A DNA stretch of 64,000 bases from Trichosphaerium sp. ATCC 40318 (GCA_038496445.1 JALMLS010000423.1:217445-281444), one strand, 5' to 3'; counted from the stretch's first letter, positions 1 through 64,000 are shown. A program made the numbers and translations. Notes: a model not told the origin generated them from the letters alone.

Positions 1-833
1 TGAGTTCGTTGTCTTCGTTATCAATACACATAATAAAATACAAACTGGCGTATCTACCAACAGAAATAAATACAAAGCGTTTCAACGTCAGAACAAAAAG
101 AAAAACAAAAAAGCTCATAGAACTACGCCTGGCGTAGCGTAATCAGTGGGTGGCAGTTATTTGTTACTTGTCTTTTCAAATAAATTGCTACGAAGCGGAG
201 ATATCCTCAACGTGTCAAAACTACGCGAGCTATCGCGTTGGCACTACTGTACGCCTGATATGTAATTATTGCTTGATTGCATACCTTCGGTATACAAGTT
301 TGTATTTCTTCCACTCTAGAAAGTTGCATAGGCGCGCAGGCCTGTTTAGGACCAAATTTACAGTTTCTCTGAGGATCTTTGCGCGTTCTTTTTGTGTGAA
401 GGGTTGGTACCACTTGGTGAGACGTGTTTTACCCTAAATATGAACAGTTAGTAAACTAACACGTCTAGTTGTAACGAGATACCTGGCGACTAACTAAAAG
501 AACGAAGCGTATCTATAAAGTGTCAGTGAGAATGTAACAGCAAAAAGTAAGCTAATTCAACCGATCGGTGTGTTGAACTGAAGATCTCGGTTAAAAGCTT
601 GTGGTGCCTTACGAACAACAAACAAGCAATTACTTGCTTGGTGTGGCAATAACCTGCGTGCTCAACAATGCTGTAAAAAATAGACGCACCATTTGTTTTA
701 TGCTTGGCCTAGAAAGTGTCAACGGCTGTTGGTGTTTGATCAAACTAAACGTTGACTTCCAAAGTCTGACACCAAAAAAAAATCCTAGTGAAACAGCTCT
801 AAATTTTCTTATTCACAGAGACGGCAAGACGCA

Positions 834-2967
834 ATGGAGGAACCACCATATGATCCAGATGCTCCTTACGACCCTACTAATTTCGTTGGTATGTATTTTG
901 TACCTTATTTCTCTTATTTACCATTACTATAGAGCCAGAAGGTGATGCAATGGAACAGTATGGCAACTAACACTATTATAACCGCTAACCGTTCTAGGGA
1001 CATTACTACGCCTCCAGGTACACCAGATGGACCTCCACCAGACCAAGCACCAGCAGTACGTCATGTTCAAATGTCTCATTTCAATAACTTTGACAAGGAG
1101 ACAGTAACCGACGCTACGACGCAAGTCAACGAACCAGCTGTGTAAGAAATAGGATTTTGTGAATATTACTTGCAGTGGCATGTGGCATGGCTCAAACCAT
1201 GAGCACACGCCGTTGCTAGCAAAGTTCGCTGCATGTACCAACAATACTGACAAAAAATAGCGAAGCTGCAGACGATAAAGAAGCTTCAGGCGAGGAATAC
1301 TCTTCAGATGACGAAGACGATATAGAGCTCGTAGTAGATGAAGTACGTCCTGTCATTTTTATATCTATTTTCTTCACTGTTGGATCATGAGGCTTCTGTA
1401 CGCGAGCGTACATTAACGGCGTTATTTTTAAGTTCGCTTGCACGTTTTCCTTACCATTTATTTTCTTATGTAGTCTGTCGTTAAAGATACAGCACCTGTT
1501 CCGACACAAGCTCCAGGAGGAGCACCAGGCGCTCCAGGAAGTGCACCTCCTGCCAAGTTTCAATCTCATCATCAAACATATCAAAGAGGACAAGAAGGAA
1601 CGCCAATAAGTATTTCTATTGGTGGTACAACAACAAAGGCATGTTTTTTTTTGTTTTTTTTTGTTTTTTTTTTTTGATGTCAGAGCGTCTCTGTTTATGT
1701 ATTTAACGATGTATTACTTACTCTCTATCATTAGGGCATAAACGCACCCTTTAACTCAAGGCGGATACCTCAATTTCAAACTCCAGATAATGCTCCAACT
1801 ATTTTTGAATTAGATATTGACTCATTAGAAGAAAAACCTTGGCGTAACCCTGGTACACATGCTCTTTCTTTTTTTTTTTTTCTTCAATCTCCATTGAACC
1901 AAAATCACTAAAGAGGCTTCGTGATGCCTCTCATTTCTGTAACACAATTTGTCTTGTCAATTGTGCGAACACGTCTAATTTAACTTTGTTAGGTGCTGAT
2001 ATTACAACATATTTTAACTACGGTTTCAATGAAGATACTTGGCGTCAGTATTGTCAAAAGCAAATTTCAATGCGACTTGATAATGGTGCAAACCCTTCAA
2101 GTGATCCTGTTCAAGGAGGTCAACCAAAGATATTCCCAGATCCATTACCACAGACTTCAAGACCACCATCACACCGACATAGAAACAGAGACCAGGTAAA
2201 TACAACATCAGTAGCTTTATTTCTTATACATTTCTCTAGGATGACTCTGTCATACAAGAACTCACAGGGCCTGATAAAAATGATAAAAAACCACCTAAAC
2301 ACATGTCTGGTCCTCCACCACGTGGTGACTACCGTAATAGAGGTATGTGTCTTTATTTGTTAGTATAGACTTGTAATTTATTGTTTGTTAAAGGACCTCC
2401 TCCACAGTTTCCTCCTGGTATGCCACCGCCTCCATTTCACAGAGGTCCAAATGGTCCAAGAGGACCAATGCCTCCATTCCCACCTGGTATGCCACCTCCA
2501 CCTGGGTTTTTTAGAGGAGGACCTGGAGGATTCAGACCACCACCAAACATGCGTGGAATGCCACGACCTTTTGATGGGTAATCGATTTTTCTTCCTTTCT
2601 GTGTTCATTTCTCTGACTCTTTGTTGTAGTAGAGGTAGACCGCCTTTTGATAGACGTCATCGTAGAGATGATAGAGAAGGTAGGGATGGAAGAGACAGAG
2701 AAAATAGGGATAGAGATGGGAGAGATAGAGAAGGTAGAGATAGTAGAGATAGAGATGGTAGAGATAGTAGAGATAGTCGAGATCGTGATGATAGGGATGG
2801 ACATCGTGATAGGAGGCGAGATGATAAAGACAGAAGAGATAGGTAAATCATTTAATTCACTTGTACTTTTTCTTCTGACACTTGTGTTAAGGCGAAAACG
2901 GGATCGTTCTGGCTCTAGAGAACGTAGTGACCGTGAGCGTAAGGATAAGCGTAAAAGACGTAGATGA
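834..2967 (+). CDS. FIP1: Pre-mRNA 3'-end processing factor FIP1 (multi-exon)
   Basis: Spliced exons give the Fip1 motif [19 protein letters not shown]|[23 protein letters not shown], an acidic N-terminal part, a Pro/Gly-rich segment and an RD/RE-rich C-terminus. One intron starts GC at 1639. Confidence 0.93.
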
Positions 2968-3394
2968 GCTGAGTAGGCGATTTAAAGCGCAATTGTAAAT
3001 AATAAGTAAAAAACAAGCCAGTTTATGAGTAGGCTCTTTTCCTAAAAAAACGTTGTGTTATGTTTTATTGGTTACAAGGCTTATAGCATTAAGTTACAAG
3101 TTCGTTTGCTGCCGAAGTTTTGGCTCGCACATAAGTCACTGTAGTTTGAGGCCTAGTACTGCAGGCTGATCCTCAAGTACAATGGTGGCGACGCAGGGAT
3201 TTCCCTTTACGTGGCGTTGTCCCGGCAAACTCGGACCAAAGTTAATGTCAAAGAATAATATGTTTACACCAACTTAAGGTGTTAAGTTGGTGTAAAAAAC
3301 ACAGTTTAGCATCAATTTTTTGGCGTTTATACGTGTTGTATCTTTTGCTAGTTTTGGGACCGTTTGGAGTGTACTGATTGTAAAAAAACTAAAT

Positions 3395-4776
3395 ATGGCG
3401 TCTGATGAGCGGGTAACGGTTTGGGGGTTTTATCCTTGTCATCACGCTTGTTTCTAGGTGTCTAGCTTACCTATGGAAATATATAGTCTAATAATTGCAC
3501 AATTAGACCAAGAGCCTGATTTGGTGGCAGTAGCATGGACTTGTGTAGCGTTTTCCAGTATATGTGTTAATAAATTATTGAACGACGCCAAAACAAATGG
3601 TACACAAAATACCTAAAACTGTTCTTTTGACTCTATTTTTGAGGTGTGTACGACTTTAGCAAAATGAAGAAAGACAGATTCCAAAGAGCATCAGAACACG
3701 TGTTATCGTTAGGTATGTAATTGTAGTTAAAATTTACAATCACGTGATTGGCACATGTTAACGTTAAAGTACATAGAGCGGATGAAGAGTTCCGTTGTTG
3801 CTTCTTTTCTGAATAAAGTTATTTTCAGGCAGCCTAAGAGCTATGTTGATTCTCTCCCCAAGCCTGTTGATACCACAATAAGAATCTTCTTGATTGGCAA
3901 CAAAGCGAGTGGTGAGTTTTTAAATTGGTTAACGAAAGAACTTAACAAAACAAAAAGGTAGCACACAGCTGGTTGAGCGCTTTACAAAAAACTCCTTTAC
4001 TGAGGCTTACAACCCTAAATTGGGCGATCTTGACATGGTGCAATTCTTTATAACACCATTGACTTAAGTTAACCCACTTGTAGACACGAATAACACGTGA
4101 TGTTGGTGGCTTTACCATGTATTGGACTATTGTAAGTACCAGTATAGTTATTTAGCTTGTTGACTTATCTTCAGAAACACACACGTATGTACCAGCAAAG
4201 ATTCTATATTGGGCTCAATAAGGCTGACTGTGTTGTTGCTTGTTGTGATGTTACTAGTGAGGAGAGTATGTACAATGTATTGGCGTTAATGTAACTAATG
4301 ATGTTAGGTTGGAATGGGGTAAAGGAGAAATGGATACCTGCAGCTAATGAATATGGTTCTGACAGTGCAATCATTGTTGTTGGACTCCTTAAAACCGATT
4401 TGGTACATAAACGCGTTGTATCAACACAGGAAGTGAAGGTGTGTAGCTTTCGTAGAAGTTGCTTTTCTAATACCAGTTTCTTGTCTTGAAACTATAAATT
4501 CCTATTTTTTTCCGTTTTGGCGATTATTAAGTTTTGTAACAACTAATCAACTTATTTTCAATAGGACTTCTGTGCACCACTCAAAATTTGTGTTATAGAA
4601 ACTAGTGCTAAAACGGGAAGAAATGTTAAGATGTTATTTGAGTACCTTGCTAAAGCTTACATAAGACGTAGGGATGAACTTGAAGTTCAACAAAACTTGT
4701 TCAACGGGTAATTGTAAAGAAGTTAAGGATATTTGTTAGCATAAATAAATGTAGGTCCACCCACACTTGTGGTTGA
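3395..4776 (+). CDS. F-box + Ras/Rab-like (pseudo)GTPase fusion (multi-exon; 3' end at 4711 or 4776)
   Basis: The N-terminus VSSLPMEIYSLIIAQLDQEPDLVAVAWTCVAF is F-box-like. Small-GTPase fold motifs follow: RIFLIGNKASGSTQLVERF, ADCVVACCDVTSEES, IIVVGLLKTDL, VIETSAKTGRNV. Confidence 0.8.
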
Positions 4777-5003
4777 AATATACGTTGCTGTAAGTAATTA
4801 CAAGGCCCCAGAACCTAAAAAACAACACCTTTTTATACTTTTTTTCTTCTTTTAAAGAGCTCAATCACATGCTCTCTTGTGTAAATACAAAATAGTCTTA
4901 CCACTCCCAGTTGACACCAGCTGATATTCTAACATAGACATGAACACAAATTTAGAAAAAGGATATTTATTGGTGAGTCTGAGAAGTATGCTGACAATAC
5001 TAA

Positions 5004-6412
5004 TTAGTTTCTGTTCCTTTGTAATTCTGCAAGACATATTACTTTAACATCAAATGTGGTAATTTTATGAACGCCAACAAGAGCTATTATACCTTCATCT
5101 GTTATCTTCTTACAATAACTAATATCAATTTCATGAACGCCAGCGAGAGCTTTTATCCCTTCATCTGTAATATTACAATAGGCAAGATTAATTGTATGAA
5201 CACCAGCGAGAGCTTTAAAACCTTCATCTGTTATCTTCTTACAATAACTAATATCAATTGTATGAACTCCAGCAAGAGCTTTTATTCCTTCATCTGTAAT
5301 ATCACAATGGGCAAGATTAATTGTATGAACACCAGTGAGAGCTTTAATACCTTCATTTGTTATGTTCTCACAATTTCTAATATCAATTGTATGAACTCCA
5401 GCAAGAGCTTTTATTCCTTCATCTGTAATATTACAATGGGCAAGATTAATTGTATGAACACCAGCGAGAGCTTTAATACCTTCATCTGTTATGTTAGTCA
5501 TACAATAACTAAGATCAATTGTATGAACTCCAGCAAGTGCTTTGAGGCCTTCATTCCTTATCTTTGTGCCTCTTAGATCAATTGTATGAACACCAGCGAG
5601 AGCTTTAAAACCTTCATCTGTTATCTTCTTACAATAACTAAGATCAATTGTATGAACTCCAGCAAGTGATTTTATCCCTTCATCCGTTGCATATGTGCTC
5701 CTGAGAGCAATTGTATGAATGCCAGCAAAAGCTTTTATACCTTCATCTGTTATGTTAGTACCACAGAGGCTAATGTTATGAACACCAGCAAGAGCTTTTA
5801 TTCCTTCATCCGTAACTTCATACAACAGCTAAGATTAATTGTATGAACTCCAGCAAGAGCTTTAATGCCTTCATCTGTTATTGAACAAAGGTTAAGCTGA
5901 ATTTTATGAACACCAGCAAGTGCTTTGAGGCCTTCGTTCCTTATCTCTGTGCCTCTTAGATCAATTGTATGAACACCAGCGAGAGCTTTAAAACCTTCAT
6001 CTGTTATCTTCTCACAATTTCTAATATCAATTGTATGAACTCCGGCAAGTGCTTTTATCCCCTCATCTGTAACATTTGCTTTAAACAGAGTAATATAACG
6101 AGCACCAGATAATAATTTGGCAATGTCATCAGTATCAAATGAGCTCAGTATGATTCTTGTGTGGCGTAGAGTACTTGAATGTTTTAAAACTGCTCTTGCT
6201 TGTTCGGCAGTCGAAATATGAACGCTACTGTATCCAATAATATCGTGAACGATAGATGCAAGGTGCTTTAGTCGTTTGACGTAATATAAGTGCTAAAATC
6301 TCCTCCGGAAGGTCTAATAGGCTTTCTTTCGGACTATGGAGCGATTACATTGGGTTTATACACTAATTTGCACGTACGTTTGATCTATGGTGTTAGATGT
6401 GCCTTTTTCCAT
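5004..6412 (-). pseudogene. F-box + LAGVHT-type leucine-rich-repeat gene with two apparent frame breaks (pseudogene or assembly error)
   Basis: ATG at 6412, a short intron, then F-box LLDLPEEILALILRQ. The frame breaks near 6270 and 5820. About 14 repeats of 24-25 aa (LAGVHTIDLSYCKKITDEGIKA) extend upstream of the 5004-5825 ORF to about 6080. Confidence 0.75.
5060..6075 (-). repeat. 72/75-bp tandem LRR-coding repeats with higher-order duplication
   Basis: Near-identical units such as ccttcatctgtta...aattgtatgaacaccagcgagagctt recur. The block at about 5531-5660 recurs at about 5921-6050. Confidence 0.9.
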
Positions 6413-7085
6413 CTCAAGTGGCTTATTTCGTATTTCGGGCTTAGGAGTGGTTACAAACAAGTTGAAATGAGATTATGAGTTATTTTAGGCTTAGAACAAG
6501 ACTATGTCCAAAAAAGGCCGTAATAAAACTGCCCGAATTTGATTGTTTTACCAAACGGTTTTGTTAATTTTATTCGACCATTCCCGCTCCTTTCTGTAAG
6601 TTCACAGTGTCATATCTATAACCCACTACGCTGAAAGAGTATTAACACACCACTGAGGTGGAACCTTACACGACAAGGAGGTGAGGAAAAAGTTGTGAAG
6701 TGATTTTGTGTGAGTGCCAATTCCTCATTCTAAAACTAGCTCATACCCGGTTTCACGAGAATGAGTCTATGCTCTATACACTATTACTACGCGCATAGAA
6801 CACTATCATAACAATTAGAGCGCCTCTGGTGGAGTTTTCTAGCAAAAGGAGAATAAAAACTGGATGTTCATCTAGGCCAGTAGTAAGATAGTGCTTAGGC
6901 TTAATTGAGCGTAGAAAAAGCGATATAGCGTATTTACAAGGACGGTGTAGAATTATTACAGAAATGGATAGTAATGCGGGATATTATTCTGCGAGTTTCA
7001 CCAGAAATGATTATGATGACAAACATACAACACAGTTTGTTCAAACTTGTAGAAACGTTTGAAGTTGTTGCACTTTAGATATTTT

Positions 7086-7282
7086 CTGAAAATTCCCGAT
7101 TTATCCCAGGATAGACTTTGATAACTCCAGGTGAAACAACAAGTGTAGCTGGAAACAGTGAGCTAGTGACAGATGACATTAGTAGAAGTAGATCTAACTG
7201 AAAATTCCCGCTTTATCTCCGGTGAAACAACAAGTTAGCTGGAAACAGTGAGAGTGAGAGACATTGTAAAGGAAAGATCTTG
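7086..7282. repeat. Degenerate tandem duplication (two copies, about 110-bp spacing)
   Basis: ctgaaaattcccg.tttatc...ggtgaaacaacaag..agctggaaacagtgag...gacatt occurs at about 7086 and again at about 7198. Confidence 0.8.
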
Positions 7283-7666
7283 CGCCCTACAATTATGAAC
7301 TTATGGTTCGAAAGAGCAGAACACAAGTTCACCAAAAGTCAACTTATTCTTTATTTGGTTAAATTACTGACTTGGTCCGAAAAACAGATGACATCATATT
7401 TACTACTAAACAGCGCATACATTCATACCACTACTGTATGGCGTAATAAGTTATTACATGTAATCTAACGCGTACATGACATAAATGTACGCATTCTAAC
7501 GTCATACAGTGTTAGGTAGGACTAAAGATCCATTTAATACTGTGAATCTAGCGTACAAAAGCACAATTACGTCACATCCCATTTTAGTTAAAACTACAAA
7601 GTAAAAACTACAAACTTAAATACAGCGAGACATGAAAACTCAACATTATTCAAACAACACAACAAC

Positions 7667-8035
7667 ATGCGCACCTCAACACTGATACTATTATTTGTTC
7701 TACTAGCAACTGTTTTACTTGTTGCCGAAGCAAAAAAAAAGAAAAAGACCAAGTCTCGCAAGATCAAGCCAGGCCCAGAGTTGGAACATCCTGAACTGGG
7801 CAAAGATGACGATGACGATGACAATAACTCATTAGCTGGTCATGATAGAGAGGAACCCAACGTATGCATTAATTGAAATATCTATTTCTAACGCTATTAG
7901 TATACCTGCACAATCTCACCAGGAAAGGTATGGGACTCTTGCCGTTGCAGAAATAATTTATCAAAGTATCATTGTTGTAACTTCTTTTTTCCTTGTACAA
8001 ACAACTGCGACAAGTTTTTATCTTGTATGACTTAA
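7667..8035 (+). CDS. Secreted cysteine-rich prepropeptide (2 exons: 7667-7861, 7901-8035; 109 aa)
   Basis: Signal peptide MRTSTLILLFVLLATVLLVAEA, then polybasic and polyacidic segments. A 39-nt GTATGC..TTAG intron joins in frame to YTCTISPGKVWDSCRCRNNLSKYHCCNFFFPCTNNCDKFLSCMT*, which has 8 Cys. Confidence 0.8.
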
Positions 8036-8802
8036 CCAAAATCTTAATAAACGTATTCTATATGTCTGCATCCCTTAAAATGGTGAATTTCCTGTCATTT
8101 GTGGTGTACGGTATTATAACAATACAACAAAATTCGCACAGTTTTCATATTTTGGCCTGTTGCAAAGAAAACTCGCAGAATTAGCCTTCATAGCTTTTTG
8201 CACAAACAAGCTTCTAGCTTCAAAACATTTACAATCAATATTAAAGGATCACAATTTACCAATTAACAATCAAGAATTAAGTCAGATTATTATACAAGAT
8301 TCGTTTAAAATAGAATTGTCAACGTACGTTGGAATTATTGGTTTCACTGCAAAAGCATAAACTTGGGACGATGTCAGAATGTATTTTTTATATTTTAACA
8401 AAGTTGAACGATTAGTGAGGTGGTGGTAAAAATGCACAACGCGTAATAAATTGTCCTTTTACTGACTGTATTAATAACATTTATAGTTGGTGTATAGCAC
8501 TTTGTTTTTCATTGTCACATTGATCTGTATTTTTTATTCATATTTTAACACTAAGGTGTTTCGAGGGTACATACGTGACGTGGTAAGTCTTTCAAAGGCG
8601 ATGTAAGTACAACAGGATACCAAGCTGTAATTTGTACGGACAATGTAATAAAGTGTCCCTTTTAGTGCACTGTAAGCTAGTATTAACGAAACGGTATTCA
8701 ATAAGCTAAGTCTATTGGCATGTATTGTCTTCATCTATACTCCTGATTTCTAACTTGCACATTGTAGTCAAGCGAACTTTTAGAGACAGGCATTTTTTTA
8801 AT

Positions 8803-9115
8803 AATCAACATAGCATGCACTTAGTGTACAATGCGTCTGCACACTCTTCAGTAACATTAGTTCCATACAAAGTTATATATCGGACACCAAACAATGCTTT
8901 TATACCCTCATCTGTTACTAGTCTACATGCTTTCAAGTTGATAGTGTGTACGCACCCACAAACCACTAGAAGATGGAACACCTACCAACAGAAGAAAACC
9001 CGCAGTCGAAACTACTCAGCAATTATTCTGCCTCTTGGCTGCCAGTTGAATTAGTAGTTCATATTCTCAAGCGTGGGATGTTCACTCTTTGCTCAGCCCA
9101 AACATGCCTTACTGA
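8803..9115. pseudogene. Rearranged F-box/LRR remnant: LRR C-terminal piece on the - strand, F-box N-terminal piece on the + strand
   Basis: Minus strand about 8803-8950 reads VHTINLKACRLVTDEGIKALFGVRYITLYGTNVTEE...*. Plus strand from 8973 reads ...LPVELVVHILKRGMFTLCSAQTC, matching LPVEILVHILKHGTHRHRAAQTC of the 53191-53904 gene. Confidence 0.75.
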
Positions 9116-9333
9116 CAGGCATTTAAGCCTTCTTTTGCTAAGAAGTAAGGTTGTTGTAACGCTTCTTAGAACTTGTTTTCCACAACAAAGCATAGAAGTG
9201 GAGAGCAGAATGAAAATGAGTTTGATTACGAAAAAACACGTGTTCCGAGACATTCCTTCCTTTTACTGCTGAGGACAATCTGAAACACAATCATGCAATT
9301 ATTGAACCACAATCAAAATAGAAGTGTTTTATT

Positions 9334-10753
9334 CTATGTTATTTTATTCAATGGCAATAGAGAGGCTGAACTTCGTACAGTAACATCTCCACCATTATCA
9401 GGAGGACAAGACTTAAGCCTATGACAAGCAAGTGGATCTTGATTATATAAAGAAGGAAACAAATAATCAGGCGAACAAGGAGTACCAAAAGTTCCATTGT
9501 ACCTTGAAGTATGAGCAACTTGATGTGGACAGAAACCTTTAGTGTATGCAACAAATCTACTAAATCCACTTCTTGTACCAACAAGGACATCCACGTGATC
9601 AAGAAGAAAATAATCAAGCCAAAGTCTTAGAATGTCCTTATCACTTGTAACACTATCTTTTTCTTGTTTATCTTCATGAACAAGGCTGTGTTTTGGTATT
9701 CCAGGTACGAACACAATTCTATTTGGGTATCTATTTTTGAACACATTGGTGGCATTACTGTCATCAGCTGATATAAATATTGTATTGATTTTATCTCCAT
9801 AGCTATCAATACAATTATAATAAAGATCAAAATCTTGAAAGCTTCGAATACCTCCACTATCTCCGAAGTGACCAAGACGTATATGAATACCAATTGATTT
9901 TGTTTTGTTATCAAAGTTCTTTTTAACAAACTCATTGACAGTATTTATAATGAGCTTAGTTGGTTGTATTACAGCCATTGTAACCGCTCCAATGAGCATA
10001 TCAAAATCTGTACACATATAAGTACGACCACTTATCTCAGTTTGAAGTTCAAGTTTTTTTCTATCAATTTCACCGTTTGGAAAATAATAATGCCATTCCA
10101 GATCTTTTAATAGTTGTTGGCTGAATTGGTGTAAAACAAAGTAACTTTCTGGTGCTAGTATATCACCATTCATCACATAAATACTTTCATCACCAGCAGG
10201 AGAGAATCCTGAGATGTTCTTGTTAGCAACATACTGCGGATACCTACTTTCATCTAAAGTCCAATTAAATCTCCAACCAGTTACAGCTCTCCAATGAGGC
10301 ATTGAATTGACGTCAATGAAGAAAGCTCGCTCAAATTGTATTGCTTGTAAGAAAGCAGTCATTGTCCCTTTTATCTGATCTCCAAGTCCATTGCATCCGG
10401 ATATACATGATTGTATAAGAATCCGTTGTTTATTAAAAGGTTTTTTTAACTCTTTCTCTCTGAACGATACATATCTCGAAAGCCAAGGAGGATACTCTTC
10501 CAAGTTTGTGCTCCAGGAGGGTTTGCCTTTGTTGCCTTCCCTATATTGTTCACTCCAAGATTTTCTAGGGTGTAACGTTGGGTGAGGTGTTGGCGCTAAG
10601 GTAGGATTTGGTGTTGGTGCTAAGGTAGGGCTTGGTGTTGGCGCAAAAGTAGGATTTGGTGTTGGTGCTACGGTAGGACTTGGCGTTGGCGACATAGTGT
10701 CCGAACCAGTAGCTACTGGTGTAGAGGTTGATATATCCAATGTTAATTCTACC
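9334..10753 (-). CDS. GT-B fucosyltransferase (alpha-1,2/alpha-1,6/O-FucT superfamily, GT23/GT11-like); 5' exon(s) unresolved
   Basis: Motifs GCNGLGDQ, IGIHIRLGHFGD, IFISADD and DYFLLDHVDVLVGTRSGFSRFV. The N-terminal Pro/Thr stem is made of 8-aa (24-bp) TxAPTPxP repeats. A splice acceptor lies near 10753. Confidence 0.8.
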
Positions 10754-12254
10754 TAACAAAGCTTAGTGAGTAACAATAGAAGATTAAATTATTAAACACG
10801 TGTTAAAGAGTACTGTACTTTTTTTGGAGTAGGAAAATTGGTAAACGCATGGGGCTAAAAAAGGCACATGAACGGACTTAAGTCGGGTTTTTCATTTAAA
10901 GCTGGACATTTTTTTGTACACAACTTTAAGTGACGCAGTCACTTAAACTCTTTTTTGCAAAGAAATGGTATGTGAGCGGTCTTGTTTAGGCCAAATCTTC
11001 AGTAGTATGTCAAGTCATGTCAAGTTAACGCTTTAGTTGTTTTTTACTTTTTCGCCAAAAAGGAAACCCAGCAAACAGTCTTTATGCTTCAGTTTTGTTT
11101 TTTCAAAAATGTAGTACAGCGCCCTGCGGTCTCATTGCACATGTTTGTTATTGAAAGATTTTTTCTGTTGATAGTAAGGAAAAGGTACAGATTATGTCAG
11201 ACTGTGGTACAGTACGCTATTTGGCCCATTTACGCCACACTCTTAACAGTAAGAATTAATAATTTTGTGCTTTTCCCAAATTTGTTTAATGTTGTGTTTG
11301 GTTTTGCTATGCGCGTAAGGCATTAGTTACAAATTAATAGGTCTAAGGTTTTTCTCTGACATACAAGGTCCTCACGACAAAAACGTCAGAAGCTCAATTT
11401 GACATCTGGGATCACGTGATTGGTTTTATTGTACGTACGTTCTCGTCTGTAGCGATGTAACTACCTCTGGATGAGCGTTGTAATATATTGTAATCTCCGA
11501 TGAACAGATAGACTATAACGAGTACCACAACTACAGACATCGCTGGTGCTTGGCTTTTCTATTGTCAAACAACATTAGGTTTTTTTTAACAGTTTGTTAT
11601 ATTGTGTGTACAATAGCTTTCGTGATATCCACTATCGTGCCCATGCGTTTAAGGTGCTTTTGTCCCAAAATATCTTCAATCTCCTAAACAAAATCACAAC
11701 GTAACAAAATTGTGAGTTCAAATTTTCCCTTTTCTGCATTTCCAGTCACTTAATCATAGCTTTATTGTTCTCTTTGTTACTTGGATAATGTACATGTACG
11801 TTTTAGCTTAGTAGCATTTTAAAATCTTTTTTTTGTGAAATAAGTGCTCAATCTGACTTATTTCTCGGTCACGTGACAATTTAAAACACGAGATGTTGTT
11901 ATTATCATGATATCTACTTTCTGGGTTGATAAAAATTTTTTATATTTCACAGCATGGTAGAACGCACCATTTTAAGACATGGTAAAAAAAAAAAACCGCA
12001 CAAACTATAGATATCTACGGGTGACTTTGCTCAAAGTCATACTCTAATCTTTGTAGGGCAAGAGCATAAAATTTTCAGTTTTCTTTTTAGCTTAAGTTTT
12101 GCTTTATAGTTATCTGTGGGCATAAGGTATTCATTACAAAAGTTCGTAGCCATATAAAAATGTCCCAGTTAAGTGACACCTTCGCCGTTGTTTTTTTGAC
12201 CCTGGAACACTTCGCGTTGACTTACATCTTTTGTAGAGTAGCTATAATTGACTA

Positions 12255-14528
12255 ATGAGTTCTGGGCAGAGCCCAGAATATCAGTTTCACTACCCTGGTG
12301 AGTTTTTACGGCGAATGTCACTTTATTAACGCAATTACAGTGCCCAGTTCACAAACGACGCTCACTAAACGTAGTGTATGTGATAGTTGCGGAAAAAAGC
12401 TTGAGAAAATCGGTGGAACTTTAAAATGCCGGCATTGCGAAGACGTATGTACATTATAGCGATTGGGACATTAACAAAGCCGTTTTTATATTTTACAAGT
12501 ATTTTTGTTTTAATCTTGCCAAAAAGGATAACGAGCAACTTGTACACGTAAGGGATGGTTTATATGGCGATATAGTACACGAGAACTACTCGGTTACAGA
12601 TTTTTTCAAAAGCATCCCTGATCATGTCAAAGCCATGAATGGTGTATTACTAGAGTACGTACCTATCTTAAAACCATAAAATAAAATGATCAAACCCACA
12701 GCGAAACGAGTATTCCACATTTATAAACAGTCAAAATATTGTTTCTTGAATTGTGAGAAAAAAGTATCTGCTACCTACGCACTTACATAATGTCATAGAA
12801 TGGTGGAATATCTAGTCAACGATAGAGACTTTCCAATAGAGTTACACGATCTAACAGGTGCTATGTGGGTCCGTCTCCTTACAAAGATTGTACGGCTTTT
12901 TTCGTTGTATTTTGTGTACACATTTGACACTTTGGTATGTTTTTTCATTTTGACACTTGATTCAGAGAACTAGGACAAAACGTGCAATATACATATTTGA
13001 GAAAGGGGTACTAAGTGTATCTGTACGTAAAATATCAGATCTGAAACGTCTTGTGTTGCACGATAATCTTACTGTTATTTCAAGGGCGCTTTTGGTCTAC
13101 TTTGGCTTGTGTTTGTAACTTTAAGAATTCCTCTTCTCCTTACAGACATGCCATAGTACGTTATTGATTTCATCAAATGTAAAGTCTTGTAATTAGAGCT
13201 AAAGTACAGTAGCGTTGCTGGATTGATACCTACACATGTTTATGAACGTAAAATCACTGGAAAACTTCGAGAAAGTGCAAACTGGAATCCAGATTTAAAA
13301 GATTACGTACACCTTTAGCAGTTCTTGCTTATTCCTATAATATTAATTATGCTATCTAGTGCCAAATAGGCCATTTAGAACGTATAGTAAGTGAGCTTAT
13401 CCCTCAAATAGAGTGCGAGATACAATTCAATATGGTTTTATTTGTAACAACGTTAGTTTCGTTTTCCCTGCTCCACCATTTGGCGATATCATTCCACGTC
13501 TTACTGCACAACTATCACTACCAGGTCCGTCAAAATGATATTGTTGAAATAACAGTGTGCATTAATATTTGTTGGCAGATCGTGTTGCTAGAGTAGCAAT
13601 AAGGCTTGCTGAGGAACTACCAATACTTCGTCAAAAGTCTTCTAATAGTGTTGGTGTTAAGAGAACTGAAGAAAAAGTAAACAGACCAAGAGTTGTTTGT
13701 CTTTCGTTTATTATAACGGCAATACAAGCTCTAAAAGGATCAGGAGGTATGACATCTTACTCGCAAACCAATACGCCATTGTTCATTGGATGCAATCAGC
13801 TAAAGAAGTTTAGAATTTGATAGTTTCCGTTGGGTTGATCAACACACGACGTTTGAGTCTTCAGTGAATAAAACTCTTATAAGTAATGTAAATAATTTGG
13901 CAACTACAGTGGTACAAGCTAGTCGTGGTAAAGAAGGGAATAAGCAAAAACAAGATGTATACCTTAAGTTACTTGAAGGAATACAAGAGCAACAACAACG
14001 AAGTAAGGGTTTTTTGTGTTTTTTTTAAATAGTTAACTTCTTTATTCGTTTAGAGGATTATAGCTTTCCTATGCCTTCACAGTTTACAGGGTATATTATC
14101 AACGCTCTAAGTTGTATACTTACTTGTTTTTCATAGTGACGTTGTTGATGCTATTCCAGAAACTCAGGAGAATGAGCGACATATACCTCATCAATATCCA
14201 ATAGATGTAATCGATGATCAGTATGTCCACATGTTTGGTTATGTATCATTATAACAATATATATAGTAAGGAGACGCTCCTAGTGTCTACATGTGCTAGG
14301 TTACTTAATATTCATGCGCCATTCCTAAACACTTGGGTGAGCATCGTTGAGCGAACTTTGCTATTAAATTTAAGATCAACTTCATCAAATACAAAGAAAC
14401 TTCTTAATCGACATCGTCTTCATAAGAATTGGAAGTTTGATGCTTTAAAAGCTGTAAGAACGGCACAAGAAAAGAGGAGACGTGCTAAAGTTGATTGTTT
14501 TGACTCTGACGATTCAATGTCCTTGTAA
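12255..14528 (+). CDS. Probable RNA polymerase I TFIIB-like factor (TAF1B/Rrn7-like), multi-exon; some junctions unresolved
   Basis: N-terminal zinc ribbon CDSCGKKLEKIGGTLKCRHCE. Helical segments ISDLKRLVLHDNL, LERIVSELIP and PRVVCLSFIITAIQAL resemble TAF1B/Rrn7 cyclin-fold motifs, recalled rather than searched. Confidence 0.5.
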
Positions 14529-14991
14529 GACCAACCAACCGAAAAAAAACTAACTTTGTAAAAAAAAAAACTGAATAAAATGTAAGTGTAACAAGCTAGC
14601 TGTTATTACAGAGGATACATATTTTATATTTTAACAGTGATGCCAGTATCTTTAGGAAGTTGAAGAAGTTTGGAAACTATCACGTTTTTCTTACATTTTT
14701 GAGTTGAAAAAAAAGAAATTTCTGTTTTTTCATATTGCAACCGTTCCTCGTCTCTTGGTTTGATACTTGTATGGTTTCCTTTGTTGTACTAATAGTAATA
14801 TATTAGCATTCCATGAATAGACTTACCCATATTTATACTTGAGACTACCTTCAATGAATCTCAAAAAAGTAGGTTTCCGCTGACAAGAAATCTCGAAAAA
14901 AAAGTAAAAGTGTTATTTAATTTTCTTTATATTAGAAGCCACAATAGCCTATTTCTTACTCTAGTTTTCTCTTTCCGTCTAAGTAAATATA

Positions 14992-16666
14992 ATGGAGACG
15001 GCAGGAGTAATCTATCGCCACGTAGCTGAGATGTGGTTAGGAGGAAAGAATGCAAACATCTATTTACAGTTCGGAGTACGTTTTACGCAGGATTACGTAT
15101 TGTCATGGCTTTTTAACACGTTTACAGCTGCTATTTATGACTTTAAGTATAAATATCTGTTTTTTGATGGGCAGTATATCTCTAGGCAAGCAACGACGCT
15201 TATAGACTATATTTACGAGTTGTAAAACTAATTATTAACGGCAGGTGCCGTGATAGCTGTATTGGTCATTCTTGCACTAGTTATATTCACCACAACGATG
15301 CTGGGGTATGTTTGGTAGTAAACCATACACTGTCAACTCAACATTAATCACATGCGACATTAAATTTTTGGTTCAGGTGGTATTTCAGTGGCGGATGGGT
15401 TGGCGCTGGCTTTATTGTTGGCGCTCTAATACTTAGCTTGGGCGTCGGTTTCTCTTCTCATTTCTACTACTCCATACAAAACCGTAACTCCCCTGTTAAC
15501 CTTAACGCAACAGTGGCATCAGTAAGTTGATACATTCTCATTTTTTTCAAAAAAAAGCCTCCAAAATACTTCGGCAACTAACTCTATTGCTAAACAAAGG
15601 CATCTGGTAGATATTATAATGTTATGTACTTCACAGACTCGCCAATTGTTGATGTAGCTAAGATGGGTCAGAAAGTAGTATGTAACTAGAAAACTATCCA
15701 AACACGTGATTTGTTAACAAAAAGGTGTTTGTTTAGTTTGTTACTCCAACAAGCGCTCAAAATGATTACTACTGTGTTGCACCTATAACAACTAAAGATT
15801 CACATATCAATTCTACCTCTAAAGCGCAACTATGGGCTTATTGCTATGCAGGTAGGATTCCACGTGATTCCAAGTTGACCACAACACTAAAAATGATTAA
15901 AAGGTAACATGAGGTGCAAAGACGCTTTGCAAGCTAACAAGAACTGTTTCAAGAAGTGGCATCAGGACATTAACTCTGGTACACCTTGTTAATACAAAAA
16001 CCAATCTCTAATGACTTGAACCCGCTCTAGGTGTTCGTATAGAAGGATCATCTATTCACTATGCTAAGGATGCTATAAAAGATGCCGAGAAGAAGTATGG
16101 TTTTGAAGGTATATCATCAGCACCAATAATATATTGGGACGAACCTTCGAGTGTTTTTGAATCGTGGAACAGAAGTTTTATTCTCAGTTTAGCAATTTCT
16201 AATGGCATTTGGTACACCACTTATAATTATCCATCACCAACTTTTTGGGCTTTATTTCTTGTATTAATTGACTTGAACAATCTTCTTTGCCATTTTACAA
16301 CTCTTCACAATGTGACTAGAAATAGATATTTTGTTTTTATAAGGCTTTATTAACGCAAGGTTGTTTCTTCTTTGGTGGGAAAACCAAGTCGGATTTGAAT
16401 GAATTGAACTGTTGATTTTACTTTCCTTACTTTTGCCTGTAACTTACTGTATTAGGCTTATTATTTCTTTAATTTTTGTTCCACATTGGATCAGTCTCAG
16501 GATTAAACTTCACAAGCAATACCAAAGTATGTAATATCTACTATGAATAAATTAACAGTTCTTTTGTACAATGGTTTTATCTCTAGTAGTGCCAATACGT
16601 TGCATGTTACACGCTAACGGCACTTCTTGATTTGCTATGCGAGTTTCAGATATCAGTACAAGGTGA
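14992..16666 (+). CDS. Membrane protein: 3 TM + Cys-containing luminal domain + 1 TM; function unknown
   Basis: Hydrophobic exons LLFMTLSINICFLMG, AVIAVLVILALVIFT and GAGFIVGALILSLGVG. Luminal YYCVAPIT...LWAYCY...APIIYWDEP, then the TM FILSLAISNGIW|LIISLIFV. A GC-AG intron starts at 15186. The 3' end is approximate. Confidence 0.65.
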
Positions 16667-17135
16667 ATAATAGTGGCTTAATTAACCCGAGTGAAGTCTA
16701 CTCCCAGACTTTATACCTTAAAGGCCGAATAATGGCTAAAATTTATGGCATACAGATTGCAAAGAATTTCGGTTGTACCAAAGTTGGTGAGTATGGTATC
16801 TGTGTACGTAAAACTGCGTGGAATAAGGACTCAATAAGCCCAGATAATTTGTGTGGTCTCACGTGCCAAGTATACTAACTAGGTTGTTCACTATTACCTG
16901 GTAGAACTTCAAAAAGAGAACAAGTGTCATTTATTGGTATTTACCAACAAAATAAAGAAGCTATAGTTGTTCCAAATGTTAAACAACCAAGATCATGGGC
17001 TATTTTAGGTCTAACCGTTGCTCCCAGAGTCCAGTTGCACAGTGAACCATATAGTAACTTAAGTACCATGTTAAGCGAAGAAAGGTTGGCAGAAATTCTC
17101 AAATTATTTGAACTAATTTACCTATTCGAGGAAGT

Positions 17136-20100
17136 ATGTCTGATAGTCCTCCATCAAAGCGTACTCCCGATGAGTCCGTTGACTTGACTCTTTCGCTGCC
17201 ATACGAAGTACTATTAGAGATATTCGACCAACTACCAATAAATACCGTAAAATCAACATGCAGTCTTGTAAATGTGCGTACATTAATATTCAACGCCTCA
17301 AACGCGTTCAAAACCAAAAACGATCGGTAAGCGTCTTATCCAACTCTAGCTTATGTGGAATGATGTTTCAAGGGCTGATATGTTTTCACTGACACTTCTT
17401 GGTACCGTTGGCGCGGTTTTACGTGTTTTTGACAAATTGTTTAGCAACGCACGAATTTCCACCACAAACCTTAGACCCACCGTATTGGCGGAGTTCCAAC
17501 AAAAAGCATGTACCAGCGACAATGTCAGCAAACAAAAAATTGCACAGTTGTGCTGTTTCACGCTTAGCAGACTATAATACATGGCATACAACCTTACAAG
17601 TACATAACAAACGACCTAAAGTGATAAAAACGTTAACAACTTGTTCAGTTATTGAACGAAGATGAAGAAATGTTTTGGGTTGGGAATACTACTCTTCCTA
17701 TGTGTTACTTCTCTCACCATCTTGTTACCTTGTCTACACAACAGTTGACTGGTAACGATAGTTTGTGGGTATTAAAGTGGACTCCAGAACCTAGTGAGAT
17801 GGTGTATGGACAACCTGCACGGCTGGATATAATGATGAACACAGCTAGGTATTTTATGAAGAAAATCAGTCGTGATGTTTTTTTTTTTTGGTTCCTTCAG
17901 CTTTAACTATTGTACAAGGTTACGAAGATTAGCAGTATCTGGTGCTCAAATACCTAATATTAAACTATTCTATACAGTTATGCAAAGGCATATTGTTGAG
18001 TTATTAGAGAAAAAACGTGCTGCAAAGTTAAAACAGTTTAGTGATTCTTTTATTCCAACGGTACGAAAAAAAAACTTCGTGGACTTGTCAATCTCTCTGA
18101 TGCTCTTCTATTTAGAAAATAATATCTAGAATACAACAACCATCATTATTGAAAACAAAATTGTACAAGTACCAATTAGATTCTGTAACGTGGATGAAGT
18201 CAATCGAAAAAGATGTTAAAAATAGAAGCGGTTCGTTGAATAATTTTTTTTAGTCGGTTGTTTTCTGGATATTGTATCCGTCAGATTATATATCAATGAT
18301 TTAATTTCATGCACTAGTATTTCAGTATAGTTGTCTTGCAGTATTACCTAAATTTCGTGGTGTAATGTTTAATATAAGCCCTCAGCGTATAACGACTGAA
18401 GAAAGGGCAAAAGGCAACCCTGAATACGCCAGTGAATTGACTTTTAGAGGAGGTGTATTGGCAGATGAGATGGGTTTAGGTACATCATTTCAATACATAC
18501 ATTCTTAGGTGTTGACTTTTTTTACCAAATAGGCAAGACATTGGAAGTCATTGGACTCATGGTCGATAAACAAGCACCCAAGGAATTTTATGGAACTAAA
18601 GAAAAACCAGAAATTATAAAAACTGAAGACTCTACGAGATTGAGCATAAAAGCAACATTGAGTACGTAGTAGAATATGAATTAAAAGGCTACTGTCCAAC
18701 ATGGAGAAGTGTACTTGTCGCCTATGCAATAACATTTTCCCTTTGTTATTGACAAAAACTAAAGCTGTTTAGTTGTTTGTCCGAGTCATCTGTGTAAGCA
18801 GTGGCTTGATGAAATTAATAAACATACTGATGGTAACTTGAATATTCTTAAAGTACCAACTGTATCACAATGGCGTAAACTTACATTAGGTGATTTTTAC
18901 GATGCAGGTAAGACTTCTATTTTCCATGTTTTTGTCTGTTAATCATTTTCTACAGACGTTGTTATTATTTCCTACAGTTTTCTTAAAAGTGGAGTATACT
19001 CAAGACATATATATAACAATGCCAATAATATGGCCATAACGGATGAAGTCATGGTAGGTAGATTTGGACTAGCTACAGAGCAACTCAAGGTACAAAAAAA
19101 TTAGCGCACTACAAGCCTGTATATCACTCTGAATTGAGTGATCTCCTATTTGAGTTGAGCCATGAATGCTCAGTTACAGTGATTGCTCTTACTCATCTGC
19201 TTTCAAGGCGTACTTGGAATCAGACATAAGTTTGTGGAAACAAAAAAAAGTACCCCTAGAGTGCTTTAATTGGCATCGAGTAGTAACTGATGAGGTACCA
19301 ACCCACTCTTTTTTTTAATGACAAACAAATATATTGTTATCCATAACTTATTATAACTTAGGGTCATGATAAACTTGATAAAGACTACTTTTATGGTACA
19401 CTTTGCTGTTTTTGAAATGACTTGGTTTAACTTTTTTCTTTAGTCTTTTTTCGTGATATAGCAGCCCAATACTGTTGGTATGTATCTGGTATGTTAAATA
19501 TATATTTATAACACACGTGAGTGTATACGTTAATTTGTTAAATCTTTAGGTACTCCGTTTCCAAGCTGGGAAACTATTGATGGTGTAATGACTTTTTTGA
19601 AATTTACATCAAATAAGGGTAAAGTACATCTACCGTTCAAAGAGTATTTCTCACTACCATGGTACTTGAATATATTAGCTTTTTAAATAACTATAGTATT
19701 GATTGTAAGACTAACACGTGGTTTTTAAAGGGTACTTCCAAAAAAAACAGTGAAATATACGAGAAGACTTGAAAGTTGGGGTCTCGCCCAAACTTTTGCT
19801 GATCAACACCAGTAAGCATTTGCTGACAGTAATACCTAACCAATCATATTGAAAATTGTTGTTGTATATTACTTGCCTTTATGTTTGTTGAAACTTTAGT
19901 GGCGTATCATGCTTTCTTATTTTTTTCTTACTTCTAAGGCGTGTTTAATTACTAAACAGGTGGGTTGCTTCAGATGTTCTATTTAATAATTTGTATTGGA
20001 GACATACTAAAGAAAGTGTTGTGGATGAATTTGACATACCAGACTATGTTACAGGTACATTTATGCTTCACTATTCAAAGCAGTTCATTTGCGTTTCATT

Positions 20101-22420
20101 TGGATTACTTGAATATTCAACCAAACGCTTTTGTTTGTTGTAACACATTGACTTTTTTTGATAGATAAACAGCTTTTGACTTTTCACAATATTGAACAAA
20201 CAGTGTATCAATGTCATGAGCTTGACAAAAATCAAGGTAGTTTTGATTTCACAAACCTAAAAAAAAAAGCAACAAATCATTTTCATCAACATTACTTATA
20301 TATGTTTCTTTGCAGAGCAAATGGGAATGATATGCTCTATTTTACATAATGAAAACAGTGATAATGGTATAGAGGGATTAAGAGAGTACATGTTGAGTGA
20401 AACAGAGGTACTTACAGTGCCCATGCGCATTAGCGATAAAAGAAAAAAACCCGATAAACAATATTTAGAACACGCTTTCTTCAGCACCTGGCGCCTTGAA
20501 AACTCTAGCCTCTCAAATAGAATCAACAAAAAAAAATATCAAAGAGTGTCCGAAACGTCTTGAAAAAGCTATAAGCAATAAAGCGAAGCTAGACGTACAT
20601 ACTCATACGAGATTTAGATGAAACAGCTAACTAATGTTCTTTTTATACAGGCTAAATACAATGAACTACGTTCGACTTCTCGGTTTACAGAAATGTCAAA
20701 GATTCACCATAAGAGATATACTCTTCATAATAAGATAGTTGAGATCAAAGCCCAAATACAGAGGTTACCAGATTGGTTGATTACCCTCAAAGAACGTGTT
20801 GAAAGAAAAAAGATTGAACTTGCAAATGCCAAGAAAAAGATAGAACCACTAAAATCATTGGTACCTCCACCCTTCATTACCTACCTAGTTTGAAGTATTC
20901 TTATTAATGAATTTGTTAGGCAAGCGTAGATATGTCATTCTTAACAAAGAAGAGGCTACCTAAAGGTAAAAAAAGTATTAGAGGATCAGGAACTGGGTTC
21001 AAGGCTTGGAATGTCAAACAGTAAGTTTTTGTTGTTGTTGGCTTAACTTCTTGTGGATTGACTCTGATATTGTGTTAGGATAAAAGAACAGCTTGGTCAT
21101 AGGAATGCCAGTACTGACGGGAACAAAGAAGAGCTTGGTAAGAGACTAAAAGCTATTGTTGAACAAGAACAAAAAGACATTAAGGTACGTTCAAATCGGT
21201 GTTTTTTTGTTTACTAACAATACTAGCGTGGTTCATCTCCGTGTATGTACAAAACCTTGACACCAGAAGAAACCATACTACTTTATGGTACAAAAATGGG
21301 AAGCGTTATTGATTTTCTTCTATCTATGTGGAAGGAGAAACCTAACGAGCAAGTCATATTATTCAGTCAGGTAATTGTTTTTATTTTCTTGTTGTTTGAA
21401 AACACCTTCCTTTAACCTATTTTTGAACTAGTTCCAAGAAGTACTTAATCAAGTGAACAATTTGTTATCTGAGAATAGTATTATTACTACCTCGGTGTCA
21501 GGGTACGCAATATGTCTTATTTATTTGTTTGTTATTGTAACTCATCAACTCTTGTAGAAATGTGTATCAAAGAGAAAAGGCAATTACTGCATTTACAGAA
21601 GGAACTGCTAAAGTCATTCTTTTGGGGTACTGTTTAACCTTTGTTTCAGCATTATTTTTTGTGCATGAAACTCCTGACATCATTTATTTAAAGGTTACAA
21701 AACGCTGCTTCCGGAACTAATCTAATGAATGCAAAATACATTATTTTACTTGGTAAGTTTTTTTCAACGTTGTCAAACAGTGTTACACCCTGTGGCGAAA
21801 GTGTTGTAACCGGTGTTGTTTTAGATCCACCTAAAGGAACTAAAGAAGAGATTAAAGCAATAGAAGAACAAGCAATTGGTAGAGCTTACAGGTAAAGACA
21901 GCAGTTTTAAGTATTTTATGTGAAGAACTTTTATTTGGTTTGGTTTCTCGTTCTTACTTATTGTTTCAGGATGGGACAAAAACATAAAGTCACTATAGTA
22001 AGGTTTATTATAAGGGGTACATTTGAAGAAAAACTTGTACAAGAAAACTTAGAAAGTACGTGAAAAACCATGAAAACTGGATTTTTTGATAGCAACAAAA
22101 TACAGCCTTTCAAAAAAACATCTTTTCTTTTCTATCAAATCCATTTTTGTGTATGGCTTCTTAGACCTTCAAACCATTACTGCTGTATTCAAAACTGTTT
22201 TAAATTAATAATAATAGGTGATGACGAAATGGATTGTGATAGTGTCAGCGGAGAGAACGAAGAGAGTATTAACTCTACCAAACAAAATTCAAAGAAAAAG
22301 AGGAAGAAAAGAAAGATAAAATTAACACGTACTAGTAGCCTTGGTACACTTGTTGTCAATTCTCCGAAGAAAAAGAAACAAAGAAAATCAAACAAATTGG
22401 AAGGAGGTAGTACCAATTAA
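17136..22420 (+). CDS. F-box + SNF2-family (Rad5/Rad16/SHPRH-like) helicase with internal SAP domain, multi-exon
   Basis: F-box LSLPYEVLLEIFDQLP. Helicase motifs GGVLADEMGLG|KT, LVVCPSHLCKQW, WHRVVTDE|GH, WYVSG|TP, VILFSQ|F, AASGTNL and EEQAIGRAY|RMGQ. SAP motif FKAWNVKQ|IKEQLGHRNASTDGNKEELGKRL at about 20998-21150. Confidence 0.88.
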
Positions 22421-22619
22421 AAAGACAAGCTATTAGGTATGATGTAATTGTATCACCCAAGAAAGAATAAATGAGAAAACCTTTTTTCAAATGGCTACCA
22501 TTGATTTATTTCATACTCTGCAATCTTACCACATCTCTTGCATTTAAATACGCCACTATCCAATATTAGAATAGTCTAATGAAACAAGTTATGTGAACAA
22601 ATAGTACCTCGCTATGCCA

Positions 22620-22765
22620 CCAGCACTTGCTGGAGTTCACACCATTGATCTTGATTGTAGTAAAGGCGGCATCAATTCGCTTTCTATGCACATGCAATAG
22701 ATCTTTCAAAATACACAGTTACTGATGAGGCTATTACACAATGGCTAAGTCGCGTTCCTATGTAA
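22620..22765 (+). pseudogene. Degenerate LAGVHT-type LRR fragment
   Basis: gcacttgctggagttcacaccattgatctt translates as ALAGVHTIDL. After a frame break it reads HAIDLSKYTVTDEAI. Confidence 0.6.
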
Positions 22766-22999
22766 TAGAAATATGTGAAACTGGCATTGAAAGCTACAAT
22801 ATTGTGAACAAAATAATAAATAAAAGTTATGAACAGTTAAATAGCCCTGAAATATGCCACCCTTACTACATGTACATGGTGCTGTTTCCATGTCTAAAGA
22901 GTATAAGCATGTAATATTACGTTACTCAAGTTTCGTCAGTGATTCATGCACAGCGGAATTTTTAACCTTAACTTTATTATCCACACTACAAACACTTGT

Positions 23000-24337
23000 T
23001 CACCAATCATACCATAGTTTACTACTAGAAACCCTCTGTATCATCTTTTGATGTGCACGCCTAAAATCACGTGGATGCCGATTTGAGAAATCCTTTCTTA
23101 AAGAATCAAAAATACTTGAAATTTCTGCTGATCTGCTTAGAATAAGGCATTTTTTATCATTAAGTACTTTCATGAAATGAGCCATGTTTAAATGATACAT
23201 ATCATCTGATAAATCAAAGAAGAATAGTGTTAGGTATTCTCTTGTATTATACTGAGAAGCAGTGACTAGTAAACCCATAGAAAATTTACAACGTATACCT
23301 TTGAGATGACGACAAGAAGATAAAAGAGTATGCCATCCTGCATCATGTGAAGAGTTGTACGCATAGAATTGTATGTAATTCAATTTAGGACATGATCTTG
23401 ATATCAGAGATAGTTCAGTACTTGATAGTGATGATGAGCCAATACTTAAAGTATTCAAAGAATGACATATCCTATTCTTGAATAAAACATTCAACACACT
23501 TTGTGTACCTTTCATTATATTCAAGCTGTTAAGTTCAAGTGTCTTTAAGTACTTTAAAGTTGATACTAATCTAAAAACAGATTGATCTATTGCAGATGCC
23601 ATGAGATTGCTGAATACAAGTGTATTCAATTTATCACAGTTTGATATACAGTTGTTTATACCTTTCTGTCTCGGTGAGATCCGTGGCTTAACTAAAACCA
23701 ACGATTTTAAGCCAGGTAAAATATTTCCAATAGCTTCAATGTCTTCGTTTTTAAGACCAACAGTGCGAATCGATGTTAATCTAGTACAAGCGTTGATAAT
23801 GTCACGAAATACAGGTGTACTGTGGCCAAGTTTCAGGACCTCCAATCGCGTTAGAAGCGTTAACAATGAATATCCTTTGTCTCCAAGATTTCTGGCACTA
23901 CCAACACTGAAGCATCGTAGAGAAGGGATATGCTCTGTTATCAAGGCAGTAAAGTCTTTACTAATCTCTGTTGAAACCCTTGGAAGTCCTAGAGCCACTA
24001 AAGACTTAACAGAAGGACTTGAGTTCTTCTCGCTTTTGATTTCAATTAATTTTTGAATATCGCCATTGGCAATGTTTTTACTGGCATACAAGTTCACAGA
24101 GCGAACGTGTTTAATGTAAGTTGTGTCTACTAATAGTTCAAGAGAGAGATTATCACTATTAGTGGAGTATTCAACGTATTGGTAGTGGATTGAACTTAAA
24201 AGCAGAGTATTAAACGTCCTGCATACAAGTTTGAGAATAGGTAAAGCGTCTGTCTCTAGAAAGCCAATAATAAGATCAAATACATTGCATATAAATAAAG
24301 CTTTGCTTTCAACGACTCTTTGTTTACTGTCAGTCAT
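23000..24337 (-). CDS. Intronless F-box/LRR (RNI-like) protein, 445 aa
   Basis: F-box-like VFDLIIGFLETDALPILKLVCRTFN followed by LRR-like segments (IPSLRCFSV, LTRLEVLKLG, CPKLNYIQF, CRHLKGI). It is a single open ORF. Confidence 0.8.
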   Translation of the reverse strand: MTDSKQRVVESKALFICNVFDLIIGFLETDALPILKLVCRTFNTLLLSSIHYQYVEYSTNSDNLSLELLVDTTYIKHVRSVNLYASKNIANGDIQKLIEIKSEKNSSPSVKSLVALGLPRVSTEISKDFTALITEHIPSLRCFSVGSARNLGDKGYSLLTLLTRLEVLKLGHSTPVFRDIINACTRLTSIRTVGLKNEDIEAIGNILPGLKSLVLVKPRISPRQKGINNCISNCDKLNTLVFSNLMASAIDQSVFRLVSTLKYLKTLELNSLNIMKGTQSVLNVLFKNRICHSLNTLSIGSSSLSSTELSLISRSCPKLNYIQFYAYNSSHDAGWHTLLSSCRHLKGIRCKFSMGLLVTASQYNTREYLTLFFFDLSDDMYHLNMAHFMKVLNDKKCLILSRSAEISSIFDSLRKDFSNRHPRDFRRAHQKMIQRVSSSKLWYDW

Positions 24338-24628
24338 TTAACGCCACGTGGAAAATAAATAAACGGCCGTGTTAAAGTCAACCAAAATCACCTAAAATCG
24401 GATTTTTATTTTTTGACCACACGTGATTGTTTGTACAAATACTGTTCGGTGAAAGCTCCACCCTAATAAACACACAGGAACATCAAAGAGGCATCACATC
24501 AACAAGGATTTTGTGCACTTGATTCTAAATAACAACAGCAAACCGGTATGGTAGTGATCTTTTTTTATTTAATTTTTTTGTTTACCTTTTCATATTTTTT
24601 TTTCTGTTTTTTGTTTACCAATGTCTAT

Positions 24629-27600
24629 TTACAGATTTTCTGGTATATTTAAATTACCAGTACTGTTTCTAAGATTAACAGTATTTTTAATCTTAGCTAT
24701 TGCTCTGTTCAATGTCTTCCTCTTTCCTGTAGTCAAAGAGAATCCTTTACTCTCCCATCTATCCAAGTCCGCTAGAGGGAAAAAATTAAGTCAGGCGAAA
24801 ACAACAGAAAAGAAAAAAAAGAAGAAAAAAAACTTCTCACGCAAGGTCAAGACAACCAAACCTGCTGATAAAATTGAGCCAACCATTATGCCTCATAACT
24901 TGTCATGTTGAAAAAACAAAATTCAACTGAACTGCACAAGGTAGGCGCCTTGACGTTCAAAAAAGTTTTTTTTTTTCAAAGCTTCGACAACGTACTTTCA
25001 TCCAAGTCTACCAATGTCTCTCCTTTTATCTCTTCCTTGGCGAATAACTCTATTAAATTATCCAAACCAATTAACTTGAGCCAAACAGCAACATCCTGAA
25101 TATTCCAATCTAAGAAAGGCTTGTCTTGAAGCATCTCAAGAATCTTGACATTAGTCACAAGACAGTCCTTAAGTATAATAGAATTAGGTCTTCCTCTTTG
25201 CTTCTCTAATAACTCTAAAGAGTCATCATTGAATCCTAACTCAGACTTGGAGCTATCATTAGAGCTCATAGCTTCTTGAATACTATCTGGAAGGTTCTTA
25301 GCTTCTTGTGGATTCGTTCTTGACCGTAGAATATTAACAACTTGATACATAGGTGGTCTATTATCTGGTTCGCCATCCCAGCATTGAGTCATAAGGTCTA
25401 TATAAAAATCTGGAGTATCTAAAATAACTATAAGTATGGTAGTTGGAAATTAAACAAGCAAGGCTAGGCGAAAGGCCAATTCAAAATTGTTTGAATTTTT
25501 TGTTTCAAATAATTTGACGTGCCTGGTATGCTAATAGGCTCTGGTCGATTACCACGTGCAACATGTAACTGTAAGGTTACAATACGTAGTCCTTGACCTT
25601 GGAATGGCACCTTCTCATGTAAAAGTTCCCACCTAGAATAGAGATTAATAACGAAACAAACCGAACTCATCAATAAAACCAAAAAAAACTACGTACATCA
25701 GAACGCCGAAAGAATAAACGTCCGAGCTTTCTTTAAATTTCCCTTCTAATGATATCTCCGGCGCTAAAATAACATATTAGTATTATAGAAGGACATATAT
25801 TTTATAAACGCACCCATATAAGCAGGAGTACCGCACATTGTTTTTGTTTTCATAGGGTCATCTTTTTTAATTGTATTATCTGTAATTGTGGAAATTCCAA
25901 AATCACAAAGTTTAGGCTGCCAATTAGCATCAAGAAGAATATTTTGACTCTTAATATCCCGATGAATACCTAATCACAAAACTTAAAAACACTTCACAGG
26001 GAAAATACGCATAAACGACCACAAGAACGAAAACAATTTCAACAACAAAAAATAAAAAAAAAGCAAAGAAAAAAAAAACATACATATTGGCTTATCCTCA
26101 TGCAAATGCCGTATTGCTTCACTAACCTATATAATGTATTAACTTAAAGGACAATTTTACCGTTGAAATCAAAAGATTAAAACCACGCAATGCACCTTTT
26201 CTAGTATGTCAATTTTCTCATTAAATGAAAATACTTTTTTTTTGTTTTTCTCTTTCTTTGACTTATCATGAAGCCAATCATACAGACTTCCTCTTGGCAT
26301 GTACTCCACCAAAAGACAAAAGAATCCATCAGGTGTCATACACGTTCCAAATATACAAATTATATGAGGATGTCTCTTCTTCCTTAAGAGAAAATCAGAA
26401 TACGCGAAATAAAAACAAATCCTGAATCAAAACAAAAATTCTAAGTTTTACACGAAGTAACATCCAGTATTTCTTTAATCTACTTTTTAATTCTTGTAAA
26501 AAATAGACAAGGTACCTGAATACTTCAAGTTCGTTCTCTATTTCAAGGTTGACAACATCTTGGTTCAAATCTCGAAAGATTTTTAGGGCAATATCTAACC
26601 CTCTATAATTAACCTTAAATACATCCGCTGAACCTCCTTGTGGCGTAGTGAGTATAAAAAAATACAAAAAAAAACAACAAAAAAGAATAAAACGTAAAAT
26701 ACCTCTTCCGACAGGCACTTTGGGTTGATCAAATATCAAATCAGCATAACTTAACGTTCCAAACGCTGGATGACAAGCTTGTAGGTTATTCTTAACTTGC
26801 TCAAACCTCTCTTCTGTCTTAGAATTACCTATTTCACGTCAGTTCCCAATCCAACCGAAAAAAACCCCAAAACACCAAAAATAGACACAAACGTACCAAG
26901 ATGTTTAACCATTCTATAATCAGAGGGATTACCATAAATCCATTCCTCATCTCCAAGTTTTGCAATAGCTAACTTTAGTATTAGTACAGTAAACTTACAA
27001 CCCAAAATAGGAAAATATAATTTTTTTTTCGACTTTTTTTGGAATGAGAATACAAAATTCTACTACCAGTTGTACAAATCAACTCATAGCAAACTTATGT
27101 TGTTCAATGTATTAAGATGATTATTAACGTACCTCTAGGTGGCCTTGGACTAACTATAACACAAGGATCTTGTGTTGGTTTTGCAAACTTTATACGCTTA
27201 GTATTAGATGAATTCGCCCAACGATACATTATAGACTTAATCAACGTTGTAAATACTTGTGGTACGCCTTGCCGCGTCTTAGCACTACATTCTGTGTACC
27301 CAACAGCGTTTATTTGGTTCACTAGTTCAATTGCCTATTATCCATAAGAGGAACCAAAAAAAACAGTTCGAAACAGGACAATGGAAGTTGCAAATACCGT
27401 TTTTAGCGAAACAGTCAGCAAAAATAAAAAAAAAAATAAAACCGCGTACTGTTTCCTTTGTAACTAACTGTAATGGCCTAAATGTTAAATGTTACGCATG
27501 TACGTGTATGTAATGATGAATATAAATAAGAATAAAGCGGGTTATTTTCTGGCAAAATAATCAAGTGAAAAAAACAAAAATAGGCATCTATGACGACATC

Positions 27601-28427
27601 AGCTTCCAGCCGAAAGCGAAAATGTGACATAAACGAACTTTTTTTTTTTGTAGACTTGGTTCAAACAGTACAAGAAGTGCTTCATAGCAAGCGCTGACGT
27701 ACCTAGAAGGGTTCCTCAAATCTTGCTTGCAACCGACCAATAGTATAGGTACATCAGGCGCCACCCTTGCGAGCTTTTTATGCCACTTGAACGCGTAAGA
27801 GCAACACAGAGGAAAAAAGTCGAGTGTTGGTATTATAAAATAAAACAAGCGGCCTTACCTCGTTTCTTATGTCTTGAATCGTATGTGGTACACCAATGGA
27901 GAAACAAAGCAAAAACGCATCGGCACCTTTAATGATTGTCGGCCAGTTTTTAGATATCTTTGCTCCTGAGGTATTGTAAGAACGCATACGCGGTGTAAAA
28001 TCGAATAAGTACCGCCTATTTCGTATATTTCAAACTCAACGCTTTCTGGTGATAGTACAGGTCCAGAGATCCTATCTAGGCGACCAATGTAACAATCGAG
28101 CTTTGTTGGTTGGTATCTAAGTATAAATGTTTGAAGAGTCGCAAATATCTCCAATAGACATTTCAAGCGCGTACGTTCTCTCAATGGCGCTTAGCCAGTT
28201 TGCATTTAGAAGTGACGTTTTTCCAGCGGCCAAGTATCCCACTACGACGATTTTGAGCTTGGTCACCCTTACATGACTATCGTCGCTACTGTGAACAATA
28301 TTAGATTAAAAAAAAAATAATCGTTTGCAGGCATCTGTAGAATAGCGAGTATACGATATATAAGTATTCGAGATGGCATGCAGCCAAGGTTTAAACCAAA
28401 ACTTGCCTCATTGAGATTGCTTGGCAT
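24629..28427 (-). CDS. Rho-like small GTPase + TKL-type protein kinase + SAM domain fusion, multi-exon; start approximate
   Basis: GTPase motifs LKIVVVGYLAAGKTSLL, ADAFLLCFSI, PILLVGCKQDLR and YTECSAKTRQGV. Kinase motifs GR|GGSADV, IALK, HRDIKSQNILL, DFG, CGTPAYM|APE and SDVYSFG. SAM motif WNIQDVAVWLKLIGLDNLIELFAKEEIKGETL. Confidence 0.88.
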
Positions 28428-29572
28428 ACGTCACGATCAAATGTTGTGTGCTTATTGTTCACTGACTACTCCGTGTGTTGGCTGTCTTTATAGTGCCCTT
28501 GGTTAAGTCTTGACTTGTTACTATTACAATTTTTCCCAATTCGAACGAATGGAGCAAACATGGGAGAATCTAAACTACCAAGATCTCACAACGTGTTGTG
28601 TGCCGAAATAGCTCGCCGCAAAAATTGTTTGTTCAATCTTTTAATATAAATACACTATGGCGCACAGGTTGGTCACTTTATAGCTTCTGATTATTAGTTT
28701 CGCTCTGTGAACTAAAATTGCATTGTCTCGCTAAAACAGCGTTTTACGTTCCTCTTGCACTATCTGGCACTTGTAATTACTCTCCCACGCTCGAACGTAC
28801 CTTTGGATGTTATTACACAGCAGTGTTTCGAGTTCATGGCGATCGCCTTTCAGGTGATATCAATTGGAAGATGAGGTAGCCAATACTACTGGTAATTGTT
28901 ATTACATCACGTGCTCGTTATTGACAAGCTTTGCAACAGGTTTGGCAGAAGATCAAAGTGCAAGTAGAACAGTTCTGTCAGATTTTGTAAAGTTTTGTTA
29001 TTTCTTGCAAGAACCGACAGCTTTGACAACAGCCAGTTCATCACTTTCTTAACTCATGACAACGTACCGTCTTCCCGTCCTTATGTACATTAAGGCAAGA
29101 CGAAAAGTAATGTCAAGAAGTTGCAAGATCTGTCAGACGAAAATGTGTTAACTGCTTGCCAAGTCCGCAATGTTATTGTATCGTGTGCACCAACAAGCTT
29201 CCAAATTTATCCGCTGTGGATGACTTTATCTATGATGTTAACAGCAAGCTCAAACGGGTATCGTGTGCATTGATAGACGTTCGCGGTAACGTGAACATCC
29301 ATTTTCGTAAACTCAATTTAACCGGAGAAGGTTCGCTATGAACCTGTTAATTCATATACATCATGTTGAGAACTGATTGTACCCACAGCGATAATATCAA
29401 ATCATTAAAGATGATACCATCTGTTTCACGTGTCACTGAAAATTCAGATTGCTGTCAAACTATTTACGTAAATCCAGGTCAGTAGCATTTTGTAAATTTA
29501 TTTCAGTAAATGATAAGAAATCTCTGTATCATTTTCGCATCTTTATTCACGTTTTGAAGACCACATACTTTG

Positions 29573-32500
29573 ATGCTACTGAAACGCACCTTCCGTAAGT
29601 AATTTGTACATACTTTCCTTCCATCAATATCCAGAAGGAAAGCAGCACTGTACAAAATCGGTACTTTACAAAACTAAATATTTAATAGCTATATACGCTC
29701 TCATATTATTATCAAGCGTTGGAGTAACTTTTAGTGCGATATCCCAAGACACAGCAATAAAAAATGCTGTTTTGTATCACGTTGATGCCACCAAGGTAAC
29801 TCAAAAAGCAAGGTAGTATCACGTTTTATATTAATTAATGCGTAGACCGTTCGCTTTGGTGCTTTTGGGTTTCAGTATACCATTGACTCTTTAGTTGGTG
29901 TCACACTGTCTAACGTTCAGTTTTTGGACATAAATAGCGGCAATGGCCAGTACCTATACGAAAAATACGATCGTAATGAGGTACACTTTTTAATTGGAAC
30001 CTAAAAACTCACACCTTTAGAACAACATAATACAAACAATGAATTGTGGTGGAACGTGCCAATCACGTGATCTTAAAACAAATGTATTACTCGATACCTT
30101 CCGATGGCCTTATGCACCTCCATATACTCGTTTTGTATCTGATGGAACGGTTTTCATTGACCACAGGCACAACACAGATCCGCCGTCACATCAAAGAGTT
30201 AGCGTGTACGTTTCAACCAAAGAGTATAACTTCAATTAACACTTTTTGGATTTAGGTCTAAGTATCTTACAAATGGCACTTTCGATCATCTTTATGGTAC
30301 TTTTCTAGGTATCAAAGAGTTGTATGCCACACCTAATGAACTCTTACGGTACAAACCAATTCACGTGACTTTTAAAAATGGGTAATTGCTCTTAGGGTTG
30401 TTTACCTTGATGGAACTATCGTAGACTTCAATGGTGATTATGTCGATGCTGCATTTTTCTATCAACAGCCAGATAATTGTACTGATATGCCTTGTGTGGA
30501 TACAACAGATCTCGTATTTGGTATTTTTATACTTGACATTGTCTTTTATCCTAACGTCGTGCAACTGGTTCAGTAATTCTATGTAGTTATTGATGCTTCT
30601 GAAGCTGCTTTGGGTAATACAGATTGTCTTATTGGAGGTACTTGACTCCTATTTCCTTCCGAGTATTTCTATTTGGTTTAATTTCAAAAGGTCAACCATG
30701 TCTAACGTCTGTAAACGGTTTTTTTGGAGAATACAACAGAACTTCTTTTGAAGAATGTTGTGAATTTTATAATTGGGATACATACTTTACTTTCATAAGA
30801 AACGAAATTGCAGGATTAAAGTTTGGAGAGTATGGTTTTCGTACTGGCATTGTTCTTTATCGTGATCAAGGTCATGTATCTCTACCTCTTGGAAGCTACA
30901 CAAAACAACATTTCTTGAATGAAATGGACAAAATTTATAGGCTTAATATTCCTGCTGGGTGTTCAAACGTTTCTTCAGGTAGTAGAAAATAGTTAAAATC
31001 TTGACACCGTGCGTTTTAATTGTTTTTTTATCAGGTCTTGATGTTGCACGTGACCTTTTTAAACAACACGGGCGAACAGATAGAAACAATAAAAAGATTG
31101 TAATCAATCAATACGGCAGTGATGTAAAGTGCGATGGTATTTCTGCGTCAATGATGGCATCAGACATGAGAAACGATGTGCGGACTATTTTTTTTCCAAA
31201 TTAATTGCCTGATAAAACAAACAGGGATTCACAATCCTATCGATCGAGATTGGTACTGGATCTACAAGTCTTGGACAAAACACAACATTTGTAGAAAATG
31301 TTGATAGACTAGCAGATGTCCTTGATACGTTTTCAAGTGGAATTTGCTCAAACGAAGGTAATACAAGATTATTAGATTTCCTCTTGAAATGTGCTTACTT
31401 TTTTGTTTCAGTTTCGAATCCATGTGGATCTTCATGCAATGGTATCTGTGATTGTGACCTTGCATGTACTTGTACAAAAACAATATGTGATGATGCAAAT
31501 CGTTGTACATACGATATATGCGAAGGACCTCACAAGGGATGTACATTTAATCCATTACCAATTTTGCCAAATACTGAACCTTCTATTTTCTGTAAGCTCA
31601 CTATATCACTCCTTTCTTCTCTTGAATTAATATTCGAATCTTAAGGTGGCAATGAAGAGTACTGTAATCCTAATTCTACGGCTCACAGGGCCGAAACACA
31701 TATTGCGGCTCTTCCTTATGTATCTAATTACATTGAAACAGATTGTATTGCCCATACACCTATGGAATGTGACCCTTCATGTGAATCTGCAGATGTATGC
31801 ACTACTAGTTGGTGTGATATTACGACAGGACAATGTGTAACTGAGAAAAGAGAACCAGGTTAATCAATATCTACTTTTTTTTGAACATCCTATTAACACA
31901 TCATAGGTGCATTGAGCTTTGGTTGCCTAGAACACGACCCACAAAATTTATATTATTGTGAGCCATCTACATTTCCACTAGGAACCTTCAAGGGATGTGC
32001 ATCGAAGCTTCTCAATGATGTACGTCAACATAACTCTCACTCAAATCAAACTGAACTTGACTAAACAATCTTCAACACCCGCACTTATTTTTTGATTGTA
32101 GATATGTTCCGAAAACGTTCCTGAATGTTCTATTTATGCTGAAGATCTTGAAAGTTGGCATCTAGTTCCTTTCAGTATCCCTGAAGCTCCAGGACAAACT
32201 TTTATGAATCCAGAATGTCTTTATGAACCATTACCAGCTTGTTATCAAATCGTTGCTCCAAAACCAGCACCAACAGCTCCACCAACAATACCACCAATAC
32301 CACCACCAACAAATACAACAAGCACCTTAGATGAGCCTTCTGGTAACTCAAACCGTATGTTAAACGGCCAGTTTTAACAAATTCTTGTCATCTCTTCTCA
32401 TCACTTCTTAGTGTCATGGATATTACCAATAGTGGTTGTAGCTTTTTTGCTTATTGCAATTTGTGTTGGAATATTCTTATGGTATTGGTGTTCAAGGAAG

Positions 32501-33645
32501 GAATCTTTAGTACGAAATGAAGACTCTATTGATATGGGTAACCATCCAAACGGAACTCAAGCTGAAGGTTTTCTGAAATACAGTGATCTCACACTTGGAA
32601 GAGAAATTGGTACCTAACTTTCTTTTGCCTTGTTCTTTTTCTTGCCTTACGGTTTGAGCAGGTTCTGGGAGTTTCGGGAGTGTACTGAAAGGTGTGTACA
32701 ATGGAAAACAAGTGGCGATAAAAGTGTCAACAACTGGAAATGAAGACAATCAAAGCTTTTTAAGAGAAGTACGTACAATACAACAATCTACTTGCGTGCA
32801 TTAATCACTCCTGTTATAGGTTGAAGTAAATCTTAATCTTCCACCACATCCAAATATAGTTGGTACTGTAGGTATGTGTTTAAATGATGGTAAACCGATA
32901 CTTGTATTGGAGTTCATGGCAAACGGATCATTGTCAGAGTTGTATGAGAAAAAACAGTCAGACTTTACTTTTGAAGAGATAAAACAATATCTTGTTTCAA
33001 TAGCTTGTGGCATGACATTCTTGCATGCAAATAGTATTGTTCACAGAGATCTGGCTTGTAGAAATGTACGACAACAGCATTCTATCTTTTTTCTTACTTA
33101 CTTCAATGTAGATTCTTGTACGCACATTCACTTCATTGAAGACTGAAGTTCTTATTTTCCTTGTAGTTATCAAAAAAAACATAACCAAAATAAGCGATTT
33201 TGGCATGTCAAGGTGAGCGAATATATGATATGTAACTGCATGTTAATTTTTTGTACAGAAAATTAGCTTTGGAAGGAGGACCAAATGAAACAGTAACAAA
33301 TATTGGTCCGATCAAATGGATGGCTCCAGAATCAATAGCTCTGCGCTACGAAACAGCTAGTGATGTACAAATAGACCATAATCCAAGTATCTTCTAATTC
33401 TTCTGTATTAGGTATGGTCATTTGGAATGCTTTCTTGGGAACTTATTAAAAGGACAACACCTTTTGGTAAAGTAAAAGATCTGTTTGATCTTGCTGTTAA
33501 AATCAGAGATGAAGGACATACACCAGAAGTCGATAATATTCATCCACATTGGATAAATTTGATGGAAGCTTGTTGGAAGTTTAATACATCTGATCGACCA
33601 ACATTTGAACACATTGAACAAACAATAGCCAACTTAGAAGAATAG
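29573..33645 (+). CDS. Receptor kinase copy 1: signal peptide, novel N-domain, VWA, Cys-rich repeats, Pro stalk, TM, tyrosine-kinase-like domain
   Basis: Signal peptide MLLKRTFPIYALILLSSVGVTFS; VWA DLVF|VIDASE...RTGIVLY; Cys repeat CDDANRCTYDICEGPHKGC; TM ILPIVVVAFLLIAICVGIFLWYW; kinase GSGSFG, VAIK, HRDLACRN|IL|L, DFG, GPIKWMAPE. Confidence 0.9.
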
Positions 33646-34164
33646 AAACAACCACAAAGAATCTTCATTGAAGGTTTCTCCGTAATTTAATAAAACACAT
33701 TACAATGAGCTTTTTTTTCAAGACCCCTACTATTCCAAAGCCACAAAACCAAACAAATTAAGTAGGCCCTTAGTTGTAAACTGCTTTATCTTGTTCAATA
33801 GTAAGAAATAACAGAACTTGGTTAGAACTGTACTATCTGTCACCCTTTAAGAGCTTTTACCCATCAAAAGTGTCAGTTCTGACAGTTCTACCCCAAGTTG
33901 GACAACCTTGAAGATCAGTCAAATCTCAAACTGTACCTGCAGATCAGTACATTCTTGGTTTTGTTCGCAAACTTGCTTGTGACGGACAATATTGTACCTA
34001 TACTGCTTTTACGAGTTAATGGCATTAATCGCCTTTCAAGTTAAATAATTGAAAAGACAAGGTAATAAATGCTACTTAACACAACAAGTATAGGTGACAT
34101 CACGTGCTTGTTGATAGTAATAGTTAAATATATTTTCAATAAGCTTACAGATTTTTGCAAAAGT

Positions 34165-34310
34165 TCGATGTCGATCAGATGTATTAAACTTCCAACAAGC
34201 TTCCATCACATTTATCCAATGTGAATGAATATTATCAACTTGTGGTGTATGTCCTTCATCTTTAGATCTCACAGCAAGATAAAACAGGTCTTTTACTTCA
34301 CCGAAAGAGT
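34165..34310 (-). pseudogene. Inverted fragment of the receptor-kinase last exon
   Basis: Reverse complement of about 33461-33600, translating FGEVKDLFYLAVRSKDEGHTPQVDNIHSHWINVMEACWKFNTSDR. Confidence 0.9.
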
Positions 34311-34397
34311 TCACGTGCTTTTTCGTTAAGTTAAGTCAATTAGAAAAGGTTGATCATTTTAGTAAATTTATTCCAGTACTGACCGCTACCTTCTTTA

Positions 34398-37300
34398 ATG
34401 CTACTGAAGCACGCCTTCCGTAAGTAATTTGTACATAGCTTTCCTTCCATCAATATCCAGAAGGAAAGCAGCACTGTACAAAATCAGAACTTTTACCAAA
34501 CTAAATATTTAATAGCTATATACGCTCTCATATTATTATCAAGCGTTGGAATAGCTTTCAGTGCGATATCACTTGACACAGCAATAAAAAACGCTGTTTT
34601 GTATCACGTTGACGCACCAAGGTAACTCAAAAAACGAGATATTAATCTGATGGGTTTTTTAATGACGTAAAAAGACAGTAAGGGTTGGCGCTTTTGGGTT
34701 TCTCTACGTAATTGACTCTTCTGTTGGTGTCACACGGGCTAACATTCGGTTTTTGGACATAAATAGCGTCAATGGCCAGTACCTATACGAAAATTACGAC
34801 CACGCTGAGGTACACTTTTCAATTGGAACTAAAAAACTCACACTTTTAGAACAAAATTGTCCAAACGATGAATTGTGGTGGAAATTGCCAATCACGTGAT
34901 CTTAAAACAAATGTATTACTCGATACCTTCCGATGGCCTTATGCACCTCCATATACTCGTTTTGTATCTGATGGAACGGTTTTCATTGACCACAGGCACA
35001 ACACAGACCCACCGTCACATCAAAGAGTCAGCGTGTACGTTTCAACAAAAAAAGATAACTCTTCAATTAACACTTTGGGATTTAGGTCTAAGTATCTTAC
35101 AAATGGCACTTTCGACCATCTTTATGGTACTTTTCTAGGTATCAAAGAGTTGTATGCCACACCTAATGAACTCTTACGGTATATACAATCATCATGTTCA
35201 GATAATTCACGTGATTTTTTTAAACGTTTAAAAACATATTAAATTTGCTCTTAGGGTTGTTTACCTTGATGGAACTATTGTAGATTTTAATGGTGATTAT
35301 GACGACAATCAATTCTTTGATCAGCCAGACGAATGCAGTGACATGCCTTGTGTGGATACAACAGATCTCGTATTCGGTATATTTTAATAGACTTTTTTGT
35401 AGTTAGCATCTTAACTTATTCACAATTTTGTGTAGTTATTGATGCTTCTGAAGCCACTTTGGGTAATGAAGGGTGTACTGTTGGAGGTACGTAGTCATAT
35501 TTTTGGGAAGAATGTCTCGTGCTTGTCTAACAATTCCGCAAGGTCAAACCTGTGCAGCGCCTGTAAAAGGTCTTTTTGGAGAATACAACAGAACTTCTTT
35601 TGAAGAATGTTGTGAATTTTATAATTGGGATACGTACTTTACTTTCATCCGGAATGAAGTTGCAGGATTAAAGTTTGGAGAGTATGGTTTTCGTACTGGC
35701 ATTGTTCTTTATCGTGATCAAGGTCATGTATCTCTACCTCTTGGAAGCTACACAAAACAACATTTCTTGAATGAAATGGACAAAATTCGTAGACTTAATA
35801 TTCCTGCTGGGTGTTCAAACGTTTCTTCAGGTAGTAGAAAATAGTTAAAATCTGGAACACTATTGCGTTTTAATTGTTTTTTTATCAGGGCTTGAAGTTG
35901 CACGTGATCTTTTTAAAAAACATGGACGAACAGATAGAAATAACAAAAAGATTGTTGTCAATCAATACGGCAGTGTAAAGTGTAATAATGATGTTTCTGC
36001 ATCAATGATGGTATCAGACATGAGAAACGATGTACGGACTACTTTTACCCTGAAATACAAATTGCATCTCATTTGTACAAACAGGGATTCACAATCCTAT
36101 CGATCGAGATTGGTACTGGATCTACAAGTCTTGGACAAAACACAACATCTGTAAAAAATGCAGATCGACTAGCAGATGTCCTTGATACGTTTTCACATGG
36201 AATTTGCTCAAACGAAGGTAATACAAGTTTTTACTTGGAATGTGCTTACTTTTTTGTTTTACAAAAGGTTCGAATCCATGTGGATCTTCATGCAATGGTA
36301 TCTGTGATTGTGACCTTGCATGTACTTGTACACAAACAATATGTGATGATGCAAATCGTTGTACATACGATGTATGTGAAGGACCTCACAAGGGATGTAC
36401 ATTTAATCCGCTGCCAATTTTTCCTAACTTTTCGCCTTCTATACACTGTAAGTTCACTGAATCACTCCTTTCTTCTCTTGAATTAATATTCGAATCTTAA
36501 GGTGGCAATGCAGAGTACTGTAAACCTGATTCTACTGCTCATAGGGTTGAGACAGAGTTTATGGCTCCTCCTTATGAAGGTACTTACATTGGAACAGATT
36601 GTATTGCGCATACACCTGTGGACTGTGACCCTTCATGTGAATCTTCAGATGTATGCACTACTAGTTGGTGTGATATTACAACAGGACAATGTGTTACTGA
36701 GAAAAGAGAACCAGGTTAATCAATATCTACTTTTTTTTGGACATCCTATTAACACATCATAGGTGCATTGAGCTTTGGTTGCCTAGAACGAGACCCACTA
36801 AACTTATTTTATTGTGAGGCTTCTGCAATGCCACTAGCCAGCTTCAGGGGATGTGCATCGAAACGCCTCAATGATGTACGTCAATGTAAATCACTCAAAC
36901 CAAACTGAACTTGATTTAAAATCTTCACTATTCTCACTGTACTCTATTGTTGGTAGATATGTTCCGAAAACATTCCTGAATGTACCACTTATGCCGAAGA
37001 TCTTGTTAGTTGGCATCTAGTTCCTTTCACTATCCCTGAAGCTCCAGGACAAACTTTTATGAATCCAGAATGTCTTTATGAACCATTACCAGCTTGTTAT
37101 CAAATCGTTGCTCCAAAACCAGCACCAACAGCTCCACCAACATTACCACCTCCCTCAGAACCTCCCTCCGAACCTCCAACAGAACAAGCGTTCGAACCTA
37201 CCTCAACAAACGCAACGAGCGCATTGGAGGGACCTTCTGGTATCTCAAACCGTAAGCAACTGAAACAACAAAATATTCAATACTTGACTCGTTTCTAATC

Positions 37301-38689
37301 ACCTTCTTAGTTGCATGGATACTACCAATAGTGATTGTGGCTCTTTTATTAATTGCAATTTGTGTTGGGATATTGTTGTGGTATTTTTGTTGTTACTCAA
37401 GGAAGTACAAGGTCCAAGAGTCATATGCGACAGCGACAGGAAATAAAGATTATGTTGATATGGGCAATCTGCCAAATAACGCACCTCAAGCTGAAGGTCT
37501 TCTGAAATATAGTGATCTCAAACTTGGAAAAGAAATTGGTACGAAGCCAATTACTAGCCTAAAAGAAACAAATTTACTCAACAATTAATCAAACTCTCAG
37601 TGAACTTGTCACGTGATTGTTGAATTTTATTGAATTTTTCGTTTTGTTTTTGCTTGTTTGCCTTACAGTTTGAACAGGTTCTGGTAGTTTTGGAAGTGTA
37701 TTGAAAGGTATGTACAAAGGAAAGGAAGTTGCGATAAAAGTGTCAACAACTGGAAACGAAGACAATCAAAGCTTTTTAAGAGAAGTATGTACAATTCAAC
37801 AATCTACTTGTGTATGTTACTCACTCCTGTAATAGGTTGAAGTAAATCTTAATCTTCCACCACATCCAAATATAGTTGGTACTGTAGGTATGTGTTTAAA
37901 TGATGGTAAACCGATACTTGTATTGGAGTTCATGGCAAATGGATCATTGTCAGAGTTGTATGAGAAAAAAAAATCAGACTTCACTTTCGCAGAGATACAA
38001 CAATATCTTGTTTCAATAGCTTGTGGCATGACATTCCTTCATGCAAATAGTATTGTTCACAGAGATTTGGCTTGTAGAAATGTACGACAACAGCATTATA
38101 TCTTTTTTCTTACTTACTTCAATGTAGATCCTTGTACGCACTTATACTTCAATGAAGGCAAACTAAATTTAACCTCTTATTTCACTCTAGTTATCAAGCA
38201 ATAACATAACCAAAATAAGTGATTTTGGCATGTCAAGGTGAGCGATTACACGGAACATATCATGTTGTTTCACGATATTGTACAACAAATAACATGTTTG
38301 ATCTAGAAAATCAGCTTTGGAAGGAGGACCAAATGAAACAGTAACAAATATCGGTCCAATCAGATGGATGGCTCCAGAATCAATATCTCTCCTTTACGAA
38401 ACAGCTAGTGATGTACAATTAACATACATCAAGACACGTTCTAACTGTATATCAGGTATGGTCATTTGGAATGCTTTCTTGGGAACTTATTAAAAGGACA
38501 ACACCGTTCGGTGAAATAAGAGATCTATTTGATCTTGCTGTCAAAATCAGAGATGAAGGACATACACCAGAAGTTGATAATATTCATCCACATTGGATAA
38601 ATTTGATGGAAGCTTGTTGGAAGTTTAATACATCTGATCGACCAACATTTGAACACATTGAACAAACCATAGCCAACTTAGAAGAATAG
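34398..38689 (+). CDS. Receptor kinase copy 2 (1-nt deletion at the end of exon 2; possibly a pseudogene)
   Basis: Same exon structure as copies 1 and 3. It has gacgcaccaag at about 34611 versus gacgccaccaag in copy 3. Kinase motifs are intact (HRDLACRN, GPIRWMAPE). Confidence 0.8.
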
Positions 38690-39304
38690 AAACAACACAA
38701 AGAATCTTCATTGGATTTCTCCATAATTTAATAAACCAGACATTACAACGAGCTTTTTTCAAGATCATACTGTTCCAAAGCCAAACCAAAAGAAAGTAGA
38801 ACATTCTGGTTTCTTCGCAAACTTGCTTGTGACTGACAATTTTGTACCCATACTACTTTTACAAGTTAGTGGCATAATCTCCTTTCAAGTATCAATAATT
38901 GAAAAGACAGGGTAATAAATGCTGCTTAGCGCAACAAGTATGTTACATCACGTGCTTGCTGATAGTTAGAATAATGGTTGCTCCAGCTAGGCAACTAATA
39001 CGCGATTGTTTGGGAGGAAAGACAACGTCTTAGTGGCTATCAATAGCACACTAATGTCGTGTATATTTGTACATAAAAGACTACAGTTGTGCGAATTACA
39101 TTATGTAAAGATATGAATTTTTTTTGAAAAGAACAAAATGAAGATTGCAAGGTGTTGATATTAGCCAGTTTAATCGTGTTAATGTGTCTTCTGTTGATTC
39201 CATAGTTGAGATCCAGTCTCACAAATTCAAACGCTAGCAGCGGCGTTTGAAATGGTGACATATTCATCCTAATAGTTGAACGAAAAATGGCCAACAAGCA
39301 CTTC

Positions 39305-39480
39305 CGATGTTTGCAAAAGTTCTCTGTTCAAGTGTTCGTCTATCAGATGCATTGAACTCCAATAAACTTCCATCACATTTATCCAATGTGAATGAATGTA
39401 GCACGTGTCCTTCATCTTTTGATCTTAAGAGTAAGGTAACAGATAAAACAGGTCTTTTACTTCACCGAAAGAGTTCACGT
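39305..39480 (-). pseudogene. Second, more degenerate inverted fragment of the kinase last exon
   Basis: Paralogous to 34150-34315 (ttccatcacatttatccaatgtgaatgaat...aaaacaggtcttttacttcaccgaaagagttcacgtg), with indels. Confidence 0.8.
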
Positions 39481-39561
39481 GCTTTTTCGTTAAGTTAAGT
39501 CAATTAGAAAAGGTTAATCATTTTAGTAAATTTATTCCAGTACTGACCGCTACCTTCTTTA

Positions 39562-42500
39562 ATGCTACTGAAGCACGCCTTCCGTAAGTAATTTGTACGT
39601 ACTTTCCTTCCATCAATATCCAGAAGGAAAGCAGCACTGTACAAAATCGGTACTGTACAAAACTAAATATTTAATAGCTTTATACGCTCTCATATTATTA
39701 TCAAGCGTTGGAATAGCTTTGAGTGCGGTATCCCTTGACTCAGCAATAAAAAATGCTGTTTTGTATCACGTTGACGCCACCAAGGTAACTCAAAAAACGA
39801 GATATTAATTTTACGGTTTTTAATGATGTAAAAAGACAGTTCGGGTTGGCGCTTTTGGGTTTCTCTATATTATCGACTCTTCTGTTGGTTTCTTAGAGTC
39901 TAATATTCAGTTTTTGGATGAAAGTAGCAGACGTGAGCAGTATCTACACGAAAAATACGATCATAATGAGGTACACTTTTTAATTGGAACCTAAAAAACT
40001 CACAACCTTTAGAGAAAAATTGTCCAAACAATGAATTGTGGTGGAACGTGCCAATCACGTGATCTTAAAACAAATGTATTACTCGATACCTTCCGATGGC
40101 CTTATGCACCTCCATATACTCGTTTTGTATCTGATGGAACGGTTTTCATTGACCACAGGCACAACACAGATCCGCCGTCACATCAACGAGTCAGCGTGTA
40201 AGTTCCTGAAAAAAAAAAATTGATAAACGTATTGACCAGCCTTTGGATTTAGGTCTAAGTATATCACAAACGGCACTTTCGACCATCTTTATGGTACTTT
40301 TCTAGGTATCAAAGAGTTGTATGCCACACCTAATGAACTCTTACGGTACAAACCAATTCATCAGTGTTCAGATAATTCACGTGATTTTTTTATGCAAAAA
40401 AAAATTATTAAATTTGCTCTTAGGGTTGTTTACCTTGATGGAACTATTGTAGATTTTAATGGTGATTATGACGACGATCAATTCTTTGATCAGCAACCAG
40501 ACGAGTGCAGTGATATGCCTTGTGTGGATACAACAGATCTCGTATTCGGTATATTTTAATAGACTTTTTTGTAGTTAGCATCTTAACTTATTCACAATTT
40601 TGTGTAGTTATTGATGCTTCTGAAGCCACTTTGGGTAATGAAGGGTGTACTGTTGGAGGTACTTAGTCATGTTTTTGGAAGGAAGGTTTAACAATTTCGC
40701 AAGGTCAAACATGTGGAGCGCCTGTAAAAGGTCTTTTTGGAGAATACAACAGAACTTCTTTTGAAGAATGTTGCGAGTTCTATAATTGGGATACATACTT
40801 TACTTTCATAAGAAACGAAATTGCAGGATTAAAGTTTGGAGAGTATGGTTTTCGTACTGGCATTGTTCTTTATCGTGATCAAGGTCATGTATCTCTACCT
40901 CTTGGAAGCTACACAAAACAACATTTCTTGAATGAAATGGACAAAATTCGTAGACTTAATATTCCTGCTGGATGTTCAAACGTTTCTTCAGGTAGTACAT
41001 TAGTTACAAAATAAGTGCTGCAATTGTTGTTTTTTTTTGAATACTTAGTTGTTTATCAGGGCTTGAAGTTGCACGTGATCTTTTTAAAAAACATGGTCGA
41101 ACAGATAGAAATAACAAAAAGATTGTTGTCAATCAATACGGCAGTGTAAAGTGTAATAATGATGTTTCTGCGTCAATGATGGCATCAGACATGAGAAATG
41201 ATGTACGGACTACTTTTACCCGAAATACAAATTGCATCTCATTTGTACAAACAGGGATTCACAATCCTATCGATCGAGATTGGTACTGGATCTACAAGTC
41301 TTGGACAAAATACAACATCTGTAAAAAATGCAGATCGACTAGCAGATGTCCTTGATACGTTTTCACGTGGAATTTGCTCAAACGAAGGTAATACAAGATT
41401 TTCTCTTGAAATGTGCTTACTTTTTTGTTTTACAAAAGGTTCGAATCCATGTGGATCTTCATGCAATGGTATCTGTGATTGTGACCTTGCATGTACTTGT
41501 ACACAAACAATATGTGATGATGCAAATCGTTGTACAGAAGATATATGCGAAGGACCTCACAAGGGATGTACATTTAATCCGCTTCCAATTTTTCCTAACT
41601 TTTCGCCTTCTATACACTGTAAGTTCACTATATCACTCCTTTCTTCTCTTGAATTAATATTCGAATCTTAAGGTGGCAACGAAGAGTACTGTAAACCTGA
41701 TTCTACTGCTCATAGGGCTGAAGTAACGTTTTTTGCTCCTCCTTTTACACGTAATTACATTGGAACAGATTGTATTGCCCATACACCTATGGACTGTGAC
41801 CCTTCATGTGAATCTTCAGATGTATGCACTACTAGTTGGTGTGATATTACAACAGGACAATGTGTAACTGAGAAAAGAGAACCAGGTTAATCAATATCTA
41901 CTTTTATTTTGTTTTTAACATTTTTACCAGGCGCATTGAGCTTTGGTTGCCTAGAACACGATCCACAAAATTTATATTATTGTGAGCCTTCTGCATTTCC
42001 ACTAGGAACCTTCAGGGGATGTGCATCGAGGCTTCTTAATAATGTACGTCAACATAACTCTCACTCAAATCAAACTGAACTTGACCAACAAATTGTTTAC
42101 TATATTACATTTCTTGCACTCATTTTGACTATTTCTCGTGCTAATTTTTGTAGATATGTTCTGAAAACATTCCTGAATGTACCACTTATGCTGAAGATCT
42201 TGTTAGTTGGCATCTAGTTCCTTTCACTATCCCTGAAGCTCCAGGACAAACTTTTATGAATCCAGAATGTCTTTATGAACCATTACCAGCTTGTTATCAA
42301 ATCGTTGCTCCAAAACCAGCACCAACAGCTCCACCAACATTACCACCTCCCTCAGAACCTACCTCAGAACCCCCAACAGAACAAGCGTTCGAACCTACCT
42401 CAACAAACGCAACGAGCGCATTGGAGGGACCTTCTGGTATCTCAAACCGTAAGCAACTGAAACAACAAAATATTCAATACTTGACTTGTTTCTAATCACC

Positions 42501-43931
42501 TTCTTAGTTGCATGGATACTACCAATAGTGATTGTGGCTCTTTTATTCATTGTAATTTGTGTTGGGATATTGTTGTGGTATTTTTGTTGTCACTCAAGGA
42601 AGTACAAGGTCCAAGAGTCTTTTATTGCAACAAATAAAGATTATGTTGATATGGGCAATCTACCAAATAACGCGCCTCAAGCTGAAGGTCTTCTGAAATA
42701 TAGTGATCTCACACTTGGAAAAGAAATTGGTACAAAGCCAATTATTAGCCTAAAAGAAACAAATTTACTCAACAATTAATCAAACTCTCAGTGAACTTCA
42801 CGTGATTTGATTTTGATCAATTTGAATTTTCATTTTTTTTCCTAGTTTACCTACGGTTCTTTTTGTTTTGTTCTTTTTCTTGCCTTACAGTTTGAACAGG
42901 TTCTGGGAGTTTCGGAAGTGTATTGAAAGGTATGTACAAAGGAAAGGAAGTTGCGATAAAAGTGTCAACAACTGGAAACGAAGACAATCAAAGCTTTTTA
43001 AGAGAAGTATGTACAATACAACAATCTACTTGTTATGTTATTCACTCCTGTTATAGGTTGAAGTAAATCTTAATCTTCCACCACATCCAAATATAGTTGG
43101 TACTGTAGGTATGTGTCTGAATGATGGTAAACCGATACTTGTATTGGAGTTCATGGCAAACGGATCATTGTCAGAGTTGTATGAGAAAAAAAAATCAGAC
43201 TTCACTTTCGCAGAGATACAACAATATCTTGTTTCAATAGCTTGTGGTATGACATTCCTACATGCAAATAGTATTGTTCATAGAGATTTGGCTTGTAGAA
43301 ACGTACGACAAAAACAAACTTGTACTTATCTTTCCTTCTTTTTCTTACTTACTTCAATGTAGATTCTTGTACGCACTTACACTTCAATGAAGACAACTAA
43401 AGTTAACCTCTCATTTTTACTCTAGTTATCAAGCAATAACGTAACCAAAATAAGCGATTTTGGCATGTCAAGGTGAGCGATTACACTAAAACGTAACAGC
43501 ATGTTTCTGATTCGCGATTATTGTACAAAAAATAATATGTTTGACTAGAAAATCAGCATTGGAAGGAGGACCAAATGAAACAGTAACAAATATTGGTCCG
43601 ATCAGATGGATGGCTCCAGAATCAATATCTCTCCTTTACGAAACAGCTAGTGATGTACAATTAACATACATCAAGACACGTACTAACTGTATATTAGGTA
43701 TGGTCATTTGGAATGCTTTCTTGGGAGCTTATTAAAAGAACAACACCTTTCGGTGAAATAAGAGATCTATTTGATCTTGCTGTCAAAATCAGAGATGAAG
43801 GACATACACCAGAAGTCGATAATATTCATCCACATTGGATAAATTTGATGGAAGCTTGTTGGAAGTTTAATACATCTGATAGGCCAACATTTGAACACAT
43901 TGAACAAACAATAGCCAACTTAGAAGAATAG
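39562..43931 (+). CDS. Receptor kinase copy 3 (VWA ectodomain, tyrosine-kinase-like)
   Basis: Same architecture as copy 1, and the exons checked splice in frame. Juxtamembrane KDYVDM; kinase HRDLACRN and GPIRWMAPE. Confidence 0.9.
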
Positions 43932-44193
43932 AAACAACCACAAGCAATAATAGCGAATTTAGAAAAAATAGAAGCAACCACACAAAGAATCTTCATCGAA
44001 GATTTCTCCGTAATTTAATAAAAAATTTTGCACGAACTCGTAGCACGTGACCAGTAACTCGAGGTTTTTTCTAAACAACATTTTTTAATTGTGTATTATG
44101 TGGAGTAGATACTATATGAGCGGACGAAACACTTTTGAATAAAAAAACTGATTAATTTAAGTTTACGAAACAAACATATCTGTTTGTACGGTT

Positions 44194-46783
44194 TTACATC
44201 TCCTCATCTTGCATGTATGCACCCAAGAAACCAGGATCAGCGCCTAAAAATACGTATAAGTGGTAATTACTTAACCCAAAGTGGAAGACTTTTAATCAAT
44301 AAGAGGCGCATGTCGCATAGTGTTAAAAAAAATCACGTACTCTTCGCAGGAGTAGGTTTTTTTGTAACAAAGTACTGTTGGTATTTTGACCCAGGACAAC
44401 TCTTCCTCAAGTATAAGGCATCGCGAACTTTATTACTCAAGAAAGTTGGCAAATTTCCCTAGGAGACAAACCGTTAGCAACAGAGTAAAAAAAAATGAGA
44501 TAATTCAAGTACTTACTTTTACTGCTACTTTTCCTTTTGGCGTCCTCAAAGAATACCCTGTTTGATCTATTCGCAAACCAATCAGCTGAGCGTATTGCAC
44601 ATATATATTTGCGTAGTCTCCATTGATGGACTGTTAAACAACGTACCAGAGTTTGCCATAATACGTTGATGTGTAACATTTTGATTACGATCAACTTTAG
44701 ATATTGTGAAAGGTGTCTGTCTGGCAGTACTGCTAGATAATCGAACAAGAAAAGTTCCTTTCTTTTCCTCAAGTAAAAGCTGTTCTGCATCTTCTTTTGA
44801 AATATCACCAAAGTACCATCTAATTAAAACCAAGTAAGAAAAAAGAAGTTTTGTGCTCATCGTACTTTTGCTTCACTGTGGCCATTATACGTTGCATAAA
44901 TTTATCATTCAAAGGCCCAAATCTATCTAAAAGATCTCCTAAATCTTGAGCTTTTACTGTTAGATCACCCATGTGATCTTTTTTTGCTAAACAGCAAATA
45001 TTAGCCAAAGAAAAAAAAAAGACTGGTAGTGCACTTACCTAATAATTCCAAAAGTATTTTATACTCTGTCTCTGATGGATCTCTGAATGCAGAAGATGTA
45101 ACAACAACCTTTGCTAGACCTTTAACGAATTTTCTAAACACTACAGACGTCTATAAAGACTTTGTTAGATACAACAAAGCGAGGGAGAATAGCAAAAAAA
45201 AAAGGAATACCTCCGCTTGGAAGTTTTCCATCCAAAATTTCTGTCCTGCTTCATCTTCAATTGTACATTTGATCATAGCAGTTTGTAGTGATGGTATTAA
45301 ATCGTCAAAAGAAGGTCTTTCTGCAGCATCATGCTATAGGCAATTAATCTCATTCAAAAAAAAAAAAAAGGAAAAAGAAAAGAGTTGTAACCGTACTGCC
45401 CAACTTTGTTTAATAATCTCTGCGATATGCACAGGTACTACTCTATCATCAATCTTAGGACGTTCCTAGATAAACGTGAGATCATTTATAAATGCGACAA
45501 GTCAGAAAAACCCGTACATATTTGGCAACAGAGTCTTTAAATGTATTGAAATCCCTCGAATCATGGAAAGGTGCTCGTTTAGCAAATAAATGATAAACAC
45601 AAACAGCCCAACCATATACATCAGCTTTTGCTGTGATTATAGTAGCGCGATCAATGACTTCTGGAGATAAATAACGGAACTACTTAGACGTTAGCTCCAC
45701 GCCAGAAAACGAAATTTTTTTAAGTTACCTCTGTTGCTGTTAAGGTTGATCTATCTTTCTCTGTTTGTTTATGATCACCAGTGATACTTGCTGATAAATC
45801 AGCTATTTTAACACGCCATGCTTTATTTACTAATAAAGTATTCGGTTGAACATTTTTATGAATGACAGGAGGAATAGAGCAATGAAGCCAATTGAGACCC
45901 TACAACAACCATATTTTGTAAGTTTTTTTTCTCTTAATTTTCTGGTTTATACCTGAGCTATATCCATAGCCATACGCATCCGTTGGTGTATTTCTAAGTC
46001 GTCGCCATGTGCCTATAACTGATGTTAACGAATCATTAATTTTAAGTGTCATTGACGCTCAATACAATCACTAAAAATACATACCTGCAATACTTCACTG
46101 AGAGTTCCTCTTTCAGCGTATTCTGTTACAATGGCATAATGACCATCTTCAAAACAACATCCCATGAATAAGACGACGTTTGGATGGCGTAAGTGCCTAA
46201 AAGAATCAGTTTAAAGGTTTTCTAAATTAACTGGGTGTTGTGGGAGTCAATTTTGCTGTTTGTGCTTACACTAGTACGCTAACTTCACTATGAAATGCGT
46301 CCAATTGCTTTTGGGACAGATTGGTTTGGGACAATTTCTTAATAGCAACATCTTTGCCTCTGCAGCTGCCTTTCCAGTACTCCCCGACAGTGTCCTTACT
46401 TATTCGGGTAAGGTATTCAAGTTCATCTGTAGGAGGTTAGATATGTTAAAATTATACTCGTATCGATTTTTACTGCATTCTGAACGCCATTGGACGCAGT
46501 GCGCAGTACAAATGATTATTTTTTTGGCACAAGTACCTTTTTCTATCTCTAGAGTGTCTAGTTGACCTTCTTTCAACATAACTGCCGATTGTGACGCATC
46601 AATACCGGTGCCTTCTTCAGAACCTTCGATTTTATCTTCTTCGTCTTCTATTATCATATTCAGAGTGTCATTTAACCGTGTAACTACGTCTTTGATCTTT
46701 GAGCGTATTTCATCGCTCTTTAACCCCTGACGCTGAAATATATCCTTCAAGGTCTGTTTAGTCGCTTTTTCTAAGCGAGCCAT
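44194..46783 (-). CDS. Shk-like TKL pseudokinase + SH2 domain protein, multi-exon
   Basis: Kinase fold (CRGKDVAIKK, LRHPNVVLFMGCC, ADVYGW, CWAHDAAERPSF) with HKNVQPNT and DLS in place of HRDLKxxN and DFG. SH2 reads WYFGDISKEDAEQLLLEEKKGTFLVRLSSS. The layout matches Dictyostelium Shk kinases. Confidence 0.88.
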
Positions 46784-47115
46784 GCTTTGGTGTGGTTTTT
46801 AACTCAGTTTAAAATAATAATTTTGTTAAATTTAGTACAGAAACAGCTTCCGATACAAACAAAGATATCTTTTAACGAGTATTTTCTAGGGTACACAACC
46901 ATTCAAGAAATGCTTTTTAGCGAAATGGACCTGGTTCGTAAACCGGTTTGCTTGAACCGTTCCTTACTGAATATGGTCTACCACAACGTAGGAAAGTAGA
47001 GACGTGTAGTAGCGTGCGCTTGTTAAAATATTATTTCAGCAGGTTCTGTGAACGGAACTTAGATTGACGCAGTTTTTTCGATTACAAAAATACTGGCAAA
47101 ACGCAATAGCCACAT

Positions 47116-49474
47116 ATGAACTTCACGGCGTTGGTAGATAACGTAACGGAGTTTAAAGATGATCTACAGCAAACAGAGATGCCTCTACCTGTAGAGAGCT
47201 TTAATGCTTTGGAACAAATTTACAATCATATTAAAAATCAACTGGATATAACTATACATCTGTTACTTGACGATCCAGGCAATGATTTTAGTTTAATTGA
47301 AATTTTGCTACAGTCCAATGATTCTTTGGATGGGTACTGGCTACGTTTTAAAACGCGTGTGGAAGCCTCAAAAAGCGAACCAAAAAGCGGCGTAGAAAGT
47401 ACAGGTGTCGTTAACCCCTTCAAAGATGATGTTATCACGTACGTTTTGATAGTAGAAGGTTAATACGTACTTATGGCGTGTAGTAGCGAAGCGGATAAAA
47501 TAAGCGAAAGAGAAGATGGAATTGTAATAGTTGTAAAGGGAGAAAAGGGTAGCGGAGAGGATAAAGAAGATAAAATAGAGAATAAATCAGAAGAAAAAGA
47601 CGATGTTAAAGATGATACAGACCAACCGGCACAGAAACCTCGTAAAAGGAGGCGTAAGAAGCGACGAAATGTACAGAAAGAGAAGGAGGATGAAGAAGAG
47701 CAAGAACCTATCATTAGAAAAAAGAAACGTAAAAAGAAACTCCCCGAGACTATCGAGTGCCCTATATGTATTGACGATGTTAAAATGGAGGACGCGTATA
47801 TGTTTGATTGTGGTCATAGCTATTGTAGAGAAGTACGTAACCCTCTTCGCCCATAAAACCGATAATCAACTTTTTTGTGTTTTTTTTTTCCATTTTTTTA
47901 TTTTATTTAAAGTCGGCTCTTTCAAACCTAAACCACTATATTATGGTTTATCATTAGTTGTGTGCTTTTAGAGCTTAATCATAGCGTAATCGTAGCACCA
48001 TAATCTACAAAAACTGCACACAACTTTTCGGTTTTTTATTTCTTCTATTTCCCCGTTTTAGAAAGGAAATGGCTATATTTAAATACGTGCTAATGTGGGT
48101 TTTTTTTGTAGTGTCTTGATATGTATGTAAAGGAGAAAATCAACCAAAACGACGTTTTAGATCTTTGTTGCCCTCACCCTGAATGTGACTCTGAGATACC
48201 ACATAATCACTTGAAAGAGCTTGTGGATACAGAAACGTTTGATAGATATGATGAGCTTGCACTAAAGGCTGCTCTTAATAGAGGTATGTCTCTTTGAACA
48301 ACGTTTCCTAAAAAGCCAAAAAACCCGCGAAAGTCAAAGCGGTTTTTTTTTTCCGTTTTTTACTCTCAAGAGGATGAATGATGTCTCTTTGTTGTTGTTC
48401 TTCCTGTTGATGTTGACGTTCTATTTTAGATCCTAATTGTAGATGGTGTCCTAGTTGTGGTGATGCGATAATTGGTGATCCTCAATATAGAAGACTTCGT
48501 TGTTATAGTTGTTCCCATGAGTTCTGTTTTGAGTGTAATGAAGATGTACGTCAAAAGCGATTACCATTGAAAAAAAAACCACATAATTTTTTTGTTGGGT
48601 TTTTCGTTTGTTTATGACCTCGTTATCAACCATCATTCTTATTTCGTTTAGTTTCACGTGGGAACTTGTGAAGATTTTCAAAAGTGGAAAGTGGAAAATG
48701 GCTTAGTTGATGAAAAGTACGTAACAGCTCCTCTCCATCGATGAGTTTTTCTTTTTTTTTTTTTTTATGAAAATAGACTTAATGTGAAACTGTGTTCTAA
48801 CTTTTGTCCTTTTTAGATATGTAGAATGGGCCGATGAAAATACAAGAAAGTGTCCAAAGTGTAAATCTAGAATCCAAAAAAATAGTGGTACGTATCCATT
48901 TCCACGCTTTTTTTTTTGAAACGGCATGAGGACGTTTTTTCTCGATTTTTTTCTCGTTTCATTTCTCCTTTATTTGGTATCCCAACAACCAGTCTACTTG
49001 TGTAGATATTTATTTGTGTATTTACTCATTTAAAAATAGGATGTAATCATATGACATGTGGTAATTGTAACTATCAGTTTTGTTGGTTATGTGGTAGAAA
49101 ATATACTTCAAATCATTTCGATGTTTGGAATGTTTTAGGATGTCCTGCACTTCAGTCAGGTAAAAAAGAAAATTATGGTGCTGCTAGACGTATGGGTATG
49201 CGTATTGGTATAGCTACAGGCATAGGAGCAGCTGTGGTACGTTAAATTTCTTTCAAAAGTGATTGAGATGTATAAACTAAATTTTTTTTTATAGATATTC
49301 GGTGGTGCTCTTGCACTTGCTCTTGCTATTCCTGTTCTTGTCATTGGTGGTCCTATATTTGGTGGATACCATTTTGTAAAGTACCGAAGGCGTAAAAGAA
49401 AACGTAAGGCTAGATATCTTCCTACTCCTCGTAAGATAAACAGGGACGACATTGATGACCTGGACATACTGTAA
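47116..49474 (+). CDS. RBR (RING1-IBR-RING2) E3 ubiquitin ligase with N-terminal GAT-like helical domain and C-terminal membrane segment
   Basis: RING1 CPICIDD...CGHSYCRE|C; IBR WCPSCG...[12 protein letters not shown]; RING2 [13 protein letters not shown]|[17 protein letters not shown]; hydrophobic Gly-rich tail [10 protein letters not shown]|[21 protein letters not shown]-terminal [12 protein letters not shown] resembles the last GAT helix. Confidence 0.9.
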
Positions 49475-50226
49475 AATCAATCAAAAAAAAGATTTGAAGA
49501 AAATGGTCCTGCATAACGTCATGTGGGTGTTTTTTTAACTCAAAATGTAACAATACAAACTCAATTACCTTGTACTTGTGTTTATATCTTTCTACATGTT
49601 GTTCGCCGCTATAGTGCTACTGATAAATTCTTTAAAAGACATATTTAACTAAAGCAGTGGTGTTAATAACTCGAGTTCAGTTGACTTGAAGTAGTTTAAA
49701 GTTGAAGTCAAACTGTTCGTCGTTCAGTAGCTCTATATTAACTTGTGTTTTATGGCATATGGTGATCATTGTACAAATAGCGTGAGTAGAACAGACGATG
49801 GACTTGGATTATACGATAAAAAATGTAGCTATAATCCAATTGTTACTTCGGCATTACTCATAACCTACACGTTATTTATCCCTCATGAGTTTTATGAGTT
49901 CTAGCTCGTAGCTAAATAGTTTCCTTGTTAACATGAACCACGTGATCACAGTGATGAACAAAACCGCTTTCTCAACATATGAATTATCGTTACTCTTTAT
50001 TTGTCGACGATTGTCCTGGTCAATTCCAGAGCTTTTTGCAATATAAATAACTCCATTAGGGTGAAGAAAATAGGTTTTTGCAAAGGCACTTAGTGAGACG
50101 TGTTTTTGGTGAGATGCAACAAAAGTATGCCAAACTTAACATTTTAGCACGAGTTTTCACTGAAATCACGCAGTGACATCACCATCTACGCTTTATTCTT
50201 CTTTTTTCTAGTTACTTATAATCAAA

Positions 50227-51503
50227 ATGAGCGAACCAGAGCCGTTTCACATTAATGTTAGATTCAGTGGCTCAAAATCAGCTAAAACAGTTCAAATCAA
50301 CGATTCACTAGGTCTTGATGCTGTAATTAAGGCTTGTTGTAACAAATTCGCTGCTAAAGGGAACCTTGGTTTGCGAGACATCAAAAACGGTAAAATCATC
50401 GATGATGTCGCTTCGATTACGCCAAAAGGAACGTACATACTATACAAAGTGAAAACAAAAACAAAAGCTGGCAAAGTAGAACCAGAGATAAAATGGGAAG
50501 CAATAGGCAAAGGCCGCTTTGCACTATGGCATAGGTACGCAAACTATTTACTTTACAGCCCTGTGAGAAGCACTCACAAACCAAAAAACCGAAGAAAATG
50601 TAAACAAATACTTTACCATTTTTTTTGCAATCTCAAACTCTATGCATGTTTTATCCATAATATGGTACTCTAGGCCTAAGCAACAGACAATCCATGGTTT
50701 ACATAAAATAGGTTGTAGTCACGTGGTAACAATACAAGGGACCAATGAGCATGCTGAGGTCGTAGGTGTGATTAAGATTGTCAACCTTCATACAGTGTTT
50801 GCTTACCACACGTAGGAGAATGGTGTGCTGCTGCAAACATCACTTGGATTTGGTATGATCGGTACTGATATTTTCTATTTTGCTAGTTATCTAATTGAAC
50901 ATACAAGACCTAACGGTAAAGTACCTGAATCATTGGATGAGTTCGAAAGCATAGTTGAGTTCTTAGAAAAAATAATAGTTGCAATTGACTCTGGTTGTTC
51001 TGTGCTTATACACTGGTACAACTAAAACTAACGTGTATATTGCCTACTGATATGATATACAGCTCCGCAGGCCTTCATAGGACAGGCATGTTCTCCAATT
51101 TATTACTGAGATACTTCGGCCTATCTGAAGAAGAAGCTTTGAATAAAATCAAAAACTCGAGAGATAAAACAGGTACTATTCGACTTTTTATTACTAATAA
51201 TCACGTGCCATATTACTACTACTATTCCCCCCTTGTACTGTATGCAGTGCATTATAAAGTACATTGCTTTCAACAGTACAGAGTGCAGTAGTGATCTCCT
51301 ATTGGCTCAAACTGTAGCAATTTTTTTTTGGAAATTACAGTTTTAGTTGTCGCGCTTAACCAGCTTTGAACTTACTTTATTTTACAGCTAAAGGTGTTGG
51401 TGAACATAGACTGGGATTTGCAACCGATTTTATACGTGTTGTGGGTACACGAGACAACCCAACAGATAAGAAAAACTGGAGCGATTTGTATGAAAGTAAA
51501 TAA
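50227..51503 (+). CDS. Protein tyrosine/dual-specificity phosphatase (CX5R) with N-terminal ubiquitin-like (beta-grasp) domain
   Basis: Splicing cac tg|c tcc gives VLIHCSAGLHRTG, an intact HCX5R motif. The N-terminus ...VIKACCNKFAAKG..LRDIKNGKIIDDVASITPKGTYIL resembles KHA/DCX-like beta-grasp domains. Confidence 0.85.
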
Positions 51504-51749
51504 AATGTGAACAACAAAATTCTGACCCATAAAAAACTTATTTGTTAAAAGATTGAAAATATCTCTTTAATTCATTATGGTGTAAGCCTAAAGAACAATA
51601 ATTGCCAAACTCACAGTGTGTTGCTTGTTTGCAAAACAGAATAAAGCTCTGAAATTACAAAACTTGACACGACGATTCGTAAAAACATTGAGCCCGTCAA
51701 ACTGCTCTGTTAATGTTCTTGTTGCAACTATGCCTGGATGAGATGGTAT

Positions 51750-52596
51750 TTAATAGCGGAGAACAGGTATGTAAGACGGTGCAGTTACATCATCCTCGTT
51801 CCAACTCAATCAAAACGCAGAGTCTATCGAAGAAATATATTGTTGTTAGAATCATACAGTATCATAGTTTTCGTAAACTACATCATCTTTCTTTGTACTA
51901 CAGCAGCATATACATGCTACAATGACAGTAACAATTGCACCCAATACCAACAGGCCACCGATAGATGAACCCACAATAACTATGATTAGCAAGTCTCGTA
52001 GTCCTCTGGGACATTTCTCAGTACTGCAAGCTGGACCATCGCCTCCACTATTGCATAGTTAGTCAGGTCATTGGGTGCCTAGGTTTTGGGAGTTATGGGA
52101 CTACAGATGTCAACACTGTGTAGTTCATGTCTTGCTGCAGAGCCGTAAAATAGATTCATGTAAGTTATATCAAATTTAAGGTTGGAGACCTTTCGGGAAC
52201 ATCAGGAACCATGTGATGCACCCCGTCAAATCAAATTACGTACTTTCCACAATAGTTACATCCTGGCCGTTTTAAACACCTTTCTTTGGCGTACATTTGG
52301 CCACAGAAGCCTTGGTAAATAATGTCAAGTCAAGTCAAGATAATTGTCGACAATTACTGTAGTCGTATTTCGCGAAGCGCTTCTCGAGAACAAAGTAGCG
52401 TACATAATACTTCTGGCGTGTAATGACACTGTCCATAGGTGCTGTTATAGTAGCATTCAGTGGGACACGTAATCGGTGTGTACGTTCGAATTGTAGGTGC
52501 ACTAGTTGTAGTAACATCAGTCGTATTTTGAGCATAGGAACAAGACGCAAGTGCGAGTAATAGAATTACAGTAATACTACCGAGAAAAGGAGCCAT
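51750..52596 (-). CDS. Small single-pass Cys-rich surface protein (PSI-like); 3' end uncertain
   Basis: Signal peptide MAPFLGSITVILLLALASCSYA, a Thr-rich stretch, Cys-rich CFCGQMYAKERCLKRPGCNYC, and TM LLIIVIVGSSIGGLLVLGAIVTVIVACICCC. Confidence 0.65.
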
Positions 52597-53190
52597 GTTT
52601 GTCTGTTTAAGTAAGAAGTTCGCCAAAAAAAGTCAAAGTAAAGTCTAGGTCCAACTTTTACCAATTTACTTTTCGAGACTGTGGTGTACCCGTATTCAAA
52701 GGCCTTAACACACATCAGTAGCGCAGTAAGATAAATTGTAGGCCTTCACTCGAGAGAAATTGCAAAAAGTCACTTCACTTGCAAACGCCAATTCACATGA
52801 GAGTCTTCCTGGTGCATGTACCTTGGCTAAAAGCGTACACCTTTACTTGTTAGTCTGTAGTATTCCATTGTTTCCTTATCTAGCTTACAATGACAGAAAG
52901 ATAAGTTGTGCTGGGCAGATGGCTTATTTTGATGAGCGAATGTAAGTAATTATGGTGTAGCTCCATACATTTTGACATTAGCTACAAAACAGTATAGTGC
53001 TCTTCTTCCAATTATAACTGAAGTACGATGAACTATAAAACCAGTACACTTCAGCCTAAACTTGTAGAGTTGCATAAGGCTACCTATGTTCAAACCTCCC
53101 GAATAATCAGGCCTAGCGCAAGCACAAAATAGCGTTACTTCAGGTCAAGGCCTTACAACATTTTAAACATAACTTGAAGTGTATGTTTAT

Positions 53191-53904
53191 TTAGATCCAC
53201 ACACTTTCATCAGAGAGGTCAGCTTTTGTTACATCAATATTAAACACACCAGTTAATGCTTTGATACCCTCATATGTTATTGACATACAACCTCTCAGAT
53301 AAATAGAATGTACACCAACCAACGCTCTCAAACCTTCATCTGTAACCTTTGTCGATCGTAAATCAATTTCATGTACTCCTGCTAATGGCTTGATGCCATC
53401 ATCTGTAACACGTGTACCAGATAAGTTAATTGTGTGTACACCTGCCAAGCTTATAGTGTGTACACCAGCCATATACTTCAAACCTTCATCAGTAACTTGT
53501 GCATCTTCCAAATTTATATTGTGGACGCCATACAGTGCCTTGATACCCTTTTCTGTTATTGACGTGCAGCGTCTCAAGTTGATAGTGTGTACACCCGCAA
53601 GTAGGTACAAGTGATTGTCTCTAATGCTTTGAAATTGTTCCAAAGAAATTGGTGTATTTTGAAGCAAAACACTACCTGAAAGCCTTTGTAGTGAGGCTGC
53701 GCTTTTGATGATAATTATATCGTATCCAACATGCTTGTGGATGATATCGTGTAAGAAATGGCAAGTTTGGGCCGCACGGTGTCTGTGCGTCCCGTGTTTA
53801 AGAATATGAACAAGTATTTCGACTGGTAGCTCTAGAACGTCGGATGTGTATCCTTGCTCACCGTATTCTTTTCCTTGATTACTCGCCAAGTGCAATCGTT
53901 CCAT
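53191..53904 (-). CDS. Intronless F-box + LAGVHT-type LRR protein, 237 aa
   Basis: F-box LELPVEILVHILKHG...AAQTCHFLHDII followed by repeats such as LAGVHTINLRRCTSITEKGIKA. Paralogue of 5004-6412. Confidence 0.85.
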   Translation of the reverse strand: MERLHLASNQGKEYGEQGYTSDVLELPVEILVHILKHGTHRHRAAQTCHFLHDIIHKHVGYDIIIIKSAASLQRLSGSVLLQNTPISLEQFQSIRDNHLYLLAGVHTINLRRCTSITEKGIKALYGVHNINLEDAQVTDEGLKYMAGVHTISLAGVHTINLSGTRVTDDGIKPLAGVHEIDLRSTKVTDEGLRALVGVHSIYLRGCMSITYEGIKALTGVFNIDVTKADLSDESVWI

Positions 53905-54057
53905 TCGAAATAAAGGTAGACCAGCAGTAAGACGTTCAAGTCAAACTATTTCGCGATTTTTTCTTTTAATTAATTTGCAATTAAGTAAGCATCGTATATT
54001 TTTAAGTGAGAGCAAGATTTGTTGACGTATTGGCATTAGCACTGTTTAGTACATTAT

Positions 54058-55858
54058 ATGGAACTTTCTATGCAATTTTTAGGTAACTCTCAAGAATTTG
54101 CGAAAGTGTCAAACACCAATAACTAGGCAAACAGTTTATTAATACTGTTGATAATGATTTGGAGAGGGTTCCGCTCGTAAACACAATTGGAAAAGAGGAT
54201 TTGTTTCAGAGTCTACCGTTAGAGGTTTTACGCGAAACTTGACAAATGAGCACGTGTTTAACTTGGATTTAGATTCACTACAAGGTGTTTACGTTTTTGG
54301 AGCCAAAAGACTTGAAACACGCTTTATGTGTCAACTGGGAGTGGTAAGAGAACATTTTTAGTCTGTTTTTTGCATCTTGGGGAGAAGTAGCTTCTGTAAT
54401 TATTTTTCAAAAATAGGTTTTCTGTAGGAGATAGTGACGTGTTTTGGCAAGATCATGGTACTCGAAAGGACACTATTCGTGTAAATAGGAAAGCGTACAG
54501 ACGTAAGAGAAGGCGTCAAGTACAGGCTGCTACTATTCAAGCGACTGACAAGCTATTTTGCAGTATTTACACTAGAGGGCACGTGATAGTGTTTATTTAA
54601 GGAAGAAAAACAACCTTTTTATGGAGTGCTCTTACAAGTTTGTTTATAGGTTCTGGGGTCTTGTTATTACCGCAGCTCTAGCTATTGGTATTTTCTATAG
54701 TAACGTATATTTCAACCACAAATATGGGTGGTCGTGTACGGGGTTTTTTATAGGCGAAGTTTTTTAGTGACGTGTTTTAACTTGCTTCCCTAGTTTGTCT
54801 CATTTTTCATGGTCTTTGTTGGAGCGCAATGTTATTTCTTGTGTACTTATTTATCATGGCTTATGTAAGCTTAATATCACCTAACATATTAATCTTGTTC
54901 TTAAGAAAGGAGGCAAGAACGGAATGGTTACTTTTATAATGTTTAATTTAATCTTTGGATTTGGATTCGGTGTCATTTTATATGAACGTCTACCATGGTC
55001 CATCGAAGTTATGAGAAACATGCCTAAAGAACCTGTATCTTTTTCAGAAATGAAAGGTCTCACGGGTGTCTATCCAGCGTTTAAACTAAAAGATAGAATC
55101 CGAGTTGATACAAAAAGCGTATTTAGTGGATACATACTTTCCAAAGATGGATATATGACAGCTGTAGTTATGGCTCCTGTATCTATAAGTACGCTTAAAA
55201 CAAAACTCCCTCCATATGTTGCTATTATTTACACACATTAGTGCCAAATTCGACATCACAAAGACAAGGGAATGCTCCAAAAACTGCTGTTCTACGCTAC
55301 TCGGACCAAGTGAAGTATAAGGAGTTTAATCTCATTTTTTCGACTTTGTTAGCATACAAAAATCAAGTTGTAGCTGGTTGGGAAGAAGCGAATAACAGTA
55401 GTCAGATAATCACTAACGCTTACGATACTGGTAAGGACATGTTGATTAAAGATACTCCTAATCGAGTTCACAGGTGCATTTTATCAATGGGGTTATCGCT
55501 CAAGGCCGAAGAGAAATTCTTTTAAAGATGTCCCAAGACAAATGGCAGCCTATTCTTTACAGGAGTGCCTAGGCACGTGATTTTTTTTACAATATTGGTA
55601 AAAACCAAACAGACCAGTTTTCCTACATAATCTCTTCATGATGTTTCAAGTACATTAAAGTTCATGTTAGGTGGAAACTCTAGTTTTGGTTATGATGATT
55701 TTTATTTTGATGTATTTCCAGAGAGGATCTTCAATATGACGTATGGAGAAGATGCTTACAATAAAGTAAACAAACAGTATCATATATACCTTATATGGTC
55801 TTCTGTAACTCTGGGAGCATTGACTTTTCTTGGCTGGACAATATTCACTTCATTGTAG
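54058..55858 (+). CDS. F-box + multi-pass membrane protein (3 TM, luminal domain, C-terminal TM), multi-exon; start approximate
   Basis: F-box FQSLPLE|IHYKVFTFLEPKDLKHALCVNWEW|FSVGDSDVFW. TMs FWGLVITAALAIGIFY, VTFIMFNLIFGFGFGVILY and IYLIWSSVTLGALTFLGWTIF. A GC donor sits at 55573. Confidence 0.75.
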
Positions 55859-56722
55859 GCACGTTCAAAATACGAGTATTTCTCGCTGAATTTTTGGTTC
55901 TTCGAACACGTGATAATCATGTGATACAATTCGTTTCTCAATTAACCACTATTTTTCTTTTGTAACATCCTACCATCACACGTTGGTTAATTGCTTGAAG
56001 GTTTACAAAGATGGAAATGAAACAGGAATGTGTAATAAAGAAAAAACTCTCAATGAATAAAATGCGAGTAGCTGAACTATTTTTTGGTGAATACTCCACA
56101 TTTGATTTACACTGTTTTTATATCATTAATCTTTCTTATTCGTTGCCCAAATGCTTTGTTTGTTGCTCCAAGGTGTACAATGCTAACGCATTTCTCAAGA
56201 AGTAAAATACCTAACAGCATTCGTAGTACATCATCTACAACAGTGTTAGATAACTGACGGAGCTGCCGATAGCATTCTGTTTTCGTTTTCTTGGAGGAGC
56301 TGCCATATAGCTAGAGTCGGTAAACCAAAAAGTCAATGGGTTCAAATTGAAACTGATTTGGGTAGTTCCTTATAACAATTGAATCCTGCAAAGCAAGTAA
56401 GCCATTCAGTGAGGTTGAAGACCGTCAAAAACGAACTTAAAAGTTGCAAGTTTTCAGTCATTTGTACAGCACAAAAAGGACTTTGACATTAAATAGTTCA
56501 GTTGTAAAACCGGTTTTCCTGCCACACTTTGTCACTATTTCCGAGCAGCAAAGGTTTGATTTATCGTTGTCATTACCGTTTCAAAGATTTCGGAAGTAAT
56601 ACACGTGGGGAAACTTAATACTCATAAATGTAAGTGAATGCAAGCAGACATCTTCCCTCAAACAAAAATATCTCAATCTCAATAATAAGTCTGATCTCAA
56701 TAAAAAAGTATTTATTTTTTCT

Positions 56723-57313
56723 TTAGTCACTGTTCTCAAAAACCATGTCAGGAAGAGAACACGTGAGCGATCGCATACCATAACTTCGTTTTATTTTCTT
56801 CGGGCGCTCTTTCAGATTATTCTTTTCATCTAATGGAGAATACCCATCAGGCACGTGACATACTTCAACGCGAAGTACAGGATGAACTCCTTTTTTTGCT
56901 GTTCTTAATTTTACGTTATAGGAGTCTTCAAAGTATTTTTCCAAGTCTCCAAAGTCTTCTATGTTTATAAACGCTTTAGCTACTGTCTTGTTTCGCTTCT
57001 TTCTCTTAATTTTAAACAACACGAAGAGAGGTATCCCAACTGTTTGCTCTATCTTTAAATCTCGGAATGAGTGCTTCCAAAATACCTTCCCATCATTCAT
57101 TTGTTCTTTATAGTGCGTATGTAACGTTGTAAAGGTTGATTTAGGCTGATTCATAGAAAATAATTTAATATCAACACAAAACGATGATCCTGCTGCTCTT
57201 AGCTCAGATACGCTCTTTATCTTTATACGAAGCCTTCCTTTATGTAAGTTAGGCGTACTCATATAAGAATAAGATTCTTCCTCGCCGTCATAGAAGTCAC
57301 AGTAGTGTTTCAT
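56723..57313 (-). CDS. Intronless C2-domain-like protein, 196 aa
   Basis: GRLRIKIKSVSEL...FCVDIKL...VFWKHSF...VLFKIK...VAKAFINIEDF...LRVEV follows the C2 beta-strand pattern. AATAAA lies just after the stop. Confidence 0.65.
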   Translation of the reverse strand: MKHYCDFYDGEEESYSYMSTPNLHKGRLRIKIKSVSELRAAGSSFCVDIKLFSMNQPKSTFTTLHTHYKEQMNDGKVFWKHSFRDLKIEQTVGIPLFVLFKIKRKKRNKTVAKAFINIEDFGDLEKYFEDSYNVKLRTAKKGVHPVLRVEVCHVPDGYSPLDEKNNLKERPKKIKRSYGMRSLTCSLPDMVFENSD

Positions 57314-57737
57314 TGCTGCTGTCTGATTTTTTAAATGAACAAAAAACTACAACAACTACACGACTTAATGACGTGTTTCGACGTTGTTGTAGTAAAACTG
57401 TAAGACTCAGGACCTCAATAAAAGAACGTAGATTGGAATACAACGAGAGCTAGGAATAGAAATTCAGAAAACGTGGGACACGCTAATTCACGAAGTGACG
57501 TCATTGTTAATTATTCGGATATTGTAATTTACCGAACTGTACACTATTCACCACGTGGTGGTAGCTTGTGAGTAGTAATAATACCTACAGGACAGAAATA
57601 CTGCGAAACAAACGCTCCACTCATTTTTAGAGCATATCCTCAGCAAGAAACAAAAAAAAAGTGAAACGACACGTGTTCATTACTCACCAAAGAAAAAAAA
57701 AAGAAAAACAAAGATTGAGTTATAATAATAAAGTTTA

Positions 57738-59679
57738 TTATTCTTCAGTTACAAGGATCAATTCAGAACCAGCATTGATGTTCTTCCACATGGACATGGT
57801 GTACATTTGTGTGCTCAAGTAGTATCCAGCACCGGCTTCAATAGTGGAAGGAACAGTGATTGTTACATTTGCTTGACCTTCGCCTTGATCGACGAGAGCA
57901 AATCCAGTTGAAACAGTTTCGAACTTCTTGTTTAGGGATACAACAAGGCTGCTTGGTTCAGCAGCGTAATAGCCAACTTCTACGACTTGGTCGGAACCAA
58001 TTTGTAGGTTTTCAGGCTGGGCGATAGTGGCAACGCTACTAGCATCACTAAAAACAAACAGTTAGTACACAAGAAACGCCAACATTTTCTGAGAAAAACA
58101 AAAAACAGAAATTTACACGTACATGATTGAACGCTTGCCAGGGCAGTTGTTGTTATTGTTGTTATTGTTGTTGTTGTTGTTATTGTTGTTGTTGTTATTG
58201 TTGTTTTTGCTTGAACGCGCAAAGGTAATGTAGTTCAAGTTGAACTCAGCAGCAGTGAACTTAACAAGGACCTTACGTTTTCCTGCGTTGATCTTACCAA
58301 AGGTTTCTGTAACGCTTTTGAATGTTTGCCATCCGCCAGTTGTTTTGAACTCGAATTTCCTTACTTTGTTGTTGATTTCGATCAACAGGCTCTTATCTTG
58401 TCTTTTTGGGTCTCTGTCATCTGAAGCTACACGAACAGTAATATCGTAATCGCCTGATTGAGTAAAGTCTACATCGTATTCAACCCATTCGCCGTTTTGA
58501 ACCCAACCAATGTTACAAACACCGTTGTTATCAAGGGTAGCTTGTAAATCGACAAGGTGGGATCTTCCAGAGTTGTACGGAGCGCAGTTTGACTTTCCTT
58601 TGGAGAAAGAATAAGCAAAAACAAAGAAAAGACCAAAAAAAAAGCGATGAAGTCTGTTCAATGACTAAACGTACCTTGGTTACCGTTACCCTTATCCTCA
58701 AACCTTCTAAAGTTCTGAGCTTGAACTGTACCAGGAGCGCGGTTATTGATGTTTCTTGGAGGTGGAGGGTTGTTGTTGTTATTATTATTGTTGTTGTTGT
58801 TGTTATTGTTGTTATTGTTGTTGTTGTTGTTGTTATTGTTCCTTGGAGGTGGAGGATTGCTGCTACCGTCATATTTCTTAACAAGGGATCCTTCTTTAAA
58901 GTTTCTTGGTTTAGCCTTACGAGCACTTTCGATTCTCGAACAAGGAGCTCTTTTACATTGACCAAGTTCGAATGTCCTGGCAGTACAACTTTCAGAAGTA
59001 CGTTTGAAAGTATCTGTCTTTGGACCGCCCTGGATACGGACGTATGCGCAACTGTAGTAGTCTACAATATTACCCATAGTACCACCGAACCAAGTCTAAA
59101 CATTAAAGCATAAGCAACAGACAAACGAAGGAAGAAAGCTAAAAACTGTTTTCTGATAAAAAAAAGAAATTGAAGGTTAATGATGTTATATAAACGTACC
59201 CAGCCCAAGATGTATACACCGTCTGGAATATGAGTTGGTACTTTTACTCTTGCTTCCAAAACTTTGTTATCAGTTCCGCAACGGCCACGAGCGCCAGCGC
59301 AAGATTCTGGTTTTCCGTCCCAGCATACGTAAGTGAAAGTAAAATCCTTGTGTGCTTGTCTGTCCCACATTTTATCCTTTGGTACAAGGGCTAAGCTAAC
59401 AAAACCATGTCTGTGACCATTTCTAGCCCAATTAACTTTCTCCATGTCTCCTCTCTTCCAAGTATCAACGATTGTCTTATCGTCGTATCTAGAACCAGTT
59501 TTTACACCTTTAATGTTCTCGCAAGGGCCTGAGCATCCCATATCTGGGCTTCCGCCTAAGCGACAACCTCCCGTTCCTCTATAACGAGGAAAAGGATGGG
59601 TCATGTAACTGTGCGCAGAGGTTGTTTGGAAGAAAACCGTGAGTGTTGCAATAATAAGCAACAGTGTGGTTGTGTTCAT
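57738..59679 (-). CDS. Secreted LPMO-like (His-brace) domain + poly-Asn linker + CBM6 + poly-Asn + beta-rich C-terminal domain (4 exons)
   Basis: The signal peptide ends TSA and is followed by His1 (HSYMTHP). A second His occurs in WARNGH, and the domain ends GW|TWFGG...DYYSCAYVRI. CBM6 reads IGWVQNGEWVEYDVDFTQSGDYDITVRVAS...TGGWQTF...FNLNYITF. Confidence 0.8.
58146..58205 (-). repeat. (AAC/AAT)n coding microsatellite, poly-Asn linker
   Basis: gttgttgttattgttgtt run on the + strand. Confidence 0.95.
58769..58840 (-). repeat. (AAC/AAT)n coding microsatellite, poly-Asn linker flanked by NPPPPR duplicates
   Basis: gttgttgttgttattatt run bounded on both sides by cttggaggtggagg. Confidence 0.95.
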
Positions 59680-61235
59680 GTTTATAGGTGTTTGATATTT
59701 TTATCGGTGATAGGTGTGTTATGTGTTGTGTAAGTGAATTTCTGGCCAAAACTAAACAGTTTTCGATGAGGAAGTTCCTTTCCCTAAAAAGGAAAGACTA
59801 ACTCCCGTATTGTCGTCAACTAAAAATTGTTTAAAGGTAGCTAGTAGTATACTACTACTAAGTGCAATTACACTTGTACAGAATTCAAAACGCAAACCTT
59901 ACGTATAAAAGAAAATAGAACTTTATTTCGCTCAAACACGCTTTAAATCCCTAGATGTTGTTATTGTGCGAAACTTACTGTTTTCAATGAGGTTTCTACT
60001 TATGAGCAAGATTGCCTAAGTTGAGCGTACTCCTCCGCCAAACTCGGAAGGGCGCCCAAAATGTAACATTGTCGGCTTACTGCAACAACGTATGAAGTAA
60101 TCGGAGACCTTTGAAATGTTAATAGTAGTTCGTAGATAGAATTCGATAAGGTCAAAAAGAACTTCTTCCTAAAGCATCATAGAGGTCTCTATAATTATTT
60201 TGTAGGCGCCAGCATGCTTCGGAACATCTTAGCCCAAAACACCGAGTTTCGCGCAAGATTTGCGCTAGTTGTTCTTACTTTGAAAGGAAATTCCTTTAGG
60301 CGTTAAATCTATGGACTAGCGCTTCGCTACTAGCGTATTGCATCATCTATTAAAGATGTACATGTTGCGTAGTTGCAAAATCATCCAGCACGGCGTTTTC
60401 CTTATTGCAAACTCGTGGCAAAGCCAACCACAAACACACCAAGTTTAGATTCACTTTTAAATTCTCCCACGTGGTAGCTGTGGCGTGATAAAACCACTTT
60501 ACTAAATCTCACACTGGACTCAAAGTAAACAAAGACAAATATCATGTATTACGAATAGAGATCTCTAAAAACAGCCAAGTGAATAGATAGAGTCATCAAC
60601 TCAAAAAGCATAAGGTTGTATTTACGTCAGTGTATCAGACAACTTGTCGAAACGGAGATGTTATCGGAAAGTGAAGTATTTCAAATATGGCTATTTTTTT
60701 CACAAATTGTTAATTTCTGTTTTCCGTACATACGAAAATCGACGCAATTACTAGTAAATGGTAGCATCAAAACAATTTAACAACAGTATCTGTGTTGCTA
60801 CAAAGTGAGAGCTCCCGGAATTGCTTCGAAATAAAACTTTGAAGATAGTTTTTTTTCTCACTACAACGCCACTTGTTTGCCGTTTGATACCTTATTATTA
60901 AATTCCTATAGCCACACGTACACATTATTTGATTGTTCATTAGTGGCAGAACTCATCAAGCTAAATTCAATTTGTAGTCGGATAAGCTGGTAAGCCACAA
61001 CGCCGATACAGATTCACAAATGAATAAGTCTTTTGACGACATTCTCAATTCAGTTTGACGTTTTGACATTGTGAGTGGCAAAATGTTAACGTAACTGACA
61101 CTGTAGGCTCAAGTACTTGTATGAAAGGATGTAGGATCTCTGTATGCTTGCGCTGGAGGTGTCATAGATATTTGGGTTTGAGTGTCAAATTTCTAACATT
61201 AAATTGTTCAAGCTGAAAGGAGACGCCACGTCCTA

Positions 61236-63228
61236 ATGCGCTACATTACGTCAATTCCACAGAAACTAACACGTTATTGGTTGGAAACAAAATAATTATG
61301 AGCGTAAAGCTAGAAAGATTGTACGTGCTATGTTACTGTCGCGTTGGAAGCGTATTGCGTTTGTTATTAGCTAATATAGTGTAGGCTAGCCCAAAACCGT
61401 ACAAAACGTACTAAAGTAGGATTAGCGCGCGTCATAGATGCTGTGGGTAAACAAATGGGCGTTACGCACCTAGATGGTTGGTATGACGTTTCAACAAGCC
61501 AATTAGTCGAGACGAAGGCGCACTTTCATCTCAAGTACCCAAAAAGCAGCTAAAGAAATGCTTTTGAACTAAAAATCCCCAGAAAACGTTTCTCGGGCTC
61601 AATATCACGTATTATGTCGTACACGTTCCCAAATCATAGATGGGAGTCATGGCGCTTTCGGTATGAAACATGCAAACCGCCACCAGCTAGACTTTTATTC
61701 ACTTAAAACTTTTTAAATAAATACCGCTAATAGTCCTTTAGATCAGCACCCCACAACTTCTGGTCGAGTATGGCAAATCAGCAAATGCGTCTAGATTATA
61801 TTGGGAAGAGTCTGGGCGTTTTTGAGCTCTCTGGATGGTATAATATTATTATTGAAGATATCTTTGATCAAGGTGGACAAACTCTACTGTACGTTAGTTC
61901 ACAAATGATCCAAGCGTCTAGAAGTACACTGACACCATCTAGAAACAAGTACGGACGATCCTTAAGCAACCTACTAGCACTTATGTACCCCAATTATGCA
62001 TGGGATAAATCTCGCTTCAGGTTCGTGTTATTGCGTATGTACCTTGATGTAATATCCCTAGATGCGCTCCTAGAGGATACTGGCAAACTGTGCCAAACCA
62101 AAGCGCTTTTTTAAAGAAACTACAGAGTACTTACAAAATAACTAACAAGGACATGTGGTATGCTTTTGTTTTATTCTTCTTGGTTTTTTCTGTTTTTTTT
62201 TACATCATAACGCGGTGCCTAATACAGACTTTAAGGTATCGGATGTCTCGGTCACAAATTGAAGAACAAGGAGGAAAAGGTATACTTCGTTATTGGCCTC
62301 ATATACTCTATGTTCTTGATGCAAATACTGAATGGGAGTGGCATCGATTTAAGCACATGAATAAGACCTCAAAACAATTGTACGTTATCAGTTGATATAA
62401 CACAGTTTTTTAACAAGGCCTAAACACTCAAGCGAACTTGGTGGTTGCATGCTTTAAGTTTAAAAACATGCGTGTCTTTCAGAGACCACAAGGAGATAAA
62501 ATATCCTTGACTTCGCTTCAGATTTTAAAAGCTATTTTTAGTTCGAACAATTGTTCATTTTACAATGCTCACTGTTCTAGTTTACTGCTCCGTTGTATTA
62601 AATACCTTTTCCCAAATATGCATGTAATTGAAGAGCACTTGATTGGAATGTATGGTAGCGGACAACAATCCCTCACATTAGACATTTATGTGCCTAAATT
62701 AAAACTTGCCTTAGAATACCAAGGTAATTTTTTCTTCTTGTCGCACTAACACTGTCACATCTTACTCATATATTCACCTCTTAGGCGAGCACCATTATAA
62801 AGATGGTATATTTGCTGAACATTATGCGCTTGTACATCGTTCTTTAGACTCAGAAAAGATTCAACAATGCACAGATAATGGTAAGTATTTTCTCTTGTTT
62901 TTTTTTTCCTTCTTTGGTTTTCTTGTTTCTTTTAACACTAAGTTTAGATATTTGTCTTGTTCCTATCCCTTATGCGTACGAAATACACTGAATATTGAGA
63001 TACTCCAGACAACTCATATTCTGTTTTCTGTTTAGGTGGGCTGGTGATATTGGTACCATAGCTGCAACTATAAAGTATTACATGCCAACAGCTCCTTTGG
63101 ATGTTCCACGCTTTTCAAAACCTCTTCTTAACTTGAGACTGCCTGGACGAAAAGGTAAGAAAGAGTTAAGGCCAAAAATGGCGTTGTATAGCCAGCAAGG
63201 AATACTTCTTTTACCTCCTCTTACGTGA
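61236..63228 (+). CDS. Trp-rich repeat protein with C-terminal PD-(D/E)XK (Vsr/RAP-like) nuclease motif, multi-exon; ends approximate
   Basis: About three repeats of the type GWYDVS...FSGSISRIMSYTFPNHRWESWRF / GWYNI..EDIFDQGGQTLL..KYGRSLSNLLALMYPNYAWDKSRF, then LTLDIYVPKLKLALEYQG|EHHY and LVPIPY..W. Confidence 0.7.
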
Positions 63229-64000
63229 TATGAACAACTTTTTTTCTAACTTTTTTATGATTCTTGAACTCTTATGTTACTATACAGGAGGTGATACTTT
63301 CATGAGACCACAACGAGTTGCACTATATAGAGTAAGAATTCTTGGTGACAACTACGCAGATTAGCTACCAGAATCAACGCTTCAGATGGACGGTATTGCA
63401 TACTAATTGACTGTGCTCAGCTATTGTACTCCATCTTACTTATTCCTCAAGATTTATTATGAGAAGACACTCAGAGTTATTTGTCACAGTGTTCTAGTAC
63501 AGAATTAGTTGAAAGACACTGCACATGCATTCTCAAAACGCTGCTTTATTTCTCCAAAACATTACCTGAATGTCTCCGCCTTCACAAAAGGATTCGGTAG
63601 TAGTCACAGCTCTCAATACCTCAACACTGTGTTTCCTAAGCACTAATGATATAAATACAAGAAGATGTAAACCACGTTTAGTCTTTAGGGGAAAACAGCC
63701 GCAAATAAAGCACAAGATTACTAGTTATGTCGTTCAAGTTTAAAAATATCATGATCTCATAATTTTAACGAGGAGCTCATTGAATATGGTAATGACGAGG
63801 CTGAACTTGGTTTATTTACTTAGATGGCTCAAACTGACCCTCAACAGTTGTACGGTGCATAACACGCAGTCCAACCTCTGAAACAGGCAACTGAGTCTCA
63901 GGAGATGCTTCATGACCAACAGCCAAATTATCACTAATTATCAAGTCTCCTTGTTCCCTAGAGTGTATTAGTCAACAAAAACGAAACAATATGGTTTTAA

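Follow-up and report, generated by a model that had tools for sequence, protein, structure and literature searches.

In the Shk family of Dictyostelium a TKL-type kinase domain precedes an SH2 domain at the C-terminus, Cbl holds SH2 and RING in one chain, and RBR ligases of the RNF144 type combine RING1-IBR-RING2 with a C-terminal transmembrane (TM) helix. Classical phosphotyrosine (pTyr)-specific tyrosine phosphatases (PTPs; Pfam Y_phosphatase) carry pTyr-recognition, WPD and Q loops within a catalytic domain some 280 aa long. For Amoebozoa, an excerpt of one paper gives 22 PTKs (seven with TM), 12 PTPs and 48 SH2 proteins in Acanthamoeba castellanii (PMC4053784), and an excerpt of another gives four TKs (three with TM) and 18 SH2 proteins in Physarum polycephalum (PMC4758236). 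Amoebozoan TKs coexist with many SH2 proteins in both excerpts, neither of which describes TK, SH2 and phosphatase genes as physically clustered (PMC4053784, PMC4758236).

A window of 64,000 nucleotides from Trichosphaerium sp. ATCC 40318 (GCA_038496445.1 JALMLS010000423.1:217445-281444) was analysed. Positions 29573-51503 hold six consecutive genes, coding for three receptor kinases, an SH2 pseudokinase, an RBR E3 ligase and a cysteine phosphatase. This run, proposed in a preliminary description, is borne out by gene structures, domain content and RNA splicing of the last three genes, and is a genuine signalling run in an intron-rich amoebozoan genome. As a whole it is probably an accident of gene order in a parts-rich genome, each gene belonging to general networks, rather than a co-inherited or co-regulated cassette. 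In a cassette the receptors would autophosphorylate on Tyr, the SH2 pseudokinase would read juxtamembrane pTyr, a GAT-like RBR ligase would down-regulate the receptor and the phosphatase would reset it. We regard such a co-inherited receptor-signalling cassette as quite unlikely, and the evidence on both sides is given below with the gene that it concerns.

Both flanking genes of the preliminary description were found. The gene upstream of copy 1 (24632..28305, minus strand) codes for a GTPase, here assigned to the Ras family, a Ser/Thr-type kinase (HRDIKSQN) and a SAM domain. The gene beyond the phosphatase (51855..52626, minus strand) codes for a single-pass protein with a signal peptide, a Cys-rich ectodomain, a TM helix and a short tail ending in DDVVYENYDTV, and matched no model in a Pfam search. 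The rest of the window, beyond 24.6-51.5 kb, contains F-box/LRR, carbohydrate-active-like and orphan genes and no signalling island.

Receptor kinase triplet

The receptor genes all lie on the plus strand, at 29573..33645 (copy 1, about 966 aa), 34398..38689 (copy 2, about 990 aa) and 39562..43931 (copy 3, about 991 aa), and each gives an open 20-exon GT-AG model (966-991 aa). The tandem units span 29528-34352, 34353-39516 and 39517 to about 44023, with 82-87% DNA identity among copies (blastn, MAFFT profile). The encoded layout begins with a signal/anchor (modelled in copy 1) and a Cys-rich, VWA-like ectodomain, from which a single membrane helix leads to a TK-type kinase. This receptor kinase gene has probably been triplicated in tandem, and recently. 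Only the receptor lies within the duplication unit, which stops at about 44023; the window holds one copy each of the SH2, E3 and phosphatase genes, and the failure of the partner genes to duplicate along with the receptor argues against a cassette.

Part of the last kinase exon recurs in inverted orientation between copies 1 and 2 (34170..34307, minus strand; ORF fragments, 90% identity to 33461-33598 in blastn), and a second inverted fragment of this exon lies between copies 2 and 3 (39325-39471, blastn). Neither appears in the preliminary description.

As assembled, exon 2 of copy 2 contains compensating +1 and -1 indels in homopolymer runs, at about 34494 and 34617, which could be either a fault of the assembly or a genuine lesion. 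These two indels, in a long-read genome, raise the question of whether the tandem copies or the gene run came from misassembly or mis-modelled genes, which we consider highly improbable. The copies diverge by 13-18%, in mosaic patches, and so did not arise by collapse or duplication during assembly. Public RNA contigs, drawn from three studies, match the SH2, E3 and phosphatase genes at 99% identity or above, and their GT-AG joints keep all three ORFs open; the last three genes are transcribed and spliced.

The tyrosine-kinase signatures claimed for the receptors stand. HRDLACRN, ISDFGMSR and GPI[K/R]WMAPE each occur once per copy in all three copies. The catalytic loop is of the HRDLAARN and not the HRDLKxxN type, and subdomain VIII (GPIKWMAPE, as in copy 1, or GPIRWMAPE) fits the TK pattern P-[IV]-[KR]-W-[MT]-APE. 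Catalytic residues are intact in the exon translations (GSGSFGSV, VAIKV, FLRE, HRD, DFG), and the kinase exons match Pfam PK_Tyr_Ser-Thr (8.9e-21). Searched exon by exon against the PDB only, the catalytic-loop exon matched JAK1, EGFR, EphA7 and MET best, and the C-lobe exon ILK, then RON, InsR and ABL. By these sequence features the kinases are TK-type, with tyrosine phosphorylation predicted. As far as the excerpts go, they share with amoebozoan TKs an HRDLA-x-RN-type loop, P-I-[KR]-W-M-APE, a single TM helix and a non-metazoan ectodomain, but differ from those of Acanthamoeba and Physarum in their VWA-like and Cys-rich repeat ectodomain and tandem triplicate arrangement (PMC4053784, PMC4758236).

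The VWA assignment of the preliminary description is tentative. Every copy shows the beta1 strand DLVFVIDASEA, in which Ala stands for the second Ser of the DxSxS MIDAS motif. Ten of the 11 weak PDB matches of the ectodomain are VWA or I domains, including the integrin alpha2 I domain and collagen VI VWA, but these are sub-threshold (E 0.18-0.35), and no VWA match was obtained from Pfam on single ectodomain exons.

The juxtamembrane segment carries YVDM in copies 2 and 3 (KDYVDMG in copy 3), a possible docking site in a cassette. In copy 1 it reads EDSIDMG and lacks the tyrosine, and the receptor models have no C-terminal docking tail; both points count against a cassette.

SH2 pseudokinase and RBR ligase

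The SH2 gene (44585..46783, minus strand; about 522 aa) was delimited from Pfam, RNA joints, the open ORF and PDB matches. Its ORF is open from the ATG at 46783 through the SH2 exon, the transcript 5' end reaches at least to 46813, and three introns are confirmed by RNA (45680-45728, 45900-45952 and 46013-46084); an optional last intron could lengthen the CDS to about 44440. The product has an acidic or coiled N-terminus, a TKL-like pseudokinase, a helical linker and a C-terminal SH2 domain. This is the domain order of the Shk family, and in that respect the protein is Shk-like. Pfam SH2 (PF00017) matches at 2.3e-13 over positions 1-60 of the 77 in the profile; the domain's C-terminal third hinges on the predicted last splice. 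The FLVR arginine is kept (GTFLVRLSS). The best PDB match of the SH2 exon, spanning only the conserved N-terminal half, is the p85alpha N-SH2 domain, the known ligands of which are pYxxM; together with YVDM in copies 2 and 3 this match favours a cassette.

Unlike the Dictyostelium Shk kinases, the kinase domain reads HKNVQPNT where HRDLKxxN would be expected, DLS where DFG would be, and SKDTVG in its glycine loop. With its catalytic Asp, Lys and Asn substituted, DFG altered to DLS and a degenerate glycine loop, it is predicted to be inactive, and the protein is likely to be a pTyr-binding scaffold. An SH2 pseudokinase tail-to-tail with the receptors, as had been described, is therefore confirmed in domain content and convergent orientation.

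The E3 gene (47116..49474, plus strand; 490 aa, eight exons) has a colinear ORF that stays open through seven RNA-confirmed introns. The predicted layout is a three-helix N-terminal domain, a charged linker, RING1, IBR, RING2, a hydrophobic C-terminal anchor and a basic tail. Pfam matched RING (2.5e-5), IBR (5.3e-9) and, on the RING2 exon, IBR_1 (3.4e-8). The catalytic Cys lies within the RING2 motif GCNHMTC, and in the PDB the sequence that RING2 matches best is the Ariadne-type RBR of CUL9. The product is accordingly classed, from its sequence, as a putative RBR ubiquitin ligase with a catalytic cysteine and a membrane anchor. It resembles the RNF144 type in its RBR core and hydrophobic C-terminal anchor and differs by its additional three-helix bundle at the N-terminus and its long, charged linker.

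Of the GAT-RBR-TM architecture claimed for this ligase, the RBR, the catalytic Cys and the hydrophobic C-terminus were recovered, but the GAT domain was not. Pfam gave no GAT match for the N-terminal domain. Its AF2 model is a three-helix bundle (pLDDT 80), for which the top Foldseek match was the Tom1 GAT domain, weak at E 0.16; in VIA-align the GGA1 GAT domain (Z 10.6) tied with spectrin repeats (Z 10.9). The modelled domain would thus be a generic three-helix bundle that fits GAT no better than spectrin repeats, which weakens the part of a cassette assigned to a GAT-like ligase.

The SH2 and E3 genes are divergent. Their start codons are 332 bp apart, in agreement with the spacing of about 330 bp reported earlier, and about 266 bp separate the mapped transcript 5' ends. 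The intergenic region (46814..47079, unstranded) was bounded by RNA contig ends, with a SMART template-switch oligo at 47080, and is a candidate bidirectional promoter. Head-to-head arrangement often reflects co-regulation; such pairs are also common in compact genomes and need no functional relation.

This divergent pair alone, under one bidirectional promoter, might form a functional unit, a two-gene counterpart of Cbl or of Tribbles-COP1. The SH2 pseudokinase would dock on tyrosine-phosphorylated membrane proteins, not necessarily the neighbouring receptors, and would present them to the membrane ligase for ubiquitination and down-regulation. The likeness to Cbl is a functional analogy, an SH2 reader and a RING-type ligase occurring together, but here as neighbouring genes. 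The short head-to-head spacing, the presence of both genes in all four RNA runs, a retained FLVR arginine beside a lost catalytic loop, as fits a scaffold, and a ligase with catalytic cysteine and membrane anchor are in its favour. So is a weak PDB match of the pseudokinase C-lobe exon to Tribbles-1 (E 0.002), an adaptor for an E3, but this match is marginal and ties with TNNI3K. Gene density here is about 2.6 kb per gene, so compact that head-to-head neighbours need not be related. Searches brought up no orthologous pair, and we judge the two-gene unit unlikely.

Cysteine phosphatase

The phosphatase gene (50227..51503, plus strand; 259 aa, six exons) codes for an N-terminal orphan domain (about 100 aa) ahead of a DSP-like catalytic domain (about 155 aa). 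RNA confirms all five introns; one of them interrupts HC|SAGLHRTG, and the HCSAGLHRTG motif described earlier is intact after this splice. With the P-loop VLIHC|SAGLHRTG (HCx5R(S/T)) in an expressed, open 259-aa ORF, the protein belongs to the PTP superfamily. A candidate general-acid Asp lies 37 residues upstream of the P-loop, which is followed by a helix.

Language-model neighbours of the P-loop exon, taken as leads only (scores 0.82-0.88), all belong to the Y_phosphatase3, PTP-SAK and DSPc families. The short catalytic domain and the VLIHC-x5-R-TG P-loop followed by a helix are likewise those of atypical DSP or bacterial-like enzymes of these families. Unlike them, the protein has no Pfam match on any exon searched singly, and its N-terminal 100 or so residues had no true relative among 1.84 billion representatives; this domain is possibly beta-grasp-like. 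A possibly ubiquitin-like phosphatase head and a possibly ubiquitin-binding-like ligase bundle would lend a cassette slight support.

Identity as a classical tyrosine phosphatase was rejected: the catalytic part spans no more than about 155 aa, the exon translations contain no WPD motif and Pfam gave no match on single exons.

Its sequence marks the phosphatase as a short enzyme of atypical, DSP-like character. Without visible classical-PTP motifs, pTyr specificity is not implied, which weakens both a cassette and the writer/reader/eraser triad of the preliminary description: TK-type kinases and an SH2 domain with its FLVR arginine agree with the first two roles, but 'eraser' is too strong a term.

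Gene order and expression

Chance in a signalling-rich genome, the caveat entered in the preliminary description itself, is the simplest reading. A TK-type receptor kinase gene with a VWA-like ectodomain would have been triplicated in tandem beside three unrelated single-copy genes, a Shk-like SH2 pseudokinase, a membrane RBR ligase and an atypical DSP-like phosphatase. Each would act in the general phosphotyrosine, ubiquitin or phosphatase networks of the cell, and they would have become neighbours by chance in a genome that abounds in such parts, with no dedicated functional link. The biochemical activities of all six gene products are predicted ones.

Positive support for a co-inherited cassette consists only of adjacency, all four kinds of part being intact and adjoining, and of one shared 5' intergenic region. 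That region serves the SH2 and E3 genes only; the receptor array and the SH2 gene are convergent, so no shared promoter is possible. No k-mer common to the sequences upstream of the receptor, SH2/E3 and phosphatase genes exceeded shuffled controls. Gene orientation and the lack of a shared motif thus oppose common regulation.

RNA depth is zero in the interval between the E3 and phosphatase genes. Phosphatase contigs are present in RNA runs X1 and X2 and essentially absent from X3 and X9, where E3 is present, a discordance that argues against a cassette but is weak, since RNA contigs show presence and not absence.

Under simulated random gene order, with assumed family sizes, rough inputs and a pattern picked post hoc, a TK locus has SH2 and Cys-phosphatase genes within three genes in about 0.1-5% of genomes, and TK/SH2 adjacency alone occurs in 2-59%. 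The triad is thus nominally unusual, which counts against accident and for a cassette. In part of a published gene table, another PTP-like gene stands beside an SH2 gene; this second neighbouring pair hints that pTyr genes may cluster above random.

Gene models and RNA support

The GC content of the window is 34–40%, and long open reading frames are few. The coding sequence is divided into short stop-free pieces, as expected for an intron-rich eukaryote. The 22 introns that were either confirmed by RNA or modelled in the window span 45–279 bp; the draft genome of Trichosphaerium (70.9 Mb, 37.7% GC, 710 scaffolds, 27,369 transcripts) has a mean intron of 75 bp and a mean exon of 154 bp (PMC10521059). 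Public runs containing window DNA date from 2015 and from 2022–2024. The RNA contig sets were used for presence only, neither absence nor expression level being readable from contigs. An exon-chain finder was built and trained on the RNA-validated genes of the window. Homology searches of spliced genes were performed exon by exon against Pfam and the PDB, including those for the VWA domain, the pseudokinase and the phosphatase catalytic domain.

The six consecutive genes reported in the preliminary description, namely three receptor kinases, an SH2 pseudokinase, an RBR ligase and a Cys phosphatase, are confirmed and their models are now well supported. In RNA contig set X1, three bases are missing from the low-complexity, charged linker of the ligase (47692 and 47617–47796), and single bases differ at several positions across the SH2 gene, the ligase gene and the phosphatase gene. 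These differences suggest that the public samples vary in allele or strain.

Receptor kinase array

The receptor genes (copies 1–3; 29573–33645, 34398–38689 and 39562–43931, + strand) lie in three direct copies (29528–34352, 34353–39516 and 39517–~44023) with 82–87% identity (blastn of 29000–34500 against the window). The duplication took in the receptor only. Copies 2 and 3 are mostly 95–99% alike along their length, and copy 1 is divergent in patches. When 38–42 kb is compared with 29–33 kb in the three-copy alignment, blocks of 95–100% identity are interspersed with blocks of 45–65%, the latter notably near the exon carrying VWA strand β1 and in the juxtamembrane region. This mosaic is compatible with gene conversion together with local diversification.

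All three models obtained with the exon-chain finder are open and consist of 20 exons, running from the ATG at 29573, 34398 or 39562 to a shared stop and encoding 966, 990 and 991 residues, respectively. In copy 2, exon 2 (34461–34625) differs from that of copies 1 and 3 by two indels, +1 within a T run (~34494) and −1 within a C run (~34617), between which the assembled sequence has the frame of the signal-peptide exon shifted; the lesion may be genuine or may stem from an error in long-read assembly. Parts of the last kinase exon are repeated in inverted orientation on the − strand ~500 bp downstream of the stop of copy 1 (34170–34307, ~90% identical) and of copy 2 (39325–39471, ~75% identical), each pairing with the exon as a long inverted repeat. 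Copy 3 is not followed by an inverted fragment of this kind.

The motif HRDLACRN, a tiny exon ending in ISDFGMSR and the motif GPI[K/R]WMAPE are present in all three copies. In Pfam, PK_Tyr_Ser-Thr fits the kinase exons better than Pkinase does; the closest solved structures are those of JAK1, EGFR, EphA7 and MET for the catalytic-loop exon and those of ILK, RON, InsR and ABL for the last kinase exon. The tyrosine-kinase signatures noted previously are present, and by the criteria applied in the Physarum and Acanthamoeba studies (PMC4758236, PMC4053784) the predicted kinases are of TK type.

The ectodomain had been described as VWA. The β1 strand DLVFVIDASEA is visible in all three copies, with the second serine of the MIDAS replaced by alanine, and the following exon weakly matches integrin I domains and the VWA domain of collagen VI (E = 0.18–0.35). 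Searched as single exons, the ectodomain matched nothing in Pfam, VWA included, apart from a weakly scoring Dicty_CTDC repeat within the Cys-rich region. With a β1 strand in every copy, weak PDB matches and Pfam silent, a VWA-like ectodomain is likely rather than proven.

SH2 pseudokinase, RBR ligase and phosphatase

The SH2 gene (44585–46783, − strand) encodes a Pfam SH2 domain (2.3e-13) together with kinase pieces. With GT–AG introns, an open frame of ~522 residues begins at the ATG at 46783 and continues across the kinase part as far as the SH2 exon; three introns are confirmed by RNA and the 5′ end lies at 46813 or beyond. One RNA contig from 2015 reaches 911 nt past the mapped stretch and, from the exon lengths, we infer that it is long enough to contain the SH2 exon and so to link kinase and SH2. 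The kinase-like part has HKNVQPNT as its catalytic loop, DLS in place of DFG and a degenerate glycine loop, and the SH2 domain keeps FLVR. With its catalytic motifs dead and FLVR retained, the product is, as had been proposed, a predicted SH2 pseudokinase and probably a competent phosphotyrosine reader. The C-lobe exon is matched by TNNI3K, of the TKL group, and at a marginal level by Tribbles-1. The best match of the SH2 exon is the N-terminal SH2 domain of p85α. In the juxtamembrane segments of the receptors (32480–32520, 37420–37460 and 42610–42650), copies 2 and 3 carry KDYVDMG, a YxxM motif, and copy 1 carries EDSIDMG; the concurrence of YxxM in copies 2 and 3 with p85α as the best PDB match of the neighbouring SH2 domain may be coincidence.

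The eight exons of the ligase gene (47116–49474, + strand) are defined by RNA contigs from three studies, and a template-switch oligo places the 5′ end of the mRNA at 47080. The frame of 490 residues is open over all splice joints. Pfam detects RING1, IBR and a RING2-type IBR with GCNHMTC, RING2 matching the RBR of CUL9, and the C-terminus consists of a long hydrophobic stretch followed by ten residues (letters not shown). The RBR core and hydrophobic C-terminus of the 'GAT-RBR-TM' architecture initially assigned to this protein stand; its GAT domain is not established. The first exon was predicted as a three-helix bundle (pLDDT 80, one of five models), for which the GAT domains of Tom1 and GGA3 ranked at the top in Foldseek with weak scores (E = 0.16–0.5). 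An exhaustive structural search gave a tie between the GAT domain of GGA1 (Z = 10.6) and spectrin repeats (Z = 10.9), values which according to the tool's own warning are common among helical bundles.

All five introns of the phosphatase gene (50227–51503, + strand) are confirmed by RNA, including the phase-2 intron inside HC|SAGLHRTG; splicing joins the two halves, and the signature previously read as intact is so in an open frame of 259 residues. The RNA contigs place the start of exon 4 at 50908 and not at 50887. The catalytic part comprises ~155 residues. An Asp lies 37 residues ahead of the Cys, and a WPD motif is absent. The single exons gave no Pfam match at E values up to 10, and a phmmer search of the PDB with the P-loop exon returned nothing relevant. 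Every language-model neighbour of this exon is a member of Y_phosphatase3, PTP-SAK or DSPc; the scores are below 0.9, so this pointer to a family is a lead only. The putative enzyme is of the Cys-based, DSP-like kind, which does not imply tyrosine specificity. Exon 1 gave no match in a search for homologous proteins. The first 102 residues, searched with HMMER against 1.84 billion representatives, gave five weak matches and no true relative; the five are bacterial or surface proteins of repetitive sequence, their Pfam content is unrelated, and they were treated as spurious. With low confidence, this head may be β-grasp-like.

Linkage of the six genes

The receptor genes and the SH2 gene are convergent, the tail-to-tail arrangement reported before, and the SH2 and ligase genes are divergent, with 332 bp between start codons (about 330 bp in the preliminary description) and ~266 bp between transcript ends. 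The phosphatase gene follows the ligase gene in tandem at a distance of ~750 bp, with no RNA signal between them. In the contigs, which are presence data, the SH2 and ligase genes occur in four of four runs and the phosphatase gene in two of the four. No k-mers were common to the upstream regions beyond those of shuffled controls. In metagenome contigs relatives of the N-terminal exon of the ligase were not found; the RING2 exon matched 80 loci, all of them generic RBR matches on contigs mostly shorter than 6 kb, which are of no use for synteny.

Chance adjacency was assessed by simulating random gene order for 27,369 genes. Family sizes were guesses, guided by rough frequencies in ~3,000 of the 27,369 rows of Table S2 of PMC10521059 (111 'kinase', three 'SH2' and 39 'phosphatase' descriptions) and by counts given in the reports on Acanthamoeba (22 PTK, 12 PTP, 48 SH2; PMC4053784) and Physarum (four TK, 18 SH2; PMC4758236). 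An SH2 gene lay directly beside some TK locus in 2–59% of the simulated genomes, and an SH2 gene together with a Cys phosphatase lay no more than three genes away from a TK locus in ~0.1–5%. Adjacency of the triad is nominally unusual, but the family sizes are guesses and the pattern was defined after it had been seen. In the portion of Table S2 consulted, a 'PTPN9-like' gene adjoins an 'SH2 domain-containing protein' gene on scaffold 00067 (TRSP11975/TRSP11976; Tekle et al., 2023, PMC10521059). Either the genome has another such adjacency of phosphatase and SH2 genes, or the gene caller has divided a single SHP-like gene in two.

The proposal that the six neighbours form a co-inherited receptor-signalling cassette remains hypothetical, and there is little positive evidence for it. 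Among narrower ideas, the one most readily defended is a functional pairing of the SH2 pseudokinase with the membrane RBR ligase, whose genes lie head to head. We regard as very improbable a linked phosphotyrosine circuit in which the pseudokinase would read the neighbouring receptors and share a bidirectional promoter with the ligase, as a split Cbl-like down-regulation device, with the phosphatase and its ubiquitin-like head as third partner. Such a circuit, in a unicellular amoebozoan, would amount to a cluster of non-homologous signalling genes in a eukaryote. Genes working as a linked unit would represent a rare eukaryotic case of non-homologous signalling genes kept together, and a compact natural system for studying how the writing, reading and erasing of phosphotyrosine and the down-regulation of receptors through ubiquitin were wired before animals. 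For the present, the main contribution of the locus is a set of well-supported gene models, which extend the known picture of metazoan-type phosphotyrosine signalling in Amoebozoa. They comprise an array of VWA-like receptors of TK type, an SH2 pseudokinase, a membrane RBR ligase that carries an additional helical head, and an atypical phosphatase whose head is an orphan.

The remainder of the window is no signalling island. The product of the gene after the phosphatase (51855–52626, − strand) has a signal peptide, a Cys-rich ectodomain, a single TM helix and a short tail with DDVVYENYDTV at its end; two tyrosines of this tail occur in a YxN-type context. A leucine-rich repeat, 'AGVHTI(D/N)L', recurs in several genes of F-box/LRR type dispersed over the window (5007–6292, 23003–24337 and 53194–53940, − strand), the last of which matches Pfam F-box-like and LRR_6.
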